Shown: positions 1 through 64,000 of the stretch, one piece after another
Numbering within the stretch: position 1 is the first letter of the stretch
How the letters are laid out: each line of letters opens with the position of its first letter
Origin: Bacillota bacterium
Lineage (GTDB): Bacteria; Sysuimicrobiota; Sysuimicrobiia; Sysuimicrobiales; Segetimicrobiaceae
Length of the DNA: 64,000 nucleotides
Direction of reading: 5' to 3'
NCBI GenBank assembly: GCA_021324255.1
Contig: JAJPJL010000128.1
Coordinates: 26,422-90,421, forward strand
Made by a program: the position numbers and the translations under genes
Notes under the pieces: generated by a model
Database searches by the model: none
Told to the model about the DNA's origin: nothing
Seen by the model: only the letters and a program-made list of their open reading frames with translations

Positions 1-768
1 GACGATGCGCCGCGGCTCCGGCCTGGCGAGGCAAACGTGCGTCGCGCCCGCGGCCGTGATGGCCCACACCCCGCCCCAGCCGTTCACATGGAACATCGGC
101 AACGTGTGCAAGTACACGTCGTCGAGCGTGAGCCGCGCATGGATCACGAGGTCGAGCGCGTTGAGGGCCGTGATGCGGTGGGTGAGCATCACGCCCTTCG
201 GACGGGCGGTGGTCCCGCTCGTGTAGTTGATGGTCGCCGGCGCGTCCTCGTCGACCCGATCGACGTCGTCGAGCACCCGGGCCGGATCGCCCTTCGCGGC
301 GCCGCCGATCAAGGACTCCGAGGCCGGCCATGGCACCCCCGCGACGGTGCGGTCGTCGAGGACGACGACGCGGTCCGCGACCGCGTCCGCCACGGGGCGA
401 GCGAGGTCCACCAACGCCGGGTCCACGAGCAGGAGCCTGGCCCCGGCGTGATCCAGGATGTAGCGATAGTCGTCCACGGTCAACCGGGTGTTGAGCGGGA
501 CGAGAATGCCCCCGGCCAGGGGCACGGCGTAATAGCACTCCAACGCCCGATGGGTGTTCCACGAGAGGAGCGCCGCACGGTCCCCGGGCCGGAGCCCGCC
601 TGCGCGCAGTCCCGCCGCCAACCCCGCGCAGCGCGCGGTGAACTGGCCGTAGGTCAGCTCGAGGTCGCCGTCGATGACCGCGACCCGGTGCCGATACACC
701 TCCGACGCCCTCCGAAAAAACTGCAGCGGCGAGAGCGGGACCCGGGGTATTGTCGCCGGCGCCTCCAT
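1..768 (-). CDS. acyl-CoA synthetase / AMP-dependent ligase (partial; C-terminus lies beyond window start)
   Basis: The minus strand reads MEAPATIPRVPLSPLQFFRRASEVYRHRVAVIDGDLELTYGQF...NYTSGTTARPKGVMLTHR...LPMFHVNGWG from the ATG at 768 and continues past position 1. The P-loop-like TSGTTGxPKG and HxNGW motifs of the ANL superfamily are present. The listed + strand ORF 37..894 is its antisense. Confidence 0.8.
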   Translation of the reverse strand, partial: MEAPATIPRVPLSPLQFFRRASEVYRHRVAVIDGDLELTYGQFTARCAGLAAGLRAGGLRPGDRAALLSWNTHRALECYYAVPLAGGILVPLNTRLTVDDYRYILDHAGARLLLVDPALVDLARPVADAVADRVVVLDDRTVAGVPWPASESLIGGAAKGDPARVLDDVDRVDEDAPATINYTSGTTARPKGVMLTHRITALNALDLVIHARLTLDDVYLHTLPMFHVNGWGGVWAITAAGATHVCLARPEPRRIV

Positions 769-1105
769 GATGGCTTTTGCTTACGGCGCGGCCCCGATAG
801 GACCCTCCGGACCGAGCCAGCGCCGCAAGACGACCCGCGAGAGCCCGGGTACCCGGGGGTTCGCCGCGGTTGCAACTGCCTTGCTGCCATCTGACTCCTT
901 CGTTCGAAGCAGGAATCACCTATCGAACGATCCAATAACCACGGTCGAAGCATCGACGCCTGCCTATCGCGATCGCCCGGGTTCCGACGTATGATGGCAT
1001 GTGCAACCTGGCGCGCGACGCACCGCACGAGCACCACGCGGGCTACGGCCGCTGCCGGGACACGATCGACCGCACCAGATCGACGCCGCAACGGAGGACG
1101 AAACC

Positions 1106-1762
1106 ATGGGTATTCGGGTCGTGCTTGCGAACGCGCAGCCGGTGATGTTGGAGGGCCTCAAAGCGGTGTTCCGGGCCGAACCCGACATCGAGGTGATGGG
1201 TGAGGCGGCCACCGGTGCAGACGCGCTCGCGTGCGCGACGGCGCTCCGGCCGGATGTGTTGGTCATGGACATCAAATTCGAACGAGACGATGATGCGGCC
1301 CCGCTCATTCGAAGCATCAAGGAGCAGCTCCCCGACACGCAGGTGCTCGTGTTCACCGCGCACGCCGACGTCGAACTGCTCCAGAAAGCGGCGCGGGCCG
1401 GCGCCGCCGGATACGTGAACTACGACATCTCCGCCGTCAACCTTGCGCGCGCGGTGCGCGCCGTGCACGGCGGCGCGACGATGATCAATCCCCGTCTGGC
1501 GCGCCGCCTGCTGGCGGACATGGACGGCGGGGCGAACGGCGCCGCGGGATGGGCCGCCCTCCACCGGCTCACCGGACGTGAGCTCGAGGTGTTGGTGGAA
1601 CTGGGCCGCGGCCTGGGGGACAAGGAGATCGCGGAAAAGCTGTACGTGTCGCAAACCACGATCAAGGCGCACCTCCGCGCCGTGTATCGCAAGCTGCGGG
1701 TTCGCAATCGCGTCCAGGCTGTCGCGTTCGTCGCGAACCGCGGCCTGCTCAAGACCTCCTAG
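1106..1762 (+). CDS. LuxR/NarL-family response regulator (receiver + HTH); receiver lacks the usual acidic pair
   Basis: The internal ATG at 1106 follows GGAGGACGAAACC. The receiver domain has a phospho-acceptor Asp (LVMDIKF) and a C-terminal LuxR HTH (LTGRELEVLVELGRGLGDKEIAEKLYVSQTTIKAHL). The N-terminus reads VVLANAQP where VDDHP is usual. Confidence 0.85.
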   Translation: MGIRVVLANAQPVMLEGLKAVFRAEPDIEVMGEAATGADALACATALRPDVLVMDIKFERDDDAAPLIRSIKEQLPDTQVLVFTAHADVELLQKAARAGAAGYVNYDISAVNLARAVRAVHGGATMINPRLARRLLADMDGGANGAAGWAALHRLTGRELEVLVELGRGLGDKEIAEKLYVSQTTIKAHLRAVYRKLRVRNRVQAVAFVANRGLLKTS

Positions 1763-1966
1763 CGGACCGCTCCCCTGATGTGACGGCACCTCGCGCGGCT
1801 GCCGGCGCGCCGCGCGGACCATCTTGCGGCGCACCCGGCCTGCCGCTCGGGACACCGCACGCCCCCAGCAAACCGTGCGAGACGGGGAAAGAGGTATACG
1901 AGCGGCCCCGGTGCCCGATGAGGCGCGGAATAGCGGCTGCGAGATCAACGTGGAGGCGACGAGACG

Positions 1967-3592
1967 ATGCTCGCGCCGGTCTTCGGAATCATCCCGCTGC
2001 TGATCTACGAGATCCTCGCCGGCGTCCTGGCGGGGGCTGTGGGGCTCTCGCTCATTTCGAGCTCGGGGTTGAAGCCGGTGGCCAAGAAGGCGATCCCGAG
2101 CGTCGGCATCGTCCTCGCGGATCGTCCCGCCGGACCGTCGTCCGGAACGACCTTCGTGGTGGACAAGACTACCGCCGTCACGGCATACCATATCGTGGCC
2201 GGGGCGTCGCAGCTGCGCGTGAAATTCCAAAAATCCCCATGGTTGCAGCCGACGGTGCTCGCGGTCGACCCAGGCAGCGACCTCGCCGTCCTGGGTATCG
2301 GCGATAGCACGGTGCCGCCGCTGCCGCCGGGCGACGTCTCGTCGGTGCGACCGGGCGACCACGTGCTGACGTTCAGCTTCCCCTCGGCCGCGGCGGCGGC
2401 GAAGCGCTCCCAGAATCCGGACAGGGAAGCGCCGGCGATGGTGGTTCAGGAGGGCACGGTAACGGCCATCCACGACGGTGTGCTCTTGTTCCGACCACAC
2501 AAGCCGCTCGAGACCGACGGCGGACCGGTCCTCAACGACAAGGGTCAGGTGATCGGCGTCGCACGGGCGGGTCTCGCCGGCAGCGCTCCAGGTATCGCCT
2601 CCGCCCTGCCGGCGGACGCGATCAAGCCGGTGCTGGCCGAGGCGCAGCGGCGCGACACGGCGCTCAGCGAGCCGCCGGGGCCATCGTCCCCGCAACCATC
2701 CGGTACACCTCCGCCGACGCAAGCCCCGCCGCAGCCGCAGATACCGCCGCCGGCCCCGCAGCCGCAGGCGCCACCGCCGCGCGAGCCGCAGGTGCCGGTG
2801 CCGGCGCAGCCGCAGGGGCTACCGCAGTCACCGCAGCCGCCCCCGCCGCAGACGCCGCCCGCGCCCTCGCAGAGTCCGCCGCCGCAGCAGCATCTCCTGG
2901 CGCCGTCCGGGCCGCCCCCCTCATTCCAGGTCATCAATCCGGCATCGCCGGCCGCGGAGTCGCAGTCTGGCCCGCAACAGCCGTCGCAGCCGCAACCCGC
3001 CCCGCGGCCCTCACAATCGCAATCCGCGCCGCAGCAACCGGCGCGGTCGCAAGGGCCGCCACCCCCGCAGAAGCCTCCGGCGCAGACGCAGCCGCAGGCA
3101 CCGAAGCCCGCGGCGCCGCCACCCCAGCGGCCCGCGCCGGCCCCGGCAAAACCGGCCACGGCCGGCGGCTTCCAGGTGGTGCCGGGCAATCGCATCGGCG
3201 CGGCGAGGCTCGGCATGCGCGTGGCCGATATTCAAGCCGTGCTCGGTCCGCCGGCCTCAACGACCCGGCAGAACGACGGCACCGTGGAACTCCACTGGTA
3301 TAAGCCGCCGAAGAACGACGGCATCGGCGTGCGGGTGACGAAGGCCGGGACGATCGACCGCATTTGGGCGGTCAACGACCCGCGGTTCGTAACCGACAAG
3401 AATCTGCACGTGGGAAGCACGGAGGCGGACGTGCGTGCGGCGCTGGGACCGCCGTCCAACGTGATCGTGGACGACGCGAACAAAAACAAGATCCTGTACT
3501 ATAAGTCGCTCGGGCTGTGGTTTTTCATCCAGCTCGACAGCCGGTTGCTCTACTACAACCAGGTCTATGAGATCGGGGTGCTCGGACGGTAG
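1967..3592 (+). CDS. membrane-anchored trypsin-like (S1/HtrA-like fold) protease homolog with PQ-rich linker and C-terminal domain; catalytic Ser apparently substituted
   Basis: RBS GGAGGCGACGAGACG precedes the ATG. An N-terminal TM helix is present (LAPVFGIIPLLIYEILAGVLAGAVGL). The His motif (TAYHIV) and Asp motif (GSDLAVLGI) are present, but the GxSGGP position reads ETDGGP (Ser to Asp). A roughly 150-aa PQ-rich linker is followed by a roughly 130-aa C-terminal domain. Confidence 0.75.
   Translation: MLAPVFGIIPLLIYEILAGVLAGAVGLSLISSSGLKPVAKKAIPSVGIVLADRPAGPSSGTTFVVDKTTAVTAYHIVAGASQLRVKFQKSPWLQPTVLAVDPGSDLAVLGIGDSTVPPLPPGDVSSVRPGDHVLTFSFPSAAAAAKRSQNPDREAPAMVVQEGTVTAIHDGVLLFRPHKPLETDGGPVLNDKGQVIGVARAGLAGSAPGIASALPADAIKPVLAEAQRRDTALSEPPGPSSPQPSGTPPPTQAPPQPQIPPPAPQPQAPPPREPQVPVPAQPQGLPQSPQPPPPQTPPAPSQSPPPQQHLLAPSGPPPSFQVINPASPAAESQSGPQQPSQPQPAPRPSQSQSAPQQPARSQGPPPPQKPPAQTQPQAPKPAAPPPQRPAPAPAKPATAGGFQVVPGNRIGAARLGMRVADIQAVLGPPASTTRQNDGTVELHWYKPPKNDGIGVRVTKAGTIDRIWAVNDPRFVTDKNLHVGSTEADVRAALGPPSNVIVDDANKNKILYYKSLGLWFFIQLDSRLLYYNQVYEIGVLGR
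2690..3170 (+). repeat. low-complexity Pro/Gln/Ala-rich linker (PQPQ/PPPQ iterations) inside protease-homolog gene
   Basis: The translation reads PPQPQIPPPAPQPQAPPPREPQVPVPAQPQGLPQSPQPPPPQTPP...; the GC-rich imperfect repeats also generate spurious Cys/Gly-rich antisense ORFs. Confidence 0.6.
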
Positions 3593-3815
3593 CGGCGGCC
3601 CACGACCTCCGGGGTGAGCACCGCGCCGCGCGGCGGCCACAGACCGGGAGCATCGCCACAACGATCGAGCGCGCTCCGCCAAACGATCCGATGACCGAGC
3701 GCCGGGTCGCGAGACAGCCATCCGATCCGCAGTTTCGTTCTCCCGACAGTGTTGGCGTCGCGCACGGGGGGAATATGCTGGATAGCGGTTCACGCGAGGG
3801 CGGAGGCGTTCCGGT

Positions 3816-4037
3816 ATGACGGCACAGAAGTACAGGATCACGGTGGAGTTCGAGGCGGTATCCCGGGCCGACCACTGTGACATCACGACGATGGTGTCGG
3901 ACGTCATCAAAGACGCGGTGCGCATGTACGGTCCAGACCTGCTGGACGCCAAGGTGGTGAGCATCATGCTGGACGGCCATCACCCGCTCACCGACACCCC
4001 CGCATCGTCCGTCCAGGACATCCCCCAGCATCACTGA
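3816..4037 (+). CDS. hypothetical small protein (73 aa)
   Basis: GAGGGCGGAGG lies upstream of the ATG. Third-position GC is about 85%, consistent with coding. No recognisable domain. Confidence 0.45.
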   Translation: MTAQKYRITVEFEAVSRADHCDITTMVSDVIKDAVRMYGPDLLDAKVVSIMLDGHHPLTDTPASSVQDIPQHH

Positions 4038-4231
4038 GTCCGGCCGGCCCGGATTCCGCCGCACACCCGAAGCAGACGCCGGCCCGCACCGGCGTCCGGC
4101 CGGCGTGCCCTCGACCGGCGAGGAAGAACCCGATCGGCATCAAAATGCTAAGCTGGAGGAGCGCCGTGGGCGCGCGCCGCACGCGGGGGGTAAACGTCCG
4201 TCGGGCCACGCGGGACCGACGGTAGAGGTGG

Positions 4232-5344
4232 ATGATGCGCCGGCCACTGGTCGCGGCCTTGATCTGTCTCGTGGCGGGGACGCCTGCCGCGGCCCAACGC
4301 CCGGACCCGGCCGACTTGCTCAAGGCCATGACCGTCCAGATCCGGGTCGACAATGCGTCCCGGCACCGGGAGGCTCTCTGCCAGGGCTTCGTGGCCGGAG
4401 TCGACGGCGACGCGGCGTTTGTCGTGACGGCGAAGCACTGCATCGATGATCTCGCGACCACGCCCATCGCGCAGGCGCAGTCGCTCGACCAGCTGGGCGT
4501 CACGATCGACGTGACGTACGCGGGCGGCACCGGCGGGGACGTGATCCAGCTCGCCGGGGCCGAAAATTCCGATGTTGTGGTCCTGCGCGTCGCGTACACG
4601 GAGCGGCCCGTCGCGTTCGCCGACTGCGGCGACTGCCGGGTGTACCGTAGCTTCGGAAGCAACCAGCAGATTCCCGTTCTCTCGATGCTGTCGGCCGGGG
4701 GCGGGCCGCCCGTCGTGTCGTCGGGCCTCCTCTTGTCTGACCGGGCCGGGCAGTACACGGTGGTGCTTCCGAGCTCCCCGGGAACGAGCGGGTCCGCGGT
4801 GATCGACACGGACGGCAACCTGGTGGGGATGGTCGTGAGCGTGGCCGCGGTGCGCGGCGCGGTCGCGGGATCGGTGTCCGGCGTGGTGCCCGCCGGCGAC
4901 ATCGAAGACCTGCTCGCCTACGCCGTGTCACAGCTCGGCGGCGGGTCCGGGGCGGCTCCGACCCCGCCGCCGGCCGCACCCCCCACGCCGCCCGCGCTCG
5001 CGCCGAGCGCGGCTCGCACCTGGTCCGGAGAGTGGGCGAGCCGGCAGGGCGCCACTCGTGGATCGTTTACGGCGTCGCTCTCGCAGCGCGGCCCCACGGT
5101 GATCGGGAGCGCCACGTTCGGCGGCACCGCGTGCTATCCCAACCTACAGCTCCTCGGCTCGGCCGGCGCCGCGGCCGGCGGCGGGGCAACAACGTACTCC
5201 CTGACCGGATACAGCGACGGCGTCGCCCGCCTGAGCCTTGCGCTGACGGTGGCGGGCAACCATCTGACCGGCACATACACGGCGCTCCAGTCCGGCACGT
5301 CGTGTGACGGCGACAACGGCGTGGTGTCCGGAGCGGCGGAATAG
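4232..5344 (+). CDS. secreted trypsin-like serine protease (S1 family)
   Basis: Signal peptide MMRRPLVAALICLVAGTPAAAQ. All three triad motifs are present: TAKHCI (His), NSDVVVL (Asp) and GTSGSAV (Ser). The C-terminus is Gly/Thr-rich. Confidence 0.8.
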   Translation: MMRRPLVAALICLVAGTPAAAQRPDPADLLKAMTVQIRVDNASRHREALCQGFVAGVDGDAAFVVTAKHCIDDLATTPIAQAQSLDQLGVTIDVTYAGGTGGDVIQLAGAENSDVVVLRVAYTERPVAFADCGDCRVYRSFGSNQQIPVLSMLSAGGGPPVVSSGLLLSDRAGQYTVVLPSSPGTSGSAVIDTDGNLVGMVVSVAAVRGAVAGSVSGVVPAGDIEDLLAYAVSQLGGGSGAAPTPPPAAPPTPPALAPSAARTWSGEWASRQGATRGSFTASLSQRGPTVIGSATFGGTACYPNLQLLGSAGAAAGGGATTYSLTGYSDGVARLSLALTVAGNHLTGTYTALQSGTSCDGDNGVVSGAAE

Positions 5345-5444
5345 CGCGCCGGCCCGGAGACGCTCGATCCGACCGCCGATCGCCGGCCCGCGCACGCGGC
5401 AACAGGGACATGCGCCATGGAGGAGTGCACGGCGATTCCGGAGC

Positions 5445-7049
5445 ATGCCGCTGCCCCAGACCCCCGATGACGCGCAGGAAGCGCCGGCGGTGAGTACTCG
5501 ACGCCGGCGCCGTCTGACGCGCTGGCTCGTAGCATCCGCCCTTGCGGCGATCCTGGCGCTCGCCGCGCCGCCGCCCCGGATGGAGCCGCTCGCCTCGGCG
5601 GCGGGCGCTCCGGCGCCCGCGGGCGCGCTCGCCGCGCCCCACCCGGCCGTCACCACCCACTCGATCACGGTCAGGGACACGGTCGTACGGTACACCGCCA
5701 CCGCGGGCGAGGAGCCGTTGACGGACCGCGCGGGCAAGCCCGAGGCCGCCGTCTTCTTCGTCGCCTACGTGAGGCAGGACGCCGCGGACCCCTCGAGGCG
5801 TCCGATCACGTTTGCCTTCAACGGCGGGCCCGGCGCGGCGTCCGTGCTGCTGCACCTCGGCGCGCTCGGGCCCAAGCGGGTGCCGTTGCTGGACCACGGC
5901 GTGCCGCCCACCCCGTCGACCCGCTGGAGCGACAACCCGTACACGTGGCTCACGTTTACGGACCTGGTCTTCGTCGACGCGGTAGGAACGGGGTACAGCC
6001 GCGCGGCGGCTGGCGTGCCGGACTCCACGTTCTTCCAGCCCGACGGCGACGCCCGGTCGTTCGCGCAATTCATTCAGCGGTACATCGCCGAAACGCACCG
6101 GCAAGCGTCGCCCGTGTTTCTCGCGGGCGAGAGCTACGGCGGGACGCGCGCGATCCTCCTCGCGCGGCTCCTGCACGACGCGGGCATCGACGTCAGCGGG
6201 CTGATCCTGATCTCGCCGGTCGTGGATTTCGCAACGCTGAACTCCCAGTACCGCAACCCGGGCCGGAGCATGGATCTGGCGTACGCCCTCGACGTGCCGA
6301 CGTATGCCGCGACCGCCTGGTACCACAAGAAGCTCGGCCCGGAGTTTCCGGATCTCGCCGCCGCCGTGCACGCGGCCGAGCGCTGGGCGGTGACCGAGTA
6401 TCTGCCCGCTCTGGTTCAGGGCGACGCGCTCCCGGCGCCGGCGCAGGAGCGGATCGCCCAGGCGCTGTCGCAATACACCGGCATCGGCGAGGCGGTGCTC
6501 CGCGCGCAACGCCTCCGCCTGCTCCCGACCGCGTTCAGGCGGGAATTGCTGTCCGATCAGCACCTCCAAATCAGCGCGTTGGACGGACGGATCGCCGTTG
6601 ATCCGCGCGCCGCTCACGCCGCGAGCACGACCGGGCTCATGACGCCGCTCGCGGCGATCTTCGAGCGGTACGCAAGCACGGAACTGGGTTACGCACGCCC
6701 AGATCGATACCAGGCCCTGTCCGAGCGGGTCGAGCGCGATTGGACGTGGGGCGTCCGCGGGCCGGCTGATGTCCTCGACGTCACGGGAGATCTGCGCGAC
6801 GCGATGCAGCAGAACCCGGCGATGAAAGTGCTCGTCGCGCTGGGCTACTTCGACCTCACGGTCCCGTACTACGGCACGGAATACGCGCTCAACCGGCTCG
6901 CGCTCGCGCCGGCGCTGGCGGACAATGTGATCCGCCGGTACTACGAGAGCGGGCACATGCTGTACACATCACAGGCGTCGCTGGAGAAGTTTACGGGCGA
7001 CGCGGCGGCCCTGATCGCGAGCGCGACCGCGCCGGCGCACCATCCGTAG
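5445..7049 (+). CDS. S10-family serine carboxypeptidase-like protein (secreted/membrane-anchored)
   Basis: The ATG at 5445 follows GGAG. An N-terminal RRRRLTRWLVASALAAILALAAPPP signal/anchor is present. The GESYGG nucleophile motif and a C-terminal YYESGHMLY His motif are typical of peptidase S10. Confidence 0.75.
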   Translation: MPLPQTPDDAQEAPAVSTRRRRRLTRWLVASALAAILALAAPPPRMEPLASAAGAPAPAGALAAPHPAVTTHSITVRDTVVRYTATAGEEPLTDRAGKPEAAVFFVAYVRQDAADPSRRPITFAFNGGPGAASVLLHLGALGPKRVPLLDHGVPPTPSTRWSDNPYTWLTFTDLVFVDAVGTGYSRAAAGVPDSTFFQPDGDARSFAQFIQRYIAETHRQASPVFLAGESYGGTRAILLARLLHDAGIDVSGLILISPVVDFATLNSQYRNPGRSMDLAYALDVPTYAATAWYHKKLGPEFPDLAAAVHAAERWAVTEYLPALVQGDALPAPAQERIAQALSQYTGIGEAVLRAQRLRLLPTAFRRELLSDQHLQISALDGRIAVDPRAAHAASTTGLMTPLAAIFERYASTELGYARPDRYQALSERVERDWTWGVRGPADVLDVTGDLRDAMQQNPAMKVLVALGYFDLTVPYYGTEYALNRLALAPALADNVIRRYYESGHMLYTSQASLEKFTGDAAALIASATAPAHHP

Positions 7050-7075
7050 GGCCCCTGGGCTCGCGCGTCCGACAA

Positions 7076-7103
7076 CCGGAGGCGGTCGCTCGACCCGCCT
7101 CCG
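7076..7103. terminator. hairpin between convergent genes (putative bidirectional terminator)
   Basis: GGAGGCGG-tcgctcgac-CCGCCTCC forms an 8-bp GC stem located between the 7049 stop (+) and the 7131 stop (-). Confidence 0.4.
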
Positions 7104-7130
7104 CCGCGACGGCCCGGACGCACCGCGGCG

Positions 7131-7643
7131 TTAAAACTTGAAGGTCGGCGGGATGGACGGAAGCCCCGGGGTCGGTCCGCTCGGCCCGTTTTGCTCCGGG
7201 AACCCCGGAATCTGTGGCCCCTGATATGGCTGCATGAAGAAGAACTCGGGATTGCCGCCGTTCGGCGGCATCGGCCCGGGACTCAACTGGTAGAGTCGTC
7301 CCTGATAGAAGAACAGCACCTTGCCGTTGCAATCCTGACCGCCCCCGCCGGACGACGGCTGCTGCGCTCCAGGAATGTTGCCGCCGAGGCCCGGCGATGG
7401 CTGTCCCGGACCGATGCTGTTGCCGTTGTGCGGAACGGGGATGGGCACGAAGTCCTTGGGGAGCGCACCCGCCTGCCCCTGGTCCTGCACCGGCCGGACC
7501 GCGAGGATCACGGGGGGAGCGTCCCGGCCGGCCGTCGCGCCGGCCGTGCGAGCGGCCTGGGTCATGCCGATAACAACCGCGGCCGACGCCAACGCGCCCG
7601 CGGCGAAGCCGAGGCCCAGCAGCTTGAGCGATCGACCATCCAT
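7131..7643 (-). CDS. secreted Gly/Pro-rich hypothetical protein
   Basis: Start MDGRSLKLLGLGFAAGALASAAVVIG (signal peptide) follows AGGAGGTCGTGTACG. The mature part is a G/P/Q-rich low-complexity region ending FKF. Confidence 0.6.
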   Translation of the reverse strand: MDGRSLKLLGLGFAAGALASAAVVIGMTQAARTAGATAGRDAPPVILAVRPVQDQGQAGALPKDFVPIPVPHNGNSIGPGQPSPGLGGNIPGAQQPSSGGGGQDCNGKVLFFYQGRLYQLSPGPMPPNGGNPEFFFMQPYQGPQIPGFPEQNGPSGPTPGLPSIPPTFKF

Positions 7644-7806
7644 CGTACACGACCTCCTTGGCCAACACCGGCGAAGGATCGGCTCCGCTCTCCCACTCAA
7701 CGCGGTATCGCCCGGTTCGACGTAAATACGCCGCCCCGCCGTCTACCATAGTATGTTACCATGCCCGCGGCCCGGTAACCGGAATCATCGCGCGATGCGC
7801 GCGCCG

Positions 7807-8409
7807 TCAATGGACCTGGTACGAGACCAGCTCCTGCCTGAACCCCCGCACGGCCGGCACCCAATAGGACGTGTTGCCCACGACCAGCTTGATCACGTAC
7901 TTGACCTGGGGCGCGTACCACAGCGTGAAGGTTCCGCACCCGCCGTCCGTGACGTTGCAGTGGCGCCCGTCGATGCGCACCGCCTGGAACGTGCCGGCCG
8001 GCACGGTCACCGACTCCAGGGCCGCCGCGTGCGCGGTGCCCTGCCACGTCACCCGGCGGTTGTTGAGCGTTCCGGTGACGACATAGGTCCACGTTCGCCC
8101 CGGCGTCATCGGCCATTGAAAGCGGAACCAATCCGCGTTCCGGAGCGACAGATCCGGGCCGACCTGAATCGTCGTGTCGCGCCCGCGCGCGTGCACCTGC
8201 ACCGTGTAGGAGCTGCCCTGGACGCCGACGACCCGGAATGAGACATCGGGGCCGTCCGAGTTGTGCCATGTCCATTCATCCCCGACCGCCCACTTGGGCG
8301 GATCGACGAGTCCGCTCTGCCGGGCAAAATAGGTCCGCGCATACGCCACCAGCCCGAGCAGAATGAGGACGCCGAGCACGATGAACAGCGAACCGCGTGT
8401 CCGCCGCAC
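7807..8409 (-). CDS. signal-anchored hypothetical protein
   Basis: An N-terminal TM helix (LFIVLGVLILLGLVAY) is followed by a roughly 170-aa Trp-rich extracytoplasmic domain. It lies on the same strand upstream of the 7643 gene. Confidence 0.6.
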   Translation of the reverse strand: MRRTRGSLFIVLGVLILLGLVAYARTYFARQSGLVDPPKWAVGDEWTWHNSDGPDVSFRVVGVQGSSYTVQVHARGRDTTIQVGPDLSLRNADWFRFQWPMTPGRTWTYVVTGTLNNRRVTWQGTAHAAALESVTVPAGTFQAVRIDGRHCNVTDGGCGTFTLWYAPQVKYVIKLVVGNTSYWVPAVRGFRQELVSYQVH

Positions 8410-8601
8410 GATTCGAAGTCACCTCCCTGATTTCTGCCGTTGCTACGATCCCCCGTTTCCCGACCGCGCTAACAGCCGCGCGCAGCGACGCCGTGAGGCC
8501 GCGCGCCGCTCAGGGAAAGCACCTAATGGACGGCCGCGGCGCACGCGCCGCCGCGGCCACACCGCGGCCGGCAGCGTCGATCCGACGAACAGGAGGACGT
8601 C

Positions 8602-9093
8602 ATGGAATCCGAACAGATCCAGCGATTGGAGGCCCGGCTGTCAGCGGTCGAACGCCGGTTCAAGCTCGTCCTCATCGGCGGCGCGCTGAGCACAGCGCTG
8701 GCGCTCGTGATCGGGATCGCCGCCGTCCGGGGCGAGTCGCAACCGGCGGCGCTCGTCGCACGGTCGTTGGACCTTGTCGATAACGCCGGGCAGCCGCGTC
8801 TGTCGCTTGCCGTGAGCACAGCCGGGACGCCGCAAATCGACTTCCATGACGCGCAGCGCCGCCTCCGGATGACGCTCGGGGTGGCCGCCGCGGGCACGCC
8901 GTACGTCGAGCTGATGGATCCCGCGGACACCGTGCGGCTGGCCATGAGCGAGACGAACGCGGAAGGCGACCCGATCATCGCGTTTGGCGATGCGCAGAAG
9001 CACGCGCGGCTGACGCTGGAGATGGATTCGGACGGTAGCGCCCACGTCCGAGCCTTCAACGCCGCCGGTGTCAGGATCCTGTCGGCTCCGTGA
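8602..9093 (+). CDS. hypothetical membrane protein (N-terminal coiled-coil + TM)
   Basis: RBS AGGAGGACGTC precedes the ATG. The N-terminus (ESEQIQRLEARLSAVERRFK) looks coiled-coil and is followed by a TM helix (LVLIGGALSTALALVIGIAAV). Confidence 0.6.
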   Translation: MESEQIQRLEARLSAVERRFKLVLIGGALSTALALVIGIAAVRGESQPAALVARSLDLVDNAGQPRLSLAVSTAGTPQIDFHDAQRRLRMTLGVAAAGTPYVELMDPADTVRLAMSETNAEGDPIIAFGDAQKHARLTLEMDSDGSAHVRAFNAAGVRILSAP

Positions 9094-9120
9094 GACCTGC
9101 GGCCAGGGCGGCTCCCGGCG

Positions 9121-9660
9121 CTACTCCGCGAAATCCTCGGTGATCATGTATCCCGCGGCGCCGGCCGTAGCGATGCCGATGCCGACGCGGCGAAACACGG
9201 GATCCAAGATGTTCCGCAGGTGCCCCGGACTGCTCATGAGCGTGCGGTGCGCTTCTTCCACGGTGGGCGCCAGCACGACGTTTTCTCCGACGGCCCGCCA
9301 TCCCCGCACCGCGGCCGACAACCGGGCGACGAACGACTGCCCCGCCGCCGAGTCGTGACCGAGATAGCCGTCCAATGCCATCTCTTGCGAGTGGCGCCGC
9401 GCGACCGTGCGCAGCGCCTTGCTCATGACCAGCGGCGGCAGGTGATGCGCCTCTCGCGCACGATTCACGAGGCCGAGCAGCGTCGTTTCCCCGGCGGGAA
9501 CCACGGCGCTCACCGGCGCCCGGTACCCGATCCGAACCACGACCGATCCGACCGCGCCGATGCTCTGCGAAAATCCAGGTGCCACGGCGGCGGCCACCGC
9601 GACGACACTCGAACATGCCAGCGTTGCGAGAAGGCGTCCGCGCAGCTTCGGGTATCCCAT
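9121..9660 (-). CDS. secreted CAP/SCP (PR-1-like, YkwD-type) domain protein
   Basis: The ATG at 9660 follows GGAGG. A signal peptide (MGYPKLRGRLLATLACSSVVAVAAAVAPGFSQ) is present. The CAP hallmark ...MSSPGHLRNILDPVFRRVGIGIA... is present. The upstream part of the listed 399-aa ORF is Arg-rich junk. Confidence 0.7.
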   Translation of the reverse strand: MGYPKLRGRLLATLACSSVVAVAAAVAPGFSQSIGAVGSVVVRIGYRAPVSAVVPAGETTLLGLVNRAREAHHLPPLVMSKALRTVARRHSQEMALDGYLGHDSAAGQSFVARLSAAVRGWRAVGENVVLAPTVEEAHRTLMSSPGHLRNILDPVFRRVGIGIATAGAAGYMITEDFAE

Positions 9661-9896
9661 TCCCGGAAGCCTCCGCTCGTCCACGCCATGCTCCGGCGGC
9701 CGCCCGGCCTGCCGGTCTCCGGCGGCGCGCCAGACCTGTCGCCCGCGCAAGCCCGTAGCTCCTGCGCCGCCTCTGCCTGTCGTTGTCGCGTGTAACGGTG
9801 TCGGGCGGGAAGTCTCCGGCGAGGACCCGGTCGCCGAATTACGAGAGACTACGCCGCGGCGGCCGCGGATGCCTGCCGGTTCCGCGGCAAATTGCG

Positions 9897-10202
9897 CTAG
9901 TGGGTCCGGCCTCGCTTGCGCGGCCCGGCGGACGCAGGATCGGACCGGCCGCGATCCGCGGGCGGCGGCGCGATTGAGGATTGGCCCCCGGACGGGTTCG
10001 CGCCGAGCATCTGGTTTGCCGTCCACACCGCGACCCGGCAGACGACGTCGTGCGGCAACTGGCCCGCGATGCGCGCCGCGCGCCCGTAGCACTGGACCGC
10101 CCAATCCGGCATGCCGAGCGCCCGGAGGCGCTCCAGCGATTCCGCGAACGCGGCGCGGCGCTCGCGGCCAAGGCGTGAGGGGTTGCGGCGTTCTCGCAGC
10201 AT
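9897..10202 (-). CDS. hypothetical small protein (about 101 aa)
   Basis: The minus frame has about 90% third-position GC and a protein-like sequence (AFAESLERLRALGMPDWAVQCYGRAARIAGQLPHDVVCRVAVW). It is the better-coding frame relative to the + ORF 9981..10178. The start is uncertain. Confidence 0.3.
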   Translation of the reverse strand: MLRERRNPSRLGRERRAAFAESLERLRALGMPDWAVQCYGRAARIAGQLPHDVVCRVAVWTANQMLGANPSGGQSSIAPPPADRGRSDPASAGPRKRGRTH

Positions 10203-10379
10203 ACATGATGGTGGTGCCCAACGCACCCCCGCCGTAGACGAGCGATGCGCTCTGCGCGTGCCGCTCCGCCGAGACCGACGGCGCGCCGCGGTACCGCGGC
10301 GCGCGGCCGCGTGGTACCATTGCCCTGGCGGCACGGCGGCACCACGCAGGCGATGCCGGCCCGCCCGAGGAGGGAACCG

Positions 10380-11318
10380 ATGACCGCGCGATTCGAGCCT
10401 ATCAGCGGCGTGCTCGCGCCGATCCTGACGCCGTTTGCGGACGATCTCAGCGTCGCCCACGATCTGTTCATCGCGCACGCGCGGCATTTGCTGTCCACCG
10501 GGTGCGCGGGCCTCGCGCCGTTCGGCACCACCGGCGAAGCGCTGTCGGTCGGCATCGACGAGCGAATCGCCGCCCTGGACCGCCTGATCGACGCCGGCGT
10601 CGACCCGCAACGGCTGATCCCCGGGACGGGCCTGACCAACCTCCCGGACACGATCACCCTGACCCGGCACGCCGCCGAGCGCGGATGCGCGGGGGCCCTG
10701 GTCCTGCCGCCCTTCTATTTCAAGAACGTCCCGGACGACGGCCTGTTCGCGTACTTCGCGCGTCTCATCGAGCGCATCCCGTCGGCCAACCTCCGCATCT
10801 ACCTCTACCATATCCCGCCGGTGTCGCAGGTCGGGTTCTCCATCGACCTCGTCCGCCGGCTGCACGCCGCGTTTCCGGCGCAGGTGGTCGGCATCAAAGA
10901 CAGCTCGGGCGATTGGAGCAACACGCGCCGTCTGCTGACCGAGGTGCCGGGGCTCGCGGTGTATCCCGGATCGGAGCTGCCGCTGCTGGACGCCCTGTCG
11001 CTCGGCGCCGCGGGCTGCATCACGGCCACGGCGAACATCAACGCCGCGGCGCTGGCGGAGGTCGTCGCGGCGTACCAGCGAGGCCGGGAGGCGGATGCGA
11101 GACAGCGGCATGAGGCGGTCAAGGCCGTCCGGCTCCTCGTGCAAGAACACGGCCCGATCCCGGCGCAGAAATACGTGCTGGCCGCCTGGTCCGGGGACGA
11201 GCGGTGGCGCCACATCCGACCGCCGCTGCTGCCGCTCGCGGACGCCGCGGGACGGCGATTGGTGCGCGCGCTGGAGCACGAGCATGGGTTGGCGCCGTCG
11301 CAGCGCACGGCGGTGTGA
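10380..11318 (+). CDS. dihydrodipicolinate synthase/N-acetylneuraminate lyase family protein (DapA-like class I aldolase)
   Basis: The ATG at 10380 follows GAGGAGGGAACCG. It opens with the typical DHDPS beginning (GVLAPILTPF) and contains the Schiff-base Lys context GIKDSSGD. The gene ends with TGA. Confidence 0.8.
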   Translation: MTARFEPISGVLAPILTPFADDLSVAHDLFIAHARHLLSTGCAGLAPFGTTGEALSVGIDERIAALDRLIDAGVDPQRLIPGTGLTNLPDTITLTRHAAERGCAGALVLPPFYFKNVPDDGLFAYFARLIERIPSANLRIYLYHIPPVSQVGFSIDLVRRLHAAFPAQVVGIKDSSGDWSNTRRLLTEVPGLAVYPGSELPLLDALSLGAAGCITATANINAAALAEVVAAYQRGREADARQRHEAVKAVRLLVQEHGPIPAQKYVLAAWSGDERWRHIRPPLLPLADAAGRRLVRALEHEHGLAPSQRTAV

Positions 11319-11379
11319 GGCCCCGGCGGCCGCTGGACCTCGACAGCCGAGGCCGCCGCGTCTCGCCGCGGTCGCGGTC

Positions 11380-11622
11380 GTGCTGGCGCTGGCGGCCTTT
11401 ACCGCGGATATCACGATCGGGTGCGGCCCCGCCTATGTGTACGGGGTCGTGGCGCAAAAGTACGCGTCCACCGGCGATCGGATGACCTGGATCCTGCAGG
11501 TCGAGGACGAGTTCTACCCGGTGCCTCAAGCCTTCTACGACCGGGTGCAACTCGGCGACACCGTCAAGTTCGACGGCCGCGCATGGTCGGTCGTGAAGCG
11601 GGCGGGCCCGACGCTGCGCTAA
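11380..11622 (+). CDS. hypothetical small protein (about 81 aa, GTG start; possible N-terminal TM)
   Basis: Third-position GC is about 90% in this frame downstream of the dapA-like stop. The protein reads ...AQKYASTGDRMTWILQVEDEFYPVPQAFYDRVQLGDTVKFDGRAWSVVKRAG. The start codon is uncertain (GTG at 11380 or ATG at 11485). Confidence 0.3.
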   Translation: MLALAAFTADITIGCGPAYVYGVVAQKYASTGDRMTWILQVEDEFYPVPQAFYDRVQLGDTVKFDGRAWSVVKRAGPTLR

Positions 11623-11698
11623 GCCGGGCCGGCCGGGGCCGCCGCCGCAGGGCGCAGAAGCGGCGCGGCGCCGAGCCCGGGCGCAACGCGATACCTCA

Positions 11699-13255
11699 TC
11701 ACGGGAACGGCCCCGTCCATGGCCGCGGGCCGGCCGAGTACCGCGACGAATGCCGCAGCGTGAGGCGCAGGGCCTTGAGCGCCGTGACGGTCCACCGGAC
11801 CCCTCCCAGCAGGAGCCCGGCCGCGTCGCGCATGCCCCAGCGATAGCGGATCACCTGCTCGTCGAGATGCGCGCGAAGGCTGAGCCCGCTGTGCTCGGCG
11901 GCCGCCGCCTGGTTCGTCGCCGAGACGGCGTCCAGAAACTCGCGGTAGGGCACGTCGTCGACGGTGACCAGACCGTAGTTCGAGTTCTCGCCGTCCGCCC
12001 GGCCCTGCGCGGGCTCGTCCGCCCACCGGAACCAGTGATATCCGACGGCCTCGGGCAGGCTCACCAGGTTCATCACGTAGTTCACGTAGGCTAAGCCCCG
12101 CGTGCGCTGGTCGAAGACCCACGGCCCCGCGCCGATCGTGTTTGGCAGGCCCGAATCCAGCGACCGGAACGAAAACTCGGTCACCAGCACCGGCCGCCCG
12201 GTGGCCGCGTACACGCGCCGAACGGCGCGGCGCGGATCCCGGACGTACAAATTGATCGAGACGACATCCGCCGCCCGCGCCGCCCGGAGCACCGGGAACG
12301 GGGGCAGGCCTTGAAACCGTTCCCCCAGGTAGAGATGGTGCGGGTCCACGTCCCGGATCGCCGCGGCGGCCACGGCAAAGTAGCGCGCCGCGACCCGCCC
12401 GAGAAATGCCTCGGCATCGAGGCGGTAGGCGCGCGTCCGCGCGGACGGCGGCACGCCGGCAAAGTCCGCAGCTGCCACCCGCCATGCCGCGTTGAGACGC
12501 GCGATGCTGCCGCCGTAGCGGTCGCGAAGAAAAGCAACCGCGTGGGTGCGCCCGGGCGCGCCGGCTGACAATTCCAGATATGCCGCCAGCAGCGTTTCGC
12601 GCCGCCGCCAGTCGGTCCCCCACCACAGCTCGTTGTCGCTGAAGTACCCGAGCAGGTTCGGGTCGTCCGCGATCGGCAACTCCAGGGCCGCCGCGGTCTG
12701 CCGCGCCGTGGCCTCGAATCCGGGCGCGTACACGTCGACCGGCTTGCCGCGCGGCGGATCCGCCCCCGCCCGCGCCCCGAAATCGAGCATGACGGTATAC
12801 GCCATACCGTGGGTCCACAACTGCGGATCGGACCACGCGCCGAGCGTGTTGAAGGCCGAGAGGCGCAGGAGCGACAGCGCGGCATCGGCCCACGCCGCCC
12901 GGTCCGCGTACCGCCGGCGCACCGCCTCCAGGTAGGGGGACGGCCCCGTGCCGCGGATCGGATCACCATCGTACGTGACGTCGTTGACGCCGACCGATAC
13001 CACGGGGTGCCCGGAGGGGTCGACGAACCACCACCGTCCGTCGATCCGGGCCACGCGGTAGAAGCCCGTCGCGGCGACAGGCGACAACACGGACGGAGGC
13101 TGGGGCACCACCGGCGACACCGCCGCCACCGTTCCCAGGCTCAGCGTGAGCAGGCACATGCCGAGCGCGACGGCGCCCCTCGCCCGCCGGCGCCACGGAT
13201 CCGCACCGTGCCCATTGCCGAGTCGCGCCGGGATGCGCATTCGCAGCCGCGCCAC
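11699..13255 (-). CDS. secreted glycoside hydrolase, clan GH-A TIM-barrel (GH5/GH2/GH42-like)
   Basis: A signal peptide is present (RARGAVALGMCLLTLSLGTVAAVSP). The acid/base motif reads YFSDNELWWG (NEx) and the nucleophile motif reads PVLVTEFSF (TEF). The exact GH family was not determined. Confidence 0.65.
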   Translation of the reverse strand: MARLRMRIPARLGNGHGADPWRRRARGAVALGMCLLTLSLGTVAAVSPVVPQPPSVLSPVAATGFYRVARIDGRWWFVDPSGHPVVSVGVNDVTYDGDPIRGTGPSPYLEAVRRRYADRAAWADAALSLLRLSAFNTLGAWSDPQLWTHGMAYTVMLDFGARAGADPPRGKPVDVYAPGFEATARQTAAALELPIADDPNLLGYFSDNELWWGTDWRRRETLLAAYLELSAGAPGRTHAVAFLRDRYGGSIARLNAAWRVAAADFAGVPPSARTRAYRLDAEAFLGRVAARYFAVAAAAIRDVDPHHLYLGERFQGLPPFPVLRAARAADVVSINLYVRDPRRAVRRVYAATGRPVLVTEFSFRSLDSGLPNTIGAGPWVFDQRTRGLAYVNYVMNLVSLPEAVGYHWFRWADEPAQGRADGENSNYGLVTVDDVPYREFLDAVSATNQAAAAEHSGLSLRAHLDEQVIRYRWGMRDAAGLLLGGVRWTVTALKALRLTLRHSSRYSAGPRPWTGPFP

Positions 13256-13330
13256 TGGGTGTGTGCCTCGCGATGCCCCTATAGAAGGTAATGCCCCGGG
13301 GGCGCGCGGCGAAATCCGGCGCGGCCGGGC

Positions 13331-14527
13331 TCATCCGCTCCCGCCGTCCTCGGCGGCGAGCGGCCGGCCGCCGATCACGGTCAGGACCGGGACGAGACGG
13401 CGGCGCGCGTGCATGGTCCGACCGGTGACATCCATGAATGAAAACGTACCGGCGCGGTCATCCAGCACCGTGACGTCCGCGGGCGCGCCCGCACGCAGCG
13501 TGCCGAGGTCCGGCCGCCCGATCGCCCGGGCCGGCGCCACGGTCGCGGCGGCGATGACCCGGTCGAGCGGCATGCCGAGCACGAGCAGCTTCGACATCGT
13601 CGTCGGCAGATCGTACGCCGGGCCGTCAATGCACAATGCGTGGACGTCGCTGCTGATCACGTCCGGCAGGAAGCCCGCGGCGAGACACGCCTCGGCGCTC
13701 TCGAAGGAAAAGCTGCCCATCCCGTGGCCGATGTCGATGACGACGCCCCGCGAACGCGCATCCCACAGTTCCGGCAGCACCCGGCCGGTGACGCCCGGAT
13801 CCACCGTCGGCCCGTTGGGGAACGGCCGGAACGCGTGGGTCAAGATGTCGCCCGGGCGCAGGAGCGGAAGCACCTCGCGCCGGGTCGGCGGCGGCATATC
13901 GGTGTGTACCATCAGGCGCGCGCCGAGGGCCTCAGCCGCCGCGAGCGCGAGGTGCAGCGGCGCGATGCCCCGGCCCTCGCCGGCGATCAGGCCGAGGCGC
14001 ACCTTGATCCCCAGCACGAGGTCGCCGTGCTCGCGGGCCGCGCGGACGGCCTCGCCCACATGCAGCAGGCGCAGGTCGACCGATTCTCCCACCATGAGCT
14101 GGCGCGAAAACGCGAAGATACCGGCGTAGCTGATGTTGAGGAAGGGCAGCACGCGAACCCGCGCGCGCTCGATCAGATGCCGGCGAAATCCCCGAATGTT
14201 GCCGGCGCCCGCGCTCCCGGCATCGACAAACGTCGTCACGCCCGCGCGCGCGCTGAGCGCGTCGGGATCGATGCCCAGCGAGGTACCGCCCCAGTACACG
14301 TGCGCGTGGAGGTCGATCAGCCCGGGGGTGACGAGCTTGCCCGACACGTCGATGACGCGCGCGGCTTCCTCCCGCGGCAACGCGGGCCCCACCGCCGCGA
14401 CGCGGCCGTCCGCGATGGCGACGTCCGCGACCGCGTGCAGGCGCTGAGACGGATCCAGCACCGTGCCGTTCGCGAGCACGAGATCGTATGGCGGCACCGC
14501 ATCACCTCCAATTGGCGCGCGACCCAT
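13331..14527 (-). CDS. metal-dependent amidohydrolase family protein
   Basis: The HxH metal motif sits in GLIDLHAHVYWGG. The N-terminal beta-sandwich lead (YDLVLANGTVLDP) and the later motifs DMPPPTR and VIDIGHG match the amidohydrolase superfamily. Confidence 0.75.
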   Translation of the reverse strand: MGRAPIGGDAVPPYDLVLANGTVLDPSQRLHAVADVAIADGRVAAVGPALPREEAARVIDVSGKLVTPGLIDLHAHVYWGGTSLGIDPDALSARAGVTTFVDAGSAGAGNIRGFRRHLIERARVRVLPFLNISYAGIFAFSRQLMVGESVDLRLLHVGEAVRAAREHGDLVLGIKVRLGLIAGEGRGIAPLHLALAAAEALGARLMVHTDMPPPTRREVLPLLRPGDILTHAFRPFPNGPTVDPGVTGRVLPELWDARSRGVVIDIGHGMGSFSFESAEACLAAGFLPDVISSDVHALCIDGPAYDLPTTMSKLLVLGMPLDRVIAAATVAPARAIGRPDLGTLRAGAPADVTVLDDRAGTFSFMDVTGRTMHARRRLVPVLTVIGGRPLAAEDGGSG

Positions 14528-14593
14528 CGGGCGCGGGCGCAGTCCGGGTACCGCCCGGGGGTCGGGCGGCGGCGGCGCGATCGCGCTGTGCGC

Positions 14594-15643
14594 TTAGGGA
14601 GACGGCGCCGGAGCCGGCGCGAAAGAACGCTCGACGATCTGATCGGGATTGCCCAACCGCCCCAGCGGTCGCCCATCCACGGCGACGGCCACGGCGCCGG
14701 CGTTGGTCGTGCTCAGGATGACTTCCCGCCGGCCGGCCCACACCCGCCGCTCGCCCGGCGCCAGCACTCCGTCGTAGACCGCGCGCCCGTCAACGATCGC
14801 GCGGACCCACGCCTGCGCGCTGGCGGCGATCTCCACGCGCACGGACTGCGCGGCCCCGGGCCGCACGCTCGGCGGCGGGGCGGCGGTGGCTCCAGGCGGC
14901 GCCGGCGATGCCTGGGAGACCGGCGAGCCCGATGTCGAGGCCGGGGCGGGGGCAGCTCCGGGAGTCGCGCGCGCAGGCGGCGAAGCCAGGGTGACAGGCG
15001 CGGGAGGAGCCGGCATCGCCTGCTGGGCGCTTGGACTGACCGGCGATCCCTGACCGGCGGCCGGCGGCCGCACGACTGCCCCGGTCACCGGCGCGGCCTG
15101 GCTGGTCGGGGCGGGCGCGCCCTGGGCCCCCGTCCCGGGCGCCGCGGTCGCCGGAGTGGCCACGCGCGGCGAGGGCGGCGACGCGGCCCCGGCGTCCGCA
15201 GCGCCGGCGGCGGCGGACGTCGCGGGGCGCGCGGACCTGGCGGCGCCGTGCGGGCGTTCCAGGCCGTGATAGACGAGATACGCGGCGGCTACGGCGGCCA
15301 CAAGCGCAACCGGCGCCACGAGCCGGCTCGCCGGCCGGCGAGCCGGCGATGCCACGCGCGTCTCCGGGTAAACCGACGCCGGCGGCGGCTCGCCCTCCCC
15401 GGCAAAGGCCCGGGCCGCTACGAGCTCCTGAATGAGCTCGTCCGGGGACAGTCCGAGATAGGTGGCGTAGTTGCGAAGGAATCCCTTGGCGTACACCGGG
15501 CCGGGAAGGTCGCCAAACCGGTCGCTCTCGAGGGCGTCGAGGTGGCGCTCCGGAATACGCGTGTTCGCGGCGACCGCTTGCAGGGACCATCCGAGCGCCT
15601 GCCGCGCCCGGCGCAATCGCTCACCGACGCCGATCGCGTCCAT
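14594..15643 (-). CDS. rodZ: RodZ-like cytoskeleton protein (XRE HTH + TM + Pro/Ala-rich linker + C-terminal DUF4115-like domain)
   Basis: The N-terminal HTH reads GVGERLRRARQALGWSLQAVAANTRIPERHLDALE. A TM helix (LVAPVALVAAVAAAYLVY) follows. The C-terminus reads VRVEIAASAQAWVRAIVDGRAVYDGVLAPGERRVWAGRREVILSTTNAGAVAVAVDGRPLG. An alternative GTG start lies at 15652. Confidence 0.75.
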   Translation of the reverse strand: MDAIGVGERLRRARQALGWSLQAVAANTRIPERHLDALESDRFGDLPGPVYAKGFLRNYATYLGLSPDELIQELVAARAFAGEGEPPPASVYPETRVASPARRPASRLVAPVALVAAVAAAYLVYHGLERPHGAARSARPATSAAAGAADAGAASPPSPRVATPATAAPGTGAQGAPAPTSQAAPVTGAVVRPPAAGQGSPVSPSAQQAMPAPPAPVTLASPPARATPGAAPAPASTSGSPVSQASPAPPGATAAPPPSVRPGAAQSVRVEIAASAQAWVRAIVDGRAVYDGVLAPGERRVWAGRREVILSTTNAGAVAVAVDGRPLGRLGNPDQIVERSFAPAPAPSP

Positions 15644-15834
15644 GATGACCACCGTCGATTGGAGCGGCCACTGTGTACCGCTATCCTAAGCGACGGCGAC
15701 GGGCCGAGCAAGAGGCTCGAGGCCGCGCCGGAGCGCGGGTCCGCGGTGCGGCCCGGTACCCGTCCGAACGGCAGGCCCGGAGGCAGACCGCGGCCGCGGC
15801 GCGTTCCCCGGGACCCGCGGCGCTGCCGCCGCGC

Positions 15835-16266
15835 GTGGCGCTGCTGCTTCGACGAGCCCGCGTGGCCCGGCTGGCCACCGCCGATCCGCGCGGGCAGCCA
15901 TACGCGGTGCCCGTGTGCTTTGCGTTCGACGGCGGGAGCATCGTGAGCGTCATCGACGCCAAGCCCAAGCGCCTCGCCCCACGCCGTCTACGCCGGATCC
16001 GCAATATCGCCCTGAACCCCCGGGTGGCGCTGCTTGTCGACGCCTACCATGAGACGTGGACGAGGCTGTGGTACGTGCTCGTGCTGGGGCGGGCCGAGCT
16101 CGTCGAGCCGGGCACACCGCGCCACGCTCCGGCAATCCGGCTCCTGCGTCGCAAGTACCGCCAGTACCGCACCATGCCGCTGGACGAGGCTCTCGTGATC
16201 GATATCGTCCCGCAGCGCGTGGCGGCATGGTTTGCCCGCAGACCGGCGCGCGCTCGACCGCGATAG
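15835..16266 (+). CDS. pyridoxamine 5'-phosphate oxidase (PPOX) family, probable F420-dependent enzyme
   Basis: The protein reads LLLRRARVARLATADPRGQPYAVPVCFAFDGGSIVSVIDAKPK...RIRNIALNPRVALLVDAYHETWTRLWYVLVLGRAELVEPG. The listed ORF begins with a GTG at 15673, but the first 54 codons are Arg/Ala low-complexity. The GTG at 15835 gives a typical 143-aa protein. Confidence 0.6.
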   Translation: MALLLRRARVARLATADPRGQPYAVPVCFAFDGGSIVSVIDAKPKRLAPRRLRRIRNIALNPRVALLVDAYHETWTRLWYVLVLGRAELVEPGTPRHAPAIRLLRRKYRQYRTMPLDEALVIDIVPQRVAAWFARRPARARPR

Positions 16267-16344
16267 TCGCGGCGGCGTGCTCCGCGCGTACGTGGCCCGG
16301 CTCGACGACTGGCACGAACAACGCGGGGACGTTCGCCGCTCCGA

Positions 16345-16623
16345 CTAGGCGCCGTCCCTGCCGCGGTGCTGCGCGGCGCGGGCCGCCGGAGCCGGACGAA
16401 CGACATCCCGGATCGACGCGGCGGCGGACAGCTCCGGCAGCAAACAGCACGACGCGACGGCGCAGGGAACGGGCGAGCCGGTCTCCGGCGCCAACACCCC
16501 GGGGATCCCGGGCAGCGGCAACGGCTGCGGGTCCAGCTGGCACGACCCCGCGATCGGAGCCGCCGGCAACGCCAGCGCGGCGCCGATTGTCAAGATGGCG
16601 AGCACGATCATGGTGTGGTGCAT
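16345..16623 (-). CDS. small secreted Cys-containing protein (92 aa precursor)
   Basis: RBS GAGAAAGGGGACCG precedes the ATG. The signal peptide reads MHHTMIVLAILTIGAALALPAAPIAG. The mature part carries 4 Cys (SCQLDPQPLPLPGIPGVLAPETGSPVPCAVASCC). Confidence 0.5.
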   Translation of the reverse strand: MHHTMIVLAILTIGAALALPAAPIAGSCQLDPQPLPLPGIPGVLAPETGSPVPCAVASCCLLPELSAAASIRDVVRPAPAARAAQHRGRDGA

Positions 16624-16667
16624 CGGTCCCCTTTCTCCGCCCGAAGGCGCGCCGCCCCAAAAAGACC

Positions 16668-16702
16668 GAGCGGCCGGACCGGGACATCCCGGTCCGGCCG
16701 CC
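16668..16702 (-). terminator. intrinsic terminator after peptide gene A
   Basis: The perfect hairpin CCGGACCGGGA-cat-TCCCGGTCCGG is followed on the minus strand by CTTTTTGGGG. Confidence 0.5.
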
Positions 16703-16718
16703 GGCGGCGACGAATCGG

Positions 16719-16931
16719 TTACTGGTTCTGCTGCAGGTAGACCGGCGTGTTGTCGCCCGTGTTCAGCTGTGGCGCTTGGTCGGTGTTGCCCGTGGTCACC
16801 ATGGTCGTCGCCACGTCCGGCGTCGACACGGCGCCGGCCGGATACCCTTGTCCATTCTCGTCCGCGAGAGCGGCGGCAGGGGCCAGGGCCATCGCCGCAC
16901 CCAGGGTGAGCAGTGCCAGAACTCGACGCAT
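16719..16931 (-). CDS. small secreted peptide precursor, paralog A (70 aa)
   Basis: RBS GAGGAGGCAACGATC precedes the ATG. The signal peptide reads MRRVLALLTLGAAMALAPAAALA. The mature peptide reads DENGQGYPAGAVSTPDVATTMVTTGNTDQAPQLNTGDNTPVYLQQNQ, with no Cys. Confidence 0.6.
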   Translation of the reverse strand: MRRVLALLTLGAAMALAPAAALADENGQGYPAGAVSTPDVATTMVTTGNTDQAPQLNTGDNTPVYLQQNQ

Positions 16932-16988
16932 GATCGTTGCCTCCTCTACGTTCGGTCGCTCGATTTTGTGGGCTCGTGTTGCGAGCCG

Positions 16989-17213
16989 TTACTGGTTGTT
17001 CTGCAGGTACACCGGCGTCTGCTGATCCGCCGGTGCCCCGTCGGACGGTCCGAGCTGCTGCGCGCCCGCACCGCTGCCCGACCCGATCTCGACGGCGGCG
17101 CTCGACGTCGTGCCCGTGAACGGAGACGAATGCCCGTTCTCATCCGCCATCGCCGCGGCCGGCGTCAGCGCCGCTGCCGCTCCGAGTACAACCATTGCCA
17201 GAAGTCGACGCAT
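16989..17213 (-). CDS. small secreted peptide precursor, paralog B (74 aa)
   Basis: RBS AAGGAGGACACCTTCG precedes the ATG. The signal peptide reads MRRLLAMVVLGAAAALTPAAAMA. The mature peptide reads DENGHSSPFTGTTSSAAVEIGSGSGAGAQQLGPSDGAPADQQTPVYLQNNQ. It shares the signal peptide, the DENG N-terminus and the TPVYLQxNQ C-terminus with paralog A, with a divergent core. Confidence 0.6.
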   Translation of the reverse strand: MRRLLAMVVLGAAAALTPAAAMADENGHSSPFTGTTSSAAVEIGSGSGAGAQQLGPSDGAPADQQTPVYLQNNQ

Positions 17214-17317
17214 CGAAGGTGTCCTCCTTTCTCGATCCTTTCAGATCTAGGGTCTGATTCTTCTTTGGTACAAGCCGCTTACTATTCACAACCAGACGAT
17301 ACCATGGAGACTTCTTA

Positions 17318-17352
17318 TTGTCAAGACACTTCCCTTCTGTTAGTATGTAACA
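17318..17352 (+). promoter_or_regulatory. sigma70-like promoter for HxlR gene overlapping a face-to-face -35 for the divergent peptide operon; short inverted repeat over the -10
   Basis: On the + strand: TTGTCA, a 17-nt spacer, then TAGTAT. On the - strand: TTGACA (reverse complement of 17319-17324), a 17-nt spacer, then TATCGT. The inverted repeat TGTTA-n5-TAACA spans the + strand -10. The element lies in an AT-rich 175-bp spacer. Confidence 0.45.
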
Positions 17353-17388
17353 GGTAGGCAAAGAAAAATATTCCGAGGAGAAACCGCG

Positions 17389-17727
17389 ATGGACGACGGG
17401 ACGCACATCTGCCCAAAGTTCCACCGCGCCATCGAGTTGATCGGCAAGCGGTGGACGGGCGCCATCATCTGGGCGCTGCTGGACGGGCCGCAACGATTCT
17501 CGGGGCTCCTGGACGTCATTCCCGGCCTGCATGACCGGGTGCTGTCGGAGCGCTTGAAGGAGATGGAAGCCGAGGGCATCGTACGGCGCCAGGTCTATGC
17601 CGAGACGCCGGTCAGGATCGAATATGCCCTCACCGACAAGGGACGGGACCTGCAACGGGTCGTGGCGGAGATGAAGCGGTGGGCGGACCGCTGGCTCCGC
17701 CCGGCCGCGCGCGCCGCGAGAAACTAA
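17389..17727 (+). CDS. HxlR-family winged-helix transcriptional regulator
   Basis: The protein reads CPKFHRAIELIGKRWTGAIIWALLDGPQRFSGLLDVIPGLHDRVLSERLKEMEAEGIVRRQVYAETPVRIEYALTDKGRDL. RBS GAGGAG is present. Confidence 0.85.
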   Translation: MDDGTHICPKFHRAIELIGKRWTGAIIWALLDGPQRFSGLLDVIPGLHDRVLSERLKEMEAEGIVRRQVYAETPVRIEYALTDKGRDLQRVVAEMKRWADRWLRPAARAARN

Positions 17728-17754
17728 CGGAGCGCCCGGAGGCGCGCCTGTGCC

Positions 17755-18198
17755 TTAGGGGAGCGGGCGCGCGTAGCCGCCGGTGTCCGCGGCCTCATCG
17801 GGCACGCGCGCCGGAGGGGCGGCGTCCGGGGTGCGCCGCTCGGTCATCGAGCGCACGGCGTCGTCGACGTCCGGAAAGATGTCGAACACCTCGTGGAGCG
17901 ACAGCGCGGAGAAGACCTCGCGCATCGCCTGCGACGTAAAGACCAGCGCCAGATCGACATCCATGATACGGCACCGGTCCCGGATCCCCATGAGCACGTT
18001 CAACGCCGTGCTATCGAGGTACGTCACGCGCGACAGATCGATCACGAGCGGCAGGCGATCGCGCAACGCCTGAGTGAGGACGTCCTGCGGGACGTAGATA
18101 TTGCTGACGTCGATTTCGCCCTGCACGCGCACCAGGTTGACGTGCTCCAGCCGGACCATCTGGCACCACAGCGACTCAGCGCGGCGATCCGTCACCAT
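17755..18198 (-). CDS. STAS-domain protein (anti-sigma-factor antagonist SpoIIAA-like)
   Basis: The ATG at 18198 follows GGGAGGGGCGCC. The STAS core reads VRVQGEIDVSNIYVPQDVLTQALRDRLPLVIDLSRVTYLDSTALNVLMGIRDRCRIMDVDLALVFTSQAMREVF. The candidate phospho-Ser context is DST. Confidence 0.75.
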   Translation of the reverse strand: MVTDRRAESLWCQMVRLEHVNLVRVQGEIDVSNIYVPQDVLTQALRDRLPLVIDLSRVTYLDSTALNVLMGIRDRCRIMDVDLALVFTSQAMREVFSALSLHEVFDIFPDVDDAVRSMTERRTPDAAPPARVPDEAADTGGYARPLP

Positions 18199-18300
18199 GG
18201 CGCCCCTCCCGGATGCGGCGAAATCCTGCTTCAATGATGCGCCGCGGTTGCGGCAAAATCAACCGGGCCGTACCCTCGAGGGTCCCGGGACGGGCGCGGC

Positions 18301-19041
18301 TCATCCGGCGGCGGCGGGCCCGCGCGCGCGCCCGAACGCGACGCGGGCGAACGTCGCGGTGATGCGCACGCTCGCCGCGAGCGTGCCGCGCAGCGTGCCC
18401 GATACCTTGGACCTCCCGCCCGCGCGGCGGCGGTGGTCCACCGGCACCTCCAGGATGCGGAGCCCCAACGCCGCCGCGCGCATCTGCATCTCGAGGTTCC
18501 AGCCGTACGTCGGCTCCCGCATCCCGAGCCGCTCCAACGCGCCGCGGCGAATGGCGCGGAACGGGCACATGTCGCTGTAGCGCACGCCGTACCGCAGGCG
18601 CACGAGGATGCCGGCGAGGCGCGCCGCGAGCACCTGCGAGCGGCCCATGCTCCCGGCCTCCCGGCGGCCGCGAAGGCGCGAGCCGATGACGAAATCCTGG
18701 TCCCCCGCGAGGATCGGCGCCACGAGCCGGTCCATGAGTTCGGGGCGGTCGCTGCCGTCGCCGTCGAGAAACACGATGACGGCGCACCGCGGGTCCACGG
18801 CGCGGACACCCGCGGCGCAGGCCCGGCCGTAGCCGCGCTGCCGCTCACGCACGACCCGCGCCCCGGCCGTTCGCGCCTGCTCGGCCGTGGCGTCGTCGCT
18901 CCCGTTGTCCACCACGATCACCTCGTCGGCGATCCCCCGCGGGACCGCCCCGACAACCCGCGCGATGGTGTCGGCCTCGTTCAGCGCGGGAATGACCACG
19001 GACACCCAGGCGCCGTGACGCTCCGCCCGCGGACCCGTCAT
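18301..19041 (-). CDS. family 2 glycosyltransferase (Dpm1-like), 'transferase 2, rSAM/selenodomain-associated' type
   Basis: This is the C-terminal 246 codons of the listed 1044-aa ORF. The protein reads VSVVIPALNEADTIARVV...VIVVDNGSDDATAEQAR...FLDGDGSD (DxD). Its start overlaps the epimerase stop by 4 nt. Confidence 0.8.
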   Translation of the reverse strand: MTGPRAERHGAWVSVVIPALNEADTIARVVGAVPRGIADEVIVVDNGSDDATAEQARTAGARVVRERQRGYGRACAAGVRAVDPRCAVIVFLDGDGSDRPELMDRLVAPILAGDQDFVIGSRLRGRREAGSMGRSQVLAARLAGILVRLRYGVRYSDMCPFRAIRRGALERLGMREPTYGWNLEMQMRAAALGLRILEVPVDHRRRAGGRSKVSGTLRGTLAASVRITATFARVAFGRARGPAAAG

Positions 19042-20213
19042 GCGTCGCCCGTGGAGACCGGATCCGCGCGGCCGGGCCCGGCCCCGGCCACACGGTGCAC
19101 GATCCCCTTGGCGCCGAGGATCGCCTCGGCCGCGGCGAAGTAGTCGCGCACGTCGGCCTGCCGCCGGACCCATGCCAGATACCGCTCGAGGCCGGCGGGG
19201 AGACCGGTGCGCGGGGTAAAGCCCGCGGCGCGAGCCCGCGAGATGTCCGCGGTGAGGTGCCGGATCTCGCCCGGGCGGAACTCCCCGCGCAGGACCGGCG
19301 GGATCCGGCGGCCGAGCGCGCCGGCGAGCGCCTCGTAGAGGTCGTGGATGGCGGTCGCCGTCCCGCTGCCGACGTTGACCGGCACCCCGTCCCACGCCGA
19401 GGTCGTGGCGGCGAGCAGGTTGGCCTCGGCGATATCCTCCACGAAACAAAAGTCGCGCGTCTGCGCGCCGTCCTCGTAGATCACGGCGGGACGGCCGTTG
19501 AGCAGGCGCGTGCAGAAGATCGCGATGACCCCGGTGTACGGGTTGAACAGCGACTGCCGGGGCCCGTAGGTGCACGAGTACCGCAGGGCGACCGCGGGGA
19601 TGCCGGTCTGCTCGGCCCACGACAGGACGAGGCGTTCCTGCGCCACCTTGCTGATGGCATAGGGGGTCGCGCCGCACAACGGCGCGTCCTCGCCCGTCGG
19701 CACCGAGACCGTCCGCCCGCGGCAGCGCGGACAGTGGACCGTGAAGTCGCCGGCCCGCAACTGCGCCACCGGCCGCACCGGGGGATAGACCGTCCCATGC
19801 ACCGGGCAGGCGACCGCGCCCTCGGCGTACACCACCTGGGAGGACGCCACGATGACCTTGCGGACCGGCAACCGTTCGTCCCGGATCAGCTCCAAAAGCA
19901 GCGCCGTGCCGACGACGTTGACGTCGGCGTACTTCGCGATCTCCGGCATGAACCCGCCGTACGCCGCCTGGTGAAACACCACGTCGATGTCGCGGAGCGC
20001 CGCCAGCACGAGCGCGCGGTCCCGGATGTCTCCCTCCACGAACTCGGCGGCATCCGGCACCCACGCGGGCCGGCCGTGCCGGTGGGTCTGCGGCTCGAGA
20101 CGATCGAGGACGCGAACGCGCCACCCGTCTTGCAGCAGCCGGTCGACGATGTGCGACCCGATCAACCCCGCGCCGCCCGTGACGAGCGCGCGCCGCCCCA
20201 CCCGTTCCCCCAT
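19038..20213 (-). CDS. NAD-dependent epimerase/dehydratase (extended SDR)
   Basis: The Rossmann motif VTGGAGLIGSHIV is present. The catalytic YxxxK reads TPYAISK. Confidence 0.85.
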   Translation of the reverse strand: MGERVGRRALVTGGAGLIGSHIVDRLLQDGWRVRVLDRLEPQTHRHGRPAWVPDAAEFVEGDIRDRALVLAALRDIDVVFHQAAYGGFMPEIAKYADVNVVGTALLLELIRDERLPVRKVIVASSQVVYAEGAVACPVHGTVYPPVRPVAQLRAGDFTVHCPRCRGRTVSVPTGEDAPLCGATPYAISKVAQERLVLSWAEQTGIPAVALRYSCTYGPRQSLFNPYTGVIAIFCTRLLNGRPAVIYEDGAQTRDFCFVEDIAEANLLAATTSAWDGVPVNVGSGTATAIHDLYEALAGALGRRIPPVLRGEFRPGEIRHLTADISRARAAGFTPRTGLPAGLERYLAWVRRQADVRDYFAAAEAILGAKGIVHRVAGAGPGRADPVSTGDA

Positions 20214-21617
20214 TCACGTCTCCCTTCGAAGCACCGGCGATCCCGGGCGCCGGCGGTGTGCGGCCCGCAGCGCGCCGCGCCGCAGGCGCCCCCGGATCTC
20301 CGCCCCGAATCGCTCCGCGAGCGCCAAGCCCGCCGTCGGGCCATAGAGCGCGATATCGAACGCCAGCATCTCGTCGTTGATGCCGAACCACGGCCGGTAC
20401 CACAACGCCGAGAAGAGCCACAGGGCTGCGCCGGTCATGTAGAGGAGCGCGATCCGCGGCGTGAAACAGGCGAGCGCCACGAGCCATCCGAAGTACCAGA
20501 GGTAGTGCGTCGACAGGAGCACGAGGAACGCGGCGGCGACCGTGGCGCCGTAGCCGAGGTCGCCGAGCGCCGTCCGGCGCTCGGTGCGCCAGACACGATA
20601 CGCGAGCAGGAACAGCATGAGCAGCGCCGCGCCGGCATACGCCGCGACGGGCGCGGCCACGCCTGCCAGCCGGGCCAGCGTCAGGCCGAGGAACCGGTCG
20701 CCGGTGACGATGCCTTCCTCCGCGGCGTAGCCCGGCAGAAACCCGATCACCCCGGTCCCGACGCCGAGATACGGCAGATACCCGGCCGCGACGGTCGCCG
20801 CCAGCGCCGCCGGCATCTTCCATGTGCCGCGCCGGTAAAATGCGAGCACGAGGAGGGCGGGATACAGTTTCACCAGCGTGGCGCAGCCGAGCGCGATACC
20901 GGTGAGGCTCTCCCGGCGGCGCAGGTGCGCCAGCACCGCCACGAGGATGAAGGTGATCGCCGCGGCGTCGATGTGACCGTCCCCCGCGTACTGCCACAGG
21001 ACCAACGGATGCCAGGCGTACAGCAAGACGCGCTCCCGCGGCAGGCCGGCCAGGCCGAGCGTGAGGCACAACAGCCACACGGTCCCGCCCTCGAACGCGA
21101 CCACCGCCGCCTTCATCGCCGTCACCGTCTGGCTGACCCGCGTCACCGCGAGGAAGATCGCCTGCGCCGCCGGCGGGTAGATCGTGTGCGCGTAGTCCCG
21201 CCGGCTGACGTGCGGGTAGATCGCCGCGTCGCGCAGCCCGGCGAGCGCCGGATCCGCCGGCACGTACCGGTATGGATTGACGCCGGCGCCCTGCACGCGC
21301 CCGTCCCAAATGTACCGGTAGATGTCCGCGGAAAACTTCGGCGGGCTCAGAACAAGCGGGATGCGGCACAGGAGCGCGACGAGCAGGATCACGGTGAGGC
21401 CGCCTCTGGCGACCCGCCCGGTGAGGACCATCCACGCCGCGCCGCCGAACAACAGCGTCTGTGCGAGCGCCAGGGTCCGCACGGCGAAGATATCGGGGAT
21501 GTGCGCGCGCTCGCCGTAGACGTACGACGCCACCGTGAGCGCGCCGAGACCCGCGAGCACCGCGGTCCCGGCGGCCGGCCGCACCCCGTTACCGCGGAAG
21601 GCCGGCGCGATCGCCAC
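20214..21617 (-). CDS. polytopic membrane glycosyltransferase-like protein (DUF2029/GT87-like, GT-C fold candidate)
   Basis: There are about 11 predicted TM helices and an Arg-rich cytoplasmic tail. The stop abuts the epimerase start. The GTG start at 21617 overlaps the upstream gene by 29 nt; an alternative GTG lies at 21584. Confidence 0.55.
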   Translation of the reverse strand: MAIAPAFRGNGVRPAAGTAVLAGLGALTVASYVYGERAHIPDIFAVRTLALAQTLLFGGAAWMVLTGRVARGGLTVILLVALLCRIPLVLSPPKFSADIYRYIWDGRVQGAGVNPYRYVPADPALAGLRDAAIYPHVSRRDYAHTIYPPAAQAIFLAVTRVSQTVTAMKAAVVAFEGGTVWLLCLTLGLAGLPRERVLLYAWHPLVLWQYAGDGHIDAAAITFILVAVLAHLRRRESLTGIALGCATLVKLYPALLVLAFYRRGTWKMPAALAATVAAGYLPYLGVGTGVIGFLPGYAAEEGIVTGDRFLGLTLARLAGVAAPVAAYAGAALLMLFLLAYRVWRTERRTALGDLGYGATVAAAFLVLLSTHYLWYFGWLVALACFTPRIALLYMTGAALWLFSALWYRPWFGINDEMLAFDIALYGPTAGLALAERFGAEIRGRLRRGALRAAHRRRPGSPVLRRET

Positions 21618-22404
21618 GACGCTCGCCGGTCACGGATGGCGGCGCCCAGATGCGTTCCCGCGCGTGCGCGAGCAGCTGCGAGAGATACCGGCGGGTGTGG
21701 GGTGCCGGAGATCCCCGGCCCCCGTGCCCGTCGAAGCACTCCCGGCACAGGCGGCGCAGGCTCGGCGCATCGTCGACGTCATACCACCTCGGCAGGACCT
21801 CGACCCGCACGCCGGCCTCGGCGGCGCGCGCGAGCGTTTGCGCGAATACGGCCTCCGTCCCCCACGCGATGCCGGCAAACAGCCGCGGGTCCGGCGCCGT
21901 CATGCCGATCAGGTAGTAGCCGCCGTCGTCCGCGGGACCGATGACCACGCAGTCGGGATCGCGCGCCAGCAGCCCCGCCGCTTCCGTGAACACCGCCGGG
22001 GACAGGGTCGGGCTGTCGGAGCCGACCAGGCAAAGGGCGGCGTACCCGGCGTCCCGCAAGTCCGCCGCCGCGCCATACAATCGCTCGCCGAGCGTGCCGC
22101 CGCGCTGGAGAACCCGATGGAACTCGGGGGGCACGAGCGCGTCGAATACCGCCTCGCTCCCGGCCGGTGTGTACACCACCGCCCCCTCGCATGCCCCGGC
22201 GGCGCACGCCGCCGTGATGGCGGCTGCGGTATCGCGAAGAAAGCACGCGTGGAGCGCGGCGGCCTCGGCCGGCGATAGCGGCGGCGTCAGTCGGGTCTTG
22301 ACGCGCCCGGGGAGCGGCGCTTTGGTCATGATCCCGATCGCACACCGGCCGGGGTGGGACGACCCCGGGCGACCCGCGGGGCGGCGCCGCATGCCGCTTG
22401 TCAT
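21589..22404 (-). CDS. DUF2064 / CofC-MobA-like nucleotidyltransferase-fold protein ('transferase 1, rSAM/selenodomain-associated' type)
   Basis: The conserved N-terminus reads AIGIMTKAPLPGRVKTRL, followed later by LVGSDSPTLSP and DDGGYYLIG. The start ATG overlaps the cupin stop (ATGA). Confidence 0.75.
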   Translation of the reverse strand: MTSGMRRRPAGRPGSSHPGRCAIGIMTKAPLPGRVKTRLTPPLSPAEAAALHACFLRDTAAAITAACAAGACEGAVVYTPAGSEAVFDALVPPEFHRVLQRGGTLGERLYGAAADLRDAGYAALCLVGSDSPTLSPAVFTEAAGLLARDPDCVVIGPADDGGYYLIGMTAPDPRLFAGIAWGTEAVFAQTLARAAEAGVRVEVLPRWYDVDDAPSLRRLCRECFDGHGGRGSPAPHTRRYLSQLLAHARERIWAPPSVTGERRGDRAGLPR

Positions 22405-22817
22405 TTGACCACGGTCGTCTCGTCGGCGCCCTTGGGAATCAACTCGGCCGCCGAGATGCGGGCGGGGCTCGCGCTCCGGTTGATGAGGGCGTGCACGTCC
22501 CCGGGCACCTCGAGGAAGCTCTCGCCGGTCTTGATGACGCGTTCGCCGCCGCCGCGCTGCAGCACGAGCTGGCCGGACACGACGGTCACCACCACGGGGC
22601 CGCCGTGCACGTGCCGCGGCGTCGCGCTGCCGGGCGGGAAATCCACGACGAAGTCGTAGAGATCGTAGTCGCCGGCCGTCACGGACACGGGGAACGCGGC
22701 CACGGTCACCGTCCGGGGCGACGCGCCCGGAGCGGCGGCCCGCACGGTCTCGATCACGGAACCGGCGAGCAACGCGCCCAGCGCCGCCGCCAGCACATAC
22801 CATCGCCGGACTGGCAT
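22401..22817 (-). CDS. secreted cupin-domain protein
   Basis: A signal peptide (MPVRRWYVLAAALGALLAGSVIETVRA) is present. The cupin motifs read PGSATPRHVHGGPVVVTVVSGQL and GESFLEVPGDVHAL. Confidence 0.65.
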   Translation of the reverse strand: MPVRRWYVLAAALGALLAGSVIETVRAAAPGASPRTVTVAAFPVSVTAGDYDLYDFVVDFPPGSATPRHVHGGPVVVTVVSGQLVLQRGGGERVIKTGESFLEVPGDVHALINRSASPARISAAELIPKGADETTVVK

Positions 22818-22874
22818 CTCGCTCCTCCTCTCGCACGTCCCGCGCGTTGCCGTGCGGCCGGGCGCGGCCGGCGC

Positions 22875-23939
22875 TTAGCGGGCGCCCTCGCGGGCCATCA
22901 CGACCGTCGTGCAGGAACTGCTCAGCTTCGGCAGGTCGCGCGCGCCGGCGGATCGCACCGCGAGCCGTATCCGGTCGCCGCGCACGATCGGGCAGTACAT
23001 GTCGGGGGCATCCAGCGCACCCTGCAACCGCCGGCGCCCGGCGCACCCGCCGTGACAGGCCGCGCGGTGCTCGCACGCTTGACAGGCCTCGGGGAGCGCG
23101 CGCGCCTGTGCGAACGGCTCGGTGTTCACGATGTCGCGCCCCAGGCGCAGGCCCTCGCGGAGCGGCTCGCCGGGCCCCGGCCAGTAGACGCACGGCTGTG
23201 TCGTGCCGCGCGGGGTGACCCGCACCGTGCTCACGCCGCATCCGCCCGCCGGCGCCGGGAGCCCGGCCATGGCGCGCACCAACGGCTCGCCGATCGCGAT
23301 GACGTCCGTCTCCGCAAACAGCGCCCGAAACCCGTCCCAGTACTCCTCGTACGTCAGCGCATACGCGTCGGAGCGCACGGCTTGGTACACATTCACCCGC
23401 AGGGGCGCACGGAACTTGGCGGCGACGCGCGCCACCTCCGCGAGGCGGCGATAGTTGGACTTCATCATCACCGCGACGATGGTCACGGGCACGCCGGCGC
23501 GCACGCAGCGCGCCGCCTGCTCGTGGATCAGGGCCCAGTTGCCGGCGCCCCGCTGCGCGTCCTGTTCGTCCGCCGTCGGATAATCGAGCGAGAACTCGAC
23601 GTCGTGAAAGGCGCGCAGCTCCGCGTCCGAGAGCACGGCCACGCTGTAGCCGTTTGAGGTGATCGTCAGTTTGACCGGCTGAGCGCGCAGGTACGCGAGG
23701 ATGGCCCTGAAGTCGGGGTGCAGCCCGTTCTCGCCCGTGCCCAAGTTGACCGACTGTACGGGGAGCCGCGCCATCACGGCCCGGACCTGATCCAGCGTGA
23801 GCCGGTCCACGCGCGCCGGATCCCGGTAGCAGAATGCGCACGCCAAGTTGCACTCGTTCGTCAGGCCGAGTCCCAGCGCCACCCCGGGCGGGGCCGTGCG
23901 CGCCTCCGATGCCGGCGCGGGGGCGCGGGTGTCGGACAT
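22875..23939 (-). CDS. radical SAM enzyme with Cys-rich C-terminal (SPASM/selenodomain-like) domain
   Basis: The ATG at 23939 follows GGAGG. The radical SAM cluster motif CNLACAFC (CxxxCxxC) is present. The C-terminal Cys cluster reads CQACEHRAACHGGCAG...MYCP. There is no in-frame TGA, and the gene ends with TAA. Confidence 0.75.
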   Translation of the reverse strand: MSDTRAPAPASEARTAPPGVALGLGLTNECNLACAFCYRDPARVDRLTLDQVRAVMARLPVQSVNLGTGENGLHPDFRAILAYLRAQPVKLTITSNGYSVAVLSDAELRAFHDVEFSLDYPTADEQDAQRGAGNWALIHEQAARCVRAGVPVTIVAVMMKSNYRRLAEVARVAAKFRAPLRVNVYQAVRSDAYALTYEEYWDGFRALFAETDVIAIGEPLVRAMAGLPAPAGGCGVSTVRVTPRGTTQPCVYWPGPGEPLREGLRLGRDIVNTEPFAQARALPEACQACEHRAACHGGCAGRRRLQGALDAPDMYCPIVRGDRIRLAVRSAGARDLPKLSSSCTTVVMAREGAR

Positions 23940-24093
23940 CACACGCCTCCGTTCTCGCGGGCCCGGGCACGGGGCCTCGCCGGCACGTGCGTGTAGCGCG
24001 CGAGCGCCGAAACCCCGGCGCGCATGCCCAGCGCCTGTTCGCATGCCACCACGCGCGCGTCCCCCGCGCGCCCCACCGTGCGACGCTCCGCGG

Positions 24094-24729
24094 TCACGAC
24101 AAGAGCCTCAGCACGCGCCCCCACGCCGTGTCCCGCGCCCGATCCGCATGCCGCAGCAAGATCGCGTCGATCCCCAGGCTGCGACCCGGCCGGGAGAGCA
24201 TGAACAGGAGCTGGATGACGATCAGGAACACGTATGTCCAGGGCCACTCGTACGGGTCGCGGTACAGACCCAACCACAGGTTCAGCGCCGCCAGGAGCCC
24301 GAGCACCGCGCCGAGCCGGCTGAACAGCCCGACAATGAGCAAGACCGCGATGAGGACTTCCCCGAGGTAGACTTGCGGGGCAAACACGTAGAAGTGCGGT
24401 TGCACCACGTGTTTGATGAAGTCCCGATGCCCGCCGAACGCCGCATACTGCGCCATCTGGCCAACCCAAAAGCGGAGCCCGCCGGACCCGTCCGGACGAT
24501 CGGTGTACGTCGGCGGGAGCTTCCACAGCGTCTGCGTCCACCACATCGTGCCCACGGCGAAGCGCGCGACCCACGTCCAAAATCGCCGGCCGGAGCGCTG
24601 ATCGGGATCGCGGCGCCAATTGGCCCAGGCCGCGATCACGCTCACGATGACGAGAATCCAGAACACGCCCGTGGTCCACCGTGGCTGCGTCAGGAATCCG
24701 ACCGCGTCGGCGAACGGCGTGGTCCGCAC
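24094..24729 (-). CDS. DoxX-family membrane protein
   Basis: Four TM helices and Trp-rich loops give a DoxX/DoxD-like topology. The start is 13 nt downstream of the permease stop. Confidence 0.65.
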   Translation of the reverse strand: MRTTPFADAVGFLTQPRWTTGVFWILVIVSVIAAWANWRRDPDQRSGRRFWTWVARFAVGTMWWTQTLWKLPPTYTDRPDGSGGLRFWVGQMAQYAAFGGHRDFIKHVVQPHFYVFAPQVYLGEVLIAVLLIVGLFSRLGAVLGLLAALNLWLGLYRDPYEWPWTYVFLIVIQLLFMLSRPGRSLGIDAILLRHADRARDTAWGRVLRLLS

Positions 24730-24741
24730 GGATGCCCGGCC

Positions 24742-25824
24742 TCAGAACCGGAGGAGCTGGGCGGCGACCCCGGCGACCAGCCCGAGACACGCCACCGACG
24801 CCGCGGTCAGGGCCAAGACCCGGACCGGCAGCACACGCCCCATCATCACGAGCGAGGGCAGGCTCACCGGGGCGAGCGTGGTCAACAGGACCGCCGCCCC
24901 GCCCGGGCCGAGCCCAAAGGACATCAGCGTCTGAACGATGGGAACCTCCCCGGCCGTCGGGATGACAAACACCGTGCCGGCGACGGCCAGCAGCGGCAGC
25001 ACGAGAGCGCTATGCCCGATCGCGGGGGTCACCGCGGGGAACATCCACCCCCGCACCGCCCCGAGCGCGAGGACGACGATCACGTATTCGGGAACGAGCC
25101 CCGAGCAGAGCTGCCACAGGGCCCGCCCCCAGCGGCGCACCAGCGACCGGGCATCGTAGGCCTCGGGCGCCCGTCCGGCCGGCGTCGCGGCCGGCGGCGT
25201 CACGGCCACGGCCCGCTCGGCGAGATACGCGGCGCCCAGGACGAGCACGACGCCGGCGGCGACGCGGAGCGCGACCCAACGCCACCCGAGCACGAACCCC
25301 ATGAAAATCATGGTCGCGGGATTGAGGGTGGGATTGCCGAGCCAGTACGCGACGGTGGCGCCGGGGGATGCGCGGCTGGCCCGGAGTCCGACCGCGACCG
25401 GCGCGGCGCAGCAGGTGCACATCATCGACGGCACCGACGCGCCGCCGGCGAGCACCGTACTCAGCCACCCCGCCTTGCCGAGCGCCCGCGCCGGCCATTC
25501 GCGCGGCAGCAGGACCTGCACGGCCGAGCCCACCAGCAGGCCGAGCACCATCGCCTGCCAGATGGCGCCGAAGTACGCGACCGTGAACGACCACGCCGCC
25601 GGCCATCCGACCGCCGGGGGCGCCGCTCCCGAGCCGGTGATGATCGAGGGGCCGATGCTGTGCCGCGCGATGGCGGTGAACGTTTTGTGAACGTACGGGC
25701 TCCACTTGACGTAGTACAAGCCCGCAACGGTCATGATGAAGAACAGAGCGATGGCCCACGGCATCAGGCGCATGCCCGCCGCCGGGATGCCCTCGTCCCG
25801 TTCAACAGCCACCGACTGGCCCAC
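24742..25824 (-). CDS. DUF318/ArsP-like permease with Cys-rich TM motif
   Basis: The GTG start follows GAGGTGACGCAC. It is a polytopic membrane protein. An MMCTCCAAP motif sits in the position of the CxC motif of ArsP/YraQ-type permeases. Confidence 0.65.
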   Translation of the reverse strand: MGQSVAVERDEGIPAAGMRLMPWAIALFFIMTVAGLYYVKWSPYVHKTFTAIARHSIGPSIITGSGAAPPAVGWPAAWSFTVAYFGAIWQAMVLGLLVGSAVQVLLPREWPARALGKAGWLSTVLAGGASVPSMMCTCCAAPVAVGLRASRASPGATVAYWLGNPTLNPATMIFMGFVLGWRWVALRVAAGVVLVLGAAYLAERAVAVTPPAATPAGRAPEAYDARSLVRRWGRALWQLCSGLVPEYVIVVLALGAVRGWMFPAVTPAIGHSALVLPLLAVAGTVFVIPTAGEVPIVQTLMSFGLGPGGAAVLLTTLAPVSLPSLVMMGRVLPVRVLALTAASVACLGLVAGVAAQLLRF

Positions 25825-25946
25825 CGTGCGTCACCTCAGTCCGACGTAGCGCGTCGTTGCGCCCATTCGTTTCCATAGGGATCGCGCCCGCCAACCCCCG
25901 GGCCCGGAGCATCCGGCGGCGCGGGCATGCGGCTGTGCTCCCCGCG

Positions 25947-25985
25947 CCACTGTACGTGGCCCCTGTAAAGGAATGTTAAAGGTCT
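25947..25985 (-). promoter_or_regulatory. conserved upstream cis-element copy 1 (CTTTAAC-n3-CCTTTACA-n8-GTACAGTG on gene strand)
   Basis: The top strand reads CCACTGTAC-gtggcccc-TGTAAAGG-aat-GTTAAAG. It lies 120-160 nt upstream of the permease start. A near-identical element recurs at 27905-27945. Confidence 0.45.
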
Positions 25986-26034
25986 CGCGACGGTCTCACG
26001 ATGGTGCCGCGGGCGCGGCGGCCGCGCGAGCGCA

Positions 26035-27816
26035 TCAATCGCGCCGTGCAAGGCGGACGTAATACGGCGTCGCACCGACACGGCGCCACCCCCGGGGAAC
26101 GTGGCCCGGCGGGACGTCCTCGGTGACGATGGCCCTGACGCCGGCCGACGCGAGCGCGCGGAGCGTCCGGCGCTGCGCGCCGGGGGGCGCTGTCCAAAAG
26201 GCCCGCACCGCCTCGTCGGGCACCTCGGCGACCACGCGCACTCGAGCCAGCCTCGCCCAGTAGTCGGGGAACGCCGTGCCGATCACCGCCACGGCGTCGC
26301 CCCCCCGGACCCCCATGGCGCGCAGGCCGGCGGCGACCTGCGCCGGCGCAGGCTGCGCCGGGGCGGCAATGCTGCGGAGCGACTCGAGACCGCGGCTCAG
26401 GAGCATGACCAGCGCGACCGTCACGAAGGCGCCCGCCACCGCGCGCACACCCGCGATGGTTCGCCCCCCTGCGGGGAGCCGCACCGCAGATAGCAGGCCC
26501 GCCCAGAGCAACACCATGAACAAGGCGACAAAGCGAGGCTCGACGTAGACGCAGATCAGCCCGGCCAGCCCGAGGCAGGCGAGCAGCAGGATCCCCCACA
26601 CGCGGGCCAGGCTCCGGACGAACCCCCGCGCCGATCCGCTCACCACCGCCCACCAGCACAGGGTAAGCATGACGAGGGTCGCGGCCCCATTGGTGACCAG
26701 CGCGATATGCGAGAGCCTCGTGAGGTTGACGGCGATCGTCGCGGCCACCTGGCCGGGCACGAAGCACGGTTCGATCCCGTCGTACCAATACGCGGGCGCG
26801 TACCACAGCGGATACGTGGTGCGAAAGGGCCCGGCAAACTCGTACACCGCGGGCGCGGCGGCGATGCGGCGGACCGGGTGCCTCGGCGCGCCGCAGGCGG
26901 GCGGTCCGCCTCGCCAGTGCACGTAGGGCACGCCGTCGACGTGGTAGGCGTAATTGAGGACCGCCGTGTCTCCCGCCGTCAGATGGCCCTCGTGCACGGA
27001 CAGCGCGACGATGAACGGCGCGGCGATCGCGACAAACACCGCGATGCCGAGCAACGCGGCGCGCTTCGCCGCGGGCTCGTGCGACACGGCCCACAGCGCC
27101 CCGAGGAGCACGACGGCCAGGGGCAGGATGAGCGCCCGGCTCAAGTAGCCCACAGCCAGCACGGCCCCGAGCGCGGGCAGGCGCCACGCGTCGGGTTTCA
27201 GGCCCTCGGGCCGGACCAACAAGGCCGCCGCAGCGTAGACGAGCGCGGCCGTCAGCAGGTCGGGCGCGACGACGGCGACGCCGGTGGCCACGAGCGATGC
27301 GGAGATGAACACCGGATACCCGATCGCAAACCAGGCCCACCGCGGCAGCGGCGCGAGGCCGTCGGCGCCGGGATGCCGCGCGTCCCGCTCGCTCCGCGCC
27401 AGCAGCGTGCGCAGGAAGGCGTCGAAGGAGAACAGCGCGGCCGCGTAGATCGCGAAGTTGACCGCGTGCACCACCGGGAACTCCCAGAAGAGACCCGGGC
27501 GCGCCGCGCGCAGGACGCCGCCGAGGAGCACGCCGTAGAGCGGGCTCCACAAGCCGTTCAGGGCGGTGTGCCAGTCGCCCCGCCAGAAGGCGTCGCCCAT
27601 GTCCAGGTAGGAGATGCCGTCCGGATTCATCGCGTTGCGCGACGCGACGGCGTCGAGGAATCCCAGGACCAGCCCCAGGGCAAGCAACAGCCGGCGCAGC
27701 GCCGTGGCGCGGGTCCGGGCCAGCGGGATGACCGGCGCGTCGGCGGCGGACTGCGGTCGCGGGATCTCCGCCCGGACGAGCGTGCCCCGGGTCGACCGCC
27801 CGTGTCGTCGCGCCGT
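26035..27816 (-). CDS. GT-C fold membrane glycosyltransferase (PMT/ArnT-like, family 39/83 candidate)
   Basis: It has about 11 TM helices; the N-terminal TM (LRRLLLALGLVLGFLDAV) is followed by an ISYLDMGDAFW loop. The C-terminal soluble domain is about 150 aa. The start is uncertain. I favour the GTG at 27816 over the ORF start at 28047, because the conserved upstream motif at 27905-27945 would otherwise be intragenic. Confidence 0.55.
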   Translation of the reverse strand, partial: TARRHGRSTRGTLVRAEIPRPQSAADAPVIPLARTRATALRRLLLALGLVLGFLDAVASRNAMNPDGISYLDMGDAFWRGDWHTALNGLWSPLYGVLLGGVLRAARPGLFWEFPVVHAVNFAIYAAALFSFDAFLRTLLARSERDARHPGADGLAPLPRWAWFAIGYPVFISASLVATGVAVVAPDLLTAALVYAAAALLVRPEGLKPDAWRLPALGAVLAVGYLSRALILPLAVVLLGALWAVSHEPAAKRAALLGIAVFVAIAAPFIVALSVHEGHLTAGDTAVLNYAYHVDGVPYVHWRGGPPACGAPRHPVRRIAAAPAVYEFAGPFRTTYPLWYAPAYWYDGIEPCFVPGQVAATIAVNLTRLSHIALVTNGAATLVMLTLCWWAVVSGSARGFVRSLARVWGILLLACLGLAGLICVYVEPRFVALFMVLLWAGLLSAVRLPAGGRTIAGVRAVAGAFVTVALVMLLSRGLESLRSIAAPAQPAPAQVAAGLRAMGVRGGDAVAVIGTAFPDYWARLARVRVVAEVPDEAVRAFWTAPPGAQRRTLRALASAGVRAIVTEDVPPGHVPRGWRRVGATPYYVRLARRD

Positions 27817-27904
27817 CACCGCTCGTTCGGATGCGTCATGGTGCACGAGACGGGAATCGTCCCTCCGGGGAGTCTCCGCTGCAATGTCGTGGCGCAGTGG
27901 CACT

Positions 27905-27945
27905 GTACCGATCGGTTGTAAAGGTTGGTTAAAGAACACCGCCCG
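27905..27945 (-). promoter_or_regulatory. conserved upstream cis-element copy 2
   Basis: The top strand reads GCACTGTAC-cgatcggt-TGTAAAGG-ttg-GTTAAAG, with the same spacing (8 and 3) as copy 1. Confidence 0.45.
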
Positions 27946-28092
27946 CGTCGAGATGGAGCTCCGCAAGGCGCCGACCGAGATCGAGCATCGTGACCGTTCG
28001 ACGGGGTGAAGACGGGCGGGCCGCCGGCGAGGCCGGTGCGGTCTCACGCGTCGGGCCGTGGTCGAGGATTCGTGTTCGCCGCCGGCGCAGGC

Positions 28093-29007
28093 TCACACCG
28101 GCCCGAGACCGCGCAGGCGCGGATCCAGGACATCCCGGATGCGGTCGCCCAGCAGGTTGAAGGCGAGGACGACCAGGGTGATGACGACCCCGGGAATCGT
28201 CGGCATCCACCAGGCTTGCCACACCAAGTCCTGCGCCTGCCCGATCATCTGGCCGAGGCTTGGCGTCGGCGGTTGGATGCCGAGGCCGAGGAAACTCAGC
28301 GCGGCCTCGAAGACGATCACCACCGGCAGATGGAGGGTGCCGAGCACGAGCACCGTGGGGAGCACGTTGGGCAGCACGTGCCGCGCGAGAATGCGGGCGT
28401 CGGATGCGCCCACCGCGCGGGCTGCGGCCGCAAACTCGCGCTCCCGCAACGCCAGGGCCTCGGCGCGCACCACGCGCGCATAGCCGGGCCACCCGGCGAT
28501 CACCAGCACGGCGATGATTTGCAGCAGCCCGGTGCCGAGTACCGCCACCACGGCCACGGCGAGCAGCAACGTGGGGACGGACAGCTGAGCGTCCACGAGG
28601 CGCATCAACGCGACGTCGAGCCACCCGCCGCGGTAGCCGGTCACCATCCCGATCCCAAGGCCGAGGGCCGTGGACAGCGGGACCACCGCGAGCGCCACCC
28701 CGAGCGAGATGCGCAGGCCGACCAGCAACCTGCTCAGCACATCGCGGCCCAACTGATCCGTGCCGAGCAGGTGGACGCCCCCCGCGACGGGGACGAGCGA
28801 CGGCGGATGCACCGGGATGCCGAGATTCTGCGCGGCCGGATCGTACGGCGTCACGAACGACGCGCCGAACCCGGCCGCCAGCAGAACGGCCAGCAGCGCG
28901 GCGCCGACAGCGCCCGACGGGCTCCGCAGGAGGCGGAGCAGCGTCGAGGCGCGCCCGTCGCTACGCGCCCTGTGCGGCGCCGCGAAGACGAGGGTCGACC
29001 CAGCCAT
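28093..29007 (-). CDS. peptide/nickel ABC transporter permease (DppC/OppC-like)
   Basis: Typical N-terminus (RSPSGAVGAALLAVLLAAGF). The EAA-like loop reads AARAVGASDARILARHVLPNVLPTVLVL. The C-terminal DPRLRG motif is present. Confidence 0.8.
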   Translation of the reverse strand: MAGSTLVFAAPHRARSDGRASTLLRLLRSPSGAVGAALLAVLLAAGFGASFVTPYDPAAQNLGIPVHPPSLVPVAGGVHLLGTDQLGRDVLSRLLVGLRISLGVALAVVPLSTALGLGIGMVTGYRGGWLDVALMRLVDAQLSVPTLLLAVAVVAVLGTGLLQIIAVLVIAGWPGYARVVRAEALALREREFAAAARAVGASDARILARHVLPNVLPTVLVLGTLHLPVVIVFEAALSFLGLGIQPPTPSLGQMIGQAQDLVWQAWWMPTIPGVVITLVVLAFNLLGDRIRDVLDPRLRGLGPV

Positions 29008-29890
29008 AGACCAGATCCACGGTGAGGTTGACGGTGAGGAAGACCGCCGCGCCGATGATCGCGGCCCCCTGGACGACCGGGAAATCGCGCCCCAGCACCG
29101 CCTGCACGGCGAGACGCCCCATGCCCGGCCACGCGAAAATCGATTCGACGACGATCGCGCCGCCGAGCATCTGCCCGAAGCTCAGTCCCAGCACCGTCAG
29201 GATGGGCAGCGCCGCGTTGCGCAGCGCGTGCTTGAACAGCACCACGCGGCCCCGCAGGCCCTTGGCGCGCCCCGTGCGGATGTAGTCTTGGGCCAGCACC
29301 TCGAGCAGGCTCGTCCGCGTGAGCCGACTGACCTGCGCGGCGTAGAAGCCGCCGAGCACGAACGCCGGCAAGATCAGGTGGTCGAGGCCGCCGTAGCCGG
29401 AGACCGGGAGCCAGCCCAGCTTGACGCCGAACACGATGATGAGGAGCAGGCCCAGCCAGAAGCTCGGCATGCTCGTCCCGAGCAGGGCCACGGCCATCGC
29501 GGCCGCATCGATGCTCGACCCGCGCCGCACGGCGGCCACCGTGCCGAATGCGACGCCGAGCACGATCGCCACCGCGAGGGAGGCGAGGGCCAGCTCAAAC
29601 GTCGCGCCGATGTGCCCGGCGATCAGCTCCGTCACCGGCACGCCCTGGCGGTACGAGTAGCCGAGGTCGCCGCGCGCGACCCGCGCGATGAAGCGCCCAT
29701 ATTGCACGGCGAGCGGCCGGTCCAGGCCGTAGGCCTGCCGGATCCGCTCCATATCCTGCCGCGTCGCGTCCTGCGTCACCAGCAGCGTCGCGGGATCGCC
29801 GCTCACGTGCAGCAACACAAACACGATCGTGATCACGCCCAGCATGGCGGTGAGCGAAAACGCCACCCGGCGGATCGCGTACTCGCTCAT
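28961..29890 (-). CDS. peptide/nickel ABC transporter permease (DppB/OppB-like)
   Basis: It opens YAIRRVAFSLTAMLGVITIVFVLLHVSGDP. The EAA loop reads DYIRTGRAKGLRGRVVLFKHALRNAALPILT. It ends DPRLRG. Confidence 0.8.
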   Translation of the reverse strand: MSEYAIRRVAFSLTAMLGVITIVFVLLHVSGDPATLLVTQDATRQDMERIRQAYGLDRPLAVQYGRFIARVARGDLGYSYRQGVPVTELIAGHIGATFELALASLAVAIVLGVAFGTVAAVRRGSSIDAAAMAVALLGTSMPSFWLGLLLIIVFGVKLGWLPVSGYGGLDHLILPAFVLGGFYAAQVSRLTRTSLLEVLAQDYIRTGRAKGLRGRVVLFKHALRNAALPILTVLGLSFGQMLGGAIVVESIFAWPGMGRLAVQAVLGRDFPVVQGAAIIGAAVFLTVNLTVDLVYGWVDPRLRGAAQGA

Positions 29891-29927
29891 GACCGGAGAG
29901 TCGCCGCCGCGCGCCGCGGACGCCCGC

Positions 29928-31472
29928 TCAGCGGCTCCACGACGCGTCGGCCATCGTCAACTCCAGGTCCGGACGCGGGGTCCACTGCAGGTCGCGGCTC
30001 ATCCCGTTCGCGTTGGGCGCGGTAAACAGCGTGATGGCGGGCGCCTGATCTTTGTACAGCAGCTGCAGGCGCCGGGAGATGTCGCGCAATTTCGCCTCGG
30101 TGGGCGCCGCCTGCGCCTCCTCCACCAGCTGATCGAACGGGCCGTTACCCGGGCGCCACTGCGACCACTCGCCCGGAGAGTAGAACGCCCGGAGCGGGAT
30201 GATGGTGCTGATCCCAAAGAAATCGGTGAAACGGGTGAACCACCCGTCCTCGGGGAGCTTCCGGTCCATCACCGCCCGCAACTGCACGCCGACCTCCGAC
30301 ACGTTCACCTTCGTCCGGACCCCGATTTGGTTCAACTGCGCGGCGACGGCGAGCACGATGTCGCGGTCGCCGGGGTAGGTGCCGTTCGTTCCGCTGATCG
30401 AGAAGTCGAACCCGTTGGGGTACCCGGCCTCGCGCAGCAAGGCACGCGCCTTGTTCGGATCGTAGGGAAACGGCGGGATGGACGGGTCGCAGGCATCCAT
30501 CACCTCGCTGCAAAACGTCGCCACGGGCGTACCCACGTTGTGCATGACGCTGGTCAGAATGGCCTGGCGATTGATCGCGTAGTTGAGCGCCTGCCGCACC
30601 CGCGGGTCGGCCAGCGGCTTGTCTTTCGCGATGTTGACCAAATTGTAGATGACGAAGAACACGCTCAGGCTCTTGCCCACCACGAGTTTGGTCCTCGGGG
30701 ACGTCTCGAGCGGCGTGAACAGCTCCGGCGGCAACAGAGGGGCCAGCTGCACCGATCCCGCCAGGAGCTCCGCGACCCGCGGCGCGTCGGTGGGGATCAC
30801 GCGAACGGTCACGCGGCTGATTTTCGGCCGCCCGCCCCAGTAGTCGGGATTGGCCTCGAGCTCGACGCGGTCGTCCTTGACCCAGCTCACGAAGCGGTAG
30901 GCTCCCGTCCCGACGGCGTGCCGGACGAGCGCGTCAGCGCCATTTTGCCGGAGATATCCCGGCGGCACGACCATGCCATAGTAGCCGAGGAATCGCGGCA
31001 GCAGCGGCCAGGGCTGCGAGGTCGTGATGCGGACCGTGTCGTCGTCGACCGCGGTCACCGCCTTGATCAACCGCAGCGCCCCGGCGCCCGCCCAGTGCGT
31101 CTTGGGATCCAACATTCGGTCGAACGAGAACTTCACGGCCCCGGCATTAAAGGGCTCGCCGTCCTGGAACTTCACGCCTTTGCGGAGTTTGAATTCCCAG
31201 GTCGTCGGGTCGACCGCGCGCCACGACAACGCCAGCCCGGGTTTGAGATTCAGCGCCGCATCGCGGCGCACCAGCGTATCATACACGTTGGCCAGCACGG
31301 CCACCGTCGCGAGGCCGGTGCTCCCGGCCGGGTCGCCGGTGTCGATGTCGGCGCTCTGCGCAACGACCAGCGTACGGGGCGTTTGCGCCCGGGTCGCCGC
31401 CGCCCCCATCGTGAGCACGACCGCCACACCGGCGCAGAGTGCAATGACCTTGCGCCGCATCTCCAGCCTCAT
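29928..31472 (-). CDS. ABC transporter substrate-binding protein, family 5 (peptide/nickel)
   Basis: The ATG at 31472 follows AAGGGGGAGTGGGG. A signal peptide (MRLEMRRKVIALCAGVAVVLTMGAAATRAQ) is present. The SBP_bac_5 core motifs read VKFQDGEPFNA and NPDYWGGRPK. Confidence 0.8.
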   Translation of the reverse strand: MRLEMRRKVIALCAGVAVVLTMGAAATRAQTPRTLVVAQSADIDTGDPAGSTGLATVAVLANVYDTLVRRDAALNLKPGLALSWRAVDPTTWEFKLRKGVKFQDGEPFNAGAVKFSFDRMLDPKTHWAGAGALRLIKAVTAVDDDTVRITTSQPWPLLPRFLGYYGMVVPPGYLRQNGADALVRHAVGTGAYRFVSWVKDDRVELEANPDYWGGRPKISRVTVRVIPTDAPRVAELLAGSVQLAPLLPPELFTPLETSPRTKLVVGKSLSVFFVIYNLVNIAKDKPLADPRVRQALNYAINRQAILTSVMHNVGTPVATFCSEVMDACDPSIPPFPYDPNKARALLREAGYPNGFDFSISGTNGTYPGDRDIVLAVAAQLNQIGVRTKVNVSEVGVQLRAVMDRKLPEDGWFTRFTDFFGISTIIPLRAFYSPGEWSQWRPGNGPFDQLVEEAQAAPTEAKLRDISRRLQLLYKDQAPAITLFTAPNANGMSRDLQWTPRPDLELTMADASWSR

Positions 31473-31561
31473 CCCCACTCCCCCTTCGCGCACCGCATTC
31501 GACTTCGCACCTCCCGGCCCCGGCGTGGACGCGGCCGGCCCCGCCGCACCGGACGTCGTGC

Positions 31562-32962
31562 TCAACTCCCGGATGCGGCGATCGGCGCGGCCGCCTCGGC
31601 CCCCGCCTCGTCTTTGTACCCGTAGACCTCGGGGAGCAGAAAGAGCGCGGCCAGCAGCCCGATCAACGGAAACACCGCGATAAACAGGGTTGCGTTCGCC
31701 TTGCCGATGGCGCCGAACAACGTTGGGAAGAGAAAGATGCTCAGGAACGACGGCAGCTTCACAAAGACATAGGAAAAGCCGCTCGCGGTCCCCCGGTACG
31801 CGGACGAGGCCACCATGGACGGAATGGTCATGACATTTTCCGCGTCCCAGTAGTGACCCCACAGCATCGCGGCCGCCACGAACGGCAGGAGGATCAGCAT
31901 GTTAGTGTAGATGGCAATAGCGGCGACGATCAACGAGACGAAGACGATGGCGAACCCCCAGATACTGAGTTTTCGCTGCCCGATCTTCGGCGTGATGATC
32001 GGTCCTACCCACCCGGAGATGACCGCGATCAGATAGATCGCCAGCGTGATGAGGTTCGTCTGCAAGATGCCGGACACGTTCAACAGCACGAACAGGACCG
32101 GCAGGTAGAACGCGAACGTCGAGAACTCCGTGCTCTCGGCGAAACAGGCGATCCACCCGTACAGCGTCGCGCGCCACGCGATCCGGTTCCGGCGGACGTC
32201 CGCGATGAACGCGGTGAGCCGCGCGGGCGGCACCTCGACATCCTCGTCCGGCAACATCTCGAGGCTGTCGCCGTACATCTGCTGCGCGACGCGCTTGGCT
32301 TCGCGGAACCTGCCCCGCTGGACCAACCAGATGACGGTCTCCGGCAAATTGTACCGCAGGAGGAACAGGATGATCGCGGGGAGCCCGGACAGTCCCAGCA
32401 CGACGCGCCACAGCGTGTCCGGGGGCACCTTCATGACGAGGAACACCAGCACCACCGCGATGGCCACCACTTCGCCGAGCGCAAACACGAACTGCCAGCG
32501 GTTCCCCATCACCTCGCGCTTGCCCCGCTGCATGTACTCCATGATGTAGGTGTAGCCGTTGGCGATGTCGGCGCCCAGCGGGATCCCCAGGAAGAACCGC
32601 ACCGCCGCGAGCACGCCCATGTTCGGGACGAACGCCTGGGCCGTCCCGAACACAAAGAACATGAGCATCGTGCCGAGAAACACGACGCGCCGCCCCACCC
32701 GGTCGGTCAACCACCCGCCGGCCAACGCGCCGACCACCGCGCCACCCTGCGTGGCCGCCCCGGTCAACCCGAGGAGCCACGACGACGGGTGGAAGATCTG
32801 GGACAGGAAAATCAAAATGAAGGCGATCGAATACAAGTCCCACGACTCGATGAAGATCGATGCGATCATCAACCATCCGACCTGGGACCCCTTGGGACTG
32901 TGTTGCTCGACGAGGTGATCGAGAGCGCGCGCCACGACGGCTCGGTCGAGCGTACCGCTCAT
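31562..32962 (-). CDS. MFS transporter (sugar/phosphate porter-like)
   Basis: It has 12 TM helices. MFS motif A reads GWLTDRVGRRVVF. Codon GC is somewhat lower than in neighbouring genes. Confidence 0.75.
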   Translation of the reverse strand: MSGTLDRAVVARALDHLVEQHSPKGSQVGWLMIASIFIESWDLYSIAFILIFLSQIFHPSSWLLGLTGAATQGGAVVGALAGGWLTDRVGRRVVFLGTMLMFFVFGTAQAFVPNMGVLAAVRFFLGIPLGADIANGYTYIMEYMQRGKREVMGNRWQFVFALGEVVAIAVVLVFLVMKVPPDTLWRVVLGLSGLPAIILFLLRYNLPETVIWLVQRGRFREAKRVAQQMYGDSLEMLPDEDVEVPPARLTAFIADVRRNRIAWRATLYGWIACFAESTEFSTFAFYLPVLFVLLNVSGILQTNLITLAIYLIAVISGWVGPIITPKIGQRKLSIWGFAIVFVSLIVAAIAIYTNMLILLPFVAAAMLWGHYWDAENVMTIPSMVASSAYRGTASGFSYVFVKLPSFLSIFLFPTLFGAIGKANATLFIAVFPLIGLLAALFLLPEVYGYKDEAGAEAAAPIAASGS

Positions 32963-33315
32963 CCTTGCACCTCCGTGAGGGTCGCCGCGCTGTTACCGGT
33001 GCGGTTCGCTACCGGGGACGATGCCATCTTAGGCGCGCCACGCGGCATGGACCTCCGCGTGTCGCGGCCACAGGTGGGGCTCCCACACGTCGCCGTTCAA
33101 CGGACGGGCGAGCTGGAACGGTCCGGGTGCGACTGAGAAACCTCGGCGCAATCCCGCGTCCACATTCGGAGATGCGTCCTCGGGTTCCTGTAGTCCTCGG
33201 TGGAGCGCCGCGCGACCACGGTGGGCGCAAGAGGATGATGGTCGCACCGAACGACTTGCGGTCGCGGGGAAGCGCGGAGCGGCCCCGCCCGTCGAAGCCG
33301 GCTACCCCCCGGCGG

Positions 33316-34728
33316 TCACGATGGGACCACCTCGCGGACGGCGCCGAGTCTACTCATGTGCCATGCGCTGAGACACGCGAGCGCCGCGACGGGCAGCGCG
33401 GCAAGAAACACCCACACGCCGGCCGTCCGCGCGGCCGGCACGGAGAACCCATGGGCGAGCCCGGCAAGGTTTGCGACCGCGGCGGCCAGGGCCGAACCGA
33501 CCGCGGCCCCCGTGAGTCGAATCGTCGCGATACCCGCGCCGCCGAGCGCGCGCTCTTCGCTCGCGAGGGCGCCCAGAATACCCTGACTGATAAACGCGTA
33601 CGATAGGCCGAACCCCGCGCCGATCAAGCCGCTGGCCATCACCACCCAGGGGAGACGGCCACCGTCAAACACCGCGGCGCAGCATGCCACGCCGATGAAG
33701 ATCGTCGCGGCCCCCAGGCGGATCAGCCGGTTCGGCCACTGCCCGGCGAGCCCCGCCACGGGAAGCGCGACTGCGGTCCAGCACACGGCCTCCGCGCTGA
33801 CCACGTAGCCGGCGGCAAGCGGCGACAGGCCCCGCAACGTCTGGAGCACAGCCGGCCCATAGACTGTCAGCCCCATCGTGGCAACGTAGAGCAGGAACAG
33901 CGTGGCGTACCCGGCGCCATGGAGGGTGCGCGGGTCACCCGACCCCGGAGGGAACAATCGCACCGTCCGGCGGGCGTCGAGCCGCAGCATGACCAGGAGC
34001 GCCGCGGCGCCGAGGCCGTCCAACACGGCCACGCGCGTGAAGTCACCCGCCAAATCCGAGACGGCGATCAACGTAATCCCGATGGCGATGAAGCCCAATT
34101 GCGGCCACGCCACCGCCGTCGGCGCGACGGCGCCTTCCCTGGCCGGCAGCATGACCCTGGCGGCGCCCGCGACGATCGCGCCCTGCGCGGCGAACATCCA
34201 GAACACGGCCCGCCATGCACCGGCGTCGGCGAACAGACCCCCGAGCAGCGGCCCCACGAGCACGGCGACGCCCCAGATCGAGCTGATCGCGCTGTAGACG
34301 CGCGGCAACAAGCGGTCCGCAAACAGGAGGCCGATCGCGACCGAGGAGAGGCCTGCCAGCCAGCCCCCGGCGATCCCCTGCAACACCCGCCCCGCCACGA
34401 ACGCGAAGATCTGCGGCGCGACGGCGCTCACCACGCAGCCGCCCGCGTACAGCAGCGCCGCCGCGGCGGTAGCCGTGCGCAGGCCAAGGCGCAGGGCCAG
34501 AATGCCCGACGTGGCCCCCGCGAGCACGGAGCCCGTGAGATAGCCTGCCGTGGCCCAGCCGAAATACGCGTAACCGCCCAGCGCCCGACCGACGCTGGGC
34601 ATGATGGTCGTGGTGACCAAGCTGTCCGCCGCGTACAGCCACACCGCCAGGCAAATCAGGACGAAGGCCGGCAGCCGTCCCTCGCTCAGCACGTCTGCCC
34701 AGCTCGGGCCGGTCGAAGCTCCGATCAT
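33316..34728 (-). CDS. MFS transporter (drug:H+ antiporter-like, 14 TM)
   Basis: It has about 14 TM helices and a motif-A-like loop (LRLGLRTAT). It reads as a typical DHA2-like protein. Confidence 0.75.
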   Translation of the reverse strand: MIGASTGPSWADVLSEGRLPAFVLICLAVWLYAADSLVTTTIMPSVGRALGGYAYFGWATAGYLTGSVLAGATSGILALRLGLRTATAAAALLYAGGCVVSAVAPQIFAFVAGRVLQGIAGGWLAGLSSVAIGLLFADRLLPRVYSAISSIWGVAVLVGPLLGGLFADAGAWRAVFWMFAAQGAIVAGAARVMLPAREGAVAPTAVAWPQLGFIAIGITLIAVSDLAGDFTRVAVLDGLGAAALLVMLRLDARRTVRLFPPGSGDPRTLHGAGYATLFLLYVATMGLTVYGPAVLQTLRGLSPLAAGYVVSAEAVCWTAVALPVAGLAGQWPNRLIRLGAATIFIGVACCAAVFDGGRLPWVVMASGLIGAGFGLSYAFISQGILGALASEERALGGAGIATIRLTGAAVGSALAAAVANLAGLAHGFSVPAARTAGVWVFLAALPVAALACLSAWHMSRLGAVREVVPS

Positions 34729-34749
34729 CCCGCCGGTCGATCCCGACCG

Positions 34750-35031
34750 CTACCCGCCGGTCGCTCGTCTCGGCGCGAGCCGCCGGCGGATACGGTCGAC
34801 CACGGGGATGGCCGGTTCTCCAGGGCCGATGCGGTGCGTGGCCGTGCCTTCGAGCAGACGGCGAAGCCGCTCGCCGGCGATCTCGCGCTCCATCTCCAGC
34901 CGGTACGCGCCGCCCAGGTCGATGACGATCGTTGCATCGAGGTTCACCGAGGACCTCCACCGTTTACCGTGATTGTGGCAACAAAGCTCCACGGCCCGCA
35001 CCGATACGATACGCAGGGCATGGCCTGTCAC
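34750..35031 (-). CDS. hypothetical small protein (93 aa)
   Basis: Third-position GC is moderate, about 75-80%. No domain was recognised. It lies immediately upstream of the MFS gene. Support is weak. Confidence 0.25.
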   Translation of the reverse strand: MTGHALRIVSVRAVELCCHNHGKRWRSSVNLDATIVIDLGGAYRLEMEREIAGERLRRLLEGTATHRIGPGEPAIPVVDRIRRRLAPRRATGG

Positions 35032-35284
35032 ATGGGACAGGATATACCATCGCCGGTCCCGGCGCCGCGACGATGCGGATCCGCGGCGGTCTGGGCCGCG
35101 CGTTCAAGAGCAGGGCACGACTCGTCCCCGGACGGTGTTCGCGGTTCACGACGGAGGAACCGTCCCGCGCTCTTCGCGAAGAGCGTGACATTAGGTACGG
35201 GATCCCCGGGCACGGACGCCCGAGCCACGTCGTTCATCGCGTCGGCCCGCACACGGCATCGGCGGTACACCTGCGATACACACC

Positions 35285-35659
35285 ATGTATTTCGACTGGC
35301 GGCTGTGGCAGTGGACCCGGGGCTATCGCGCGCGAATCGCCGCGGCGGTCGTGTTGGGGCTGCTTGGCTCCGGGATCGGCATCGCGCGATTCGCGCTGCT
35401 CGCGTGGATGCTGGCCCTCGTGTTCCGAGGCGCCTCCGCCGGCGCCCTCGTCGCCCCGGGCATCGCCGCCGTCGGGGCGGTGCTGCTGCGCGGCGCGCTG
35501 GAGCACGCCCGCACGGTGGTCGCGCACGGCACCGCGGCGCGCATCCAGGAGGCCCTGCGCGGGCGGCTCTACGATAAGATCGCCGATCTCGGGCCGGCCT
35601 GGCTTGCCGGCGAGCGCACGGGGGCCGTCACGCTGTCTGTCGTGGACGGGGTCGAGTGA
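35285..35659 (+). pseudogene. N-terminal TM segment of fused ABC exporter, terminated by an in-frame TGA (35657-35659)
   Basis: It is in the same frame as the 35699 ORF. The translation reads ...GAVTLSVVDGVE-TGA-LQTFFGQYLPQLSV..., contiguous across the stop. It would be part of a single roughly 1198-codon gene if the TGA were a sense codon. Confidence 0.55.
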
Positions 35660-35698
35660 CTGCAGACCTTCTTCGGACAGTATCTGCCGCAACTGTCC

Positions 35699-38600
35699 GT
35701 GGCGGCGGTGACGCCGATCGTCATCTTCGCCTTCATCGCGTGGTGGGACGTCCCCGCGGCGGCCGTGATGCTGGTGTTTGCGGTTGCGGGCCTCGCGGTG
35801 CCATCGGCCGTTCACCGCTGGGCCTCGGCCGCATCGCACGCGCAGGACACCTCGGCCCGAGCGTTCAGCGCGGAGTTCTTGGATGCGCTGCAGGGGCTCG
35901 GCACGCTGAAGGCGTTCGGCCAGAGCGCCGCGTACGGCCGGCTGCTCGGCCAGCGCGCCAGGACGCTCGCCCACGCCATGATCCGCGTGCTCGCCATCAG
36001 CCTGATCACGCGCGGGATCACCGACGTGGCCATCGCGCTCGGCGCGGGCGGCGCGCTCGCCGTCGGCGCGTACCGGGTCTCACACGGCTTCATGACGCTG
36101 CCCTCCCTGCTCGTCGTCCTCATGGCAGGCACCGAGGTCTTCCGGCCGCTGCGGGACCTTCGTACCGTCATGCATCAGGGGCTGACGGGTCAAGCCGCCG
36201 CGATGGGCATCAAGAATCTCCTCGATGCGGGCCCGCCGCTCGAGGCCCGCGGCGGCGAGCGGCCCGCCGCGCTTCAGCCGTCCATCGCGTTCGAGAACGT
36301 CCACTTCTCGTATCCGGGCGGCCGGCGGGCTGCGCTGGACGGCCTGTCATTCGACATCGCCGCGGGCGAGCGGATCGGCATCGTCGGGATGAGCGGCGCC
36401 GGGAAATCCTCGATCGCGCGTCTGCTGATGCGGCTCTACGATCCGCAGGCCGGCGCCGTCCGGATCGGGGGGCGAAATCTTCGCGACATCGATCCGGAGG
36501 TCGTGCGGGCGCACATCGCCGTCGTGCAGCAAGACACGTACCTGTTCCACGGCACCATCGAGGATAATCTGCGCCTCGGCCGGCCGGACGCCACCGCGGC
36601 CGACTTGGAGGCGGCCGCGCGGGCGGCGAACGCCCACGAATTTATCGCGGCGCTGCCGGATGGCTATGCGAGCCGCATCGGAGAACGCGGCGCGAAGCTG
36701 TCCGGCGGACAGCGCCAGCGTTTAGCCATCGCACGGGCGCTGCTCCGCAACGCGCCGATCCTCATCCTGGACGAGGCCCTCTCGTCGGTCGACGCGGAGA
36801 ATGAGGCCGTTATCCAGGAGGCGCTCGACCGGCTCATGGTGGGCCGGACCACGCTCATCCTGGCGCACCGCCTCTCCAGCGTCATCGGTGCCGATCGCAT
36901 CGTCGTGATCGACGCCGGCCGCGTCGTGGAGAGCGGTCGCCACGAAACGCTGATGGGGCGGGACGGCGCGTATCGCCGGCTCATGGGCGAGCAAGCACAC
37001 GAGCGCGGCGAGGTCGCCGAACCGGCGCGGAGCGAGAACGGAGCGCCGGCACCGGACGCGCTGGGGCGCCCCGGCGGCGGGGGGGCAGCCGGGGAGCCGG
37101 ATGCGATCCTCCGCGCCGACCGCCTCGGACTCGGGCGCACGGTGTCCGCGCTGATGCGCTTCGTCCGGCCGCAGCGGCTTCGGCTCGCCCTCACGGTGTC
37201 GCTGGCGTTCGGCCGCACGATCGCGTACATCGGGGTCGCCATCGCCGGCGCCCTGATTGTCGCCGCCATCCGCCGCCACGCACCGTACGGCCCGTATCTC
37301 GTGGTGCTTGCCATCGTCGCCCCGCTCGCTGGTATTCTCCACTGGATCGAATCGTGGCTGGCCCACGATGTGGCGTACCGGCTGCTCGTCGACATGCGCA
37401 TCGCCCTGTATCAAAAACTGGACAGCCTTGCGCCCGCGTACCTGCTACGCCGCCGCTCCGGCGACCTGGTGGGGCTTGCGACGCAGGACATCGAGACCAT
37501 CGAGTACTTCTTCGCGCACACGATCGCCCCGGTGACGGTGGCCGCCGTGATCCCGGCCGCGGTGCTTGCCGTGCTTGCGGCCGTCGCATGGCCGACCGCC
37601 GCGGCGCTCGCGCCGTTCCTCGTGCACGCGCTGTGGCAGCCCCTGTTCGTCCGGCGGCGCATCGACGAGATCGGAGGACGGGTGCGTGAAGGGCTCGGCC
37701 GCCTCACGGCGCACGTGACAGACACGATCCAGGGGTTATCGGAGCTCGTCGCGTTCCAGGCCGTCGGCAGGCGCCGCGAGGAGTTTCTTACCGCGCTGCG
37801 GGCCTATAACGCCGTCCGCTTGCGGTTTCTGGGCGACCTATCGTGGCAGACCGCACAACTGGAGATGGTCACCGGGCTCGGAGGCCTCGCCGTCGCGCTG
37901 ACCGGCGGCCTGCTGGCCGTGCGGGGAAGGCTCGACCCAGGCATGCTGCCGCTGTTGACGCTGCTCGCGGTCTCGGCGTTTCTGCCGATCGCCGAGATCG
38001 CGTCCGTGGGGCGTCAACTGGCCGACACATTTGCGTCGACGCGCCGGCTACAGGCGGTCCACGCCGAACCGATCGCCGTCACGGACGGGCCCGCAACGCC
38101 CGCACTCCCCTCATCCCACGGCTCCTCGATCCGATTCGACCGCGTCACGTTTGCCTACCCGGAGACGGCCCGCCCGGCCCTCACGTCCGTTACGCTCGAG
38201 GTGCCGGCGGGCGCCACGGTGGCCCTGGTCGGGCCGTCCGGCGCGGGCAAGACCACGATGGCGAACTTGCTATTGCGGTTCTGGGACCCGCGGGATGGCG
38301 CCATCACGCTCGACGGCCTTGATCTGCGCCACTACCAACTCGACCATCTCCGCCGCCGGATCGCGCTGGTGGCCGAACACACCTACCTATTCAATCAAAC
38401 CCTGCGTGCCAACGTGCGGCTCGCCCGACCCGAGGCCACCGACCGCGAGATCGCGCTGGCGGTCGAGCGCGCCGCGCTGAGTGAGTTCGTGGCATCCCTG
38501 CCCGACGGCCTGGACACACCGGTCGGGGAGCACGGGATGCAGCTCTCGGGGGGACAGCGTCAGCGCGTCGCCATCGCCCGCGCGTTTCTCAAAAACGCCC

Positions 38601-38881
38601 CCGTGCTGATCCTCGACGAGGCAACGTCGCATCTCGACGCCGTCAACGAGGCGCTCATCCGCGAGGCGCTGGCCGACCTGATGCGGGGCCGCACCACCAT
38701 CGTGATCGCCCACCGGCTGTCGACCGTCCGCACCGCCGATCTCATCGCGGTGCTCGACCAAGGGCGCCTGGTCGAAACGGGGACGCACGCCGGCCTCCTG
38801 GCGCGCGGCGGGCTCTACGCCGCGCTCGTCGGGCGGCAGCTTGGCGGCCTGCAATGCGCACCCCAGCGGATGTCGTCCTAA
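35699..38881 (+). CDS. fused ABC transporter, two TMD-NBD halves (CydD-CydC-like thiol exporter architecture)
   Basis: The first half carries Walker A GMSGAGKSS, the signature LSGGQRQR and Walker B ILILDEA. The second half carries GPSGAGKTT, LSGGQRQR and VLILDEA. Each NBD is preceded by a six-TM domain. The listed start is a GTG internal to the likely full gene (see 35285). Confidence 0.75.
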   Translation: MAAVTPIVIFAFIAWWDVPAAAVMLVFAVAGLAVPSAVHRWASAASHAQDTSARAFSAEFLDALQGLGTLKAFGQSAAYGRLLGQRARTLAHAMIRVLAISLITRGITDVAIALGAGGALAVGAYRVSHGFMTLPSLLVVLMAGTEVFRPLRDLRTVMHQGLTGQAAAMGIKNLLDAGPPLEARGGERPAALQPSIAFENVHFSYPGGRRAALDGLSFDIAAGERIGIVGMSGAGKSSIARLLMRLYDPQAGAVRIGGRNLRDIDPEVVRAHIAVVQQDTYLFHGTIEDNLRLGRPDATAADLEAAARAANAHEFIAALPDGYASRIGERGAKLSGGQRQRLAIARALLRNAPILILDEALSSVDAENEAVIQEALDRLMVGRTTLILAHRLSSVIGADRIVVIDAGRVVESGRHETLMGRDGAYRRLMGEQAHERGEVAEPARSENGAPAPDALGRPGGGGAAGEPDAILRADRLGLGRTVSALMRFVRPQRLRLALTVSLAFGRTIAYIGVAIAGALIVAAIRRHAPYGPYLVVLAIVAPLAGILHWIESWLAHDVAYRLLVDMRIALYQKLDSLAPAYLLRRRSGDLVGLATQDIETIEYFFAHTIAPVTVAAVIPAAVLAVLAAVAWPTAAALAPFLVHALWQPLFVRRRIDEIGGRVREGLGRLTAHVTDTIQGLSELVAFQAVGRRREEFLTALRAYNAVRLRFLGDLSWQTAQLEMVTGLGGLAVALTGGLLAVRGRLDPGMLPLLTLLAVSAFLPIAEIASVGRQLADTFASTRRLQAVHAEPIAVTDGPATPALPSSHGSSIRFDRVTFAYPETARPALTSVTLEVPAGATVALVGPSGAGKTTMANLLLRFWDPRDGAITLDGLDLRHYQLDHLRRRIALVAEHTYLFNQTLRANVRLARPEATDREIALAVERAALSEFVASLPDGLDTPVGEHGMQLSGGQRQRVAIARAFLKNAPVLILDEATSHLDAVNEALIREALADLMRGRTTIVIAHRLSTVRTADLIAVLDQGRLVETGTHAGLLARGGLYAALVGRQLGGLQCAPQRMSS

Positions 38882-39531
38882 GCCTGTGCCCCTTGGCGGC
38901 GCGCCCGGGCGTCACGCGCGTACCGAAGCGTCCACCAGATCAACGCCGCGGTGATCCCCCAGGACTCGATCGGCCCGACGACCAGCACTTGCGGAATCGA
39001 CAACGTGAGCACCAGCGCGATCTTGATCGCTACTCCCGCGATCCATCCGGCGCCCCGCACGGCAGTCATCACCCGAAATGTACGGCGGGCCCCCGGGAGT
39101 TCCCAGAGCGCGTTGAACTGAGCGACCCGGGCCGGATCGTGCCCGGTGCTGAAATCCCGTCCGATAAAGAACAAGAGCGGGCGGGGCCACCACAGCGACG
39201 CCAGGCACACGATGGCCAGGGCGCCGGTGACAAACGACTCTCGCAGCAACACCATCCGGGCGTCGCCGCTCATGAACGCGGTGACGGCCCCGACCCCGAT
39301 CCCTACCAGCACCACGACCCCGATGATGTCCAGCGTCCGGCTTCGCATCAGGCTGAGCACGTTGGCGAGGACCGGGAACGTTCCCGAGAGGACGAGGGCG
39401 AGAGCCGGTGACATTGCCGGGGCAAACCGGATCAGGTAATGATAGGTAAGGTACGGGCACGCGACATCCAACACGAGCATCGGCAAAACGCGCCGGATGT
39501 TGAACCCTTCGTCAGATCGGACGACCCCCAC
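38878..39531 (-). CDS. hypothetical polytopic membrane protein
   Basis: It has 5-6 TM helices. Its stop overlaps the ABC gene end by 4 nt (convergent). No soluble domain was recognised. Confidence 0.5.
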   Translation of the reverse strand: MGVVRSDEGFNIRRVLPMLVLDVACPYLTYHYLIRFAPAMSPALALVLSGTFPVLANVLSLMRSRTLDIIGVVVLVGIGVGAVTAFMSGDARMVLLRESFVTGALAIVCLASLWWPRPLLFFIGRDFSTGHDPARVAQFNALWELPGARRTFRVMTAVRGAGWIAGVAIKIALVLTLSIPQVLVVGPIESWGITAALIWWTLRYARDARARRQGAQA

Positions 39532-39594
39532 TGCTCCCCCCTCCTTCCCCGATGCGAGGGTACTCTCACAGATACACGCACCCCAGCCGCCGTG

Positions 39595-40655
39595 TCAAGT
39601 AGCGCCACGATAATCCTTCGACGGTTGCCGTATGGTGCGCGCTTCCTTGTCGGAGCGCAGTGCTCTCAGCGACGGATGCCGCAGGCCATCGGCGAGACGT
39701 TCCGCGTACTCCACGTCGACGACCAGGGCCGGCCTGACCCAGCGTGGCGGGAGATCTGTGCGGAGCTCGCCCCAGTGGTCGCGGAGCGCCGGGACCGGCG
39801 CGAACGGGCACCTCTCGATCTCGGTGGCCCGCAGGCGATCGAGCAGATCCCGGCGCGTCTCGAGCGACAGACCGCTGCTGACCAGGCCGGCGAAGACGAG
39901 CTTGCCCTTGCGATCGTACTGACCTAGGATCAGCGTGCTGAGCCGACCCGGCGCCGACGATAACCCCCAACGACAAACTCCTCGCGCCGGCGGAACGCGA
40001 TCTTGCGCCAGTCCCGAGTCCGTTTGCCCGGGTGGTACGTGCTCGCGAGCCGCTTGGCGACCACGCCCTCGAGGCCGTGCCGCTGGCATTCCTGGTAGAC
40101 GAACGTGCCGAGCGCGCCAGGGTACGGGTCCGTCACGCGCACGGCGTCGCTTGTGAGCACCGGTTTCAGCGCGACCAGGACGTCCCGCCGTTCCCGGAGG
40201 GACCGCTCCTTGAGATTATGCCCGTTCACGTACACGCAGTCGAACACGACGTACGTCATGTGGCCGGCGCGAGGCTGCCTGCTCGGCCGCAGCCACTGCT
40301 GGAGCATGGCGAAGTCTGGACGCCCCTCGGCGTCGACGGCCACGACCTCGCCGTCCAGGACGACCTGGACGGCGACCGCCATCAGTGACTCCGCGATCGG
40401 TGCAAACAGGCCCGTGAAGTTCTGCAGGGTCCGCGACAATAGCCGGACGTGCGTCCCGTGGACGTAGGAAACGATGCGGATCCCGTCCCACTTGGGCTCG
40501 TACGTCCAGCGCGGGTCGTCGAACGGCTCCTTGCCCGGCTCCGCGAGCATCGGCCGAAATGGTTTCGGGAAGCGCGTCGGCCCCGGCTTGTCGAGCGCCA
40601 CGCGGGCCAGGGCCCGTCGCGTGCTCGCGGTGAGTTTGATGGGCAAGATCGACAT
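39595..40655 (-). pseudogene. ATP-dependent DNA ligase (LigD ligase-domain type), disrupted by a -1/+2 frameshift near 39935-39960
   Basis: Frame A (39930..40805) carries the adenylation motif EPKWDGIR and ends ...EEFVVGGYRRRRVGSAR*. Frame B (39595..40089) continues in register with the OB domain (LSTLILGQYDRKGKLVFAGLVSSGLS...). The junction maps to gtcggctcagcacgctgatc. The ATG at 40655 lies 5 nt after the deaminase stop. Confidence 0.65.
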
Positions 40656-40660
40656 GGGCG

Positions 40661-41071
40661 CTACCGGGGACGCGGCCACCGGCGATACTTGTTGGGCAGC
40701 AACTGTCCGATCGGCGCGACCGTCGGCCGGTCCGGATGGGAGCCCGGGACGATGACCAGCGCGTCCGGGGCGTAATCTGAGATCAGCTCTCGACACATAC
40801 CGCACGGCGCGACGACGGCGCCGGCCTGGTTCACCGCCACGATCATTGCGACGTCGGTGTCGCCGGCGGCCGCGGCCATCCCGAGCGCCACGGCTTCGGC
40901 ACAGACTGCAATTCGGCCCACGGTCGCCTCGAGGTGCACGGCGGAGAACACGGCGCCGGCGTTGGTCCGGAGGGCCGCTCCGACATGGTGAAAGCCGGGA
41001 CGATGCCGCAATCGAATGATGGAAGCTGCGGCCTCGAGGAGCGCGCTCGCGTCACGATCCAGGGGTTGCAT
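40661..41071 (-). CDS. cytidine/deoxycytidylate deaminase-family zinc-binding protein
   Basis: The Zn-binding motifs are present: HLEATVGR...CAEAVA (H[AC]E) and PCGMCRE (PCxxC). Confidence 0.75.
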   Translation of the reverse strand: MQPLDRDASALLEAAASIIRLRHRPGFHHVGAALRTNAGAVFSAVHLEATVGRIAVCAEAVALGMAAAAGDTDVAMIVAVNQAGAVVAPCGMCRELISDYAPDALVIVPGSHPDRPTVAPIGQLLPNKYRRWPRPR

Positions 41072-41340
41072 GTACCGTTCAGTCTACCGCACCGGCGCCG
41101 GTCGCAGGGAGTGTGCACGTCGAGCCTATCCCCCGAGGATACCCTCGCAGTACCGGGCGACCGCCCGGCGAATGCTCTTCGGCCAAGATACCGGTTGTTA
41201 CCGTCGGACGGCGACGCTTCCCCGGCCGCGCGACGAAAGAGAAAGGCTATGCATTGGTGGAACGTCGATACTCTCCACCGGCGCGAAGAGGAGTCGGATA
41301 AACGAGTACCAAAAACTTTCATCATTGTTATTGACCAAGA

Positions 41341-41715
41341 ATGACGGCTGAGGATACCTCGCTCGCCTTGGCCTTCTCTGGGGCCGGACCAGAAGCGCAC
41401 CACGCGCTCGATCACGCGAAGCGGATTGGCGCGCCGCGGATCCTGATCACAGATGCGATGGAGTCCACACTTGTAAATATGGCCACGGTCACGCTGTTCA
41501 TCACCCGCGGCCAAGCTGCGGCATTTCATTCGCTCCACGTTCCGGTAGTACTGGCCGACGCGTTGGTCCTCGCCATCGCCAACCAACAGGGCACCCGGGC
41601 GTTGCGCGAGCTCAAGCGTCTGCAGGTGCTGCGGCGGTACGGCGCGGCTCATAGTGTCCCAGTCCGCCGCAAAGCCTCGCCCTTGGACGGCGCTTCGTGG
41701 ACGCCGGGGAGGTAG
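41341..41715 (+). pseudogene. truncated RpiR/MurR-family gene: C-terminal half of SIS domain only
   Basis: LALAFSGAGPEAHHALDHAKRIGAPRILITDAMESTLVNMATVTLFI aligns with the distal part of the SIS domain of the intact RpiR at 53010 (VAFVISHTGRTRETLEAARNAREQGATVIALTSF). No HTH or first half is found in any frame upstream. A 270-bp lower-GC stretch precedes it. Confidence 0.5.
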
Positions 41716-41719
41716 CAGC

Positions 41720-42733
41720 ATGAGGAGGAAACCTGACAGGTACGCGTTGATCGCGCTCACGTGCCTTATTGCCGTCGCGGCAACCTCGGACATCCCCGTC
41801 TCACAAGCCGACACGGTATCGGGGACCATCACGTACTACACGGTCAAGCCCACCGAGCTCGTCAACAAAGTGGTCACCGACTTTCAGGCCAAATACCCAG
41901 GCGTCCGGGTCGAAGTGTACCGTGCCGGTTCGGGTGACGTCATCGCGCGCTTCTCGGCGGAGCAGCAGGCGGGCGCGATCAAGGCCGACGTCATAACGCT
42001 CGCGGACCGGCCGTTCGTGCAGACGCTGGCACGGCAGAGTCTCCTGGAACCAGTGCGCTCGCGTTGGCTGTCGTCGATTGATCCGCGCTACGTCTATGAC
42101 GGCGGTCGCGACTTCGAGACGGAGCTGGTCGCGATCGCGATCGGCTACAATACGCGTCTGATCCAGAAGCCTCCGACGCGCCTCAAGGACTTGTTGGACC
42201 CAGCGTATCGCAACAAGATCATCATTCCCGATCCGGGGTACTCGGGTGCGGCGTTCGCCATGCTGGCCACGCTCGTCAACACCAGGGCGTTTGGCTGGGA
42301 CTTCTACCGAGGCCTCAAGCAGGTTGGAACCCTCGTGGGCCAAGGGAATCCGGCTGCGGCCCAAGCCATCGCCTCGGGCGAGCGGCCACTCGCCGCTATC
42401 ACCTACGGCGATGTGCTCTCACTCAAGCAGCGGGGCTCTCCGGTGGATATCGTCTTTCCCAAGGACGGCTTGGTGGTGGTCCCGCAGCCCACCGGCGTGC
42501 TGCGTACGAGCCATAACCTTGCGGCTGCCGAGGCGTTCGCAGACTTCTGTTTGTCCCCAGAAGGCCTCGCGGACTCGGCGGCGTTCGGCTACGCAACGGT
42601 GAACCCGCAGATTCGTCCCCAGGGACTGCCGTCGTTCGCGGGCATCCCTGTGCTGTCTGCAGATTGGAAGACCGCCTCCGCCCAGCACGCAAAGTTCCTG
42701 AGTCAGTTTCGCGCGATCTTCGGCCTTCACTGA
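41720..42733 (+). CDS. ABC transporter substrate-binding protein, Fe3+/thiamine/polyamine (family 1, FbpA-like) type
   Basis: RBS GGGGAGG precedes the ATG. A signal peptide (MRRKPDRYALIALTCLIAVAATSD) is present. The fold resembles FbpA/ThiB (TITYYTV...VEVYRAGSGDV...). Confidence 0.8.
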   Translation: MRRKPDRYALIALTCLIAVAATSDIPVSQADTVSGTITYYTVKPTELVNKVVTDFQAKYPGVRVEVYRAGSGDVIARFSAEQQAGAIKADVITLADRPFVQTLARQSLLEPVRSRWLSSIDPRYVYDGGRDFETELVAIAIGYNTRLIQKPPTRLKDLLDPAYRNKIIIPDPGYSGAAFAMLATLVNTRAFGWDFYRGLKQVGTLVGQGNPAAAQAIASGERPLAAITYGDVLSLKQRGSPVDIVFPKDGLVVVPQPTGVLRTSHNLAAAEAFADFCLSPEGLADSAAFGYATVNPQIRPQGLPSFAGIPVLSADWKTASAQHAKFLSQFRAIFGLH

Positions 42734-42745
42734 CGCGGGCCGGCC

Positions 42746-44458
42746 GTGACCGCCGGAGGACGTGCCGCCCAAGCCACAAACGCGCGCGCGAGGTTGCTGC
42801 GGGCGGCAAGTTGGGGGTTGTTGGCCGGCCCGCTCGTCGTCGTGGTCGCCTACCCCCTGGGGCAGCTTCTCGTGGCCAGCGCGCTGGTTGACCGCCGGAT
42901 CTCGGGAACTGTCTACACGCGGGTGCTCGCGGAGCCCGACTACTGGAGGGCCTTCGGCCACTCCCTGGCCGTCAGCACCGCCGCGACGGTCGTCGCCGGT
43001 CTGATCGGCGGGGCGTTGGCGTGGGTCGTCGCTCGAACGGATATTCCGGGGTGGGTCGCGCTCAGGCGCTGGCTCGTCATTCCATACATGATCCCACCGT
43101 TCGTCGCCGCCTTCGCGTGGCACGGTCTGCTCGGCCCGGCCGGGTATCTCAATCAGGCGTACCTGACGCTTTCCCACGCCGGCCCCGTGTTCACCATCTA
43201 CGGCGCGGCGGGGATTGTCTTCGTGCTGGCGATGACGACCTATCCGCTGTTCTTGATCCTCGTTGCCCGCGCGCTCGATCAGATGAACGCCGAACTGGAG
43301 GAAGCCGCTGAGATCAGCGGCGCGTCGCCGGGTCGCGTCATGCGCGATATCACACTACGGCTCGTCGCCCCCGCGTTCGCGAGCGCGGCGATGTTGGCGT
43401 TCAGCGGGGATCTGTCCAATTTCGGGGTGCCCGCCCTCCTCGGTGATCCGGTTGGATTTCGCGTGATGACCACGGCGATCTACGCGACGGTCCAGGACGT
43501 CACGGTCCCGAATCATCTGTCGGTGGCCGCGGCGTTGTCCGTATGGCTCGCCTTGGCCGCCTTGGCTGTGGCGCTATTCCAACTCTGGACGCACGCTCAG
43601 GGCCGGCACGTCATCATCGGCGGCAGAGGAGGACGAACGCGACCGGTGCGGCTTGGCCGGTGGTCCGCGCCGGTCACCGCGGGCGCATGGATGCTCGGCC
43701 TTGTGACCACCGGCGGTCCCCTCGCTTCGCTGGCAATGCTCGCCCTCACTCGCGCCTACGGCCTGCCGCCGGCCTGGGGCAATTTGACGTGGCAGCACTT
43801 TCTGGAGTTGCCATCCGATCCGCTGGTCCGAACTGCCGTGACAAATTCGGCGATCCTAACCGTCGCCGCGGCTACGACGACGGCCGCGATCGGGTTCGTC
43901 ATCTCGTACCTCCGCGTGCGGTCGCACAGTCGCTTCGCGGCGGTGCTGGACTATGTAAGCGGCATTCCGTACGTCATTCCGGGCACGGTGATCGCGATCG
44001 CCATGATTCTCGCGTGGATCCAGCCGCTGCCGGTGCTTCGCGTGTCGATCTACAACACGCTCTGGATCCTGTGGCTCGCGTACTGTGCCCGCTATCTCGC
44101 TGTGCCGATCCGCGGGCTCAACAGCGCGCTCAGGCAGTACGACGGCGCCCTTGAAGAGGCCGCGGCCGGCGCCGGCGCGACCCCGCTCCGGATCGTCCGC
44201 GACGTGGCGGCGCCACTCGTGTGGGGCAGCCTGCTCAGCAGCTGGCTGCTCGTCGCGGTGCCGGCCCTGAACGAGCTTACCGTGTCCATCCTCCTGTACG
44301 GTCCCGGACACGAGACGGTTGGCGTGGCCGCCTTCCTCATGATCCGAGACGGACGCATCGCGACCGCCGCGGCATTTGGGCTGCTGATGATCCTCGTGGT
44401 CGTGCTGGGCGACGCGGTGGCGCGGCGCGTGTCCCGAGGCCGGGCGGCGCTCTGGTGA
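42746..44458 (+). CDS. ABC transporter permease, duplicated (two six-TM domains fused; FbpB/ThiP-like)
   Basis: There are two tandem permease domains, each with an EAA-like loop (LEEAAEISGASPGRVMRDITLRL and LEEAAAGAGATPLRIVRDVAAPL). Confidence 0.8.
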   Translation: MTAGGRAAQATNARARLLRAASWGLLAGPLVVVVAYPLGQLLVASALVDRRISGTVYTRVLAEPDYWRAFGHSLAVSTAATVVAGLIGGALAWVVARTDIPGWVALRRWLVIPYMIPPFVAAFAWHGLLGPAGYLNQAYLTLSHAGPVFTIYGAAGIVFVLAMTTYPLFLILVARALDQMNAELEEAAEISGASPGRVMRDITLRLVAPAFASAAMLAFSGDLSNFGVPALLGDPVGFRVMTTAIYATVQDVTVPNHLSVAAALSVWLALAALAVALFQLWTHAQGRHVIIGGRGGRTRPVRLGRWSAPVTAGAWMLGLVTTGGPLASLAMLALTRAYGLPPAWGNLTWQHFLELPSDPLVRTAVTNSAILTVAAATTTAAIGFVISYLRVRSHSRFAAVLDYVSGIPYVIPGTVIAIAMILAWIQPLPVLRVSIYNTLWILWLAYCARYLAVPIRGLNSALRQYDGALEEAAAGAGATPLRIVRDVAAPLVWGSLLSSWLLVAVPALNELTVSILLYGPGHETVGVAAFLMIRDGRIATAAAFGLLMILVVVLGDAVARRVSRGRAALW

Positions 44459-45219
44459 TCCCCGGCCGCTCGCCGGCGATCGACGCCGTCCTATTTGATA
44501 TCGGGGGTACTCTCGTCGATGTCCGAATCGACGATGCAACGCGACGGGCAGCCGCCGAGAAAGTCACGGCGGCGCTCGACCAGCTCGGCCTCGGCCAGCC
44601 CGGGGACGGCATCGCGGCACGCCTCGCCCGAGGGCTGCGCGAGTTCAATCGGGCGCGCGAGGAGTCCATGCGCGAGGGTACGCCCCGGACGCTGTGGCTC
44701 GATTTTATCTGGCCGGAGGCCGCGGGGACCCCCGCCGGCGAGGTCTTGGCGGCCGCGTCGGAGGACCTGACGTATCTCATCGAGCGTTACGGGAAGGACA
44801 AGACGCTGGTTCCGGAGGCGCACGCGGTGCTTGCGGACCTGCGCGCAGCGGGGTACCGTCTCGGGTGCGTCAGCAACGACATCAGCACGCGCGAAACACG
44901 CGAGCTCCTGAGCCGATACACCCTAACCGACTGGTTTCAGGTCGTGGTCTTGTCGTCTGAGCATGGGGTGCGGAAGCCCGACCCTGCGATTTTCCGCGCC
45001 GCGCTCTCGGCCCTTCAGGTGGCGGCCGCCCGCACGGTCCACGTCGGGGATACCCTCTCGCGCGACGTGTTGGGCGCGTACCGAACGGGGCTCCTCGGAT
45101 CCATCTTGATCCGATCGTCGCTCACCGAGCGCGCGGATCGCGGGGTCAGCGACGTGCAGCCGACCTTCGCCGCGTCCCGGCTCGCGGACGTGCCCGCGCT
45201 CGTCCGAGCGTGGAGGTAA
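44455..45219 (+). CDS. HAD-superfamily hydrolase (subfamily IA-like)
   Basis: The GTG start overlaps the permease stop (GTGA). Motif I reads AVLFDIGGTLVD (DxG), motif II reads CVSNDIST, and motif III/IV reads RKPDP...VHVGDTLSRD. Confidence 0.75.
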   Translation: MIPGRSPAIDAVLFDIGGTLVDVRIDDATRRAAAEKVTAALDQLGLGQPGDGIAARLARGLREFNRAREESMREGTPRTLWLDFIWPEAAGTPAGEVLAAASEDLTYLIERYGKDKTLVPEAHAVLADLRAAGYRLGCVSNDISTRETRELLSRYTLTDWFQVVVLSSEHGVRKPDPAIFRAALSALQVAAARTVHVGDTLSRDVLGAYRTGLLGSILIRSSLTERADRGVSDVQPTFAASRLADVPALVRAWR

Positions 45220-45225
45220 GTCGCG

Positions 45226-46329
45226 GTGCCAGCGATCGAACTCCATGGAGTGGAAAAGCGCTTCGGGCCGGTGACCGCCGTCGGCGGTGTCACGCTGCGC
45301 GTTGCCGACAGCGAATTCGTGTCGATCCTGGGCCCGTCCGGATGCGGGAAGACGACTCTGCTCCGGCTGGTCGCCGGCTTTGAATCGCCGACGGCCGGGA
45401 CTATTCGTGTTGGCGACCGGCTCGTCAACGACGTCCGCGCCGGCGTATTCGTTCCGCCGCGCGAGCGGCGAATGGGCATGGTGTTCCAATCATATGCGCT
45501 GTGGCCGCACATGACGGTCTTCGAGAACGTGGCGTACCCTCTGCGCATGAAGCGGGTGTCCGCGCCTGAGCGCCACCGCAGCGTGACGGATGTGCTCCAG
45601 ACCCTCGGGCTCGGCCACATGGCGGCCCGGCATCCGGCTGAGCTCTCGGGGGGCGAGCAACAGCGCGTGGCGCTCGCGCGGGCCCTGGTCAGCAATCCCG
45701 ACATCCTGCTGCTCGATGAGCCCCTGTCCAACCTTGATGCGGCGCTGCGAGAGGCGATGCGCTTCGAGATCCGCGAGCTTCAGCGGCGCTTTGGGAGCAC
45801 GGTACTCTACGTGACGCACGACCAAGCCGAGGCATTGGCCATGTCCGACCGCGTGGCCGTGATGCGCGCCGGGGAACTCGTGCAGGTCGGATCGCCGACG
45901 GAGATCTACGACCACCCGGTCAACCGGTTCGTTGCCTCATTCGTCGGTCTGGTCAATTTTCTTCCGGTGCTGCTGGTGGACGAGACCCGTCTTGAGCCCG
46001 ACTGGACCGGCCGGATCCGGCTCCGGGGCCTGCCGGCGGAGCACGCCCCCATCGAGTGTACCCTCCCCCGCCGGCCCGACCGCCCCGAGTTCGTGCTCGT
46101 CGTGCGACCGGAGCACGTCCGGATCGAGCCGGGGGCGCAGGGATGGCCGGGTTCGGTGATCCGCACCGCGTACGGGGGGGAACGAGAAGACGTCTGGGTC
46201 CGGATAGGACCTCACGAAATCCGGGTCCGCAGGGACGCTCGGGACCATCGCATTCGGGCGGGCGACACCGTCGGTGTACGGGTGGCGCACGGATGGTTCC
46301 TCCCCCCGGAGACCCACCGCGCGCGCTGA
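45226..46329 (+). CDS. ABC transporter ATP-binding protein with C-terminal TOBE-like domain (FbpC/PotA-like)
   Basis: The GTG follows GGAGGTAAGTCGCG. Walker A reads GPSGCGKTT, the signature LSGGEQQRVALARAL, Walker B LLLDEPLSNLD, and the H-loop YVTHDQ. Confidence 0.85.
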   Translation: MPAIELHGVEKRFGPVTAVGGVTLRVADSEFVSILGPSGCGKTTLLRLVAGFESPTAGTIRVGDRLVNDVRAGVFVPPRERRMGMVFQSYALWPHMTVFENVAYPLRMKRVSAPERHRSVTDVLQTLGLGHMAARHPAELSGGEQQRVALARALVSNPDILLLDEPLSNLDAALREAMRFEIRELQRRFGSTVLYVTHDQAEALAMSDRVAVMRAGELVQVGSPTEIYDHPVNRFVASFVGLVNFLPVLLVDETRLEPDWTGRIRLRGLPAEHAPIECTLPRRPDRPEFVLVVRPEHVRIEPGAQGWPGSVIRTAYGGEREDVWVRIGPHEIRVRRDARDHRIRAGDTVGVRVAHGWFLPPETHRAR

Positions 46330-47486
46330 TGCGGCATTCGCGGCCGGCGATGGATGCGCGCGCCGCGCAGGTGGCCCTCGTCTCCGAGCCGGTGCGTCGA
46401 GCCTGCCGGATCATCGCTCGTGCGGTGCGCAGTCTGCGTGATCCACGCGTCCGCGAACACGTGCGGGACCTCCTCAGATATCCGCACCCCACCGCGCTCT
46501 CTCGATCGTGGGCCGCTTCTCAGGTCCGGTCGCGCTGGCGGCGATTGGTCGCAGCCGGGCTCTGTGTGCCGGCAGCGCGTACGGAAACGGACTTCCTCGC
46601 GCTCTACCAACCTCGCGCGATGCCGCCGGAGGCCGACGTTGCGTACTCGACCGGCGGGGTCGCCTTTGGACCCGAGTTGCTCGCTGCCCCGGGGGCGCAC
46701 GCGTCCCACCACGTGTACCCGGGTGGGCTCGTTTTACACACGGCGCTGAATCTCCAAGCGGCCCTCGCAATTCGCGCAGCGATCGGAGCAGCCGGCGCTG
46801 CCACCGTGGCCTTGGACGACATTATCGCAGCCCAAGTGCTGCACGACGTGATGAAGGCCCACCTCCTGCGCTGGCGGCCGGACGGCCATCCTTCAACAGA
46901 GCCCCGGGTGGCAACTACGTGGCTGCACCATATCCTCATCCTGGCCGAAGGACTCCTGCGGCGGTTTCCGGCCCGCGCGCTCTTGGCCATCGCGAGCGTC
47001 CACGCAGACCCATCCGTCGATCCACGCAAGGTCGCCGGGTTTCTCCACGCAGCGGCGTTGGTGGCGGGGCTGGATCCGGGATCGACGCAACTTCTTCGAG
47101 CGATCGGGGCCTCCGGCGCCGCGCGCGGCCCGGGCACCTGGGTCCTCGCCCTTCGCCCTTCAACCACGGACTGGATCGCTCGCGCCGCGGAGGAGGTATG
47201 GCGGACGCCCTCGATCGCGACGCTCAGGCAAGTCCGACGCGCCCTCCGCGCAGCGGCGCGACAGGGAGATCTGGGACCGGACTGGCCATCTCCGGGAACG
47301 TCAGCCGAACGGTGGGCGCAGAACTTCGTGCTCACCATGAGAACGGAGTTCACGCTTGCGGCAGCCTTGCCCGGGACGCGAGGCAAATTCGCCGAGCACG
47401 TTCGCGGAGCGACCGAGGACCTCCAGGCTCAACGCCTGTGGCCCCGTCAGCGCTCCTCGGATCTACGACCGCGTACTTCGCGCTAG
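46329..47486 (+). CDS. hypothetical protein, possible HD-domain phosphohydrolase
   Basis: The ATG overlaps the ATPase stop (TGATG). Candidate metal ligands are present: HASHHVYPGGLVLHT and an HD dyad in AAQVLHDVMKAHL. Confidence 0.45.
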   Translation: MRHSRPAMDARAAQVALVSEPVRRACRIIARAVRSLRDPRVREHVRDLLRYPHPTALSRSWAASQVRSRWRRLVAAGLCVPAARTETDFLALYQPRAMPPEADVAYSTGGVAFGPELLAAPGAHASHHVYPGGLVLHTALNLQAALAIRAAIGAAGAATVALDDIIAAQVLHDVMKAHLLRWRPDGHPSTEPRVATTWLHHILILAEGLLRRFPARALLAIASVHADPSVDPRKVAGFLHAAALVAGLDPGSTQLLRAIGASGAARGPGTWVLALRPSTTDWIARAAEEVWRTPSIATLRQVRRALRAAARQGDLGPDWPSPGTSAERWAQNFVLTMRTEFTLAAALPGTRGKFAEHVRGATEDLQAQRLWPRQRSSDLRPRTSR

Positions 47487-47705
47487 GTCGTGCGTGCTCT
47501 CTCGAGACGTGCAGGCTATGTCCGCCGTTCCACTTCGGCTTCGGTGGCAGGGATTGGCCTCGGGCATGTGTAAACCCTTGACACGTTATCGATGCCATTC
47601 CGACAAAAATTCACCTCTACGACCGCGTTGCCGGCGCAAAGAACATCGGGAGCCTTGACCGGCAGGCCGGATCCGCCGAATCGCCTTCTTTGGGGGGTGA
47701 ACTGA

Positions 47706-49103
47706 ATGGCCACACCGCCGGGTGGTTCGACATGGCGGAGCGCTGCGGCGATTGCGCTCGCGACTGTGATCGCGCTCACGTCCCTAACGCTGGGAATATC
47801 TCAGACGTCTGTGGCGGCGCCGCCCGTGCACCTCACCGCCTGGACCATCGGACCAGACGAACCATCGTATTACCGGAAGGACAATCTGGTGACCGCGGTC
47901 GATGAGCTGAACAAGCAACTCGCCGCGCAAGGAGGCAGCGAGCAGGTCGCGCTCGAGGCCACGTTCGTCACCGGCGGCGGCGAGGCGTGGGGGGCCTATA
48001 AGCAGCGGTTCGTGCTCGCGGCGCAGTCGGGCAAGGCGCCGGACATCGTGGCGACCGGCGAGGAGGACATCGCCGCGTGGGCGGCCGCCGGCTACGTCGC
48101 GCCCCTCGATGCGTACGTCAAGAAGTATGCGCAGTTCGCCGACGTCATTTCGACGCTCTGGAACGCGACGAAGTACGACGGCAGGATCTACGCGATCCCC
48201 CAGGACGTCGAGGCCCGGCCGCTCTACTTCAACATGCCGCTGCTCGAGAAACTGGGCTGGAGCCGGGAGAAGGCGGCGGGCCTGCCCAAGGCGATCGAGG
48301 CGGGACAGTTCACTCTGACCGACCTGCTAAAGACCGCTAAGGACGCGCAGGACAAGAACCTGGTCGCGGCCGGGCACGGCTGGTGGATCCGGCCGATCAA
48401 CGGGCCGGACTACTACATGTACTACGAGGCGTTCGGTGGCCGGATGTCGGATGCGAGTGGGAAGCTCCTGCTCGACACGAAGGCCCTGCGGAACGAGTAC
48501 ACGTTCTTCCACGATGCCGTCGACACGTACAAGGTGACGCCCAAGGATATCATCGGGACCGATTGGAACAGCTGGCACCAAGTCGTCGTTGACCGGCAGG
48601 TCCTCTTCACACAGTGCGGGACGTGGTGCTGGGCGCAGTGGCTCAAGCAGTATAAGATGCCGGCCGATGTGCTGCAGGCGACGTACGGGTTCGCGCTCGT
48701 ACCGCCGGGCGAACGGGGAGGACGGCCCATCACGCTCAGCCACCCGATCGTCTACATGATCAGCAAGGACTCACAGCACGCCGATCTCGCGGCGCGCATC
48801 CTTGCGCTGGCCACGACGCCTGCGCTCAACGCGCGGCACGCCGTTGCCAGCGGTCACCTGGCCATCCTGCAGGATGAGGCGAAGGTCCCGCAGTACGCGC
48901 AGGACCGCTTCGCCGCGGCCACCACCTACATGCTGAAGTACACGACGTTCCTGCCCAACAACAAGGACTTCGGCACCTACGACCAGGCGATGTGGCTCGG
49001 CCTGTCCGCCGTCATCGCCGGGCAGATGTCGCCCGACCAGGCCGTGCAGACGGTAACCCAGCAGATGCGCACCAACCTGGGCGACAACGTTGTGATCCGG
49101 TAG
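47706..49103 (+). CDS. sugar ABC transporter substrate-binding protein (family 1)
   Basis: A signal peptide (STWRSAAAIALATVIALTSLTLGISQTSVAA) is present. The Trp/Tyr-rich core of carbohydrate SBPs is present (WNATKYDGRIYAIPQD, YYMYYEAFGG). Confidence 0.8.
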   Translation: MATPPGGSTWRSAAAIALATVIALTSLTLGISQTSVAAPPVHLTAWTIGPDEPSYYRKDNLVTAVDELNKQLAAQGGSEQVALEATFVTGGGEAWGAYKQRFVLAAQSGKAPDIVATGEEDIAAWAAAGYVAPLDAYVKKYAQFADVISTLWNATKYDGRIYAIPQDVEARPLYFNMPLLEKLGWSREKAAGLPKAIEAGQFTLTDLLKTAKDAQDKNLVAAGHGWWIRPINGPDYYMYYEAFGGRMSDASGKLLLDTKALRNEYTFFHDAVDTYKVTPKDIIGTDWNSWHQVVVDRQVLFTQCGTWCWAQWLKQYKMPADVLQATYGFALVPPGERGGRPITLSHPIVYMISKDSQHADLAARILALATTPALNARHAVASGHLAILQDEAKVPQYAQDRFAAATTYMLKYTTFLPNNKDFGTYDQAMWLGLSAVIAGQMSPDQAVQTVTQQMRTNLGDNVVIR

Positions 49104-49110
49104 GCGCTTC

Positions 49111-50079
49111 GTGGGAGCCCTCGAGGCGGCGCCGGCGCCGCGGCGGCGGGGCGCGGTTCGCGACGTGCTCCGCGGGGCGGCGTCTCCCGTGTTGTTCCTC
49201 GGGCCGGCCGTCCTCTTGATCGCCGCGCTGTTCCTCGCCCCGGCGGTCGTCACCGTCGTCATCAGCCTGACCAACCTCAGTGTGGCGACCGGCCTGACGC
49301 ACTACCGCTGGATCGGGGTCGCCAACTACGGACAGATCGCCCACAGCCCATGGCTGGTGCTGGTGCTTCGCAACACGGTGCTGTACGTGGCGGCTACGCT
49401 CGTGCTGTTCAACGTCGGGTTCGCGCTGGTGCTCGCGATCCTGACCGCGCATCTGTCGGAACGCGCGGCGGGAGTGTTCCGGGTCCTCTGGATGCTGCCG
49501 AGGATCACCCCGTCGGTGATCCTCGCCTTGATGTGGCGGTGGTTCGCTGCCGAACCTCCCTACGGGACGGTGAGCCAGGTCCTGGGGTTGGTCGGGATCC
49601 CGGGGCACAACTGGATGAACGCGCACCCGTGGGCGTTCGTCGTGGCGCTGAACGGCTTCGTCGGTGCGTCGTTCGGGATGATCATCTTCTCGTCCGCGAT
49701 CGCCGGGATCCCGCGCGACCAGTATCTGGCGGCGCAGGTAGACGGTGCGTCGGCGTGGCAGCAGGTCTGGCGCATCACCCTGCCGCGGCTCCGGTGGCCG
49801 ATTCTGTTCGTCACCGCGTACCAGACGCTGTCGCTGCTGACGTCGTTCGAGTACATCCTGCTGACGACCAACGGCGGGCCGGGTTTCTACACGACCGAGG
49901 TGTGGTCGCTCTACGCGTTCCACCTCGCGCTGTCCAACTACTTCGGCAACACCCAGTTTGGTCTGGGCGCGGCGCTGGCCGCGGTGCTCGTTGTGCTGGG
50001 GCTCGGCGCGTCGCTCGTTTACCTGCGCGTGTTCCGGTTCGGCGAACTCGTTGCCGCGCCGCGGATCGAGGTCAACTGA
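49111..50079 (+). CDS. sugar ABC transporter permease (MalF/UgpA-like)
   Basis: The GTG start is at 49111. It has six TM helices. The EAA loop reads YLAAQVDGASAWQQVWRITLPRLRWPILFV. Confidence 0.8.
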   Translation: MGALEAAPAPRRRGAVRDVLRGAASPVLFLGPAVLLIAALFLAPAVVTVVISLTNLSVATGLTHYRWIGVANYGQIAHSPWLVLVLRNTVLYVAATLVLFNVGFALVLAILTAHLSERAAGVFRVLWMLPRITPSVILALMWRWFAAEPPYGTVSQVLGLVGIPGHNWMNAHPWAFVVALNGFVGASFGMIIFSSAIAGIPRDQYLAAQVDGASAWQQVWRITLPRLRWPILFVTAYQTLSLLTSFEYILLTTNGGPGFYTTEVWSLYAFHLALSNYFGNTQFGLGAALAAVLVVLGLGASLVYLRVFRFGELVAAPRIEVN

Positions 50080-50092
50080 TGGGGCGGCCGCG

Positions 50093-50926
50093 ATGACGCC
50101 GGATGCCGTCGGACCGCACGGGCGATGGGGCGTTACAGGGGCGCTCGTCATCCTGACGGCGCCGATCATCGTGCTCTACGGCTGGCTGCTCCTTGCCTCG
50201 TTCAGCGTGACGATCACCGGTCTCGTCCCGCACGGCCTGACGCTCGCCAACTGGCGGTTTCTCTGGCAAACGCTGCCGAACGAAGCCAACGCCTGGGTCG
50301 CCGCGGGTAACTCCCTGACCTTCGCGGTCACGGTGGCGGTGTTTGAGGTGCTGGTGGGCGCGATGGCGGCGTACGCGCTGTCGCGCCTCACGTTTCCGGG
50401 GCGCGGCCTGTTTCTGGGCTCGACGATCGTGCTGCACTCGTTCCCCAGTGTGACGCTCCTCATTGCGATCTTCTTGATCCTGCGCGCACTCGGACTCTAC
50501 GATCGGTTGGCCGGGGTTATTTTGGTCAAGCTCGCGCTTGATCTGCCGCTCGGGATTTGGATCATGAAAGGCTTCTTCGACGGGGTCCCATGGGACGTTG
50601 AGATGGCGGCCCTCGTGGACGGGTACTCGCGGATCCGGGTGTGGTGGAAGGTAATGCTGCCCCTGATCCGCCCCGGGCTGTTCGCGTTCGCGATCTTCGC
50701 GTTCCTGAGCGGCTGGAACGAGTTCCTGCTCCCGTACGTGTTGCTGCCGAGCCAGGGCTCGCAGACGCTGTCGGTGCTGATGGCGAGCCTGTCGGGCGAG
50801 GAGCGGTTTGCGGATTACGGGCTCGTGACGGCGCTGAGTGTCTTTTATATCCTGCCCGCGGTGGCGGTGTTCGCGCTCACCCAGCGGTACTTGCTCCGGA
50901 TCTTTTCGGGAGGAGTAAAGGGGTAG
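50093..50926 (+). CDS. sugar ABC transporter permease (MalG/UgpE-like)
   Basis: The ATG at 50093 lies 14 nt after the upstream stop. The EAA loop reads EMAALVDGYSRIRVWWKVMLPLIRPGLFAF. Confidence 0.8.
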   Translation: MTPDAVGPHGRWGVTGALVILTAPIIVLYGWLLLASFSVTITGLVPHGLTLANWRFLWQTLPNEANAWVAAGNSLTFAVTVAVFEVLVGAMAAYALSRLTFPGRGLFLGSTIVLHSFPSVTLLIAIFLILRALGLYDRLAGVILVKLALDLPLGIWIMKGFFDGVPWDVEMAALVDGYSRIRVWWKVMLPLIRPGLFAFAIFAFLSGWNEFLLPYVLLPSQGSQTLSVLMASLSGEERFADYGLVTALSVFYILPAVAVFALTQRYLLRIFSGGVKG

Positions 50927-50976
50927 GCGCGAGGCTGGACCGCACTGCGCGCGCTCGGAGGGGTTACGAGCCGGTC

Positions 50977-52047
50977 ATGGACGTCGTGCTGGAGCACGTG
51001 GGCAAGCAGTTCGGACGCGTCACGGCCGTGGAGGGCGTTTCCCTGACCGTGGGGGAGGGCGAACTGGTGGCGCTCCTGGGACCCTCCGGTTGCGGCAAGT
51101 CCACGACGCTGTTCCTGGTCGCCGGTCTCTACCGGCCCACGTCCGGACGCATCCTGTTCGGCGGTCGCGTGGTAAACGACGCGACCCCGCAGGAGCGCGG
51201 GGTGGGCATGGTGTTTCAGAGTTACGCGCTGTACCCTCACCTGACGGTCTTCGAGAACATCGCCTTCCCGCTGCGAGTTCGTCGCAGCCGCGGCGCCCAG
51301 ATCGCCGAGCGCGTGCGCCGCGTGGCCGATCTGGTCGGTATCGCCGAGCTCCTGCCGCGGCGCCCGGCGCAGCTGTCCGGCGGGCAGCAGCAGCGCGTCG
51401 CCCTGTGCAGAGCGCTGGTCAAAGAACCCGCGGTCCTGCTGCTCGACGAGCCCCTTTCCAACTTGGACGCCCGGCTGCGCGAGGCAACGCGCGCGGAGAT
51501 CCGCCGGCTCCAGCGCGAACTCGGGATCACGACACTCTTCGTCTCGCACGATCAGGCGGAGGCGCTCAGCATCGCCGACCGCGTCGGCGTCATGCACGGC
51601 GGCCGGCTGATCGCGGTGATGACGCCCGCGGATCTCTACGAGCGCCCGCCGTCCCGGTTCATCGCCGAGTTCATCGGAACGCCGCCGATGAACTTCCTCG
51701 AGGCCCGCGTCGAGGATGGCCGCCTGGCGGTGGCGGGGGTGATGCCGCGCCCGCTCGCACACCCCGTCCCTCCCGGGACCTATTTGCTCGGCGTCCGGCC
51801 GGAGCACCTGGAACTGGCCGCAGACGGCGACTTGCGCGCCGAGGTGTTTCTGGTCGAGCAGATGGGTCGGGAATGGCTGGTCCACGCCGCCTGCGGCGAT
51901 GCGTCCCTGCGGTTGCTTACGGGCGCCGGCGCCGCCGTCGCCGTGGGGTCGCGCGTCTCGCTGCGCCTCCTCTGGCGTCGGGCGCACCTGTTCGATTCGC
52001 AGAGCGGCGCCGCCGTTCCGTTCGGCCTGGCGGACGACCCTCGGTGA
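50977..52047 (+). CDS. sugar ABC transporter ATP-binding protein (MalK/UgpC-like, C-terminal TOBE domain)
   Basis: Walker A reads GPSGCGKST, the signature LSGGQQQRVALCRAL, Walker B LLLDEPLSNLD, and the H-loop FVSHDQ. The C-terminal regulatory domain follows. Confidence 0.85.
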   Translation: MDVVLEHVGKQFGRVTAVEGVSLTVGEGELVALLGPSGCGKSTTLFLVAGLYRPTSGRILFGGRVVNDATPQERGVGMVFQSYALYPHLTVFENIAFPLRVRRSRGAQIAERVRRVADLVGIAELLPRRPAQLSGGQQQRVALCRALVKEPAVLLLDEPLSNLDARLREATRAEIRRLQRELGITTLFVSHDQAEALSIADRVGVMHGGRLIAVMTPADLYERPPSRFIAEFIGTPPMNFLEARVEDGRLAVAGVMPRPLAHPVPPGTYLLGVRPEHLELAADGDLRAEVFLVEQMGREWLVHAACGDASLRLLTGAGAAVAVGSRVSLRLLWRRAHLFDSQSGAAVPFGLADDPR

Positions 52048-52991
52048 CGGCGCAGGATCGTGAGCGGGCGGCGGCGGGGCAACATGCGCCCGCGGGCGGG
52101 CCCGTGGGCCGTGAGGACGCCCTCGACCGCGCTGTGCGAACGCTTCTCGAGGCGGCGGTGGCTGCAGACCGGGGTGACGCACGGCGCGAAAGCCACCCAA
52201 TGATCGAGGCGGCGGCCGCGGCGTTGCGGGCCCTCATCGCGTCGCGTCCGGGTGACGCCCGGTGCCTGGAGCAGCTTGCCATTCTCGAGCACAACGTCGG
52301 GCGACTGAACGCGGCGCGCGCTCTGTACGGGGAGGTCAACCGCCTCGATCCGCCCCGCCCGCCGGATGACCGCCAGCGCCGGGCCGTGGACCGTCTCGCG
52401 CCGCTGGTCCTGACGACGGCGGCCGAGTGCTTCGCGCTGCGCGACTGCGCGGCGATTCACCATCCGTCTGTTCCAGTCGTCGCCTACCACTTCTTCTGGG
52501 AGGACGACTGGGACTACCCTGACGACGACGAGCCGTGCGACCATGAGATCGCCTGGGTGCGCTACCGGCCGGACGACGGCATGCCGGTCGAGGTCACCAC
52601 CTACTTTCATGGGCGCCTCCTCACGAGTGAGCCTCCGTCGCCCGAGGCGCGTCCGGCGGTCCGCGTGCAGTGGGGGACACATGGGACGCTGCCTGCGGGA
52701 TGGGAGAGAATCGCCGGTGTCGAGGCCGCGCTCCGGCGCGGCTTCGACGCGTCTCTGCGTGGAGGACGCGTGCCCGACCATCCCCGCAAACGGCGATGGC
52801 CGCCGCGCTTCCCGGGATTGTGGCCCGACTACGTCCGGTTCGATCGCGCGGTGGATTCGCTGCTCCCGCTCCACCGCGAGGGGTGGATCGCCACCGGCCG
52901 TTTTGCGAATGCGATCCTCCACGATCTATTCGTACCGTACAACTTTCACGCGAAGCGGGAGTGGCCCGACGACGGCTTCGTCAACTTGTAA
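52044..52991 (+). CDS. hypothetical protein translationally coupled to ABC ATPase
   Basis: The GTG start overlaps the ATPase stop (GTGA). The protein is acidic and Trp-rich (YHFFWEDDWDYPDDDEPCDHEIAWVRYRPDDG). No domain was recognised. Confidence 0.5.
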   Translation: MTAQDRERAAAGQHAPAGGPVGREDALDRAVRTLLEAAVAADRGDARRESHPMIEAAAAALRALIASRPGDARCLEQLAILEHNVGRLNAARALYGEVNRLDPPRPPDDRQRRAVDRLAPLVLTTAAECFALRDCAAIHHPSVPVVAYHFFWEDDWDYPDDDEPCDHEIAWVRYRPDDGMPVEVTTYFHGRLLTSEPPSPEARPAVRVQWGTHGTLPAGWERIAGVEAALRRGFDASLRGGRVPDHPRKRRWPPRFPGLWPDYVRFDRAVDSLLPLHREGWIATGRFANAILHDLFVPYNFHAKREWPDDGFVNL

Positions 52992-53009
52992 CGCGGAAAG
53001 GAGCCCGTA

Positions 53010-53900
53010 ATGGCGAGAGCCGCGGCGGGCCGGGCACTCGAGTCCGGCAGCATTCGCGGGCACGCGGTCTCAGCGAGAATCCGCAGCGTCCAGTCATCCC
53101 TGAGCCGGTCCGAGGGCGCGGTGGCCACCTTCGTGCTGGCCGAATCGGCGACGGCGCTGGGCATGGGGATCAAGGCGATGGCTCGGCGCACACGGGTGAG
53201 CACGGCGACCGTGCTGCGCTTTTGCCGGACCCTCGGGTTTGCCGGCTACGCGGACTTCAAGATCGCCCTTGCCGTGGAGGCGGGTCGGTCGCCGGCGGTG
53301 CTATCCGAAGATGTGCGCGCCGAGGACACCCCGATGCAGATCGCCCGCAAGGTGCTGCAGGCCGACATGCAGGCGATCGCGCACACATTGGAGCTCTTGG
53401 ACGAGACCGCGCTGAACAAAGCCGTAGGGGCCCTGCGCGCGGCGCGCCGGATCGAGATCTACGGCGTGGGGTCGAGTGCGCCCGTCGCCGTGGATGCCTA
53501 CTACCGGCTGCTCCGGATCGGGTTTCGCGTCGCCGTCGTCACGGACTCGCACATGCAGGCCGTGAGCGCGGCCCTCCTCCAGCCCGGCGATGTCGCGTTC
53601 GTGATCTCCCACACCGGGCGGACCCGCGAAACGCTCGAGGCCGCTCGGAACGCCCGCGAGCAGGGCGCGACGGTCATCGCGCTTACCTCGTTTCTGCGCG
53701 CGCCGATCCGGGCGGTCGCGAACATCCTCCTCGTGACTGCGACCGCCGAGACGGCGTTTCGGGTCGAGGCGATGGCGTCGCGGATTGCCCACCTGTCCTT
53801 GGTCGACACGCTGTACGTTGCGCTCGCGACGCGCTCCTTGGAGGGCGCGCTCGCCACCTTGGCGCGGACCACCGCCATTATCGAGCGGCGGCGTGTGTGA
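53010..53900 (+). CDS. RpiR/MurR-family transcriptional regulator (HTH + SIS)
   Basis: RBS GGAAAGGAG precedes the ATG. The HTH reads MGIKAMARRTRVSTATVLRFCRTLGFAGYADFKIAL. The SIS domain reads IEIYGVGSSAPVAVDAYYRL...VISHTGRTRETLEAARNAREQGATVIALTS. Confidence 0.8.
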   Translation: MARAAAGRALESGSIRGHAVSARIRSVQSSLSRSEGAVATFVLAESATALGMGIKAMARRTRVSTATVLRFCRTLGFAGYADFKIALAVEAGRSPAVLSEDVRAEDTPMQIARKVLQADMQAIAHTLELLDETALNKAVGALRAARRIEIYGVGSSAPVAVDAYYRLLRIGFRVAVVTDSHMQAVSAALLQPGDVAFVISHTGRTRETLEAARNAREQGATVIALTSFLRAPIRAVANILLVTATAETAFRVEAMASRIAHLSLVDTLYVALATRSLEGALATLARTTAIIERRRV

Positions 53901-54031
53901 CCGCCGGCTCCCGGGAGCGTCATGACCCATCGGTTGGGGCTGGCACTGATCGCCGATATCCATCACGGCCATCTGACCCAAACCAAGGCCGGTCCTTGCG
54001 CGTTGCCCCTGCTGGCGCAGTAGTGTCCCAG

Positions 54032-54490
54032 ATGGATGCGGGCGCGGTGGAACCGTCCGAGCGTGTGCTCGCGGGCGTGCGCGGGGTGATGCTCGACCTC
54101 GACGGGGTCGTCTACAGAGAGGACACCCTGCTCCCGGGTGCGCCGGAGTTTGTGTCGTTCGTGCGGCGGACCTGCCGGCGTCTCGTCGCGGTAACCAATA
54201 ACTCTGCACGGTCGGCCGCGGAGTACGCGGAGAAGCTGGGCCGGCTCGACGTGCCCATCCCCGAAGAGGACATCATTACATCGGCTTGGGCTACCGCCCA
54301 GTATCTCCGGCGTCACCATCGGGGCGCACGCGTTCTTGTGGTGGGGAGCCCGGCTCTGAAACGCGAGTTGCGGGCAGCGGGGCTGGTCGAATCTCGCGAC
54401 CCCGAGTACGTGGTCGTACATGTGCCGGCACCGCGCCGGGCCCACCTCTTACACCAACCTTGCAGGAGCGGCCCGTGGAGCATGGTGTGA
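54032..54490 (+). pseudogene. truncated HAD-IIA (NagD-like) hydrolase: N-terminal about 130 aa only
   Basis: GVMLDLDGVVYREDTLLPGAPEFV...LVAVTNNSARSAAEYAEKLGRLDVPIPEEDIITS is the N-terminal half of NagD-type phosphatases. The C-terminal cap and motifs III/IV are absent; the frame ends in 20 unrelated codons. The TA island begins directly downstream. Confidence 0.5.
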
Positions 54491-54582
54491 GGCGACGAGC
54501 GGCTGCTCGCGAGTACCGGCATCGTAGGCCAGGCGGGAACTGCGGGGCACCGACCTCCCCAGGTCGTGCTGCGAAGAGTCGA

Positions 54583-54616
54583 TTGACGGGACGATATCGT
54601 CCATTATACTCATGGT
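54583..54616 (+). promoter_or_regulatory. promoter of MazE-like antitoxin with palindromic operator; transcript predicted leaderless
   Basis: TTGACG, a 16-nt spacer containing the perfect palindrome GGACGATATCGTCC, then TATACT. Only 6 nt separate the -10 from the ATG at 54617, and there is no SD. Confidence 0.5.
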
Positions 54617-54853
54617 ATGAAAGTTGCCGTCTCTATTCCTGATGCGGTGTTTGCGGAGACCGAGCAGTTGGCGCGCCGCATGAAACGCACCCGAAGCGAC
54701 GTCTACAGTCGAGCGCTGGCCGAGTATGTCGCGCGGCACGCACCCGACCGCGTGACGGAAGGTCTCAACCGGGCATTGGCGGAGATCCAAGAATCGCCCG
54801 ACCAGTTTGTGCGCACGGCGTCACGCCGGCTGCTGCGACGGAGTCGCTGGTGA
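54617..54853 (+). CDS. ribbon-helix-helix antitoxin (MazE/CopG-like)
   Basis: MKVAVSIPDAVFAETEQLARRMKRTRSDVYSRALAEYV is an RHH fold (beta-strand then two helices). It overlaps the toxin start. Confidence 0.75.
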   Translation: MKVAVSIPDAVFAETEQLARRMKRTRSDVYSRALAEYVARHAPDRVTEGLNRALAEIQESPDQFVRTASRRLLRRSRW

Positions 54854-55194
54854 GTATCGCCCAGGGAGAGATCTGGTGGGCTGATTTGCCGGCGCCCACG
54901 GGCTCCAGGCCGGGGTTTCGGCGTCCGGTCGCCATTGTGCAAGGCGACGCCTTTAACCGCAGCCGGATCGCGACCGTCATCTGCGTCCCGTTGACCAGCA
55001 ACGTGAAGTGGGCCGACGCGCCGGGGAATGTTCTTCTGCCTCCGCCTCTGACCGGGCTTCCCAAGCCCTCCGTCGCGAACGTATCCCAAATTGTTACGTT
55101 GAACAAGAGCGACCTCACCGAACGGACCGGAAAACTTCCGGCGCGGCAACTCGCGTCGATTCTCTCGGGGATCGACATCGTGCTCGGACGATAA
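54850..55194 (+). CDS. MazF/PemK/Kid-family endoribonuclease toxin
   Basis: The protein reads GEIWWADLPAPTGSRPGFRRPVAIVQGDAFNRSRIATVICVPLTSN (GxIxxxDF...RPxVIVQ...xxVxPLTS), the hallmark of PemK/MazF. Confidence 0.8.
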   Translation: MSIAQGEIWWADLPAPTGSRPGFRRPVAIVQGDAFNRSRIATVICVPLTSNVKWADAPGNVLLPPPLTGLPKPSVANVSQIVTLNKSDLTERTGKLPARQLASILSGIDIVLGR

Positions 55195-55442
55195 GGGTCC
55201 GCCGGGCCGCTCCCGCCGGCACCGGCATCCGCACGTCGGCAGCCCGGTCGCCGGATAGCGCCGATGCTCTCGCCCTTGCAGTAGGGACCGTGCGACGAGA
55301 GTGCGCATCTGGGGTGGTGCCAGGGCCCTGGTCGGGGAACCTGGCATGTGGCGGCCCAGGGAACCGAGGCCGTCGTGGATATGGTAGCTTCCCGAGCGCT
55401 GTGTACACGTCGTGCCGGCACAGGGAGTGCCGCCGGGCGACA

Positions 55443-56313
55443 TCAGAGAGCACTCCGGCCGATCACCCGCGCGGTCACATACCGCGCCGCCCACGTGGGG
55501 GCCAGGAGAAACCCGAGCGTAAGGTACTGGATCATCCGCGCGAGGTGCCGCTCGAATCGAGCGCGACGGGCCTCGTTGATGCACACCGCGGCCTTGGCTT
55601 CCGCGTCCGCCCAGGGAATCGCGCGAATGTGCCGTGCAAGGGCCTTCCACATCGCGGCCCGGATCGCCTCGGGGGAATGCCGGTGCGTCAGCGTTTGCTC
55701 GTGGTGGCGGTAACAGTAGAGATCTTCGTGAAGGGCGGCCATGCGGAAGCGAAGCGAGACCCGAAGCCAGTAATCGTAGTCTTCAGCCAAGGGAATGTCT
55801 TCGGCGTAGGATCCCACGGTCTCGTAGACCCGTCGCCTGTAAAGAAAGCATGCGCCCACGACGTTGGTGTAGAGGAGCCGTTCAGGCGGCTCCACGATGT
55901 AAGCATGGGTCGGTCTCCCCGCGCTGTCGATCCACTGGTTGTCCGTGTACACGAATGCGACGTCCGGATGTCCGTAGAGAAACGCGAGCATGCGCTCTAG
56001 CGCGGCCGGGCGGTAGTAATTGTCGTCCGAGGTCCACGTGAGAAACTCCCCGCGGGCCAGGGCAAACCCGGTATTGAGCGCGGCCGACAGGCCCAGGCTA
56101 GCGGCATGGCCGCGTCACGCGGACGCGCCCGCCAGCGTACCGAGCAAGTATGCCCGGCGTCTCGTCGGTGGAACCGTCGTCGACGACGATGAGCTCCCAG
56201 TTGTCGTGGGTCTGCGCGGCGCAGCTGTCGATGGACCGCTCAATGTACCGCGCCCCGTTGCGCGTGGGGAGCACGATGGACACGAGATCCGCACCCGCGG
56301 GCGCCTGGCCCAT
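55443..56313 (-). pseudogene. family 2 glycosyltransferase split by frameshift near 56098-56120
   Basis: The N-terminal frame reads MGQAPAGADLVSIVLPTRNGARYIERSIDSCAAQTHDNWELIVVDDGSTDETPGILARYAGGRVRV and then runs into a TAG. The +1 frame continues GLSAALNTGFALARGEFLTWTSDDNYYRPAALERMLAFLYGHPDVAFVYTDNQW.... Local GC is lower. Confidence 0.65.
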
Positions 56314-56329
56314 ACTGAATTGTTCCCCG

Positions 56330-56647
56330 GTGGACAAGAACCGCTTCAAGGCGAAGAACGTTGGGAGGAGGAGTGATTGGGGCGGCGGCCGGAGCGTTCG
56401 CCAGTTCGGCTTGGAACTCGAACCACATCCGCAACGCCACCAGGCGACGGTTAATGGTCGCACGGGCACGGCCCAGCGTCTGCTGCCATACGATGAACTG
56501 ATCGATGTCCGTCCGCTGCACGTCCGCTGGCGACCGCCGCCACCAGTGCAGAAAGGGACGGACATCACTACTGTAGTGTGCAACGGTTGAGGTCCCAGGG
56601 AAGCGACGACTGAGATCAGCGGTGAACTCACCGACAAGATCGACCAC
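56330..56647 (-). mobile_element. tyrosine recombinase (phage integrase) N-terminal core-binding-domain remnant
   Basis: The protein reads FTADLSRRFPGTSTVAHYSSDVRPFLHWWRRSPADVQRTDIDQFIVWQQTLGRARATINRRLVALRMWFEFQAE, which is SAM-like N-domain only. The catalytic domain is absent, and the downstream frame runs into the broken GT2. Confidence 0.45.
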
Positions 56648-56779
56648 TGCGACAACACCTCCAGGTGTGGACTCTCGCCCACTCTACACCAGAGGTGCTG
56701 GACCTTAATGTAACTACCCGTTCTGACCCGGCGTTGACATGGACCCCGATCATCGGCGCCGGCCTCAGTCATCCCACGC

Positions 56780-57412
56780 TTACGCGGGAACAATGGCCAC
56801 GTGAAACAGTCGAATCGCGTCAGCGAGTAGTCTCCGATGACCAACCAGCGGTCCCCGGCCAACTGTCGCGATCTTCGGCTTGGCACGCTCATGAAGTCCC
56901 ATCGAGACCACACCGTTTCCGGCTCGTGAGTTCCAGACGATGCCATCCGGCGCGCTTGGATGGAGAAAAATCGGGCGCGACCATTGCTTCGATACGGCGT
57001 GCGGCGCGGTGAGTAGCCATGGACCGGCCCCGATCCGTGCAAGGCCGTCCGGTGTTCGGAGATCAACACACGTGATTGATTGGCCGAAGGTGATCTCGGC
57101 GAGTGAGAAGGTTTGAAGCGCCGTCGCGGAGATGGGCACGCTCGGGCCGGCAGCTCTGCCACCGCCACCAAGCACGCCCGGCGCTAGCAGCAGGCGCTCA
57201 GCAAAAGCACCGACGTCACTCCCAGAAGCGTTGAGCACCCCGTATTGCTGCTCAGGATCGTTGAAACGACCGTCCTGCTTGTTGAAGTGCTCGGCCTCGT
57301 AAGCACCTGGATAGACCCGCCAAGCCGGTCCTTCCATTCTCGTCAGCGGAAGCGTCCGCGCTGCAAGATCCCCTGGTGGCGTCGCGTCGGTCGGCGCGCT
57401 AGCCGAGACCAT
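56780..57412 (-). CDS. RES-domain toxin (ParT/MbcT-like)
   Basis: The protein reads AWRVYPGAYEAEHFNKQDGRFNDPEQQYGVLNASGSDVGAFAE, carrying the R...E...S signature of the RES domain. It overlaps the end of the upstream antitoxin. The start choice (57412 or 57337) is uncertain. Confidence 0.6.
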   Translation of the reverse strand: MVSASAPTDATPPGDLAARTLPLTRMEGPAWRVYPGAYEAEHFNKQDGRFNDPEQQYGVLNASGSDVGAFAERLLLAPGVLGGGGRAAGPSVPISATALQTFSLAEITFGQSITCVDLRTPDGLARIGAGPWLLTAPHAVSKQWSRPIFLHPSAPDGIVWNSRAGNGVVSMGLHERAKPKIATVGRGPLVGHRRLLADAIRLFHVAIVPA

Positions 57413-58097
57413 ATCGCGCGTAGGTCCGAGCGAGGCCCAGAGTCTGCTCCGTCCGGCCACTGCGTAACGCGTTCAACGGAGTTTCGCCCCCAAGATCCGG
57501 GTGCGGGCTGAGCAAGAAAAAGACCTGTTGCCAGGGGTCGTGGGGAGACAAGGCCTCCACTACCGCTGGCACCCAAGACCAGATACCGGTGGGGCCGAGT
57601 TGCCAGGCCGGGTAACGATATCCGTGTCGACCCACCGGTAAGCCGATGAGTCGACGGTTGCGGCGACGCAGATCAACGGCCTGCCGAGTCAGGTGGAGGC
57701 GGCGAGCCATTTGTTCAACGCTCAGCGTGCCCCCTTCCGCATCCAACATCCGTTGCCTTGCCTCCAGGCCGCGTAACTGAGCCTGGGTGATAACGTCGTC
57801 GTCGCTCGCCTTGCCCTCCTCAGGCATCAGGGCTTCTAGCGTGGTAAGCACGGCTGAGACATCTGAGTCTGCGCTGGCCGCCTGGGTCAACGTGGCGGGG
57901 GTTGCGCGGCCGACCGCGGTGCCGGCAGCACGAAGGAAGCGTGCCAGAATAGCTCGGCGAAGCGGTTCCTTGGACTGCTCGACAAGAGTAGCAACCGAAG
58001 TGTACAGGGGGTCGGACGTCGCGAGCACTGGGAGAGCCGCTTGTGCCGCCCGTTCACGCACCCTTGTCCGGTTCGATATTGCCTTTCGGCGAGACAT
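57399..58097 (-). CDS. Xre-like antitoxin with DUF2384 toxin-binding domain (ParS/MbcA-like)
   Basis: The HTH reads LSVEQMARRLHLTRQAVDLRRRNRRLIGLPVGRHGYRYPAWQL. The C-terminus GGETPLNALRSGRTEQTLGLARTYARYG matches the DUF2384 end. Confidence 0.6.
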   Translation of the reverse strand: MSRRKAISNRTRVRERAAQAALPVLATSDPLYTSVATLVEQSKEPLRRAILARFLRAAGTAVGRATPATLTQAASADSDVSAVLTTLEALMPEEGKASDDDVITQAQLRGLEARQRMLDAEGGTLSVEQMARRLHLTRQAVDLRRRNRRLIGLPVGRHGYRYPAWQLGPTGIWSWVPAVVEALSPHDPWQQVFFLLSPHPDLGGETPLNALRSGRTEQTLGLARTYARYGLG

Positions 58098-58496
58098 AAG
58101 ACCGCCTCACTGTTTGGCGACTTGACAATCTATATTGTACGGTGGATCTAAATACATGGTCAATAGCATGCCAGCATTCCTCCCTGTCCCTTGATGGTTT
58201 GGCTGGTTTGCCGGGTCTGGTCCCGGGCCGGCCACGTCCGTGCAGTGCGGCATGGTGCAGGCGGACGTGCTGCGAGATAGATGGTCCCGCGTCCGGTTCT
58301 TGAGGACCTTCTACCGCATCGGAGAAGCCGGGGCCCGCTCCTTTCATTACCAGTAACGCACGTCCGAGTTGCATAAGCCTCGTTGGCCCCGTATGGGGAG
58401 GAGTACGGGCCTCAAACCGGAAACTCCGCGGTCAAGGATTGGCGCGTCGCCGCGTCACAGCGACAGGCATCAACGTCAAACACGAAGGAGCATGTA

Positions 58497-60095
58497 ATGA
58501 CGCGAAGACTTACGCGTCGCCGGTTCGTGTCGTCCGTCCTGCTCGGAGCCGCCGCCTCAATCGCACCGCGCGCCTGGGCTGCGGCACCGCCGGCCAAACC
58601 GCGCGGCACGTTGATTTGCGGCTGGGAAGCCGAGCCGGGAGCCTTCGACAATGATATCGACCGCGGAGCGGTAACCCGCACCTTGCTGCACAACATTTAC
58701 GACCGACTGGTCGATCGTGACATGACGGTGCCAGCGAGACAACCGCTCGTCGGCAACCTCGCTACCGCGTGGCAGGTCTCGCCCGACGCGCGCACCTATA
58801 CGTTCAAACTGCGCCGGGGCGTCAAATTCCACGATGGGACGCCGTTCGACGCCGAGGCCGTCAAGTTCAACATCGACCGCGACTCCGACCCCGGCCACAA
58901 ATTCTACACGAAGGCTGGCGCCGGGAGCCTAAAGCTAGGGTACGGCAATCTCGCGAGCGTGGACGTCCTCGACCAGTACACCATCCGGATCGTCCACAAG
59001 GAACCGTTCGCGGATTTTCTTGAGGTCCTGGCGTTCGGGACATACTCGATCGCAAGTCCAGCAGCGATTCAAAAGTATGGCAACGATGATTACCCCAACC
59101 ATCCAGTGGGCACGGGGCCGTTCAGGTACGTCAGCCGCGAGAAGGGCGTCAAGGTCGCCTTCGAGCGCAACCCGGATTACTGGGCCGGGGCTCCCGCGCT
59201 CGACGGCTTTATCGTCCGGCCACTGCCGGAGGCGGTGACCCGTGTCACGGCGCTCCAGACCGGCGAAGTAGACTGGATCAACGCGGTGAACCCGGACAGC
59301 ATGGACGCCGTGAAGTCCAACCCCAATCTCGTGCTCGCGCTCGCGCAGCTGCCGAACACCTGGGGGTACATCCCCAACCACAAATACCCACCGACGACCA
59401 AACTCGCGCTCCGCCAAGCGCTGAGCTGGGCGATCGATCGTGAGACGCTGGCACGGGATGTGATGAAGGGGCTCGCGATCCCGGCGAGGGGCACCCACGC
59501 TCCCGGCACACCCGGCTACGATCCGGCCATCCAGGGCTACGGGTACAATCCCGCCAAGGCGAAGCAACTGCTCTCAACCGCCGGGTTTCCAACCGGTCTC
59601 CCGCTCGAGGTTTGGATCCCGGCTGGCGGCGCGGGCTCGCCGTTTGGCATTCAGATGAACGAGTTCATCCAACAGAACTTCAAGGACATCGGCGTCAACG
59701 CGACCTTCCAGCAACAAGAGTTTCAGACCTTCCAAAACAACATGGCCAACGGCATTCAGAAGGACGTGAACGCGATCCAAGTCGGCTTCAGCGTGGACGA
59801 GTTCGTCAACCTGCAGCGGATGTTTCGAACAGATCTCCAGCCGCCCAATGGGAACACCAATCCCGGATGGTACGGCAATCCCCAGGTCGATGCGCTGCTG
59901 CACCGGGCGCTCGGAACCACGAACGATGCGCAGCGCCGGCAGCTCTACTTCCAGGTCGAGCAGAAAGCGGTCGACGACGCGGCGTGGATCTTCGTGGTGC
60001 ATCAGAAGGCGGCCCGCGCCTGGAACAAGAACGTCCGGGGGTTCGTCAATCCCGCGTCCTACATGTTCACGTTCCGGACCGTGTCGATGAGCTGA
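58497..60095 (+). CDS. ABC transporter substrate-binding protein, family 5 (peptide/nickel), Tat-type signal
   Basis: The ATG at 58497 follows GAAGGAGC. The signal reads MTRRLTRRRFVSSVLLGAAASIAPRAWA (RRxFV). The SBP_bac_5 motifs VKFHDGTPFDA and NPDYWAGAP are present. Confidence 0.8.
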   Translation: MTRRLTRRRFVSSVLLGAAASIAPRAWAAAPPAKPRGTLICGWEAEPGAFDNDIDRGAVTRTLLHNIYDRLVDRDMTVPARQPLVGNLATAWQVSPDARTYTFKLRRGVKFHDGTPFDAEAVKFNIDRDSDPGHKFYTKAGAGSLKLGYGNLASVDVLDQYTIRIVHKEPFADFLEVLAFGTYSIASPAAIQKYGNDDYPNHPVGTGPFRYVSREKGVKVAFERNPDYWAGAPALDGFIVRPLPEAVTRVTALQTGEVDWINAVNPDSMDAVKSNPNLVLALAQLPNTWGYIPNHKYPPTTKLALRQALSWAIDRETLARDVMKGLAIPARGTHAPGTPGYDPAIQGYGYNPAKAKQLLSTAGFPTGLPLEVWIPAGGAGSPFGIQMNEFIQQNFKDIGVNATFQQQEFQTFQNNMANGIQKDVNAIQVGFSVDEFVNLQRMFRTDLQPPNGNTNPGWYGNPQVDALLHRALGTTNDAQRRQLYFQVEQKAVDDAAWIFVVHQKAARAWNKNVRGFVNPASYMFTFRTVSMS

Positions 60096-60096
60096 G

Positions 60097-61050
60097 ATGC
60101 TCCGCTTCGTGGTTGGTCGCGTGCTGGCGACGGTGCCGGTCTTGCTCGGCGTGTCGGTGGTTGTGTTCCTGACGATGAAGCTCATCCCCGGTGACGCGGC
60201 CCAGGTGCTGGCCGGCCCCCAGGCAACGCGAGAACAGGTCGCGTTGATCAGAGAGAGCCTCGGCCTCAACCGGCCACTGTATGTGCAGTACGCCACGTGG
60301 CTGGGAAACGCCGTCCGGGGCAATCTCGGACGGTCGATTGAGCTGGAGGCTCCGGTCACCGCGATGGTGCTCGACCGGCTCAAGAACACGCTGGTACTCG
60401 CCATCGGAAGCGCCGTGTTCGCGATCGCGATCGGTGTACCGATCGGCATCCTGTCCGCCACGCGCCGAGCGTCGCTGCTCGACCGCGCGTCCGTCGTCCT
60501 CGCGCTGTTCGGGAATAGCATGCCGAGCTTCTGGCTCGGTCTCGTGCTGATCCTGGTGCTGTCGCTCCACCTCCGGCTCTTCCCGTCGCAGGGGATGTAC
60601 TCATTGCGAGGTTCTGCCGGACTCGGCGATCTCGTGTGGCATCTGACCCTGCCCGCGCTCACCCTGTCCGGCGTGCCGGCCGCCGTGCTCGCGCGCGTGA
60701 CGCGGTCGAGCCTCCTGGAGACCCTGCACGACGATTACGTCCGCACCGCACGCGCGAAGGGCATCGCCGAGACACGTGTCGTCGTGCGGCATGCACTCGG
60801 GAATGCCCTCCTGCCCGTGGTCACGCTCGTCGGAATTCAGACCGGGTACCTGCTTGGCGGATCGATCCTGGTCGAGACCGTGTTCTCGTGGCCGGGTCTC
60901 GGCCTGCAGCTCTACGACGCCATTGGAGCCCGCGATCTCCCGCTCGTGCAAGGCGGCGTCCTGCTCGTTGCGAGCCTGTTTGTCTGCATCAACTTGGCGG
61001 TGGACATGCTCTACGCGCACCTGGATCCTCGCATTCGTTATGCGGCCTAG
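60097..61050 (+). CDS. peptide/nickel ABC transporter permease (DppB-like)
   Basis: It opens MLRFVVGRVLATVPVLLGVSVVVFLTMKLIPGD. The EAA loop reads DYVRTARAKGIAETRVVVRHALGNALLPVVT. It ends DPRIRY. Confidence 0.85.
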   Translation: MLRFVVGRVLATVPVLLGVSVVVFLTMKLIPGDAAQVLAGPQATREQVALIRESLGLNRPLYVQYATWLGNAVRGNLGRSIELEAPVTAMVLDRLKNTLVLAIGSAVFAIAIGVPIGILSATRRASLLDRASVVLALFGNSMPSFWLGLVLILVLSLHLRLFPSQGMYSLRGSAGLGDLVWHLTLPALTLSGVPAAVLARVTRSSLLETLHDDYVRTARAKGIAETRVVVRHALGNALLPVVTLVGIQTGYLLGGSILVETVFSWPGLGLQLYDAIGARDLPLVQGGVLLVASLFVCINLAVDMLYAHLDPRIRYAA

Positions 61051-61060
61051 TGGCGGAGGC

Positions 61061-61978
61061 ATGACCGTAGCCGTAGCGTCGCGAGCCTCCGGTGCGGCAC
61101 GGCGCCGGCTGGTAACGCGACGCCGGTCAGCGTGGGATCGGCTGCGTCGAGACCCGCTGCTGCTCGGTGCATGCGCACTGTTGTCGGCGGTCGTCGGCGC
61201 GGCGGCGCTGGCACCGCTCATCGCCTCGATCGATCCGACTCGGGTGGACCCGAGGCTCCGGCTCGCACCGCTCGGCACCGCGGGCCACGTGCTCGGCACC
61301 GATCAACTTGGGCGCGACATGCTCAGTCGCACGTTGTGGGGAGGACGCGTCTCGTTAGTGGTCGGCATCGTACCGGTCGCCTGCTCGGCGTTGGTCGGCA
61401 CGGGCGTCGGGTTGGTCGCGGGCTACTACGGCGGCGCGCTCGACCACGTCGTCACGCGCACACTCGACGTGCTATTCGCGTTCCCCGCCGTCCTCCTGGC
61501 ACTCGCGATTGTGTCGGCACTGGGGCCTTCGATTTTTAATGCCATGCTCGCCATCACGATCGTGGCGATCCCGTCGTTCGCCCGGCTTGTACGGTCTCTG
61601 GTCTTGGGCCTTCGGCAGCGGGCTTTCGTCGAGGCGGCGCGATCAATCGGGGCCGGCACGCGGCGGATCCTGATCCGACACGTTCTGCCCAACACGGTGT
61701 CCCACGTGATTGTCTACGGCACCTTTGAGACGGGGAAGACGATCGTGTTCGCGGCGGCGTTGAGCTTCCTCGGCCTGGGCGTGCAGCCGCCCACGCCCGA
61801 ATGGGGCGCCATGCTGAGCGAGGGGCGGACGGTGCTCGCAACGGCATGGCATGTCGCTACGATCCCGGGGCTCGCGATCTTTCTGGTAAGCTTGAGCCTG
61901 AACGTGCTCGGGGACGGCGTACGGGACGCGCTTGATCCGCGCCAGACGGCAGGCGCCTCGCAATCAGACGCCGCATGA
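61061..61978 (+). CDS. peptide/nickel ABC transporter permease (DppC-like)
   Basis: The N-terminus reads RRDPLLLGACALLSAVVGAAALAPLIA. The EAA loop reads EAARSIGAGTRRILIRHVLPNTVSHV. An alternative ATG at 61040 overlaps the upstream gene. Confidence 0.75.
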   Translation: MTVAVASRASGAARRRLVTRRRSAWDRLRRDPLLLGACALLSAVVGAAALAPLIASIDPTRVDPRLRLAPLGTAGHVLGTDQLGRDMLSRTLWGGRVSLVVGIVPVACSALVGTGVGLVAGYYGGALDHVVTRTLDVLFAFPAVLLALAIVSALGPSIFNAMLAITIVAIPSFARLVRSLVLGLRQRAFVEAARSIGAGTRRILIRHVLPNTVSHVIVYGTFETGKTIVFAAALSFLGLGVQPPTPEWGAMLSEGRTVLATAWHVATIPGLAIFLVSLSLNVLGDGVRDALDPRQTAGASQSDAA

Positions 61979-61982
61979 ACGC

Positions 61983-62882
61983 TCAATCTCCGCGGGCGAA
62001 CCGTGGGTCGAGCAGTTCCCGGAGCGCGTCCCCGAGGAAGTTGAAAGCCGTCGCGCTGAGCATGATCGCAAGGCCGGGGACGGTGACCAGCCAGGGCTGC
62101 TGGATCAGGTAGTCTCGGCCGGTCGCGATCATGTTTCCCCAGGATGGGAGCGGCGGCGGCACCCCGAAGCCCAGGAAGCTCAGAAACGCCTCCGCGATCA
62201 TCAGACGTGCTACCTCGAGGCTCCCGATGACGATGAGCGAGCTGCTGATGTTCGGAAGGAGATGTCGCCGCAGCATCACCACGGTGCGCAGCCCCATGGC
62301 CCGCGCCGCGGTCATGAACTCGCGGTGCCGCATGGACGCAGTCTCGGCGCGCGCAATCCGTGTGTAGGTCGGCCACGTACCGAGCGCCAGGATCACGATG
62401 AGGTTGATCACGCCTGCACCGAGCACAGCGGCGATCAGCAGCGCGGTCAGGATGAATGGGAACGATAGCATGAAGTCGGCCAGCGCGATAATCACCAGGT
62501 CTACGAGGCCGCCAAAATATCCCGCCACGATGCCCAGGACGGTCCCCACCGTACCGGCGGCTGCGACGGCCGCCATCGAGATCGGTGGGGTGTAGCGCGC
62601 CCCGTAGATCACGCGGGCCAGCAGATCGCGACCGAGCGCATCCGCGCCGAGCGGGTGCGCCATGCTCCCGCCGTGGCTCCAGCCCGGCGGGAGCAGTCTA
62701 TCGGCGAGTTGCTGCTGGAGCGGGTCGCTCCTGGTGAACGCTCCGGGAAAGAGCGCCGCGGAGGCCAGCAGCGTGCAGATCGCGACGCCCGTGCACAGCT
62801 TCCAGATCGGCCCGCCGCGCCTGGCCCGTGGGTTCCGCGAGCGGGCCTGCGGGAGCGCGGAGGCTGTGCCGAGGATGGCCAT
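61983..62882 (-). CDS. peptide/nickel ABC transporter permease (DppC-like), convergent
   Basis: The EAA loop reads TAARAMGLRTVVMLRRHLLPNISSSL. It ends DPRFARGD. Its stop lies 4 nt from the stop of the convergent + gene. Confidence 0.8.
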   Translation of the reverse strand: MAILGTASALPQARSRNPRARRGGPIWKLCTGVAICTLLASAALFPGAFTRSDPLQQQLADRLLPPGWSHGGSMAHPLGADALGRDLLARVIYGARYTPPISMAAVAAAGTVGTVLGIVAGYFGGLVDLVIIALADFMLSFPFILTALLIAAVLGAGVINLIVILALGTWPTYTRIARAETASMRHREFMTAARAMGLRTVVMLRRHLLPNISSSLIVIGSLEVARLMIAEAFLSFLGFGVPPPLPSWGNMIATGRDYLIQQPWLVTVPGLAIMLSATAFNFLGDALRELLDPRFARGD

Positions 62883-62886
62883 GCGT

Positions 62887-63816
62887 CTACTCGGATGACG
62901 CGTAGCGCACCCGGGGGTCGGAGAGCGCGAGCGCTGTGTCCGCCAGGAGGTTACTCAGCGCAATCATCAGCGCCACCACGATGACGCCGGCCTGCACCAC
63001 GGGATAGTCGAACTGCGCCACGGAACCGACGATGAGGCTTGCGGCACCCGGCCAGCCGAAAATTGTTTCCACGACCACGACCCCGCCGAAGAAGTGGCCG
63101 CTCTGAAGGCCAAGCGCCGCAATGATCGGCGCCGACGCGTTCCGCAGTGCGTGCCGGACGTACACGCGGGTCTCGGCCAGGCCCTTGGCTCGCGCCGTCC
63201 GGATGTAGTCCTCCCGCAACACGTCGATGAAGCGCGACCGAACCAGCCGCACGAACGTCGGCAGCAGGTAGAGATCCAGCGTGGCGCACGGCATCATGAG
63301 GTGCCGCCACGTGCCCATCCCGGCAAACGGCAGCCAATGGAGGCGCACGCTGAACAGCATGATGAGTGCGATGCCGAACCAGAAGCTCGGCACCCCTTGG
63401 GCCAGCGCGGCGCCGAACAGCACGGCGTGATCGAACGGCCCGTTTCGCTTCACGGCCGCCGCGATCCCGAGTATGAAGGCCAGAAGAAGTGTCGAGAACA
63501 GCGCCGCCGCCCCGAGCTCGAGGGTCGCCGGCACCCGCGCCAACACGGCCCCGAGCGCCGGTTGGCCCCGCATGAACAGGGACTCGCCGAAGTTGCCCGC
63601 CAGCATGCCGGCGACGAAACGGATGTACCGCGCCAGGATCGGTCGGTCGAGGCCGAGCTGATGGGACAACTGGGCAATCTGGCCGGTCGTCGCGCCTTCT
63701 CCGACCATAAGATGCACCGGGTTGCCGGCGACGAAGAGCAGGAAAAACGTCGCGAGCGAGATAAGGAACGCGACGACGATCGCCTGGACGATCCGCAGCG
63801 CCAGATAGCGAACCAC
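62887..63816 (-). CDS. peptide/nickel ABC transporter permease (DppB-like)
   Basis: It opens MVRYLALRIVQAIVVAFLISLATFFLLFVAGNP. The EAA loop reads DYIRTARAKGLAETRVYVRHALRNASAPIIA. Confidence 0.8.
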   Translation of the reverse strand: MVRYLALRIVQAIVVAFLISLATFFLLFVAGNPVHLMVGEGATTGQIAQLSHQLGLDRPILARYIRFVAGMLAGNFGESLFMRGQPALGAVLARVPATLELGAAALFSTLLLAFILGIAAAVKRNGPFDHAVLFGAALAQGVPSFWFGIALIMLFSVRLHWLPFAGMGTWRHLMMPCATLDLYLLPTFVRLVRSRFIDVLREDYIRTARAKGLAETRVYVRHALRNASAPIIAALGLQSGHFFGGVVVVETIFGWPGAASLIVGSVAQFDYPVVQAGVIVVALMIALSNLLADTALALSDPRVRYASSE

Positions 63817-63860
63817 GCGATCCCCTGTCGACGCCGCTCAGCGGCAGCTGCGCCCGGCCG

Positions 63861-64000
63861 TCACTTGGTCCAGGTCGCGAGGCGGAAGCGCAGCGCGTCG
63901 TCGGGGCTGACCTCCATCTTCGCTCGGTTGCTGATGGCGAGATTCACCTGCTGGACCCACAGCGGGACCCAGTACGCTTGCTCGGCAATGCGGCGTTGGA
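63861..64000 (-). CDS. ABC substrate-binding protein, family 5 (C-terminal end only; start beyond window)
   Basis: The minus frame reads ...EQAYWVPLWVQQVNLAISNRAKMEVSPDDALRFRLATWTK*, which is typical of an SBP_bac_5 C-terminus. Confidence 0.5.
   Translation of the reverse strand, partial: QRRIAEQAYWVPLWVQQVNLAISNRAKMEVSPDDALRFRLATWTK

Follow-up and report, generated by a model that had tools for sequence, protein, structure and literature searches.

An operon of small exported proteins divergent from a YodB-like HxlR regulator gene: a candidate secreted output of a thiol-stress cassette

What are two tandem genes for small secreted proteins, alike at both ends and unlike in between, doing beside the gene of an HxlR-family regulator? 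A first-pass annotation of a 64-kb stretch of bacterial DNA (the window, hereafter) noted such a pair and read its products as diversifying signalling or bacteriocin-like peptides, or as substrates of a modification enzyme with a recognition tail. A computational analysis of the locus and its relatives followed up these readings.

The two minus-strand paralogous genes, pepA and pepB, were confirmed as annotated, each with a good Shine-Dalgarno sequence (AGGAGG/GGAGG) 8-9 nt 5' of its ATG (Table 1). The GC content by codon position is 0.70/0.51/0.80 in the peptide genes, versus 0.72/0.67/0.65 in a 433-aa antisense ORF, and the third-position value is 0.79 in pepA and 0.91 in a third gene, pepC. 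Relative to the nearest relative, L007, dN/dS is 0.42 for pepA, 0.18 for pepB and 0.16 for hxlR, values that indicate purifying selection on both peptide genes. Because third-position GC marks the reading frame, dN/dS lies at 0.18-0.42 and the module recurs in other lineages, pepA, pepB and pepC are, by these sequence measures, true genes and not chance ORFs.

Table 1. Positions of the features of the locus in the window
Feature	Position	Strand	Description
pepC	16345..16623	-	92-aa exported Pro-rich protein; signal peptide, Pro-rich core, 4 Cys
Intrinsic terminator or attenuating hairpin, pepB-pepC gap	16660..16702	-	15-bp GC stem (16702-16669) and T run
pepB	16719..16931	-	70-aa precursor; B-type; 23-aa signal (ending ALA, before DENG) and 47-aa anionic mature part
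pepA	16989..17213	-	74-aa precursor; A-type; 23-aa Sec-type signal (ending AMA, before DENG) and 51-aa anionic mature part
Putative peptide-operon promoter	17296..17324	-	TTGACA, 17-nt spacer, TATCGT, extended -10 TG
Conserved AT-rich operator/promoter block (candidate)	17311..17353	-	CTAACAnAAnnGAAGnnnCTTGACAAnAnGAAG, preceded by inverted repeat CTGTTA-N5-TAACAG
Putative hxlR promoter	17318..17346	+	TTGTCA, 17-nt spacer, TAGTAT
hxlR	17389..17727	+	YodB-like HxlR/DUF24-family winged-helix regulator; 112 aa; PF01638
STAS gene	17755-18234	-	Behind hxlR, convergent with it

The proteins encoded by pepA and pepB are 47% identical (36/76, E=3e-9), and the stretches that they have in common are the signal peptide (MRRxLAxxxLGAAxALxPAAAxA), DENG, a QL pair and the terminal TPVYLQ(Q/N)NQ, which reads TPVYLQNNQ in pepA and TPVYLQQNQ in pepB. 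Nucleotide identity is likewise concentrated at the gene ends: it is 67-73% in the first 90 nt, drops to 27-47% in alignment columns 91-180 and reaches 63-87% at the 3' end. Each core has motifs of its own, GAQQLxPSDGxPA in pepA and STPDV and PQLNT in pepB. The core, described earlier as hypervariable, is so when the paralogues are compared with each other but not when orthologues are: for either type, A or B, L001 has a recognisable orthologue, core included. Orthologues of the peptide genes are also present in L007/L009 and L010; those of pepA include L001 5685-5909 and copies in L007/L009, and P0002 is 63% identical to pepB. Since each paralogue has an orthologue in L001, where the HxlR protein is only 68% identical, the A/B duplication must be old, and this, with the low dN/dS, speaks against the proposal of diversifying peptides. 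Where small tandem genes are conserved at the ends and variable in the middle, they can thus be long-standing, subfunctionalised paralogues and need not be still diversifying.

Read from the sequence, all family members keep a Sec-type signal, with a positive n-region (MRR), a hydrophobic h-region of about 15 residues ((V/L)LA(L/M)xxLGAAxAL) and small residues at -3/-1 (PAAA(L/M)A, before D); the cleavage position in pepA was placed by the -3/-1 rule. Sec rather than Tat export is indicated because not all family members have the twin Arg (MRQ/MQR in L001), and a lipoprotein signal was ruled out for pepA and pepB, both of which are Cys-free. The mature peptides have 33-53 aa, a net charge of -3 to -7, 0-2 Lys/Arg and no Cys; S, T, G, N, Q and P make up 52-67% of their residues, the pI is about 4 and GRAVY ranges from -0.4 to -1.35. 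In an AlphaFold2 model of pepB (pLDDT 55) the only structured elements are the signal helix and a single helical turn at VYLQ, and the mature A/B peptides are anionic, hydrophilic and predicted to be disordered. The mature part starts with DDN/DEN and carries a Pro-aromatic-aromatic-Leu-Gln motif near the C-terminus, followed by residues that vary in length and sequence (NNQ, QNQQSQ, HEPEQNR, HQQGG).

These properties bear directly on the bacteriocin reading. Small genes, secreted products and tandem duplicates would suit antimicrobial peptides; however, class II bacteriocins and RiPPs, with a cationic or amphiphilic mature peptide or a modified core rich in Cys/Ser/Thr, differ from strongly anionic, Cys-free, non-hydrophobic and predictedly disordered products with Sec signals, selection here is purifying, and neither a double-glycine leader nor an ABC/C39 exporter or immunity gene accompanies the pair. 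When the contexts of the window and L001 were compared, no transporter, immunity gene, maturase or C39 protease was conserved nearby. We therefore consider this reading extremely improbable.

The first-pass annotation recognised no family, and the searches bore this out. Single peptides and a family profile gave only sub-threshold composition matches (YbgS, Asr and Rv1678_C) in Pfam, NCBIfam and PDB sequence searches, and pepA and pepB represent a peptide family without a match in any of the three. Membership of YbgS (E=0.055, 14.1 bits against a cut-off of 27) or Asr (E=0.096, 13.5 bits against 50) was rejected, as these scores lie far under the cut-offs and reflect the signal peptide and composition, not homology. 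The peptides are like Asr and YbgS in joining a signal peptide to a low-complexity disordered mature part, with expression under stress to be expected; unlike Asr, whose model is named a repetitive basic protein, they are acidic, with almost no Lys/Arg. Run against 1.84 billion proteins, the profile retrieved about nine clusters of related small peptides, the sources, where seen, being soil metagenomes and MAGs. In a word-indexed search of 5.8 billion proteins, pepB retrieved itself and one orthologue, and pepA itself alone. When PVYLQ[NQ]NQ and signal/ADDN patterns were run against 185,579 species genomes and JGI metagenomes, L007, L008 and L009 were among the matches listed. The window itself holds no further ORF ending in TPVYLQ. 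Three candidates (P0011, P0014 and P0015) resemble the family mainly in the signal peptide and are of doubtful membership, and two others (P0009 and P0013) were rejected as spurious, since both are FG-GAP/VCBS-like repeat proteins and ALADxNGDG is all that matches. A further profile hit, P0010, is 1736 aa long and matches in three stretches. The family-bearing MAGs are labelled at NCBI as Bacillota bacterium, bacterium or Armatimonadota bacterium.

The third gene had been described as encoding a small Cys-containing secreted protein behind an intrinsic terminator, a description that fits pepC. Its core carries the motif PxP(V/L)P(V/L)PxxPxxL(V/A)P(D/E), and by inspection the AGS preceding a Cys is compatible both with a lipobox and with a signal peptidase I site. 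Relatives of pepC hold the equivalent position in L007, L001 and L011, and in L008 the pepC core is a hybrid. The hairpin before pepC has a fold energy of -42.1 kcal/mol (z=-6.35), and in L001, L010 and L011 the final A/B-type gene is likewise followed by an equivalent hairpin. With this exported Pro-rich protein as a constant partner, the peptides might be structural components of the envelope or matrix, in which disordered Q/N/S/T/G-rich chains assemble, for example via the aromatic and Q/N-rich C-terminus, or are held, by cross-links or by docking, on wall polymers or on pepC. The composition, the conserved aromatic-Leu-Gln and the Q/N tail fit such a role, and with strong Shine-Dalgarno sequences and a promoter close to consensus, the genes are probably highly expressed. 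Nevertheless, the argument is one of composition only: the peptides are not homologous to known matrix proteins such as curli, chaplins or TasA, the neighbourhood has no conserved gene for a sortase, a transglutaminase or assembly, and control by a stress regulator would be atypical of matrix genes. A structural role thus appears decidedly unlikely.

The divergent gene indeed encodes an HxlR-family regulator, with 106.5 bits against PF01638 (cut-off 20.8, E=6.4e-31), and its best PDB match is Bacillus subtilis YodB (5hs7, E=5.9e-30, about 50% identity). Its sole Cys, Cys8 (ICPKF), aligns with the sensor Cys6 of YodB (MCPKM) and is kept in all eight aligned relatives. In YodB, Cys6 lies at the N-terminus of helix alpha1 and acts as the redox sensor (PMC8063818), and it is via this Cys that YodB, CatR and HypR respond to quinones, diamide and NaOCl (PMC8063818; PMC3351151). 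The regulator encoded here, unlike YodB, has no second Cys equivalent to Cys101/108, so that a YodB-type intersubunit disulfide is impossible; Cys8 could still undergo S-alkylation or S-thiolation. The locus resembles the YodB/CatR/QsrR/HypR systems in this identity, in the N-terminal sensor Cys in a CP(K/R/L) context, in the divergent orientation of hxlR and its presumed target and in an AT-rich conserved operator/promoter. The STAS gene, which had been placed downstream of the peptides, in fact follows hxlR and is missing from the L001 module.

In the hxlR-pepA gap, two promoter-like sites were found versus 0.1 expected. The -35 of the putative hxlR promoter overlaps that of the peptide promoter on the opposite strand, the hxlR -10 lies inside the palindrome, and the peptide promoter recurs in L001 and L010. 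The motif CTAWCA-N6-AAG-N3-CTTGACAA is present as a single copy in all 16 loci with HxlR or its promoter and is absent from the nine others, and wherever a locus holds both genes it sits in the intergenic region between HxlR and its target. The inverted repeat of L010 has a spacing of N3, not N5, and the yceI/doxX cassettes lack the left half-site. Within the window no further copies were found. The operator differs from the HypR box (GTATCAAAATTGATAC, PMC3351151). It is a candidate operator defined by conservation alone, to which HxlR may bind, and because the block is also hxlR's own promoter, its conservation alone is no proof of control over the peptide genes. A riboswitch or leader element was considered and dropped because the 5' UTRs of the window and L007 show no conservation; Rfam applied to the whole window, together with a permissive search of 16200-17500, gave terminator look-alikes only.

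Linkage of HxlR and the peptides was found in four lineages, which have different genes on either side of the module: the window, L007, L001 and L023+L010 (two contigs joined via an identical overlap). The HxlR homologues of sister cassettes, 65-68% identical in full-length alignment and 65-78% in local BLASTP alignments, lie divergent from yceI-glyoxalase in L018, L019 and L021 and from doxX in L024, and these cassettes carry the same block and promoter geometry; the set of HxlR homologues numbers 1,266. The promoter/operator of the peptide locus is homologous to those of the yceI-, glyoxalase- and doxX-linked cassettes. Since the closest HxlR homologues adjoin yceI-glyoxalase/doxX with the same block, the peptide operon appears to fill the target slot of a quinone/thiol-stress cassette, for which yceI, glyoxalase-fold and doxX genes are typical cargo; the window contains no yceI, doxX or glyoxalase gene. 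Nothing relevant was found in the literature on HxlR in combination with DoxX/YceI or small secreted proteins. Also in favour of the target-slot reading, a distant peptide-pepC pair, that of L011, has a gene for an AhpC/TSA peroxiredoxin behind it. We thus give roughly even credence to the view that pepA-pepB, with pepC, is a lineage-restricted exported small-protein operon in the target slot of a YodB-like thiol-stress regulator cassette. The operon is probably a stress-switched secreted output, and not a source of bacteriocins or fast-diversifying signals.

An alternative hypothesis is that the adjacency is positional only, the block being the hxlR promoter and the peptides constitutive or under another regulator. 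The conserved block does overlap both the -35 and the -10 of hxlR, and the distant family members in L011, L012, L015 and L017 are without an HxlR cassette, which also means that the peptides are able to function without one. However, the HxlR-peptide arrangement persists in four lineages although both outer flanks have fully changed, homologous cassettes hold classic quinone/thiol-stress genes in the equivalent slot, and the peptide and hxlR promoters have a common -35, so that occupancy of one would affect the other. We regard a merely positional association as rather unlikely.

If the operon does occupy the target slot, a dimer of the single-Cys HxlR would bind the conserved block across the common -35 of the back-to-back promoters and thereby control both hxlR and the peptide operon. 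Quinones, other electrophiles or oxidants would S-alkylate or oxidise Cys8, alter DNA binding and turn the operon on; YodB/QsrR-like derepression is the favoured mode, with HypR-type activation as an alternative, and pepC would be transcribed by read-through of the hairpin. The precursors would be exported by Sec and cut after A-x-A, releasing acidic, Cys-free, disordered peptides of 47-51 aa. These may act outside the cytoplasm via short linear motifs, namely D(D/E)N-x-QG at the N-terminus and P-aromatic-aromatic-L-Q with a polar tail at the C-terminus, and the Pro-rich pepC would act alongside. Direct scavenging of quinones by the peptides is unlikely because Cys and Lys, the usual quinone nucleophiles, are absent. 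Four elements of this model are inferred: that HxlR exerts control, which signal induces the operon, where the precursors are cut, and that the peptides serve under stress in the envelope or outside the cell. To our knowledge, the targets of YodB, QsrR and HypR are cytoplasmic enzymes and not secreted peptides, which counts against stress-regulator control of secreted peptides.

Exported precursors with a conserved C-terminal segment also recall pro-peptide signals of the Phr/PapR type, in which Sec export is followed by the release, by extracellular proteases, of a C-terminal segment (e.g., PVYLQxNQ) that a receptor senses after re-import or at the surface; such a system would couple stress sensing to cell-cell signalling. 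The peptides are like Phr, PapR and NprX in their short Sec-signal precursors, poorly conserved middle or variable spacer, conserved C-terminal motif and recurrent tandem or duplicate copies, and in L001 the genes immediately downstream of the module encode an Opp-type ABC importer (SBP_bac_5, OppB/C-like). However, Opp genes adjoin the module in L001 only, no RRNPP/TPR or histidine-kinase receptor is conserved beside it, and no TPR/RRNPP gene was found in any context examined. In addition, the neighbouring regulator is a wHTH redox sensor, HxlR proteins being without a peptide-binding domain, the tail beyond the motif varies in length and sequence, and the motif is kept across deep lineages with dN/dS below 1 and no pherotype divergence. 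Signalling of this type therefore seems a rather improbable function.

The proposal of a modification-enzyme substrate can be examined against the nearest candidate, a radical SAM/SPASM gene (22875-23939) 5.7 kb away on the same strand, for which the C-terminal aromatic-x-Gln would serve as a site of modification or recognition in a RiPP-type or otherwise maturase-modified precursor. The aromatic-X-Q motif resembles what we take to be cyclophane-type sites. Against this, the gene belongs to a glycosyltransferase/epimerase cluster, has STAS and hxlR between itself and the peptides, occurs only in the window's lineage and is not within 6 kb of the L001 module; no enzyme is conserved beside the module, and the Cys-free precursors carry Sec signals instead of RiPP leaders. 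Such maturation is highly improbable, and the proposal finds no support.

In the textbook view, regulators of the YodB/QsrR/HypR type switch on detoxification in the cytoplasm under quinone and disulfide stress, and the peptide operon, with three small exported peptides where YodB-type systems have cytoplasmic reductases/dioxygenases, is unfamiliar cargo for a familiar kind of regulator. If the target-slot reading is true, the enzyme cargo was swapped for exported peptides and control by the sensor extends to the extracytoplasmic space. An orphan small-protein family of uncultured soil bacteria would also be placed in a regulatory context, which supplies a condition under which its induction can be tested. 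A more specific version, which we consider quite unlikely, is that a thiol/quinone sensor, rewired in an uncultured soil lineage, causes the motif peptides to be exported, where it would otherwise induce detoxification enzymes of the cytoplasm, and that they serve as an extracellular alarm or community signal, or as anionic disordered envelope protectants or ligand binders; in the latter form, the peptides could act via the P-aromatic-aromatic-L-Q motif together with the Pro-rich pepC.

A tandem of small secreted-peptide genes beside an HxlR regulator, as reported by the first-pass annotation, was confirmed at 16345-17727 of the window (see the table). Strong Shine-Dalgarno sequences (AGGAGG/GGAGG, 8-9 nt 5' of ATG) precede pepA and pepB, and that of pepC is weaker (AAGGGG). 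The pepA and pepB proteins are 47% identical (E=3e-9), with the identity located in the 23-residue signal peptide, the DENG start, a mid QL and the TPVYLQ(Q/N)NQ end; their DNA is 67-73% identical over the first 90 nt, 27-47% in alignment columns 91-180 and 63-87% at the 3' end. The alignments of both DNA and protein thus bear out the likeness confined to the ends that had been described. The gap between pepB and pepC holds a 15-bp GC stem with a T run (16702-16669; -42 kcal/mol, z=-6.4). Based on GC by codon position (0.70/0.51/0.80 in pepB) and on dN/dS against the nearest relative, locus L007 (pepA 0.42, pepB 0.18, hxlR 0.16), pepA, pepB and pepC are genuine genes. A 433-aa ORF antisense to all three (16056-17357, plus strand) was rejected as a high-GC artefact, its codon-position GC being flat (0.72/0.67/0.65).

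Features of the window, with coordinates, strand and main characteristics
Feature	Position	Strand	Characteristics
pepA	16989-17213	minus	74 aa
pepB	16719-16931	minus	70 aa
pepC	16345-16623	minus	92 aa
hxlR	17389-17727	plus, divergent from peptide genes	Pfam PF01638, E=6e-31
Peptide-operon promoter			TTGACA-17-TATCGT
hxlR promoter			TTGTCA-17-TAGTAT
F420-dependent PPOX-class oxidoreductase	15673-16266	plus	TIGR03668, 156 bits; pepC side
RodZ-like protein	14594-15652	minus	pepC side
Amidohydrolase	13331-14527	minus	pepC side
Radical SAM/SPASM protein	22875-23939	minus	SPASM domain above cut-off; best sub-threshold match mycofactocin maturase

As a protein the regulator is unexceptional within its known family. 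Its closest solved structure is B. subtilis YodB (5hs7, E=5.9e-30), and its sole Cys, Cys8 in ICPKF, aligns with the sensor Cys6 of YodB, which is S-alkylated by quinones or oxidised by diamide, whereupon the repressor leaves the DNA (PMC8063818). The targets of YodB and CatR are an azoreductase, a nitroreductase and a dioxygenase. In the case of HypR, activation of the target proceeds from an upstream site, and autorepression is probable (PMC3351151). The nearest HxlR homologues outside the clade of the window's regulator show 65-78% identity in local alignments and 65-68% in full-length alignment; they are divergent from yceI in three loci (L018, L019 and L021) and from doxX in one (L024). 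A two-domain glyoxalase-fold gene follows yceI in L019 and L021/L022. The yceI of these HxlR-linked loci is without a signal peptide. Several of the loci L018-L025 are labelled Armatimonadota bacterium by NCBI, so the taxonomic placement of the entire group is unsettled.

The window has a pair of near-consensus, extended -10 promoters in back-to-back orientation, with a -35 region in common (2 found versus 0.1 expected); the same pair is present in L001 (MAG GCA_035295165.1), and the peptide-side promoter in L010. The TTGACA-anchored intergenic regions of the peptide-, yceI- and doxX-linked cassettes contain one common block, CTAACAnAAnnGAAGnnnCTTGACAAnAnGAAG, and each of the 16 loci with HxlR or its promoter has exactly one copy of the pattern CTAWCA-N6-AAG-N3-CTTGACAA, located in the HxlR-target intergenic region wherever a locus holds both genes. 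This pattern is absent from the remaining nine loci and has a single copy in the 64-kb window, where the common -35 (17311-17330) is nearly palindromic (CTTGACAA / TTGTCAAG on opposite strands). The yceI- and doxX-linked cassettes have a perfect 9-bp palindrome, CTTGACAAG, at -35, and the peptide-linked ones an extra inverted repeat, CTGTTA-N5-TAACAG (17337-17353), overlapping the hxlR -10. The conserved block, the promoters and the HxlR homology with the yceI/doxX cassettes thus place the peptide operon where a conserved YodB-like, quinone/thiol-stress regulator cassette has its target genes; what is new is the exchange of cargo within such a cassette.

Peptide-linked HxlRs have DRV and EM(K/Q)RWA in common, where the yceI/doxX-linked ones have DRL and EV. 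In a neighbour-joining tree, three of the four peptide-linked HxlRs cluster, and that of L001 branches at the base. L023 has an HxlR of 83% identity, and its end matches the start of L010, the locus with tandem peptides, without a sequence difference, which brings the lineages that link HxlR to the peptides to four. Mere coincidental adjacency is thereby weakened to an improbable explanation, since the link persists across four lineages although their flanks change, and both promoters have a common -35. The more distant members L011, L012, L015 and L017 are without the HxlR cassette, indicating that HxlR is not a strict requirement for the peptides.

HxlR would sit on the -35 block common to both promoters, and the operon would be switched on when quinones, electrophiles or oxidants modify Cys8. 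We favour derepression, as both -35 elements fall within the block; a possible alternative is that HxlR activates, like HypR, from the upstream palindrome. The hairpin 3' of the last A/B-type (pepA- or pepB-like) gene, conserved in four lineages, would lower pepC expression relative to pepA and pepB. At 189-1245 of L011, downstream of a distant family member (P0008, with the C-terminus PPWWLQHQQGG), come in turn a hairpin, a pepC-like Pro-rich secreted protein and an AhpC/TSA peroxiredoxin (E=2.7e-29), which adds one isolated hint of a link to redox; no copy of the conserved HxlR operator block was seen upstream in this short contig.

The L001 module consists of HxlR and peptides of 74 aa, 69 aa and 74 aa (the last Pro-rich), with both outer flanks wholly unlike those of the window. 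Its first peptide is an A-type orthologue (GAQQLDPSDGVPA...PVYLQNNQ) and its second a B-type orthologue (STPDV...PQLNT...PVYLQQNQ). As its HxlR is only 68% identical to that of the window, the A/B duplication is older than the split between the two. Each "variable core" is thus conserved within its own type. The interpretation in the first-pass annotation was upheld in part, for paralogous secreted peptides linked to HxlR, and not for peptides that diversify, act like bacteriocins or serve a modification enzyme. The tandem genes of L010 (156-672, with L023 1-94) are 74% identical to each other, versus 47% in the window, indicating that duplication or gene conversion has recurred.

In layout the pepA/pepB signal is a classic n-h-c peptide with A-x-A, its twin Arg is not kept (MRQ and MQR in L001), and both proteins are without Cys; Sec export and signal peptidase I cleavage are therefore likely. 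The predicted mature peptides (33-53 aa) have a net charge of -3 to -7, 0-2 Lys/Arg, no Cys, 52-67% S/T/G/N/Q/P and a GRAVY of -0.4 to -1.35, and AlphaFold2 with the family alignment (mean pLDDT 55) predicted no structure beyond the signal helix and one helical turn at VYLQ. The mature peptides are thus predicted to be anionic, disordered chains bearing short conserved linear motifs, the opposite of cationic, amphiphilic or Cys-rich bacteriocins. With this composition and no export or immunity genes conserved nearby, a bacteriocin is hardly credible. As for a role outside the cell, short conserved motifs in a disordered chain favour docking onto a partner over catalysis or membrane attack. Phr-like signalling would fit the precursor architecture and the Opp-type importer that comes after the L001 module; it is nonetheless unlikely, as there is no conserved receptor and the tail beyond the motif varies while the motif itself does not diversify.

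Just past the STAS gene lies a minus-strand cluster (18301-23939) that also encodes a cupin, a TIGR04282-family glycosyltransferase (179 bits), a GT87/MptA-like transferase, an SDR epimerase/dehydratase and a GT2. Its radical SAM/SPASM gene, 5.7 kb off, could make the peptides RiPP or maturase substrates, but this is very unlikely, because that gene belongs to the glycosyltransferase cluster, none is near the L001 module and the precursors have Sec signals. The cluster was not found beside the L001 module, and neither the PPOX-class oxidoreductase, the RodZ-like protein nor the amidohydrolase is conserved there.

The peptide family is very rare. A word-indexed search of 5.8 billion proteins returned for pepB only itself and one 63%-identical protein, and for pepA nothing besides the query. 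Scans of 185,579 species genomes and the JGI metagenomes added, among the matches listed, one close relative (L007 = L009, "Bacillota bacterium Centralia_MAG_233") and one fragment (L008, "Armatimonadota bacterium"). A profile search through all 1.84 billion representative proteins gave 14 matches, including six convincing small-peptide clusters besides the queries (P0004-P0008 and P0012); P0011, P0014 and P0015 are doubtful, with little in common with the family beyond the signal peptide. Of the three long matches, P0010 among them, the other two were inspected; they are FG-GAP-like repeat proteins matching "ALADxNGDG" alone and were discarded as spurious. The family is recognised by a conserved signal peptide whose last residues are A(M/L)A, D(D/E)N-x-QG at the mature N-terminus, a spacer rich in S/T/G/N, and a C-terminal P-(V/A/W)-(Y/W)-(L/V)-Q with a polar Q/N/G/E tail of varying length behind it. 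No match above noise was obtained in Pfam, NCBIfam or PDB, and the peptides constitute an orphan, lineage-restricted small-protein family.

Relatives of pepC occupy the same position in L007, L001 and L011 and have the motif PxP(V/L)P(V/L)PxxPxxL(V/A)P(D/E) in common; conservation of the four Cys in the pepC of the window stops at its close relatives. In L008 (139-594), two signal-peptide units lie in a single uninterrupted ORF, the first a hybrid of a pepA/B-type N-terminus (AAAMADDNWQG) and a pepC-type core (PVPVPVQPVNPVPDD), suggesting a mosaic relationship between pepA/B and pepC. This ORF is followed by a PAS-GAF-HisKA_3 histidine kinase.

What the first reader, a model, noticed from the sequence alone, without database searches (positions are those of the whole stretch)
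18301..25824. Orphan 'rSAM/selenodomain-associated' cassette embedded in an eight-gene envelope-glycosylation/redox array
One minus-strand array reads: DUF318/ArsP-like permease (MMCTCCAAP motif), DoxX, radical SAM with Cys-rich C-terminus (CNLACAFC ... CQACEHRAACHGGCAG ... MYCP), secreted cupin, DUF2064 CofC/MobA-like nucleotidyltransferase, polytopic DUF2029-like glycosyltransferase, NAD epimerase, GT2. The rSAM + DUF2064 + GT2 trio is the co-occurrence defined as the rSAM/Cys-rich 'selenodomain' protein with its two associated transferases (TIGR04167/04282/04283-type), for which no substrate or product is known. Here it is tightly coupled (ATGA/GTGA overlaps at 19038-19041 and 22401-22404, abutting stop/start at 20213/20214). 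It also carries unusual extra members (secreted cupin, a GT-C-like membrane protein, a sugar epimerase, DoxX and a Cys-motif permease). That composition suggests a lipid- or nucleotide-linked sugar being modified by a radical enzyme and exported or installed in the envelope. The radical SAM protein has no in-frame TGA, so this copy is the Cys rather than the Sec variant.
Basis: partly seen in the sequence, partly recalled or inferred. Interest (0 to 1): 0.7.

Follow-up and report, generated by a model that had tools for sequence, protein, structure and literature searches.

The report
Radical-SAM-linked lipid-sugar envelope glycosylation cassette

Summary
The eight minus-strand genes, their motifs and their overlapping junctions are as described. 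The proposed identity is only one-third right. The DUF2064 protein passes TIGR04282 (179 bits, cut-off 134). The radical SAM fails TIGR04167/ArsS (27 vs 300) and is a full SPASM enzyme. The GT2 fails TIGR04283 (48 vs 182) and resembles polyprenyl-phosphate sugar synthases (DPMS, ArnC, AglJ). That trio also has a known product now: ArsS makes the arsenosugar precursor.

This SPASM radical SAM is 74-80% identical across Acidobacteriota, Methylomirabilis, Binatia and Verrucomicrobiia. In about 70 of 80 genome loci it lies beside DUF2064, a GT87-type GT-C and the GT2. A methyltransferase, a DoxX protein and a secreted protein usually join them.

In the window the methyltransferase has been cut to a 52-codon remnant by a 705-bp in-frame deletion.

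The Zn-ribbon SDR, DUF2064 and GT2 form a tight trio in metagenomes (41/43 and 48/51 loci), usually without this radical SAM.

The glycosylation half has the same parts list as M. tuberculosis methylthioxylose capping (MtxS/MtxT). I could not compare the proteins directly.

Best reading: a lipid-linked rare-sugar pathway with a variable radical-SAM tailoring unit. The sugar is unknown.

The parts
24742..25773 (-). ArsP_1/DUF318-family permease with the MMCTCCAAP motif, about 10 TM. The start is ATG 25773; an alternative GTG lies at 25824.
   Evidence: Pfam PF03773 64.5 bits (cut-off 32.3). It sits far below the equivalog cut-offs for SO_0444 and SaoE. It is conserved next to DoxD only in the window's lineage (L085, L086, L100, L104) and is absent from the acidobacterial loci.
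24094..24729 (-). DoxD/DoxX-family membrane protein
   Evidence: PF04173 33.6 bits (cut-off 22.7). A DoxX-family gene is present in 65 acidobacterial loci and is weakly homologous to this one (about 28% identity). DoxX also occurs in the Miltoncostaea cassette.
23939..24097 (-). Remnant of the cassette's class-I methyltransferase: an in-frame fusion of codons 1-11 with roughly the last 41 codons. A 705-bp deletion has removed the whole SAM-binding fold.
   Evidence: In L085 (radical SAM 92% identical) an intact 287-aa methyltransferase fills this position. The deleted form also occurs in L001-L004, which come from several samples.
22875..23939 (-). Radical SAM/SPASM enzyme ('family A'), 354 aa
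22401..22817 (-). Secreted cupin (Sec signal peptide, RBS GAGGAGGAG upstream)
   Evidence: PF07883 53.4 bits. Start and RBS. Conserved after the radical SAM in L085, L086, L100 and L104. In Acidobacteria the slot is taken by an unrelated secreted protein of about 260 aa.
21589..22404 (-). DUF2064 / TIGR04282 protein (CofC/MobA-like GT-A fold; putative sugar-phosphate nucleotidyltransferase)
   Evidence: TIGR04282 179.3 bits (cut-off 134). CofC 32 bits. PDB 3cgx E 7e-22. Co-located with the radical SAM in 77 of 84 loci and with the SDR in 41 of 43 loci.
20214..21617 (-). GT87-type GT-C polytopic glycosyltransferase. The start is GTG 21617; an alternative lies at 21584.
   Evidence: PF09594 33.4 bits (cut-off 25). 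PF26314 MptA_B family is on record for it. Found in 71 of 84 loci. 46% identical to the Methylobacterium 'glycosyltransferase 87 family protein'.
19038..20213 (-). NDP-sugar epimerase-type extended SDR with an insertion of about 35 aa carrying C-x2-H...C-x2-C (Zn-ribbon-like)
   Evidence: PF01370 162 bits. Closest solved relatives are UDP-sugar 4-epimerases, with the match split around the insertion. The insertion ligands are conserved in the Nonomuraea homologue. Flanked by DUF2064 and GT2 in metagenome loci.
18301..19041 (-). Soluble GT2 of the polyprenyl-phosphate sugar synthase type
   Evidence: PF00535 85.4 bits. AglJ 120, PpgS 64, Dol-P-hexose transferase 63, TIGR04283 47.7 vs 182. PDB DPMS 5mlz and ArnC align over the whole catalytic domain. 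60% identical to the Methylobacterium cassette GT2.
26035..27819 (-). Probable accessory member: a polytopic membrane protein of about 600 aa (about 10-12 TM, acidic NPDGISYLDMGD loop after TM1, soluble C-terminal domain). It may be a second GT-C-like enzyme.
   Evidence: No Pfam, NCBIfam or PDB hit. Hydropathy. A homologue lies next to the module in L085, L086, L100, L101 and L104 even where gene order differs.

Best explanation
The array is one copy of a widespread, uncharacterised envelope-glycosylation cassette. It has two functional halves.

Half 1 (DUF2064, SDR, GT2, GT87) is a lipid-carrier glycosylation line. The proposed steps are:
1. The CofC/MobA-like DUF2064 protein activates a sugar phosphate as a nucleotide sugar.
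2. The Zn-ribbon SDR epimerises it.
3. The DPMS/ArnC-like GT2 transfers the sugar to polyprenyl phosphate on the cytoplasmic face.
4. After flipping, the GT87-type GT-C transfers it to an envelope acceptor on the outer face.

This is the logic and parts list of M. tuberculosis methylthioxylose capping. There MtxS (Rv0539) makes decaprenyl-P-MTX, MtxT (Rv0541c) transfers it, and the sugar derives from the SAM by-product 5'-methylthioadenosine.

Half 2 (SPASM radical SAM, its methyltransferase, DoxX, a secreted protein) is an add-on. It supplies or tailors the unusual sugar. My preferred guess is that it creates or modifies the 5-position substituent of a SAM-derived 5'-deoxy-nucleoside or pentose, by analogy with ArsM+ArsS feeding TIGR04282/04283 in arsenosugar synthesis. 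DoxX, and in other lineages MsrP/sulfite-oxidase-type Mo enzymes, would provide periplasmic redox chemistry on that substituent.

In this genome the methyltransferase has been deleted, so any methylation step is lost.

Shown: the family assignments, the co-localisation statistics, the deletion, and the SPASM fold. Inferred: the order of steps, lipid-carrier use, the nature of the sugar, and the radical SAM's substrate.
For: Family tests:
- DUF2064 passes TIGR04282. The GT2 best matches AglJ, PpgS and Dol-P-hexose transferase, and matches DPMS and ArnC over the full catalytic domain.
- GT87 passes Pfam. The SDR matches NDP-sugar epimerases.

Linkage:
- Radical SAM A co-locates with DUF2064, GT87 and GT2 in 77, 71 and 71 of 84 loci. 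Intergenic gaps are -49 to 87 nt.
- An SDR-centred census gives DUF2064 in 41 of 43 loci and GT2 in 48 of 51.
- The same DUF2064-GT87-GT2 module (43%, 46% and 60% identity) sits in one operon in cultured Methylobacterium, with a different radical SAM.
- Gene fusions GT87::GT2 and DUF2064::Nudix in Miltoncostaea tie the GT-C to the GT2 and tie DUF2064 to nucleoside-diphosphate chemistry.
- Nonomuraea has GT2+SDR / GT87+DUF2064 and no radical SAM.

Literature:
- MtxS and MtxT roles (PMC8780516; PMC12088412).
- MTX uses a dec-P donor, a GT-C and 5'-methylthioadenosine (PMC11127046).
- ArsS adenosylates DMAs(III).

Nucleoside hint: a 37%-identical full-length relative of the radical SAM is flanked by an MTAP-like phosphorylase and a 5'-deoxyadenosine/MTA-deaminase-like hydrolase.

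Redox partners recur: DoxX, an MsrQ/MsrP-like pair, and a membrane sulfite-oxidase-family enzyme in at least 31 loci.

Methyltransferase deletion.
Against: - No biochemical activity is known for any DUF2064 protein.
- I could not compare the window proteins directly with Rv0539, Rv0540 or Rv0541c. That Rv0540 is a DUF2064 protein, and that GalE3 and Pnp belong to the Mtb cluster, is my recollection of Angala et al. 2017, which is not held.
- The window contains no nucleoside phosphorylase or MTAP gene.
- Most SDR-DUF2064-GT2 loci lack both a detectable GT87 homologue and this radical SAM, so the halves separate and the GT-C step is not universal.
- SPASM enzymes are mostly peptide or protein maturases. 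The top structural neighbours are anSME and SuiB.
- Other distant relatives of the radical SAM sit in unrelated contexts: SelD, a guanylate-kinase-like gene, and unknowns.
- The methyltransferase is CmoM-like and lacks the ArsM cysteines.
Confidence: 0.5

Rival explanations
1. One reading: a Cys-variant member of the rSAM/selenodomain trio (TIGR04167 + TIGR04282 + TIGR04283), that is, an arsenosugar-type pathway. The radical SAM would adenosylate a methylated metalloid. The two transferases would process the resulting nucleoside, and the ArsP-family permease would move the organometalloid.
For: - DUF2064 passes TIGR04282.
- The intact cassette in relatives has methyltransferase + radical SAM + DUF2064 + GT2, which parallels ArsM + ArsS + TIGR04282/04283.
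- An ArsP_1 permease with a Cys cluster is present.
- A 48%-identical relative of the radical SAM lies next to a true SelD, and the Miltoncostaea cassette lies beside selD/selA.
Against: - The radical SAM scores 27.4 vs 300 on TIGR04167, matches only the N-terminal core, and carries a SPASM domain instead.
- The GT2 scores 47.7 vs 182 on TIGR04283.
- The methyltransferase is not ArsM-like: 33 bits, with no conserved Cys triad.
- ArsP is restricted to one lineage.
- GT87 and the SDR are not part of the defined trio.
Confidence: 0.12
2. A protein or peptide maturation system. The SPASM radical SAM would modify a peptide or the co-encoded secreted protein (the cupin here, the 260-aa protein in Acidobacteria) before export. 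The GT2/GT-C pair would then glycosylate that protein in the periplasm, like a mycofactocin or PMT-style system.
For: - A secreted protein gene always follows the radical SAM.
- Mycofactocin also uses a GT2 (MftF).
Against: - No conserved small ORF exists. Gaps inside the cassette run from -49 to 87 nt, and neither a gene nor 400 nt of sequence upstream is conserved.
- The radical SAM is 74-80% identical across phyla, yet the secreted partner is replaced by an unrelated protein.
- No RRE/MftB-like gene is present.
- MftC equivalog: 79 vs 265.
- The window remnant ORF is a deleted methyltransferase, not a precursor.
Confidence: 0.15
3. The two halves are functionally independent neighbours. The SDR-DUF2064-GT2(-GT87) module would make an ordinary envelope sugar. 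The radical SAM/methyltransferase/DoxX unit would do something unrelated and merely be co-inherited.
For: The SDR-DUF2064-GT2 trio occurs without radical SAM A in 14 of 17 long metagenome loci and in Nonomuraea. Relatives of radical SAM A occur without the module.
Against: - Radical SAM A at 74% identity or more sits next to the module in about 90% of 80 loci from several phyla, in at least three different gene orders.
- At least three radical SAM types unrelated to family A also attach to the same module: type B, an Rv1681-like enzyme, and by definition ArsS.
- Repeated independent recruitment of radical SAM enzymes argues for a functional link.
Confidence: 0.15

Closest known systems
M. tuberculosis methylthioxylose (MTX) capping of lipoarabinomannan: MtxS (Rv0539, GT2), MtxT (Rv0541c, GT-C) and neighbouring genes
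   Same: A small soluble GT2 makes a polyprenyl-phosphate-linked rare pentose. A polytopic GT-C installs it outside the membrane. The sugar derives from a SAM by-product nucleoside (PMC8780516, PMC12088412, PMC11127046). From my recollection of Angala 2017, the model also includes a nucleotidyl-activation step and a C-3 epimerisation. These would correspond to DUF2064 and the SDR here. An actinomycete (Nonomuraea) carries homologues of all four window proteins together.
   Different: Here a SPASM radical SAM, a methyltransferase (deleted in this copy), DoxX, a secreted cupin and an ArsP-type permease are attached. No MTA phosphorylase is nearby. The hosts are Gram-negative-type soil phyla without lipoarabinomannan. 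Direct sequence comparison with the Mtb proteins could not be made.
Arsenosugar cassette ArsM + ArsS (TIGR04167) + TIGR04282 + TIGR04283
   Same: The composition is methyltransferase + radical SAM + DUF2064 + GT2. The DUF2064 protein is a true TIGR04282 member. A DoxX gene also accompanies a related DUF2064/GT2 cassette with an Rv1681-like radical SAM in Miltoncostaea.
   Different: The radical SAM and the GT2 both fail the family cut-offs by wide margins. The radical SAM has two auxiliary-cluster (SPASM) sites instead of the Cys/Sec-rich tail. The methyltransferase is not ArsM-like. A GT-C and an SDR are added.
Three-component extracytoplasmic pentofuranose addition systems and ArnC/ArnT-, GtrB/GtrC-, PpgS/Rv3779-type pairs
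   Same: A polyprenyl-phosphate sugar synthase is paired with a GT-C transferase, often with an epimerase. The pair modifies an envelope glycan after export (PMC11127046).
   Different: Those systems start from PRPP or a common UDP-sugar. They contain no DUF2064 and no radical SAM.
SPASM radical SAM enzymes (anSME, SuiB, PqqE, MftC, BlsE)
   Different: No equivalog model is reached, the best being 79 vs 265. There is an extra invariant Cys in a conserved C-terminal tail (RDLPKLSSSCTTVV). No peptide partner is present, and the genomic context is glycosylation.

Membership tests
TIGR04167 (ArsS, rSAM/selenodomain protein) | Whole-protein HMM score at or above the curated cut-off of 300 | tested here: not met
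   27.4 bits. Only residues 22-135 match model positions 10-133.
TIGR04167 (ArsS, rSAM/selenodomain protein) | Cys/Sec-rich C-terminal 'selenodomain' rather than another accessory domain | tested here: not met
   The C-terminus is a canonical SPASM domain: TIGR04085 32.4 vs 27, and the 7-Cys motif C234...C250...C286-x2-C-x5-C-x3-C...C316.
TIGR04282 (DUF2064, 'transferase 1') | HMM score at or above the cut-off of 134 | tested here: met
   179.3 bits over model positions 3-186 of 189. Pfam PF09837 101.7 bits.
TIGR04283 ('transferase 2', MftF-like GT2) | HMM score at or above the cut-off of 182 | tested here: not met
   47.7 bits, covering only model positions 1-94. The best hits are AglJ (120), GpgS (67.4, N-terminal region only), PpgS and Dol-P-hexose transferase.
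Radical SAM / SPASM subfamily | CX3CX2C motif plus a SPASM domain above cut-off, and a SPASM-type fold | tested here: met
Mycofactocin system (MftC maturase) | MftC equivalog score at or above 265, with MftA precursor and MftB partner genes | tested here: not met
   79.3 bits. No small conserved ORF and no RRE gene in or beside the cassette.
GT87 / GT-C (Pfam PF09594, formerly DUF2029) | Pfam gathering score of 25 and polytopic topology | tested here: met
   33.4 bits over profile positions 2-235 of 237. PF26314 is on record. At least 7 hydrophobic segments.
Polyprenyl-phosphate sugar synthase class of GT2 (DPMS/ArnC/MtxS type) | Full-length catalytic-domain similarity to characterised members; lipid-phosphate acceptor | tested here: inconclusive
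   DPMS 5mlz and ArnC align over residues 12-216. No equivalog cut-off is reached. The acceptor is not testable in silico.
M. tuberculosis MTX pathway | Orthology of the GT2, DUF2064 and GT-C to Rv0539, Rv0540 and Rv0541c | not testable with these tools
   No Mtb sequences could be reached. The primary paper PMC5357196 is not held. Only class-level matches and a homologous actinomycete cluster are available.
M. tuberculosis MTX pathway | Clustered MTA phosphorylase supplying the pentose-1-phosphate | tested here: not met
   No PNP/MTAP-family gene among the roughly 40 window genes I scanned (neighbours); about ten ORFs beyond position 47,000 were not scanned. An MTAP-like gene occurs only beside a 37%-identical relative of the radical SAM.
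ArsP (organoarsenical efflux permease) | Membership of PF03773, plus equivalence to a characterised transporter | tested here: inconclusive
   PF03773 64.5 vs 32.3 is met. SO_0444 scores 38.6 vs 300 and SaoE 36.3 vs 325, both not met. Substrate unknown.

The most novel reading that the evidence does not exclude
The SPASM radical SAM, with its methyltransferase, is a new enzyme that makes a 5'-substituted 5'-deoxyadenosine (thio-, seleno- or arseno-), or otherwise rewrites C5 of a pentose. The DUF2064-SDR-GT2-GT-C line then turns this into a lipid-linked rare pentofuranose that decorates the envelope of Acidobacteriota and other dominant soil phyla. DoxX or MsrP-like enzymes keep the heteroatom reduced. 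On this reading the MTX-type modification, so far known only from mycobacterial lipoarabinomannan, would be a general and ancient bacterial surface chemistry. DUF2064+GT2 would be its universal processing module, shared with arsenosugar synthesis.
Probability: 0.15. Interest if true: 0.8.

Novelty: new variant of a known kind. Interest (0 to 1): 0.55.

Why it matters
The cassette is present in hundreds of genomes of the most abundant soil bacteria. Its radical SAM is conserved at 74-80% identity across phyla, which points to a strongly constrained and still unknown reaction.

No paper in the searched library mentions DUF2064. A recent study states it is unclear whether MTX-type addition exists outside lipoarabinomannan (PMC11127046).

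These loci make that question testable, because cultured carriers exist (Methylobacterium plasmids). They also correct an annotation habit: TIGR04282 hits are being named 'arsenosugar biosynthesis' in contexts where ArsS is absent.

Tried and rejected
- Direct comparison with Rv0539, Rv0540 and Rv0541c. No route to Mtb sequences exists in these tools. PMC5357196 and PMC5831173 are not held, and literature searches for Rv0540, DUF2064 and galE3 gave nothing useful.
- The 52-codon ORF as a RiPP precursor. Rejected: it is a methyltransferase remnant.
- A conserved precursor peptide in acidobacterial loci. None was found.
- A first AF2 run on a shallow alignment gave a poor C-terminal model (pLDDT 54). 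It was replaced by a run on a diverse alignment.
- The C-terminal tail of the radical SAM as a self-substrate. Rejected, because C343 is invariant across the whole family and is more likely a cluster ligand.
- ArsM-like nature of the methyltransferase. Rejected.
- The promoter/terminator scan was uninformative in this 72% GC DNA.
- The 594-aa membrane protein has no HMM or PDB match.
- Hopanoid (HpnA/HpnB) and heme (NirJ/AhbD) assignments were considered. Scores are far below the cut-offs.

Full report
OBSERVATION

The window has about 70-73% GC, so I called genes by codon-position GC and then by translation and start-site inspection.
- ArsP_1 permease, 24742-25773
- DoxD/DoxX, 24094-24729
- radical SAM, 22875-23939
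- signal-peptide cupin, 22401-22817
- DUF2064, 21589-22404
- GT87, 20214-21617
- SDR, 19038-20213
- GT2, 18301-19041

The ATGA overlaps at 19038-19041 and 22401-22404 are real, as is the abutting stop/start at 20213/20214. All quoted motifs are present. Pfam places each protein in the stated family. The same DNA occurs in several public assemblies, including MAG GCA_037025125.1.

FAMILY TESTS

Against NCBIfam:
- DUF2064 passes TIGR04282 (179.3 bits, cut-off 134).
- The radical SAM scores 27.4 against TIGR04167 (cut-off 300). It instead passes the SPASM domain model TIGR04085 (32.4 vs 27). Its best equivalog hit is the mycofactocin maturase, at 79 vs 265.
- The GT2 scores 47.7 against TIGR04283 (cut-off 182). 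It best matches AglJ, PpgS and dolichyl-phosphate hexose transferase.
- In the PDB, the GT2 aligns over its whole catalytic domain with dolichol-phosphate mannose synthase and ArnC.

NCBIfam now names the trio 'arsenosugar biosynthesis'. ArsS is known to adenosylate dimethylarsenite to 5'-deoxy-5'-dimethylarsinoyladenosine (PMC13598754). 'No known product' is therefore outdated, and the 'Cys versus Sec variant' remark does not apply.

THE RADICAL SAM

Homologues number in the thousands, and the top 120 are 74-100% identical. The named ones come from Terriglobales and Methylomirabilis. A genome scan found 567 loci, mostly Acidobacteriota plus Binatia and Verrucomicrobiia.

An alignment shows CX3CX2C, the complete 7-Cys SPASM motif and an invariant C-terminal tail. 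In a diverse alignment reaching down to 28% identity, Cys343 of that tail remains invariant, which suggests a cluster ligand.

At the 50%-cluster level only 149 representatives reach E of 1e-30 or better, so this is a compact family.

NEIGHBOURHOOD CENSUS, CENTRED ON THE RADICAL SAM

I searched 80 genome loci plus four copies of the window locus with tblastn. DUF2064, GT87 and GT2 lie within 10 kb in 77, 71 and 71 loci.

Clustering all ORFs and scanning representatives gives the acidobacterial consensus. A class-I methyltransferase overlaps the radical SAM start. Convergent to this pair lie a secreted protein of about 260 aa with no known domain, then GT87, DUF2064 (TIGR04282, 148.7 bits), GT2 and DoxX. 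Median intergenic gaps run from -49 to 87 nt.

Cupin, SDR and ArsP are absent from these loci.

No conserved gene lies upstream of the methyltransferase, and the 400 nt upstream are not conserved either. A dedicated precursor-peptide gene is therefore unlikely.

THE WINDOW'S OWN LINEAGE, AND A DELETION

Close relatives (radical SAM 92% and 81% identical; L085, L086) carry ArsP-DoxD-methyltransferase-radical SAM-cupin and DUF2064-GT-C-SDR(-GT2), plus a membrane protein of about 600 aa. They do so in two different gene orders, so these accessory genes are conserved within the lineage.

In the window the methyltransferase is missing. Alignment to L085 shows a 705-bp in-frame deletion. It leaves a 52-codon ORF (23939-24097) that fuses codons 1-11 to roughly the last 41 codons, with a short imperfect repeat at the junction. 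The deleted form is found in several samples. No homologue of the methyltransferase, of the 260-aa protein or of radical SAM type B exists elsewhere in the window.

THE MODULE IN OTHER ORGANISMS

Searching annotated plasmids with the DUF2064 protein found the following.

Methylobacterium radiotolerans and M. aquaticum, both cultured, carry one operon: MsrQ-like cytochrome b, MsrP-like Mo-oxidoreductase, a hypothetical protein, DUF2064, GT87, a radical SAM, GT2 and an aminotransferase. DUF2064, GT87 and GT2 are 43%, 46% and 60% identical to the window proteins. The radical SAM belongs to a different family, which I call type B.

L026 and L088 carry both type A and type B.

Miltoncostaea oceani carries DoxX, an AhpD-like protein, an Rv1681-like radical SAM, a GT87::GT2 fusion and a DUF2064::Nudix fusion, next to selD/selA.

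Nonomuraea carries GT2+SDR divergent from GT87+DUF2064, with no radical SAM within 7 kb. Its SDR shares the C-x2-H...C-x2-C insertion.

NEIGHBOURHOOD CENSUS, CENTRED ON THE SDR

In 80 metagenome loci with SDR homologues (62-92% identity):
- DUF2064 is upstream in 41 of 43 loci with enough flank.
- GT2 is downstream in 48 of 51.
- Only 3 of 17 long loci have radical SAM A, and 5 have a detectable GT87 homologue.

The commonest form is methyltransferase-DUF2064-SDR-GT2 followed by a membrane-anchored sulfite-oxidase-family Mo enzyme. That enzyme appears in at least 31 loci.

Taken together, DUF2064+GT2 (with or without the SDR and GT-C) is the core. Radical SAM enzymes of at least four families have been attached to it, and redox partners (DoxX, MsrP-like, sulfite-oxidase-like) recur.

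DISTANT RELATIVES OF RADICAL SAM A
- A 54% relative sits with type B and DUF2064.
- A 48% relative sits next to a true SelD.
- A 37% relative lies between an MTAP-like phosphorylase and a 5'-deoxyadenosine/MTA-deaminase-like hydrolase.
- A 36% relative sits next to a guanylate-kinase-like gene and another radical SAM.
- Two others have uninformative neighbours.

This is suggestive of nucleoside chemistry but is not decisive.

COMPARISON WITH KNOWN SYSTEMS

In M. tuberculosis, MtxS (Rv0539, GT2) forms decaprenyl-P-methylthioxylose. MtxT (Rv0541c, GT-C) transfers it to the mannose caps of lipoarabinomannan (PMC8780516; PMC12088412). The pathway starts from 5'-methylthioadenosine. [quoted passage not shown]

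From my memory of Angala et al. 2017, which is not held, the model runs: MTA, then methylthioribose-1-P, then a nucleotide sugar, then C-3 epimerisation, then the decaprenyl-P sugar, then LAM. Rv0540 and GalE3 are part of the cluster in that account.

The window's DUF2064, SDR, GT2 and GT87 fit those four steps one for one. I could not test orthology directly. The arsenosugar system likewise feeds a 5'-substituted 5'-deoxyadenosine to TIGR04282/04283.

MECHANISM PROPOSED

Half 1 is a nucleotide-activation, epimerisation, lipid-carrier and GT-C line that installs a rare sugar on an envelope acceptor.

Half 2 (SPASM radical SAM, methyltransferase, DoxX, secreted protein) supplies or tailors that sugar. 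It may act at C5 of a SAM-derived pentose.

The window copy has lost the methylation step.

I hold the lipid-carrier glycosylation logic at about 0.5-0.6. I hold the SAM-derived pentose idea at about 0.15-0.3.

Rivals are strict trio membership (refuted on two of three proteins), a peptide or protein maturation system, and functional independence of the two halves.

VERDICT

This is a new variant of a known kind, namely a DUF2064/GT2-based rare-sugar pathway of the MTX or arsenosugar type, carrying a new and highly conserved SPASM radical SAM. The cassette is common, not orphan, and this copy is degenerate in one gene.

Noticed in passing
window 23939-24097 (-): The 52-codon ORF between DoxD and the radical SAM is the in-frame remnant of a 287-aa methyltransferase. 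A 705-bp deletion sits at a short imperfect repeat. The same deleted allele appears in several public samples.
   Followed up: yes
L093 6073-13076 and L094 (Methylobacterium plasmids): Cultured isolates carry the DUF2064-GT87-rSAM-GT2 module in one operon behind an MsrQ/MsrP-like pair and ahead of a PLP aminotransferase. The radical SAM there is a different family (type B, nearest model 'tungsten cofactor oxidoreductase maturase', 143 vs 380).
   Followed up: partly
L095 5064-8227 (Miltoncostaea oceani plasmid): Two natural gene fusions: GT87 N-terminal part::GT2 (651 aa) and DUF2064::Nudix hydrolase (394 aa). They lie beside DoxX, an AhpD-like protein and an Rv1681-like radical SAM, and next to selD/selA.
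   Followed up: partly
L162 8415-13444 and at least 30 similar metagenome loci: A radical-SAM-free form of the module: methyltransferase-DUF2064-Zn-ribbon SDR-GT2, followed by a membrane-anchored sulfite-oxidase-family molybdoenzyme. No detectable GT87 homologue is nearby.
   Followed up: partly
L090 8001-10103; L091 1512-4638: More distant full-length relatives of the radical SAM sit in other contexts. A 48%-identical one lies convergent to a true SelD. A 37%-identical one lies between an MTAP-like nucleoside phosphorylase and a 5'-deoxyadenosine/MTA-deaminase-like amidohydrolase.
   Followed up: partly
window 26035-27819 (-): A 594-aa polytopic protein has no Pfam, NCBIfam or PDB match. It has an acidic loop (NPDGISYLDMGD) after TM1 and a soluble C-terminal domain. 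Homologues accompany the module in five related loci. It may be an unrecognised GT-C.
   Followed up: partly
window 19038-20213 (-), residues ~135-170: The SDR carries an insertion of about 35 residues with C-x2-H...C-x2-C. The same ligands are conserved in a 38%-identical Nonomuraea homologue. It looks like a zinc ribbon specific to this module-linked epimerase subfamily.
   Followed up: partly
window 17755-18198 (-): A STAS-domain (anti-sigma antagonist-like) gene directly follows the GT2. It is conserved at that position in L085 and L100, so it may be a regulator of the array.
   Followed up: no
window 1934-7049 (+): Two tandem trypsin-like (Trypsin_2) peptidase genes are followed by an S10/alpha-beta-hydrolase-type protein. 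They appear unrelated to the finding.
   Followed up: no
window 35660-38881 (+): A 1073-aa fused ABC transporter with two ATPase domains and a transmembrane region, preceded by a 154-aa ORF with no domain hit.
   Followed up: no

Follow-up and report, generated by a model that had tools for sequence, protein, structure and literature searches.

The 34-base motif that occurs twice in the stretch of DNA analysed here (the window, 64,000 nucleotides) is most likely a conserved promoter in which the absent −35 box has been substituted by two direct protein-binding half-sites, placed at a fixed distance from the −10 hexamer. To the more specific proposal, that a sigma-70-type −10 is combined with two half-sites phased at 11 bp and bound by a winged-helix activator of the OmpR/PhoB type, we give roughly even odds (about 0.5). 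Most likely, the motif represents a bacterial gene switch of an ordinary type and reveals no new regulatory principle.

The Two Motif Copies and Their Downstream Genes

The window comes from an uncultured high-GC soil bacterium (Bacillota). The pattern CACTGTAC-N8-TGTAAAGG-N3-GTTAAAG has two exact matches on the plus strand of the 64 kb scanned, at 25948-25981 and 27901-27934. An earlier note on this DNA had claimed two occurrences with identical spacing, and the exact matches bear this out; the ranges it gave (25947-25985 and 27905-27945) deviate by a few bases. On the gene (minus) strand, the motif reads CTTTAAC-N4-CTTTACA-N9-TAnnnT, and both copies are intergenic and face minus-strand genes.

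The repeated motif is non-random and block-conserved. The copies are identical at all 23 specified bases and share 1 of 11 spacer bases, giving 24 of 34 positions in total. No further match with up to three mismatches was found in the 64 kb, no weaker site in the window exceeds background, and none of 100 dinucleotide-preserving shuffles contained the motif. The 18-base core alone has two matches, both being the two motif sites, where 0.08 would be expected. Since the two copies show no similarity outside the 34 nt and share so few spacer bases, they represent conserved blocks, not a recent duplication.

Site 1 (25948..25981, minus strand), a putative composite promoter element, is an exact pattern match, CTTTAAC ATTC CTTTACA GGGGCCAC G TACAGT G, and is conserved upstream of ArsP_1 orthologs. 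Its distal half-site, CTTTAAC (25975..25981), and its proximal half-site, CTTTACA (25964..25970), stand in an 11-bp register, and both correspond to invariant columns of a five-lineage alignment (A1). The putative −10 hexamer, TACAGT (25949..25954), lies 9 nt downstream of the proximal half-site, and in it T1, A2, and T6 alone are invariant. The site is located between the stop of the GT-C gene (26035) and the start of an ArsP_1-family permease gene (25824), 123 nt upstream of the permease operon. The operon (18301..25824, minus strand), assigned by Pfam and NCBIfam matches, synteny with locus L005, and tblastn mapping, encodes the permease, DoxD, a methyltransferase remnant, a SPASM radical SAM protein, and a cupin, followed by DUF2064, GT87/MptA_B, SDR epimerase/dehydratase, and GT2 proteins. 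A STAS gene (anti-sigma-factor antagonist) closes the cluster, both in the window and in L005.

Site 2 (27901..27934, minus strand), CTTTAAC CAAC CTTTACA ACCGATCG G TACAGT G, is likewise an exact match and is conserved in L005 at 9704-9737. Its putative elements, all on the minus strand, are the distal half-site CTTTAAC (27928..27934), in which a remnant DivIVA-like reading frame has its TAA stop, the proximal half-site CTTTACA (27917..27923), and the −10 hexamer TACAGT (27902..27907). It lies between the stop of an OppC-like gene (28093) and the start of the GT-C gene (27819), 81 nt upstream of the latter. The GT-C gene (26035..27819, minus strand) encodes a GT-C-like membrane glycosyltransferase of 594 aa with a GTG start at 27819. 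It had been argued from the motif's position that this gene starts at or after about 27816 rather than at 28047. This argument holds: the translation from 27819 is identical to a 594-aa database protein (P0001), and homologs, annotated as ArnT-like or PMT_2, are 522-732 aa long with query coverages of 53-100%, mostly 86-100%. The same gene call is made in L001.

Conservation in Related Lineages

Six other lineages (L005, L007, L143, L147, L148, and L087) have the motif geometry upstream of their permease orthologs, the proteins being 62-87% identical. In the alignment of five permease upstream regions, the sole invariant columns are CTTTAAC, CTTTACA, and positions T1, A2, and T6 of the third block, while the 4-nt spacer between the heptamers varies. 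The third-block hexamers are TACAGT in the window, TAGACT in L007, TACGCT in L143, TATTCT in L147, and TACCGT in L148. The loci of L143, L147, L148, and L007 were reached through protein homology with the DNA unconstrained, and the 7-4-7-9-TAnnnT geometry is present in them. The L055, L087, and L142 sites were found with a pattern in which the spacing and the bases GTA were fixed; in L055, the motif precedes a DsbD_TM/CcdA-like gene and in L142 a collagen-like surface-protein gene. In a scan for the architecture, 190 kb of related loci gave 12 sites, against none in 30 Markov controls.

Both window sites are kept in a relative of 86% identity, in which the spacers have diverged, as has the DNA upstream of the motif. 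This upholds the idea of a cis-regulatory element shared by two transcription units. Other lineages have a single copy, located between the DoxD and permease genes, and no GT-C gene. The permease ortholog of L144 has a canonical TTGCAC-N17-TACGCT promoter where the other orthologs have the repeats. The L009 motif, with TAGAGC as its third block, faces away from the GT-C gene. A second site in L048 was rejected as an artefact, since the contig is palindromic and error-laden. Matches to the strict pattern in other genomes are chance matches in unrelated taxa.

A Probable Promoter Without a −35 Box

Since just T1, A2, and T6 of the third block are kept across lineages, GTACAGTG is best read as a −10 hexamer (TACAGT, in general form TAnnnT) and not as another half-site. 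All 12 sites have a 9-nt gap between the proximal half-site and TAnnnT. A −35 box is absent: a scan of 25600-28300 for sigma-70 consensus promoters found none, and the hexamers at 16-18 nt before TAnnnT agree with TTGACA at about one position in six. Canonical promoters do exist in this organism, for TTGTCA-N17-TAGTAT and TTGACA-N17-TATCGT lie upstream of the HxlR gene.

The blocks of the motif themselves do not supply the missing element. Relative to TACAGT, TTTACA is at 9 nt and TTTAAC at 20 nt, whereas a canonical sigma-70 promoter needs 16-18 nt. The suggestion in the earlier note that TTTACA could be an unusual −35 fails as well, because TAnnnT is found 16-18 nt downstream of it at no site; the hexamers 17 nt downstream are, for example, CGCGGG, CACTGC, and GGCTTG. 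If TTTAAC were the −35 of a MerR-type promoter, the 20-nt spacing to TAnnnT would be present, but the dyad is lacking, since the spacer contains a direct-repeat unit plus 8 nt without conservation across sites. Fits to the SigE/SigK, SigD, and ECF consensus sequences mismatch in spacings or key bases, and LytTR-type 9-bp repeats 21 bp apart would leave the middle block unexplained.

The Half-Sites as Proposed Binding Sites for an Activator

We propose that each copy is the core of a −35-less promoter for the primary (sigma-70-type) RNA polymerase. Ending 9 bp before the −10, the proximal half-site would take the place of the −35. The repeats form two half-sites with a period of 11 bp, within the 10-11 bp expected for such promoters; their heptamers are conserved and the spacer between them varies, and the proximal one stands where a −35 would be, a short and constant way from the putative sigma-70-type −10. 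An OmpR/PhoB-type winged-helix activator, perhaps a response regulator or a SARP-like protein, would most likely bind the half-sites as a head-to-tail dimer and recruit polymerase through sigma region 4 (class II activation). One factor may thus co-regulate the GT-C gene and the operon that extends from the permease and radical SAM genes to GT87, the epimerase, and GT2. In related organisms, the same factor might also govern the CcdA-like gene, for membrane thiol transfer, and the gene for the collagen-like surface protein, and these genes taken together suggest an envelope or surface regulon.

The observation that the half-sites are direct and one helical turn apart, in the manner of OmpR/PhoB-type sites, agrees with our analysis. 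Of the proposal of an OmpR/PhoB-type regulator, the part that stands is the repeat geometry, as the corresponding gene was found neither in the window nor in the related loci: tblastn with PhoB and PhoP detected no Trans_reg_C/OmpR-type regulator gene there. Among 38 ORFs scanned against Pfam (30 of the window and 8 of related loci), HxlR, a RodZ-like HTH, and STAS were the only regulators of the window, with a NarL type in L005; the regulators near the cluster are of the HxlR, ArsR, and NarL types. Because an OmpR/PhoB-type gene was not found nearby, we infer the identity of the regulator from the geometry. It counts against the activator model that there are just two half-sites and that they are invariantly unlike (CTTTAAC and CTTTACA), which is unusual for a homodimer. 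The lack of a nearby regulator gene, the direction and third block of the L009 copy, and the way in which the L055, L087, and L142 sites were found weigh against it as well.

Comparison with Known Systems

Operators of the PhoB/PhoP family consist of 11-nt units with seven conserved and four variable positions, with a minimum of two units, near the −35 (PMC2275107). The Pho boxes of E. coli PhoB, Streptomyces PhoP, and B. subtilis PhoP resemble our motif in these 7 + 4 direct-repeat units and in their position near or replacing the −35, and the proximal TTTACA fits the B. subtilis PhoP sequence TT(A/T/C)ACA exactly. In PhoP-activated genes, the hexamer reportedly lies on the coding strand, as it does in the motif, and the pho box is said to lie about 10 bp upstream of the −10, the distance here being 9 bp. 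Unlike Pho boxes, however, the motif has just two repeats, its CTTTAAC deviates invariantly, and the downstream genes are not phosphate-related. PhoP/PhoR genes were not found in the window or the relevant loci.

WalR, which governs cell-envelope genes in Firmicutes (PMC4168254, PMC9210968), has the consensus TGTWAH-N5-TGTWAH (PMC4168254). The complement of the motif, TGTAAA-N5-(G/C)TTAAA, has the same 11-bp register and matches the WalR/VicR (YycF) box at 10 of 12 positions. The first half-site, TGTAAA, is exact, but the second is invariantly GTTAAA or CTTAAA, 4 of 6, and never has TG at positions 1-2, and a WalR/VicR box was rejected on this ground. In addition, the motif differs from the WalR box in replacing the −35 and in an orientation opposite to the gene, and autolysin-type genes of the WalR regulon are not seen downstream.

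SARP sites are heptameric direct repeats with 4-nt spacers; the resulting 11-bp units share one face of the helix, and they overlap the −35 of the target promoters (PMC5930380, PMC10972967). The motif likewise has heptamers and 4-nt spacers in 11-bp units, but the SARP example heptamers have a high GC content and are often arranged in groups of three. SARPs are found mainly in actinobacteria, and their genes usually lie in the cluster they control, whereas a SARP gene is absent from the cluster here.

A possible parallel is the PmrA (BasR) box of enterobacteria, a CTTAAT-like repeat with an 11-bp period at the −35 of the arnT/lipid A modification operon, among whose products are an ArnT-type GT-C transferase, a GT2 polyprenyl-phosphate sugar transferase, and a sugar-nucleotide dehydratase/epimerase. 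The gene content of that operon is analogous to that of the present cluster; the phylum and the half-site sequence differ.

Alternative Explanations

The direct repeats could serve as the operator for a repressor, of the winged-helix or another type, which blocks polymerase on a −35-independent promoter. We regard this as unlikely, though it is the strongest of the alternatives. A position directly upstream of the −10 is one where repressors act too, and WalR-type sites that overlap promoters can repress, as in the B. subtilis WalR regulon. However, in every lineage the repeats keep the same register relative to the −10, exact to the base; a stereospecific contact with polymerase would call for this, whereas occlusion would not. 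These promoters also lack a −35 although canonical −35 boxes occur in the genome. As for candidate proteins, repressor genes of the HxlR and ArsR types adjoin the cluster, but such proteins bind palindromes, and the HxlR gene has a palindrome of its own at 17338-17354.

Somewhat less credible is the possibility that an alternative sigma factor uses the whole 34 bp as its promoter, the upstream element being unusual or bipartite; the candidates are a partner-switching (STAS-controlled), a sporulation, or a surface-layer sigma of this Bacillota lineage. The STAS gene at the cluster end would suit the first of these, and CTTTAA resembles the SigB-type −35, GTTTAA. The SigB/SigF (partner-switching) consensus is GTTTAA-N12-14-GGGTAT, but in the motif CTTTAA is 18 nt and CTTTAC 7 nt from nnGTAC, and GGGTAT is absent; with these spacings and no conservation of GGGTAT, a SigB/SigF-type promoter was rejected. 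The collagen-like protein, glycosyltransferases, sugar epimerase, and CcdA recall late-sporulation surface regulons, but the CATA of SigE/SigK is absent, and an AAC...CGT arrangement would have a spacing of 17-19 nt with CGT unconserved. Moreover, the T1-A2-T6 pattern is that of a housekeeping −10, the same hexamer is paired in L144 with TTGCAC at 17 nt, and a single sigma has no need of two equal-length heptamers in an 11-bp register.

Just as doubtful is a surface or envelope regulon that is specific to one uncultured high-GC clade of Bacillota and is driven by an undescribed factor and not by an ordinary response regulator. The driver could, for example, be a sigma factor whose upstream element has two parts, or a programme of the sporulation or exosporium type. 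The regulon would then comprise the GT-C/GT87/GT2 glycosylation genes, the permease-DoxD-SPASM radical SAM module, and the CcdA-like and collagen-like genes. Such a factor would explain the invariantly different heptamers and the absence of a nearby OmpR-type gene.

A conserved signal in the 5′ leader RNA, not acting as DNA, is very improbable: untranslated stretches of 81 and 123 nt do follow the copies, but Rfam has no hit at E ≤ 1, the folding of the leaders is not better than that of shuffles (z −0.9 to +1.8), and the motif has no internal complementarity, with blocks and variable spacers typical of protein-DNA sites. That the two direct copies, which bracket the GT-C gene 1953 bp apart, are a MITE or other dispersed repeat (the outcome that the earlier note had named as fatal to its own proposal), or a recent local duplication, is hardly credible, given that similarity ends at the 34 nt, that a single copy occurs elsewhere without the GT-C gene, and that a related species' genome holds just the two orthologous copies.

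Implications

Returning to the activator-dependent promoter, the analysis offers a precise model for an uncharacterised envelope-glycosylation and radical-SAM cluster, with a −10, two half-sites, and transcription predicted to start near 25942 and 27895, and it corrects the start of the GT-C gene. CTTTAAC-N4-CTTTACA can serve as a specific DNA bait for finding the regulator. Through the motif, the cluster is also linked to the CcdA-like and collagen-like surface genes of related organisms. The regulon may be very small, since in a related MAG the strict pattern matches just two sites, both orthologous to those of the window.

Two copies of a composite motif

The composite motif is real. The pattern CACTGTAC-N8-TGTAAAGG-N3-GTTAAAG has exactly two matches on the plus strand of the window, at 25948-25981 (site 1) and 27901-27934 (site 2); the earlier note, which had described two copies with conserved blocks, was right about their presence and a few bases off in their coordinates. 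Allowing up to three mismatches yields no further match in the window, none of 100 dinucleotide-preserving shuffles contains one, and an 18-base core finds the same two places against 0.08 expected. The copies are identical at all 23 specified positions and at only one of 11 spacer positions, and their likeness ends at the 34-nt borders, so they are conserved blocks, neither a recent duplication nor a piece of a longer repeat. The gene-strand sequence of each is CTTTAAC-N4-CTTTACA-N8-G-TACAGT-G. From the end of site 1 it is 123 nt to the start of a permease gene, which has a GAGGTG ribosome-binding site in front of it; from the end of site 2 it is 81 nt to the start of a GT-C gene.

A putative −10 element in the third block

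In the third-block hexamer, T1, A2 and T6 alone are kept across lineages, whereas the inner bases vary. It is these three positions that count when a primary sigma factor recognises a −10 element, and we consider it likely that the third block serves as the −10 of a genuine promoter. The permease ortholog of the related locus L144 lacks the repeats and has TTGCAC-N17-TACGCT instead (5964-6024), beside a divergent LysR-family gene; this is a canonical promoter with the same type of hexamer as the motif sites. Regulation of the permease gene has apparently been rewired in that lineage.

A scan of 25600-28300 found no consensus promoter, and TACAGT has nothing resembling TTGACA 16-18 nt ahead of it. 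Canonical promoters do occur elsewhere in the window, upstream of an HxlR gene (TTGTCA-N17-TAGTAT and TTGACA-N17-TATCGT). It had been suggested that TTTACA is an unusual −35; we reject this, since only 9 nt separate its end from the hexamer and none of the sites has a TAnnnT-like sequence 17 nt downstream of TTTACA. The original reading should therefore be amended in two ways: the third block is probably the −10, and TTTACA should not be counted as a −35.

The heptamers as candidate activator sites

The two heptamers are direct 7-nt repeats with a variable 4-nt spacer between them; at a period of 11 bp, they share one face of the helix. Both are invariant across lineages, and the earlier note's proposal of OmpR/PhoB-like half-sites one helical turn apart was largely right. 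They differ from each other invariantly (CTTTAAC versus CTTTACA), which is odd for a homodimer. The proximal heptamer occupies the expected place of a −35, and its distance to the −10 does not vary by a single base between lineages. We propose that the heptamers bind an activator (probability roughly 0.6). Each site would then be an activator-dependent class II promoter, at which the activator on the heptamers would touch polymerase.

It is conceivable, though unlikely, that the heptamers are instead a repressor operator, which would leave both the fixed register and the absent −35 unexplained; so strict a register argues for a polymerase-touching activator and against a simple repressor. Slightly less likely still is that the 34-bp motif is the promoter of an alternative sigma factor, in keeping with the STAS anti-sigma-antagonist gene (minus strand) and a gene set that is surface- or sporulation-like. 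However, the spacings match no SigB/F, SigE/K, SigD or ECF consensus form, and the L144 promoter points to the primary sigma factor.

Promoters activated by OmpR/PhoB-fold winged-helix proteins have this same layout of heptamers and −10, and the odds that the predicted activator has such a fold are about even. The B. subtilis PhoP hexamer is TT(A/T/C)ACA on the coding strand, which the proximal TTTACA fits, and in E. coli the pho box and the −10 are about 10 bp apart. An arnT operon under the control of the PmrA box has a gene content analogous to that of the cluster here. PhoP/PhoB operators consist of 11-nt units with seven conserved positions, at least two of them, adjoining or replacing the −35 (PMC2275107), and SARP heptamers, which are spaced by 4 nt, overlap the −35 (PMC5930380, PMC10972967); the motif has the same 7-nt repeats and 4-nt spacer at the −35 place. 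The Firmicute WalR consensus is TGTWAH-N5-TGTWAH (PMC4168254), and the complement of the motif is TGTAAA-N5-GTTAAA. No OmpR-type regulator gene was found in the window or any related locus; the regulators nearby are of other types, namely HxlR (with its own palindrome), ArsR and, in L005 (an 86%-identity relative deposited as 'Bacillota bacterium Centralia_MAG_233'), a NarL-type response regulator. Promoters of this kind are already well known; this occurrence is in an uncultured lineage, and the principle is unsurprising. The motif is nevertheless a useful entry point to an envelope gene cluster that is uncharacterised.

Genes around the sites and the site 2 leader

All genes across the site region lie on the minus strand. 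The ArsP_1-family permease gene (25824-24742) forms an operon with DoxD, a methyltransferase remnant, a SPASM radical SAM protein, a cupin, DUF2064, GT87/MptA_B, an SDR sugar epimerase/dehydratase and GT2, and the STAS gene belongs to the same stretch. The remnant (23942-24079, minus strand), called as a 52-aa ORF between DoxD and the radical SAM gene, is only a 46-aa C-terminal piece; L005 (287 aa) and the related locus L007 (285 aa) have the full SAM-dependent methyltransferase gene.

The GT-C-like membrane glycosyltransferase gene starts at GTG 27819 and not at 28047, which the earlier note had argued against, because a database protein has the very same 594-aa sequence as its translation and because homologs of 522-732 aa cover 53-100% of the query, mostly 86-100%. 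Upstream, 27932-28092 (minus strand) is the remnant 3′ end of a DivIVA-like gene, sharing 13 of 19 residues with the C-terminal end of the L005 protein and with its TAA stop within the distal heptamer of site 2. An Opp-type ABC transporter cluster, whose permease gene ends at 28093, takes the place of the rest of that gene.

The leader downstream of site 2, at 27816-27880 (minus strand), and its counterpart at 9760-9810 in L005 are conserved at the nucleotide level (GGAGAC..CGGAGGGACGATyCCCGTCTCGTGC.CCATGACGCATCCG) with a 1-nt indel, and the leader is therefore non-coding. In the window, it holds a 7-codon upstream ORF (27839-27816) whose TGA overlaps the GTG start. That the motif is an RNA element is very improbable: an Rfam search gave no match, and folding found no structure in the leaders, with nothing significant in the conserved segment of site 2 either. 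In L005, three tandem units of about 60 bp (9800-10010), absent from the window, separate site 2 from the called GT-C start.

Conservation across lineages

L005 keeps both sites with different spacers, so that the idea of a cis-regulatory motif shared by the two units was largely right. Upstream of its site 2 lies a gene other than that in the window, DivIVA-like, with its TAA stop within the distal heptamer. In L007 (61-68% identity), the permease and GT-C operons are divergent, and the permease site reads CTTTAAC GATT CTTTACA GGTGCTGT G TAGACT. Permease orthologs found purely by protein homology have the same geometry, with the hexamers TACGCT (L143), TATTCT (L147) and TACCGT (L148). When five permease upstream regions are aligned, the sole invariant run is CTTTAAC, CTTTACA and T-A-n-n-n-T.

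A looser pattern scan of metagenomes, in which most matches listed were chance ones in AT-rich DNA, added at least three sites: between DoxD and the permease gene (L087), upstream of a DsbD_TM/CcdA-like gene (L055) and upstream of a gene for a collagen-like (GXY repeat) surface protein (L142). Hexamer position 6, which the pattern left free, is T in all three. An architecture scan requiring at least 11 of 14 half-site matches and TAnnnT at a fixed offset gave 12 sites across 190 kb of related loci, against none in 30 Markov controls, and none in the window besides the two. The strict pattern had ten matches in 185,579 species genomes, of which only two, orthologous sites in the Centralia MAG, are relevant; the other eight, in unrelated taxa, are about the chance number. 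Least probable of all is that the copies are a MITE or a duplication, since their likeness ends at 34 nt and the two relevant, orthologous copies exclude the larger dispersed repeat that the earlier note had named as a refutation.

Other occurrences deserve mention. L009 has a motif at 1492-1525, 134 nt ahead of the GT-C ortholog but on the opposite strand, and L041 and L139 share its sequence; in L009 and L041 it faces away from the GT-C gene, TAGAGC replaces TAnnnT, and no convincing ORF follows on the strand of the motif. This copy may be a relic in decay, or may work in both directions. Weaker variants with the same 7-4-7-9-TAnnnT geometry, such as CTTTATA CAAT CATCACA ... TACACT and a CGTGACA ... 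TACCGT form, lie directly downstream of the GT-C gene, before the next genes (L007 7988-8021, L041 10681-10714, L149 ~3410-3445), and the same regulator may bind them with low affinity. One more site, CTTTACG AGAT CTTCACA CAATCGGG C TACCCT (L148 103-136, minus strand), faces the contig end, away from DoxD. The 'second site' of L048, with a 10-bp repeat spacing, was rejected as an assembly artefact, the contig ends being inverted copies with 93% identity and many indels; L142 is the cleaner version.

The HxlR intergenic region

The AT-rich intergenic stretch at 17296-17354, upstream of the HxlR-family gene (17389-17727, plus strand), contains two overlapping divergent canonical promoters, that with TTGTCA on the plus strand and that with TTGACA on the minus strand, each with TG. 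The plus-strand −10 is covered by a perfect palindrome, CTGTTA-N5-TAACAG (17338-17354), which is probably the HxlR autoregulatory operator.
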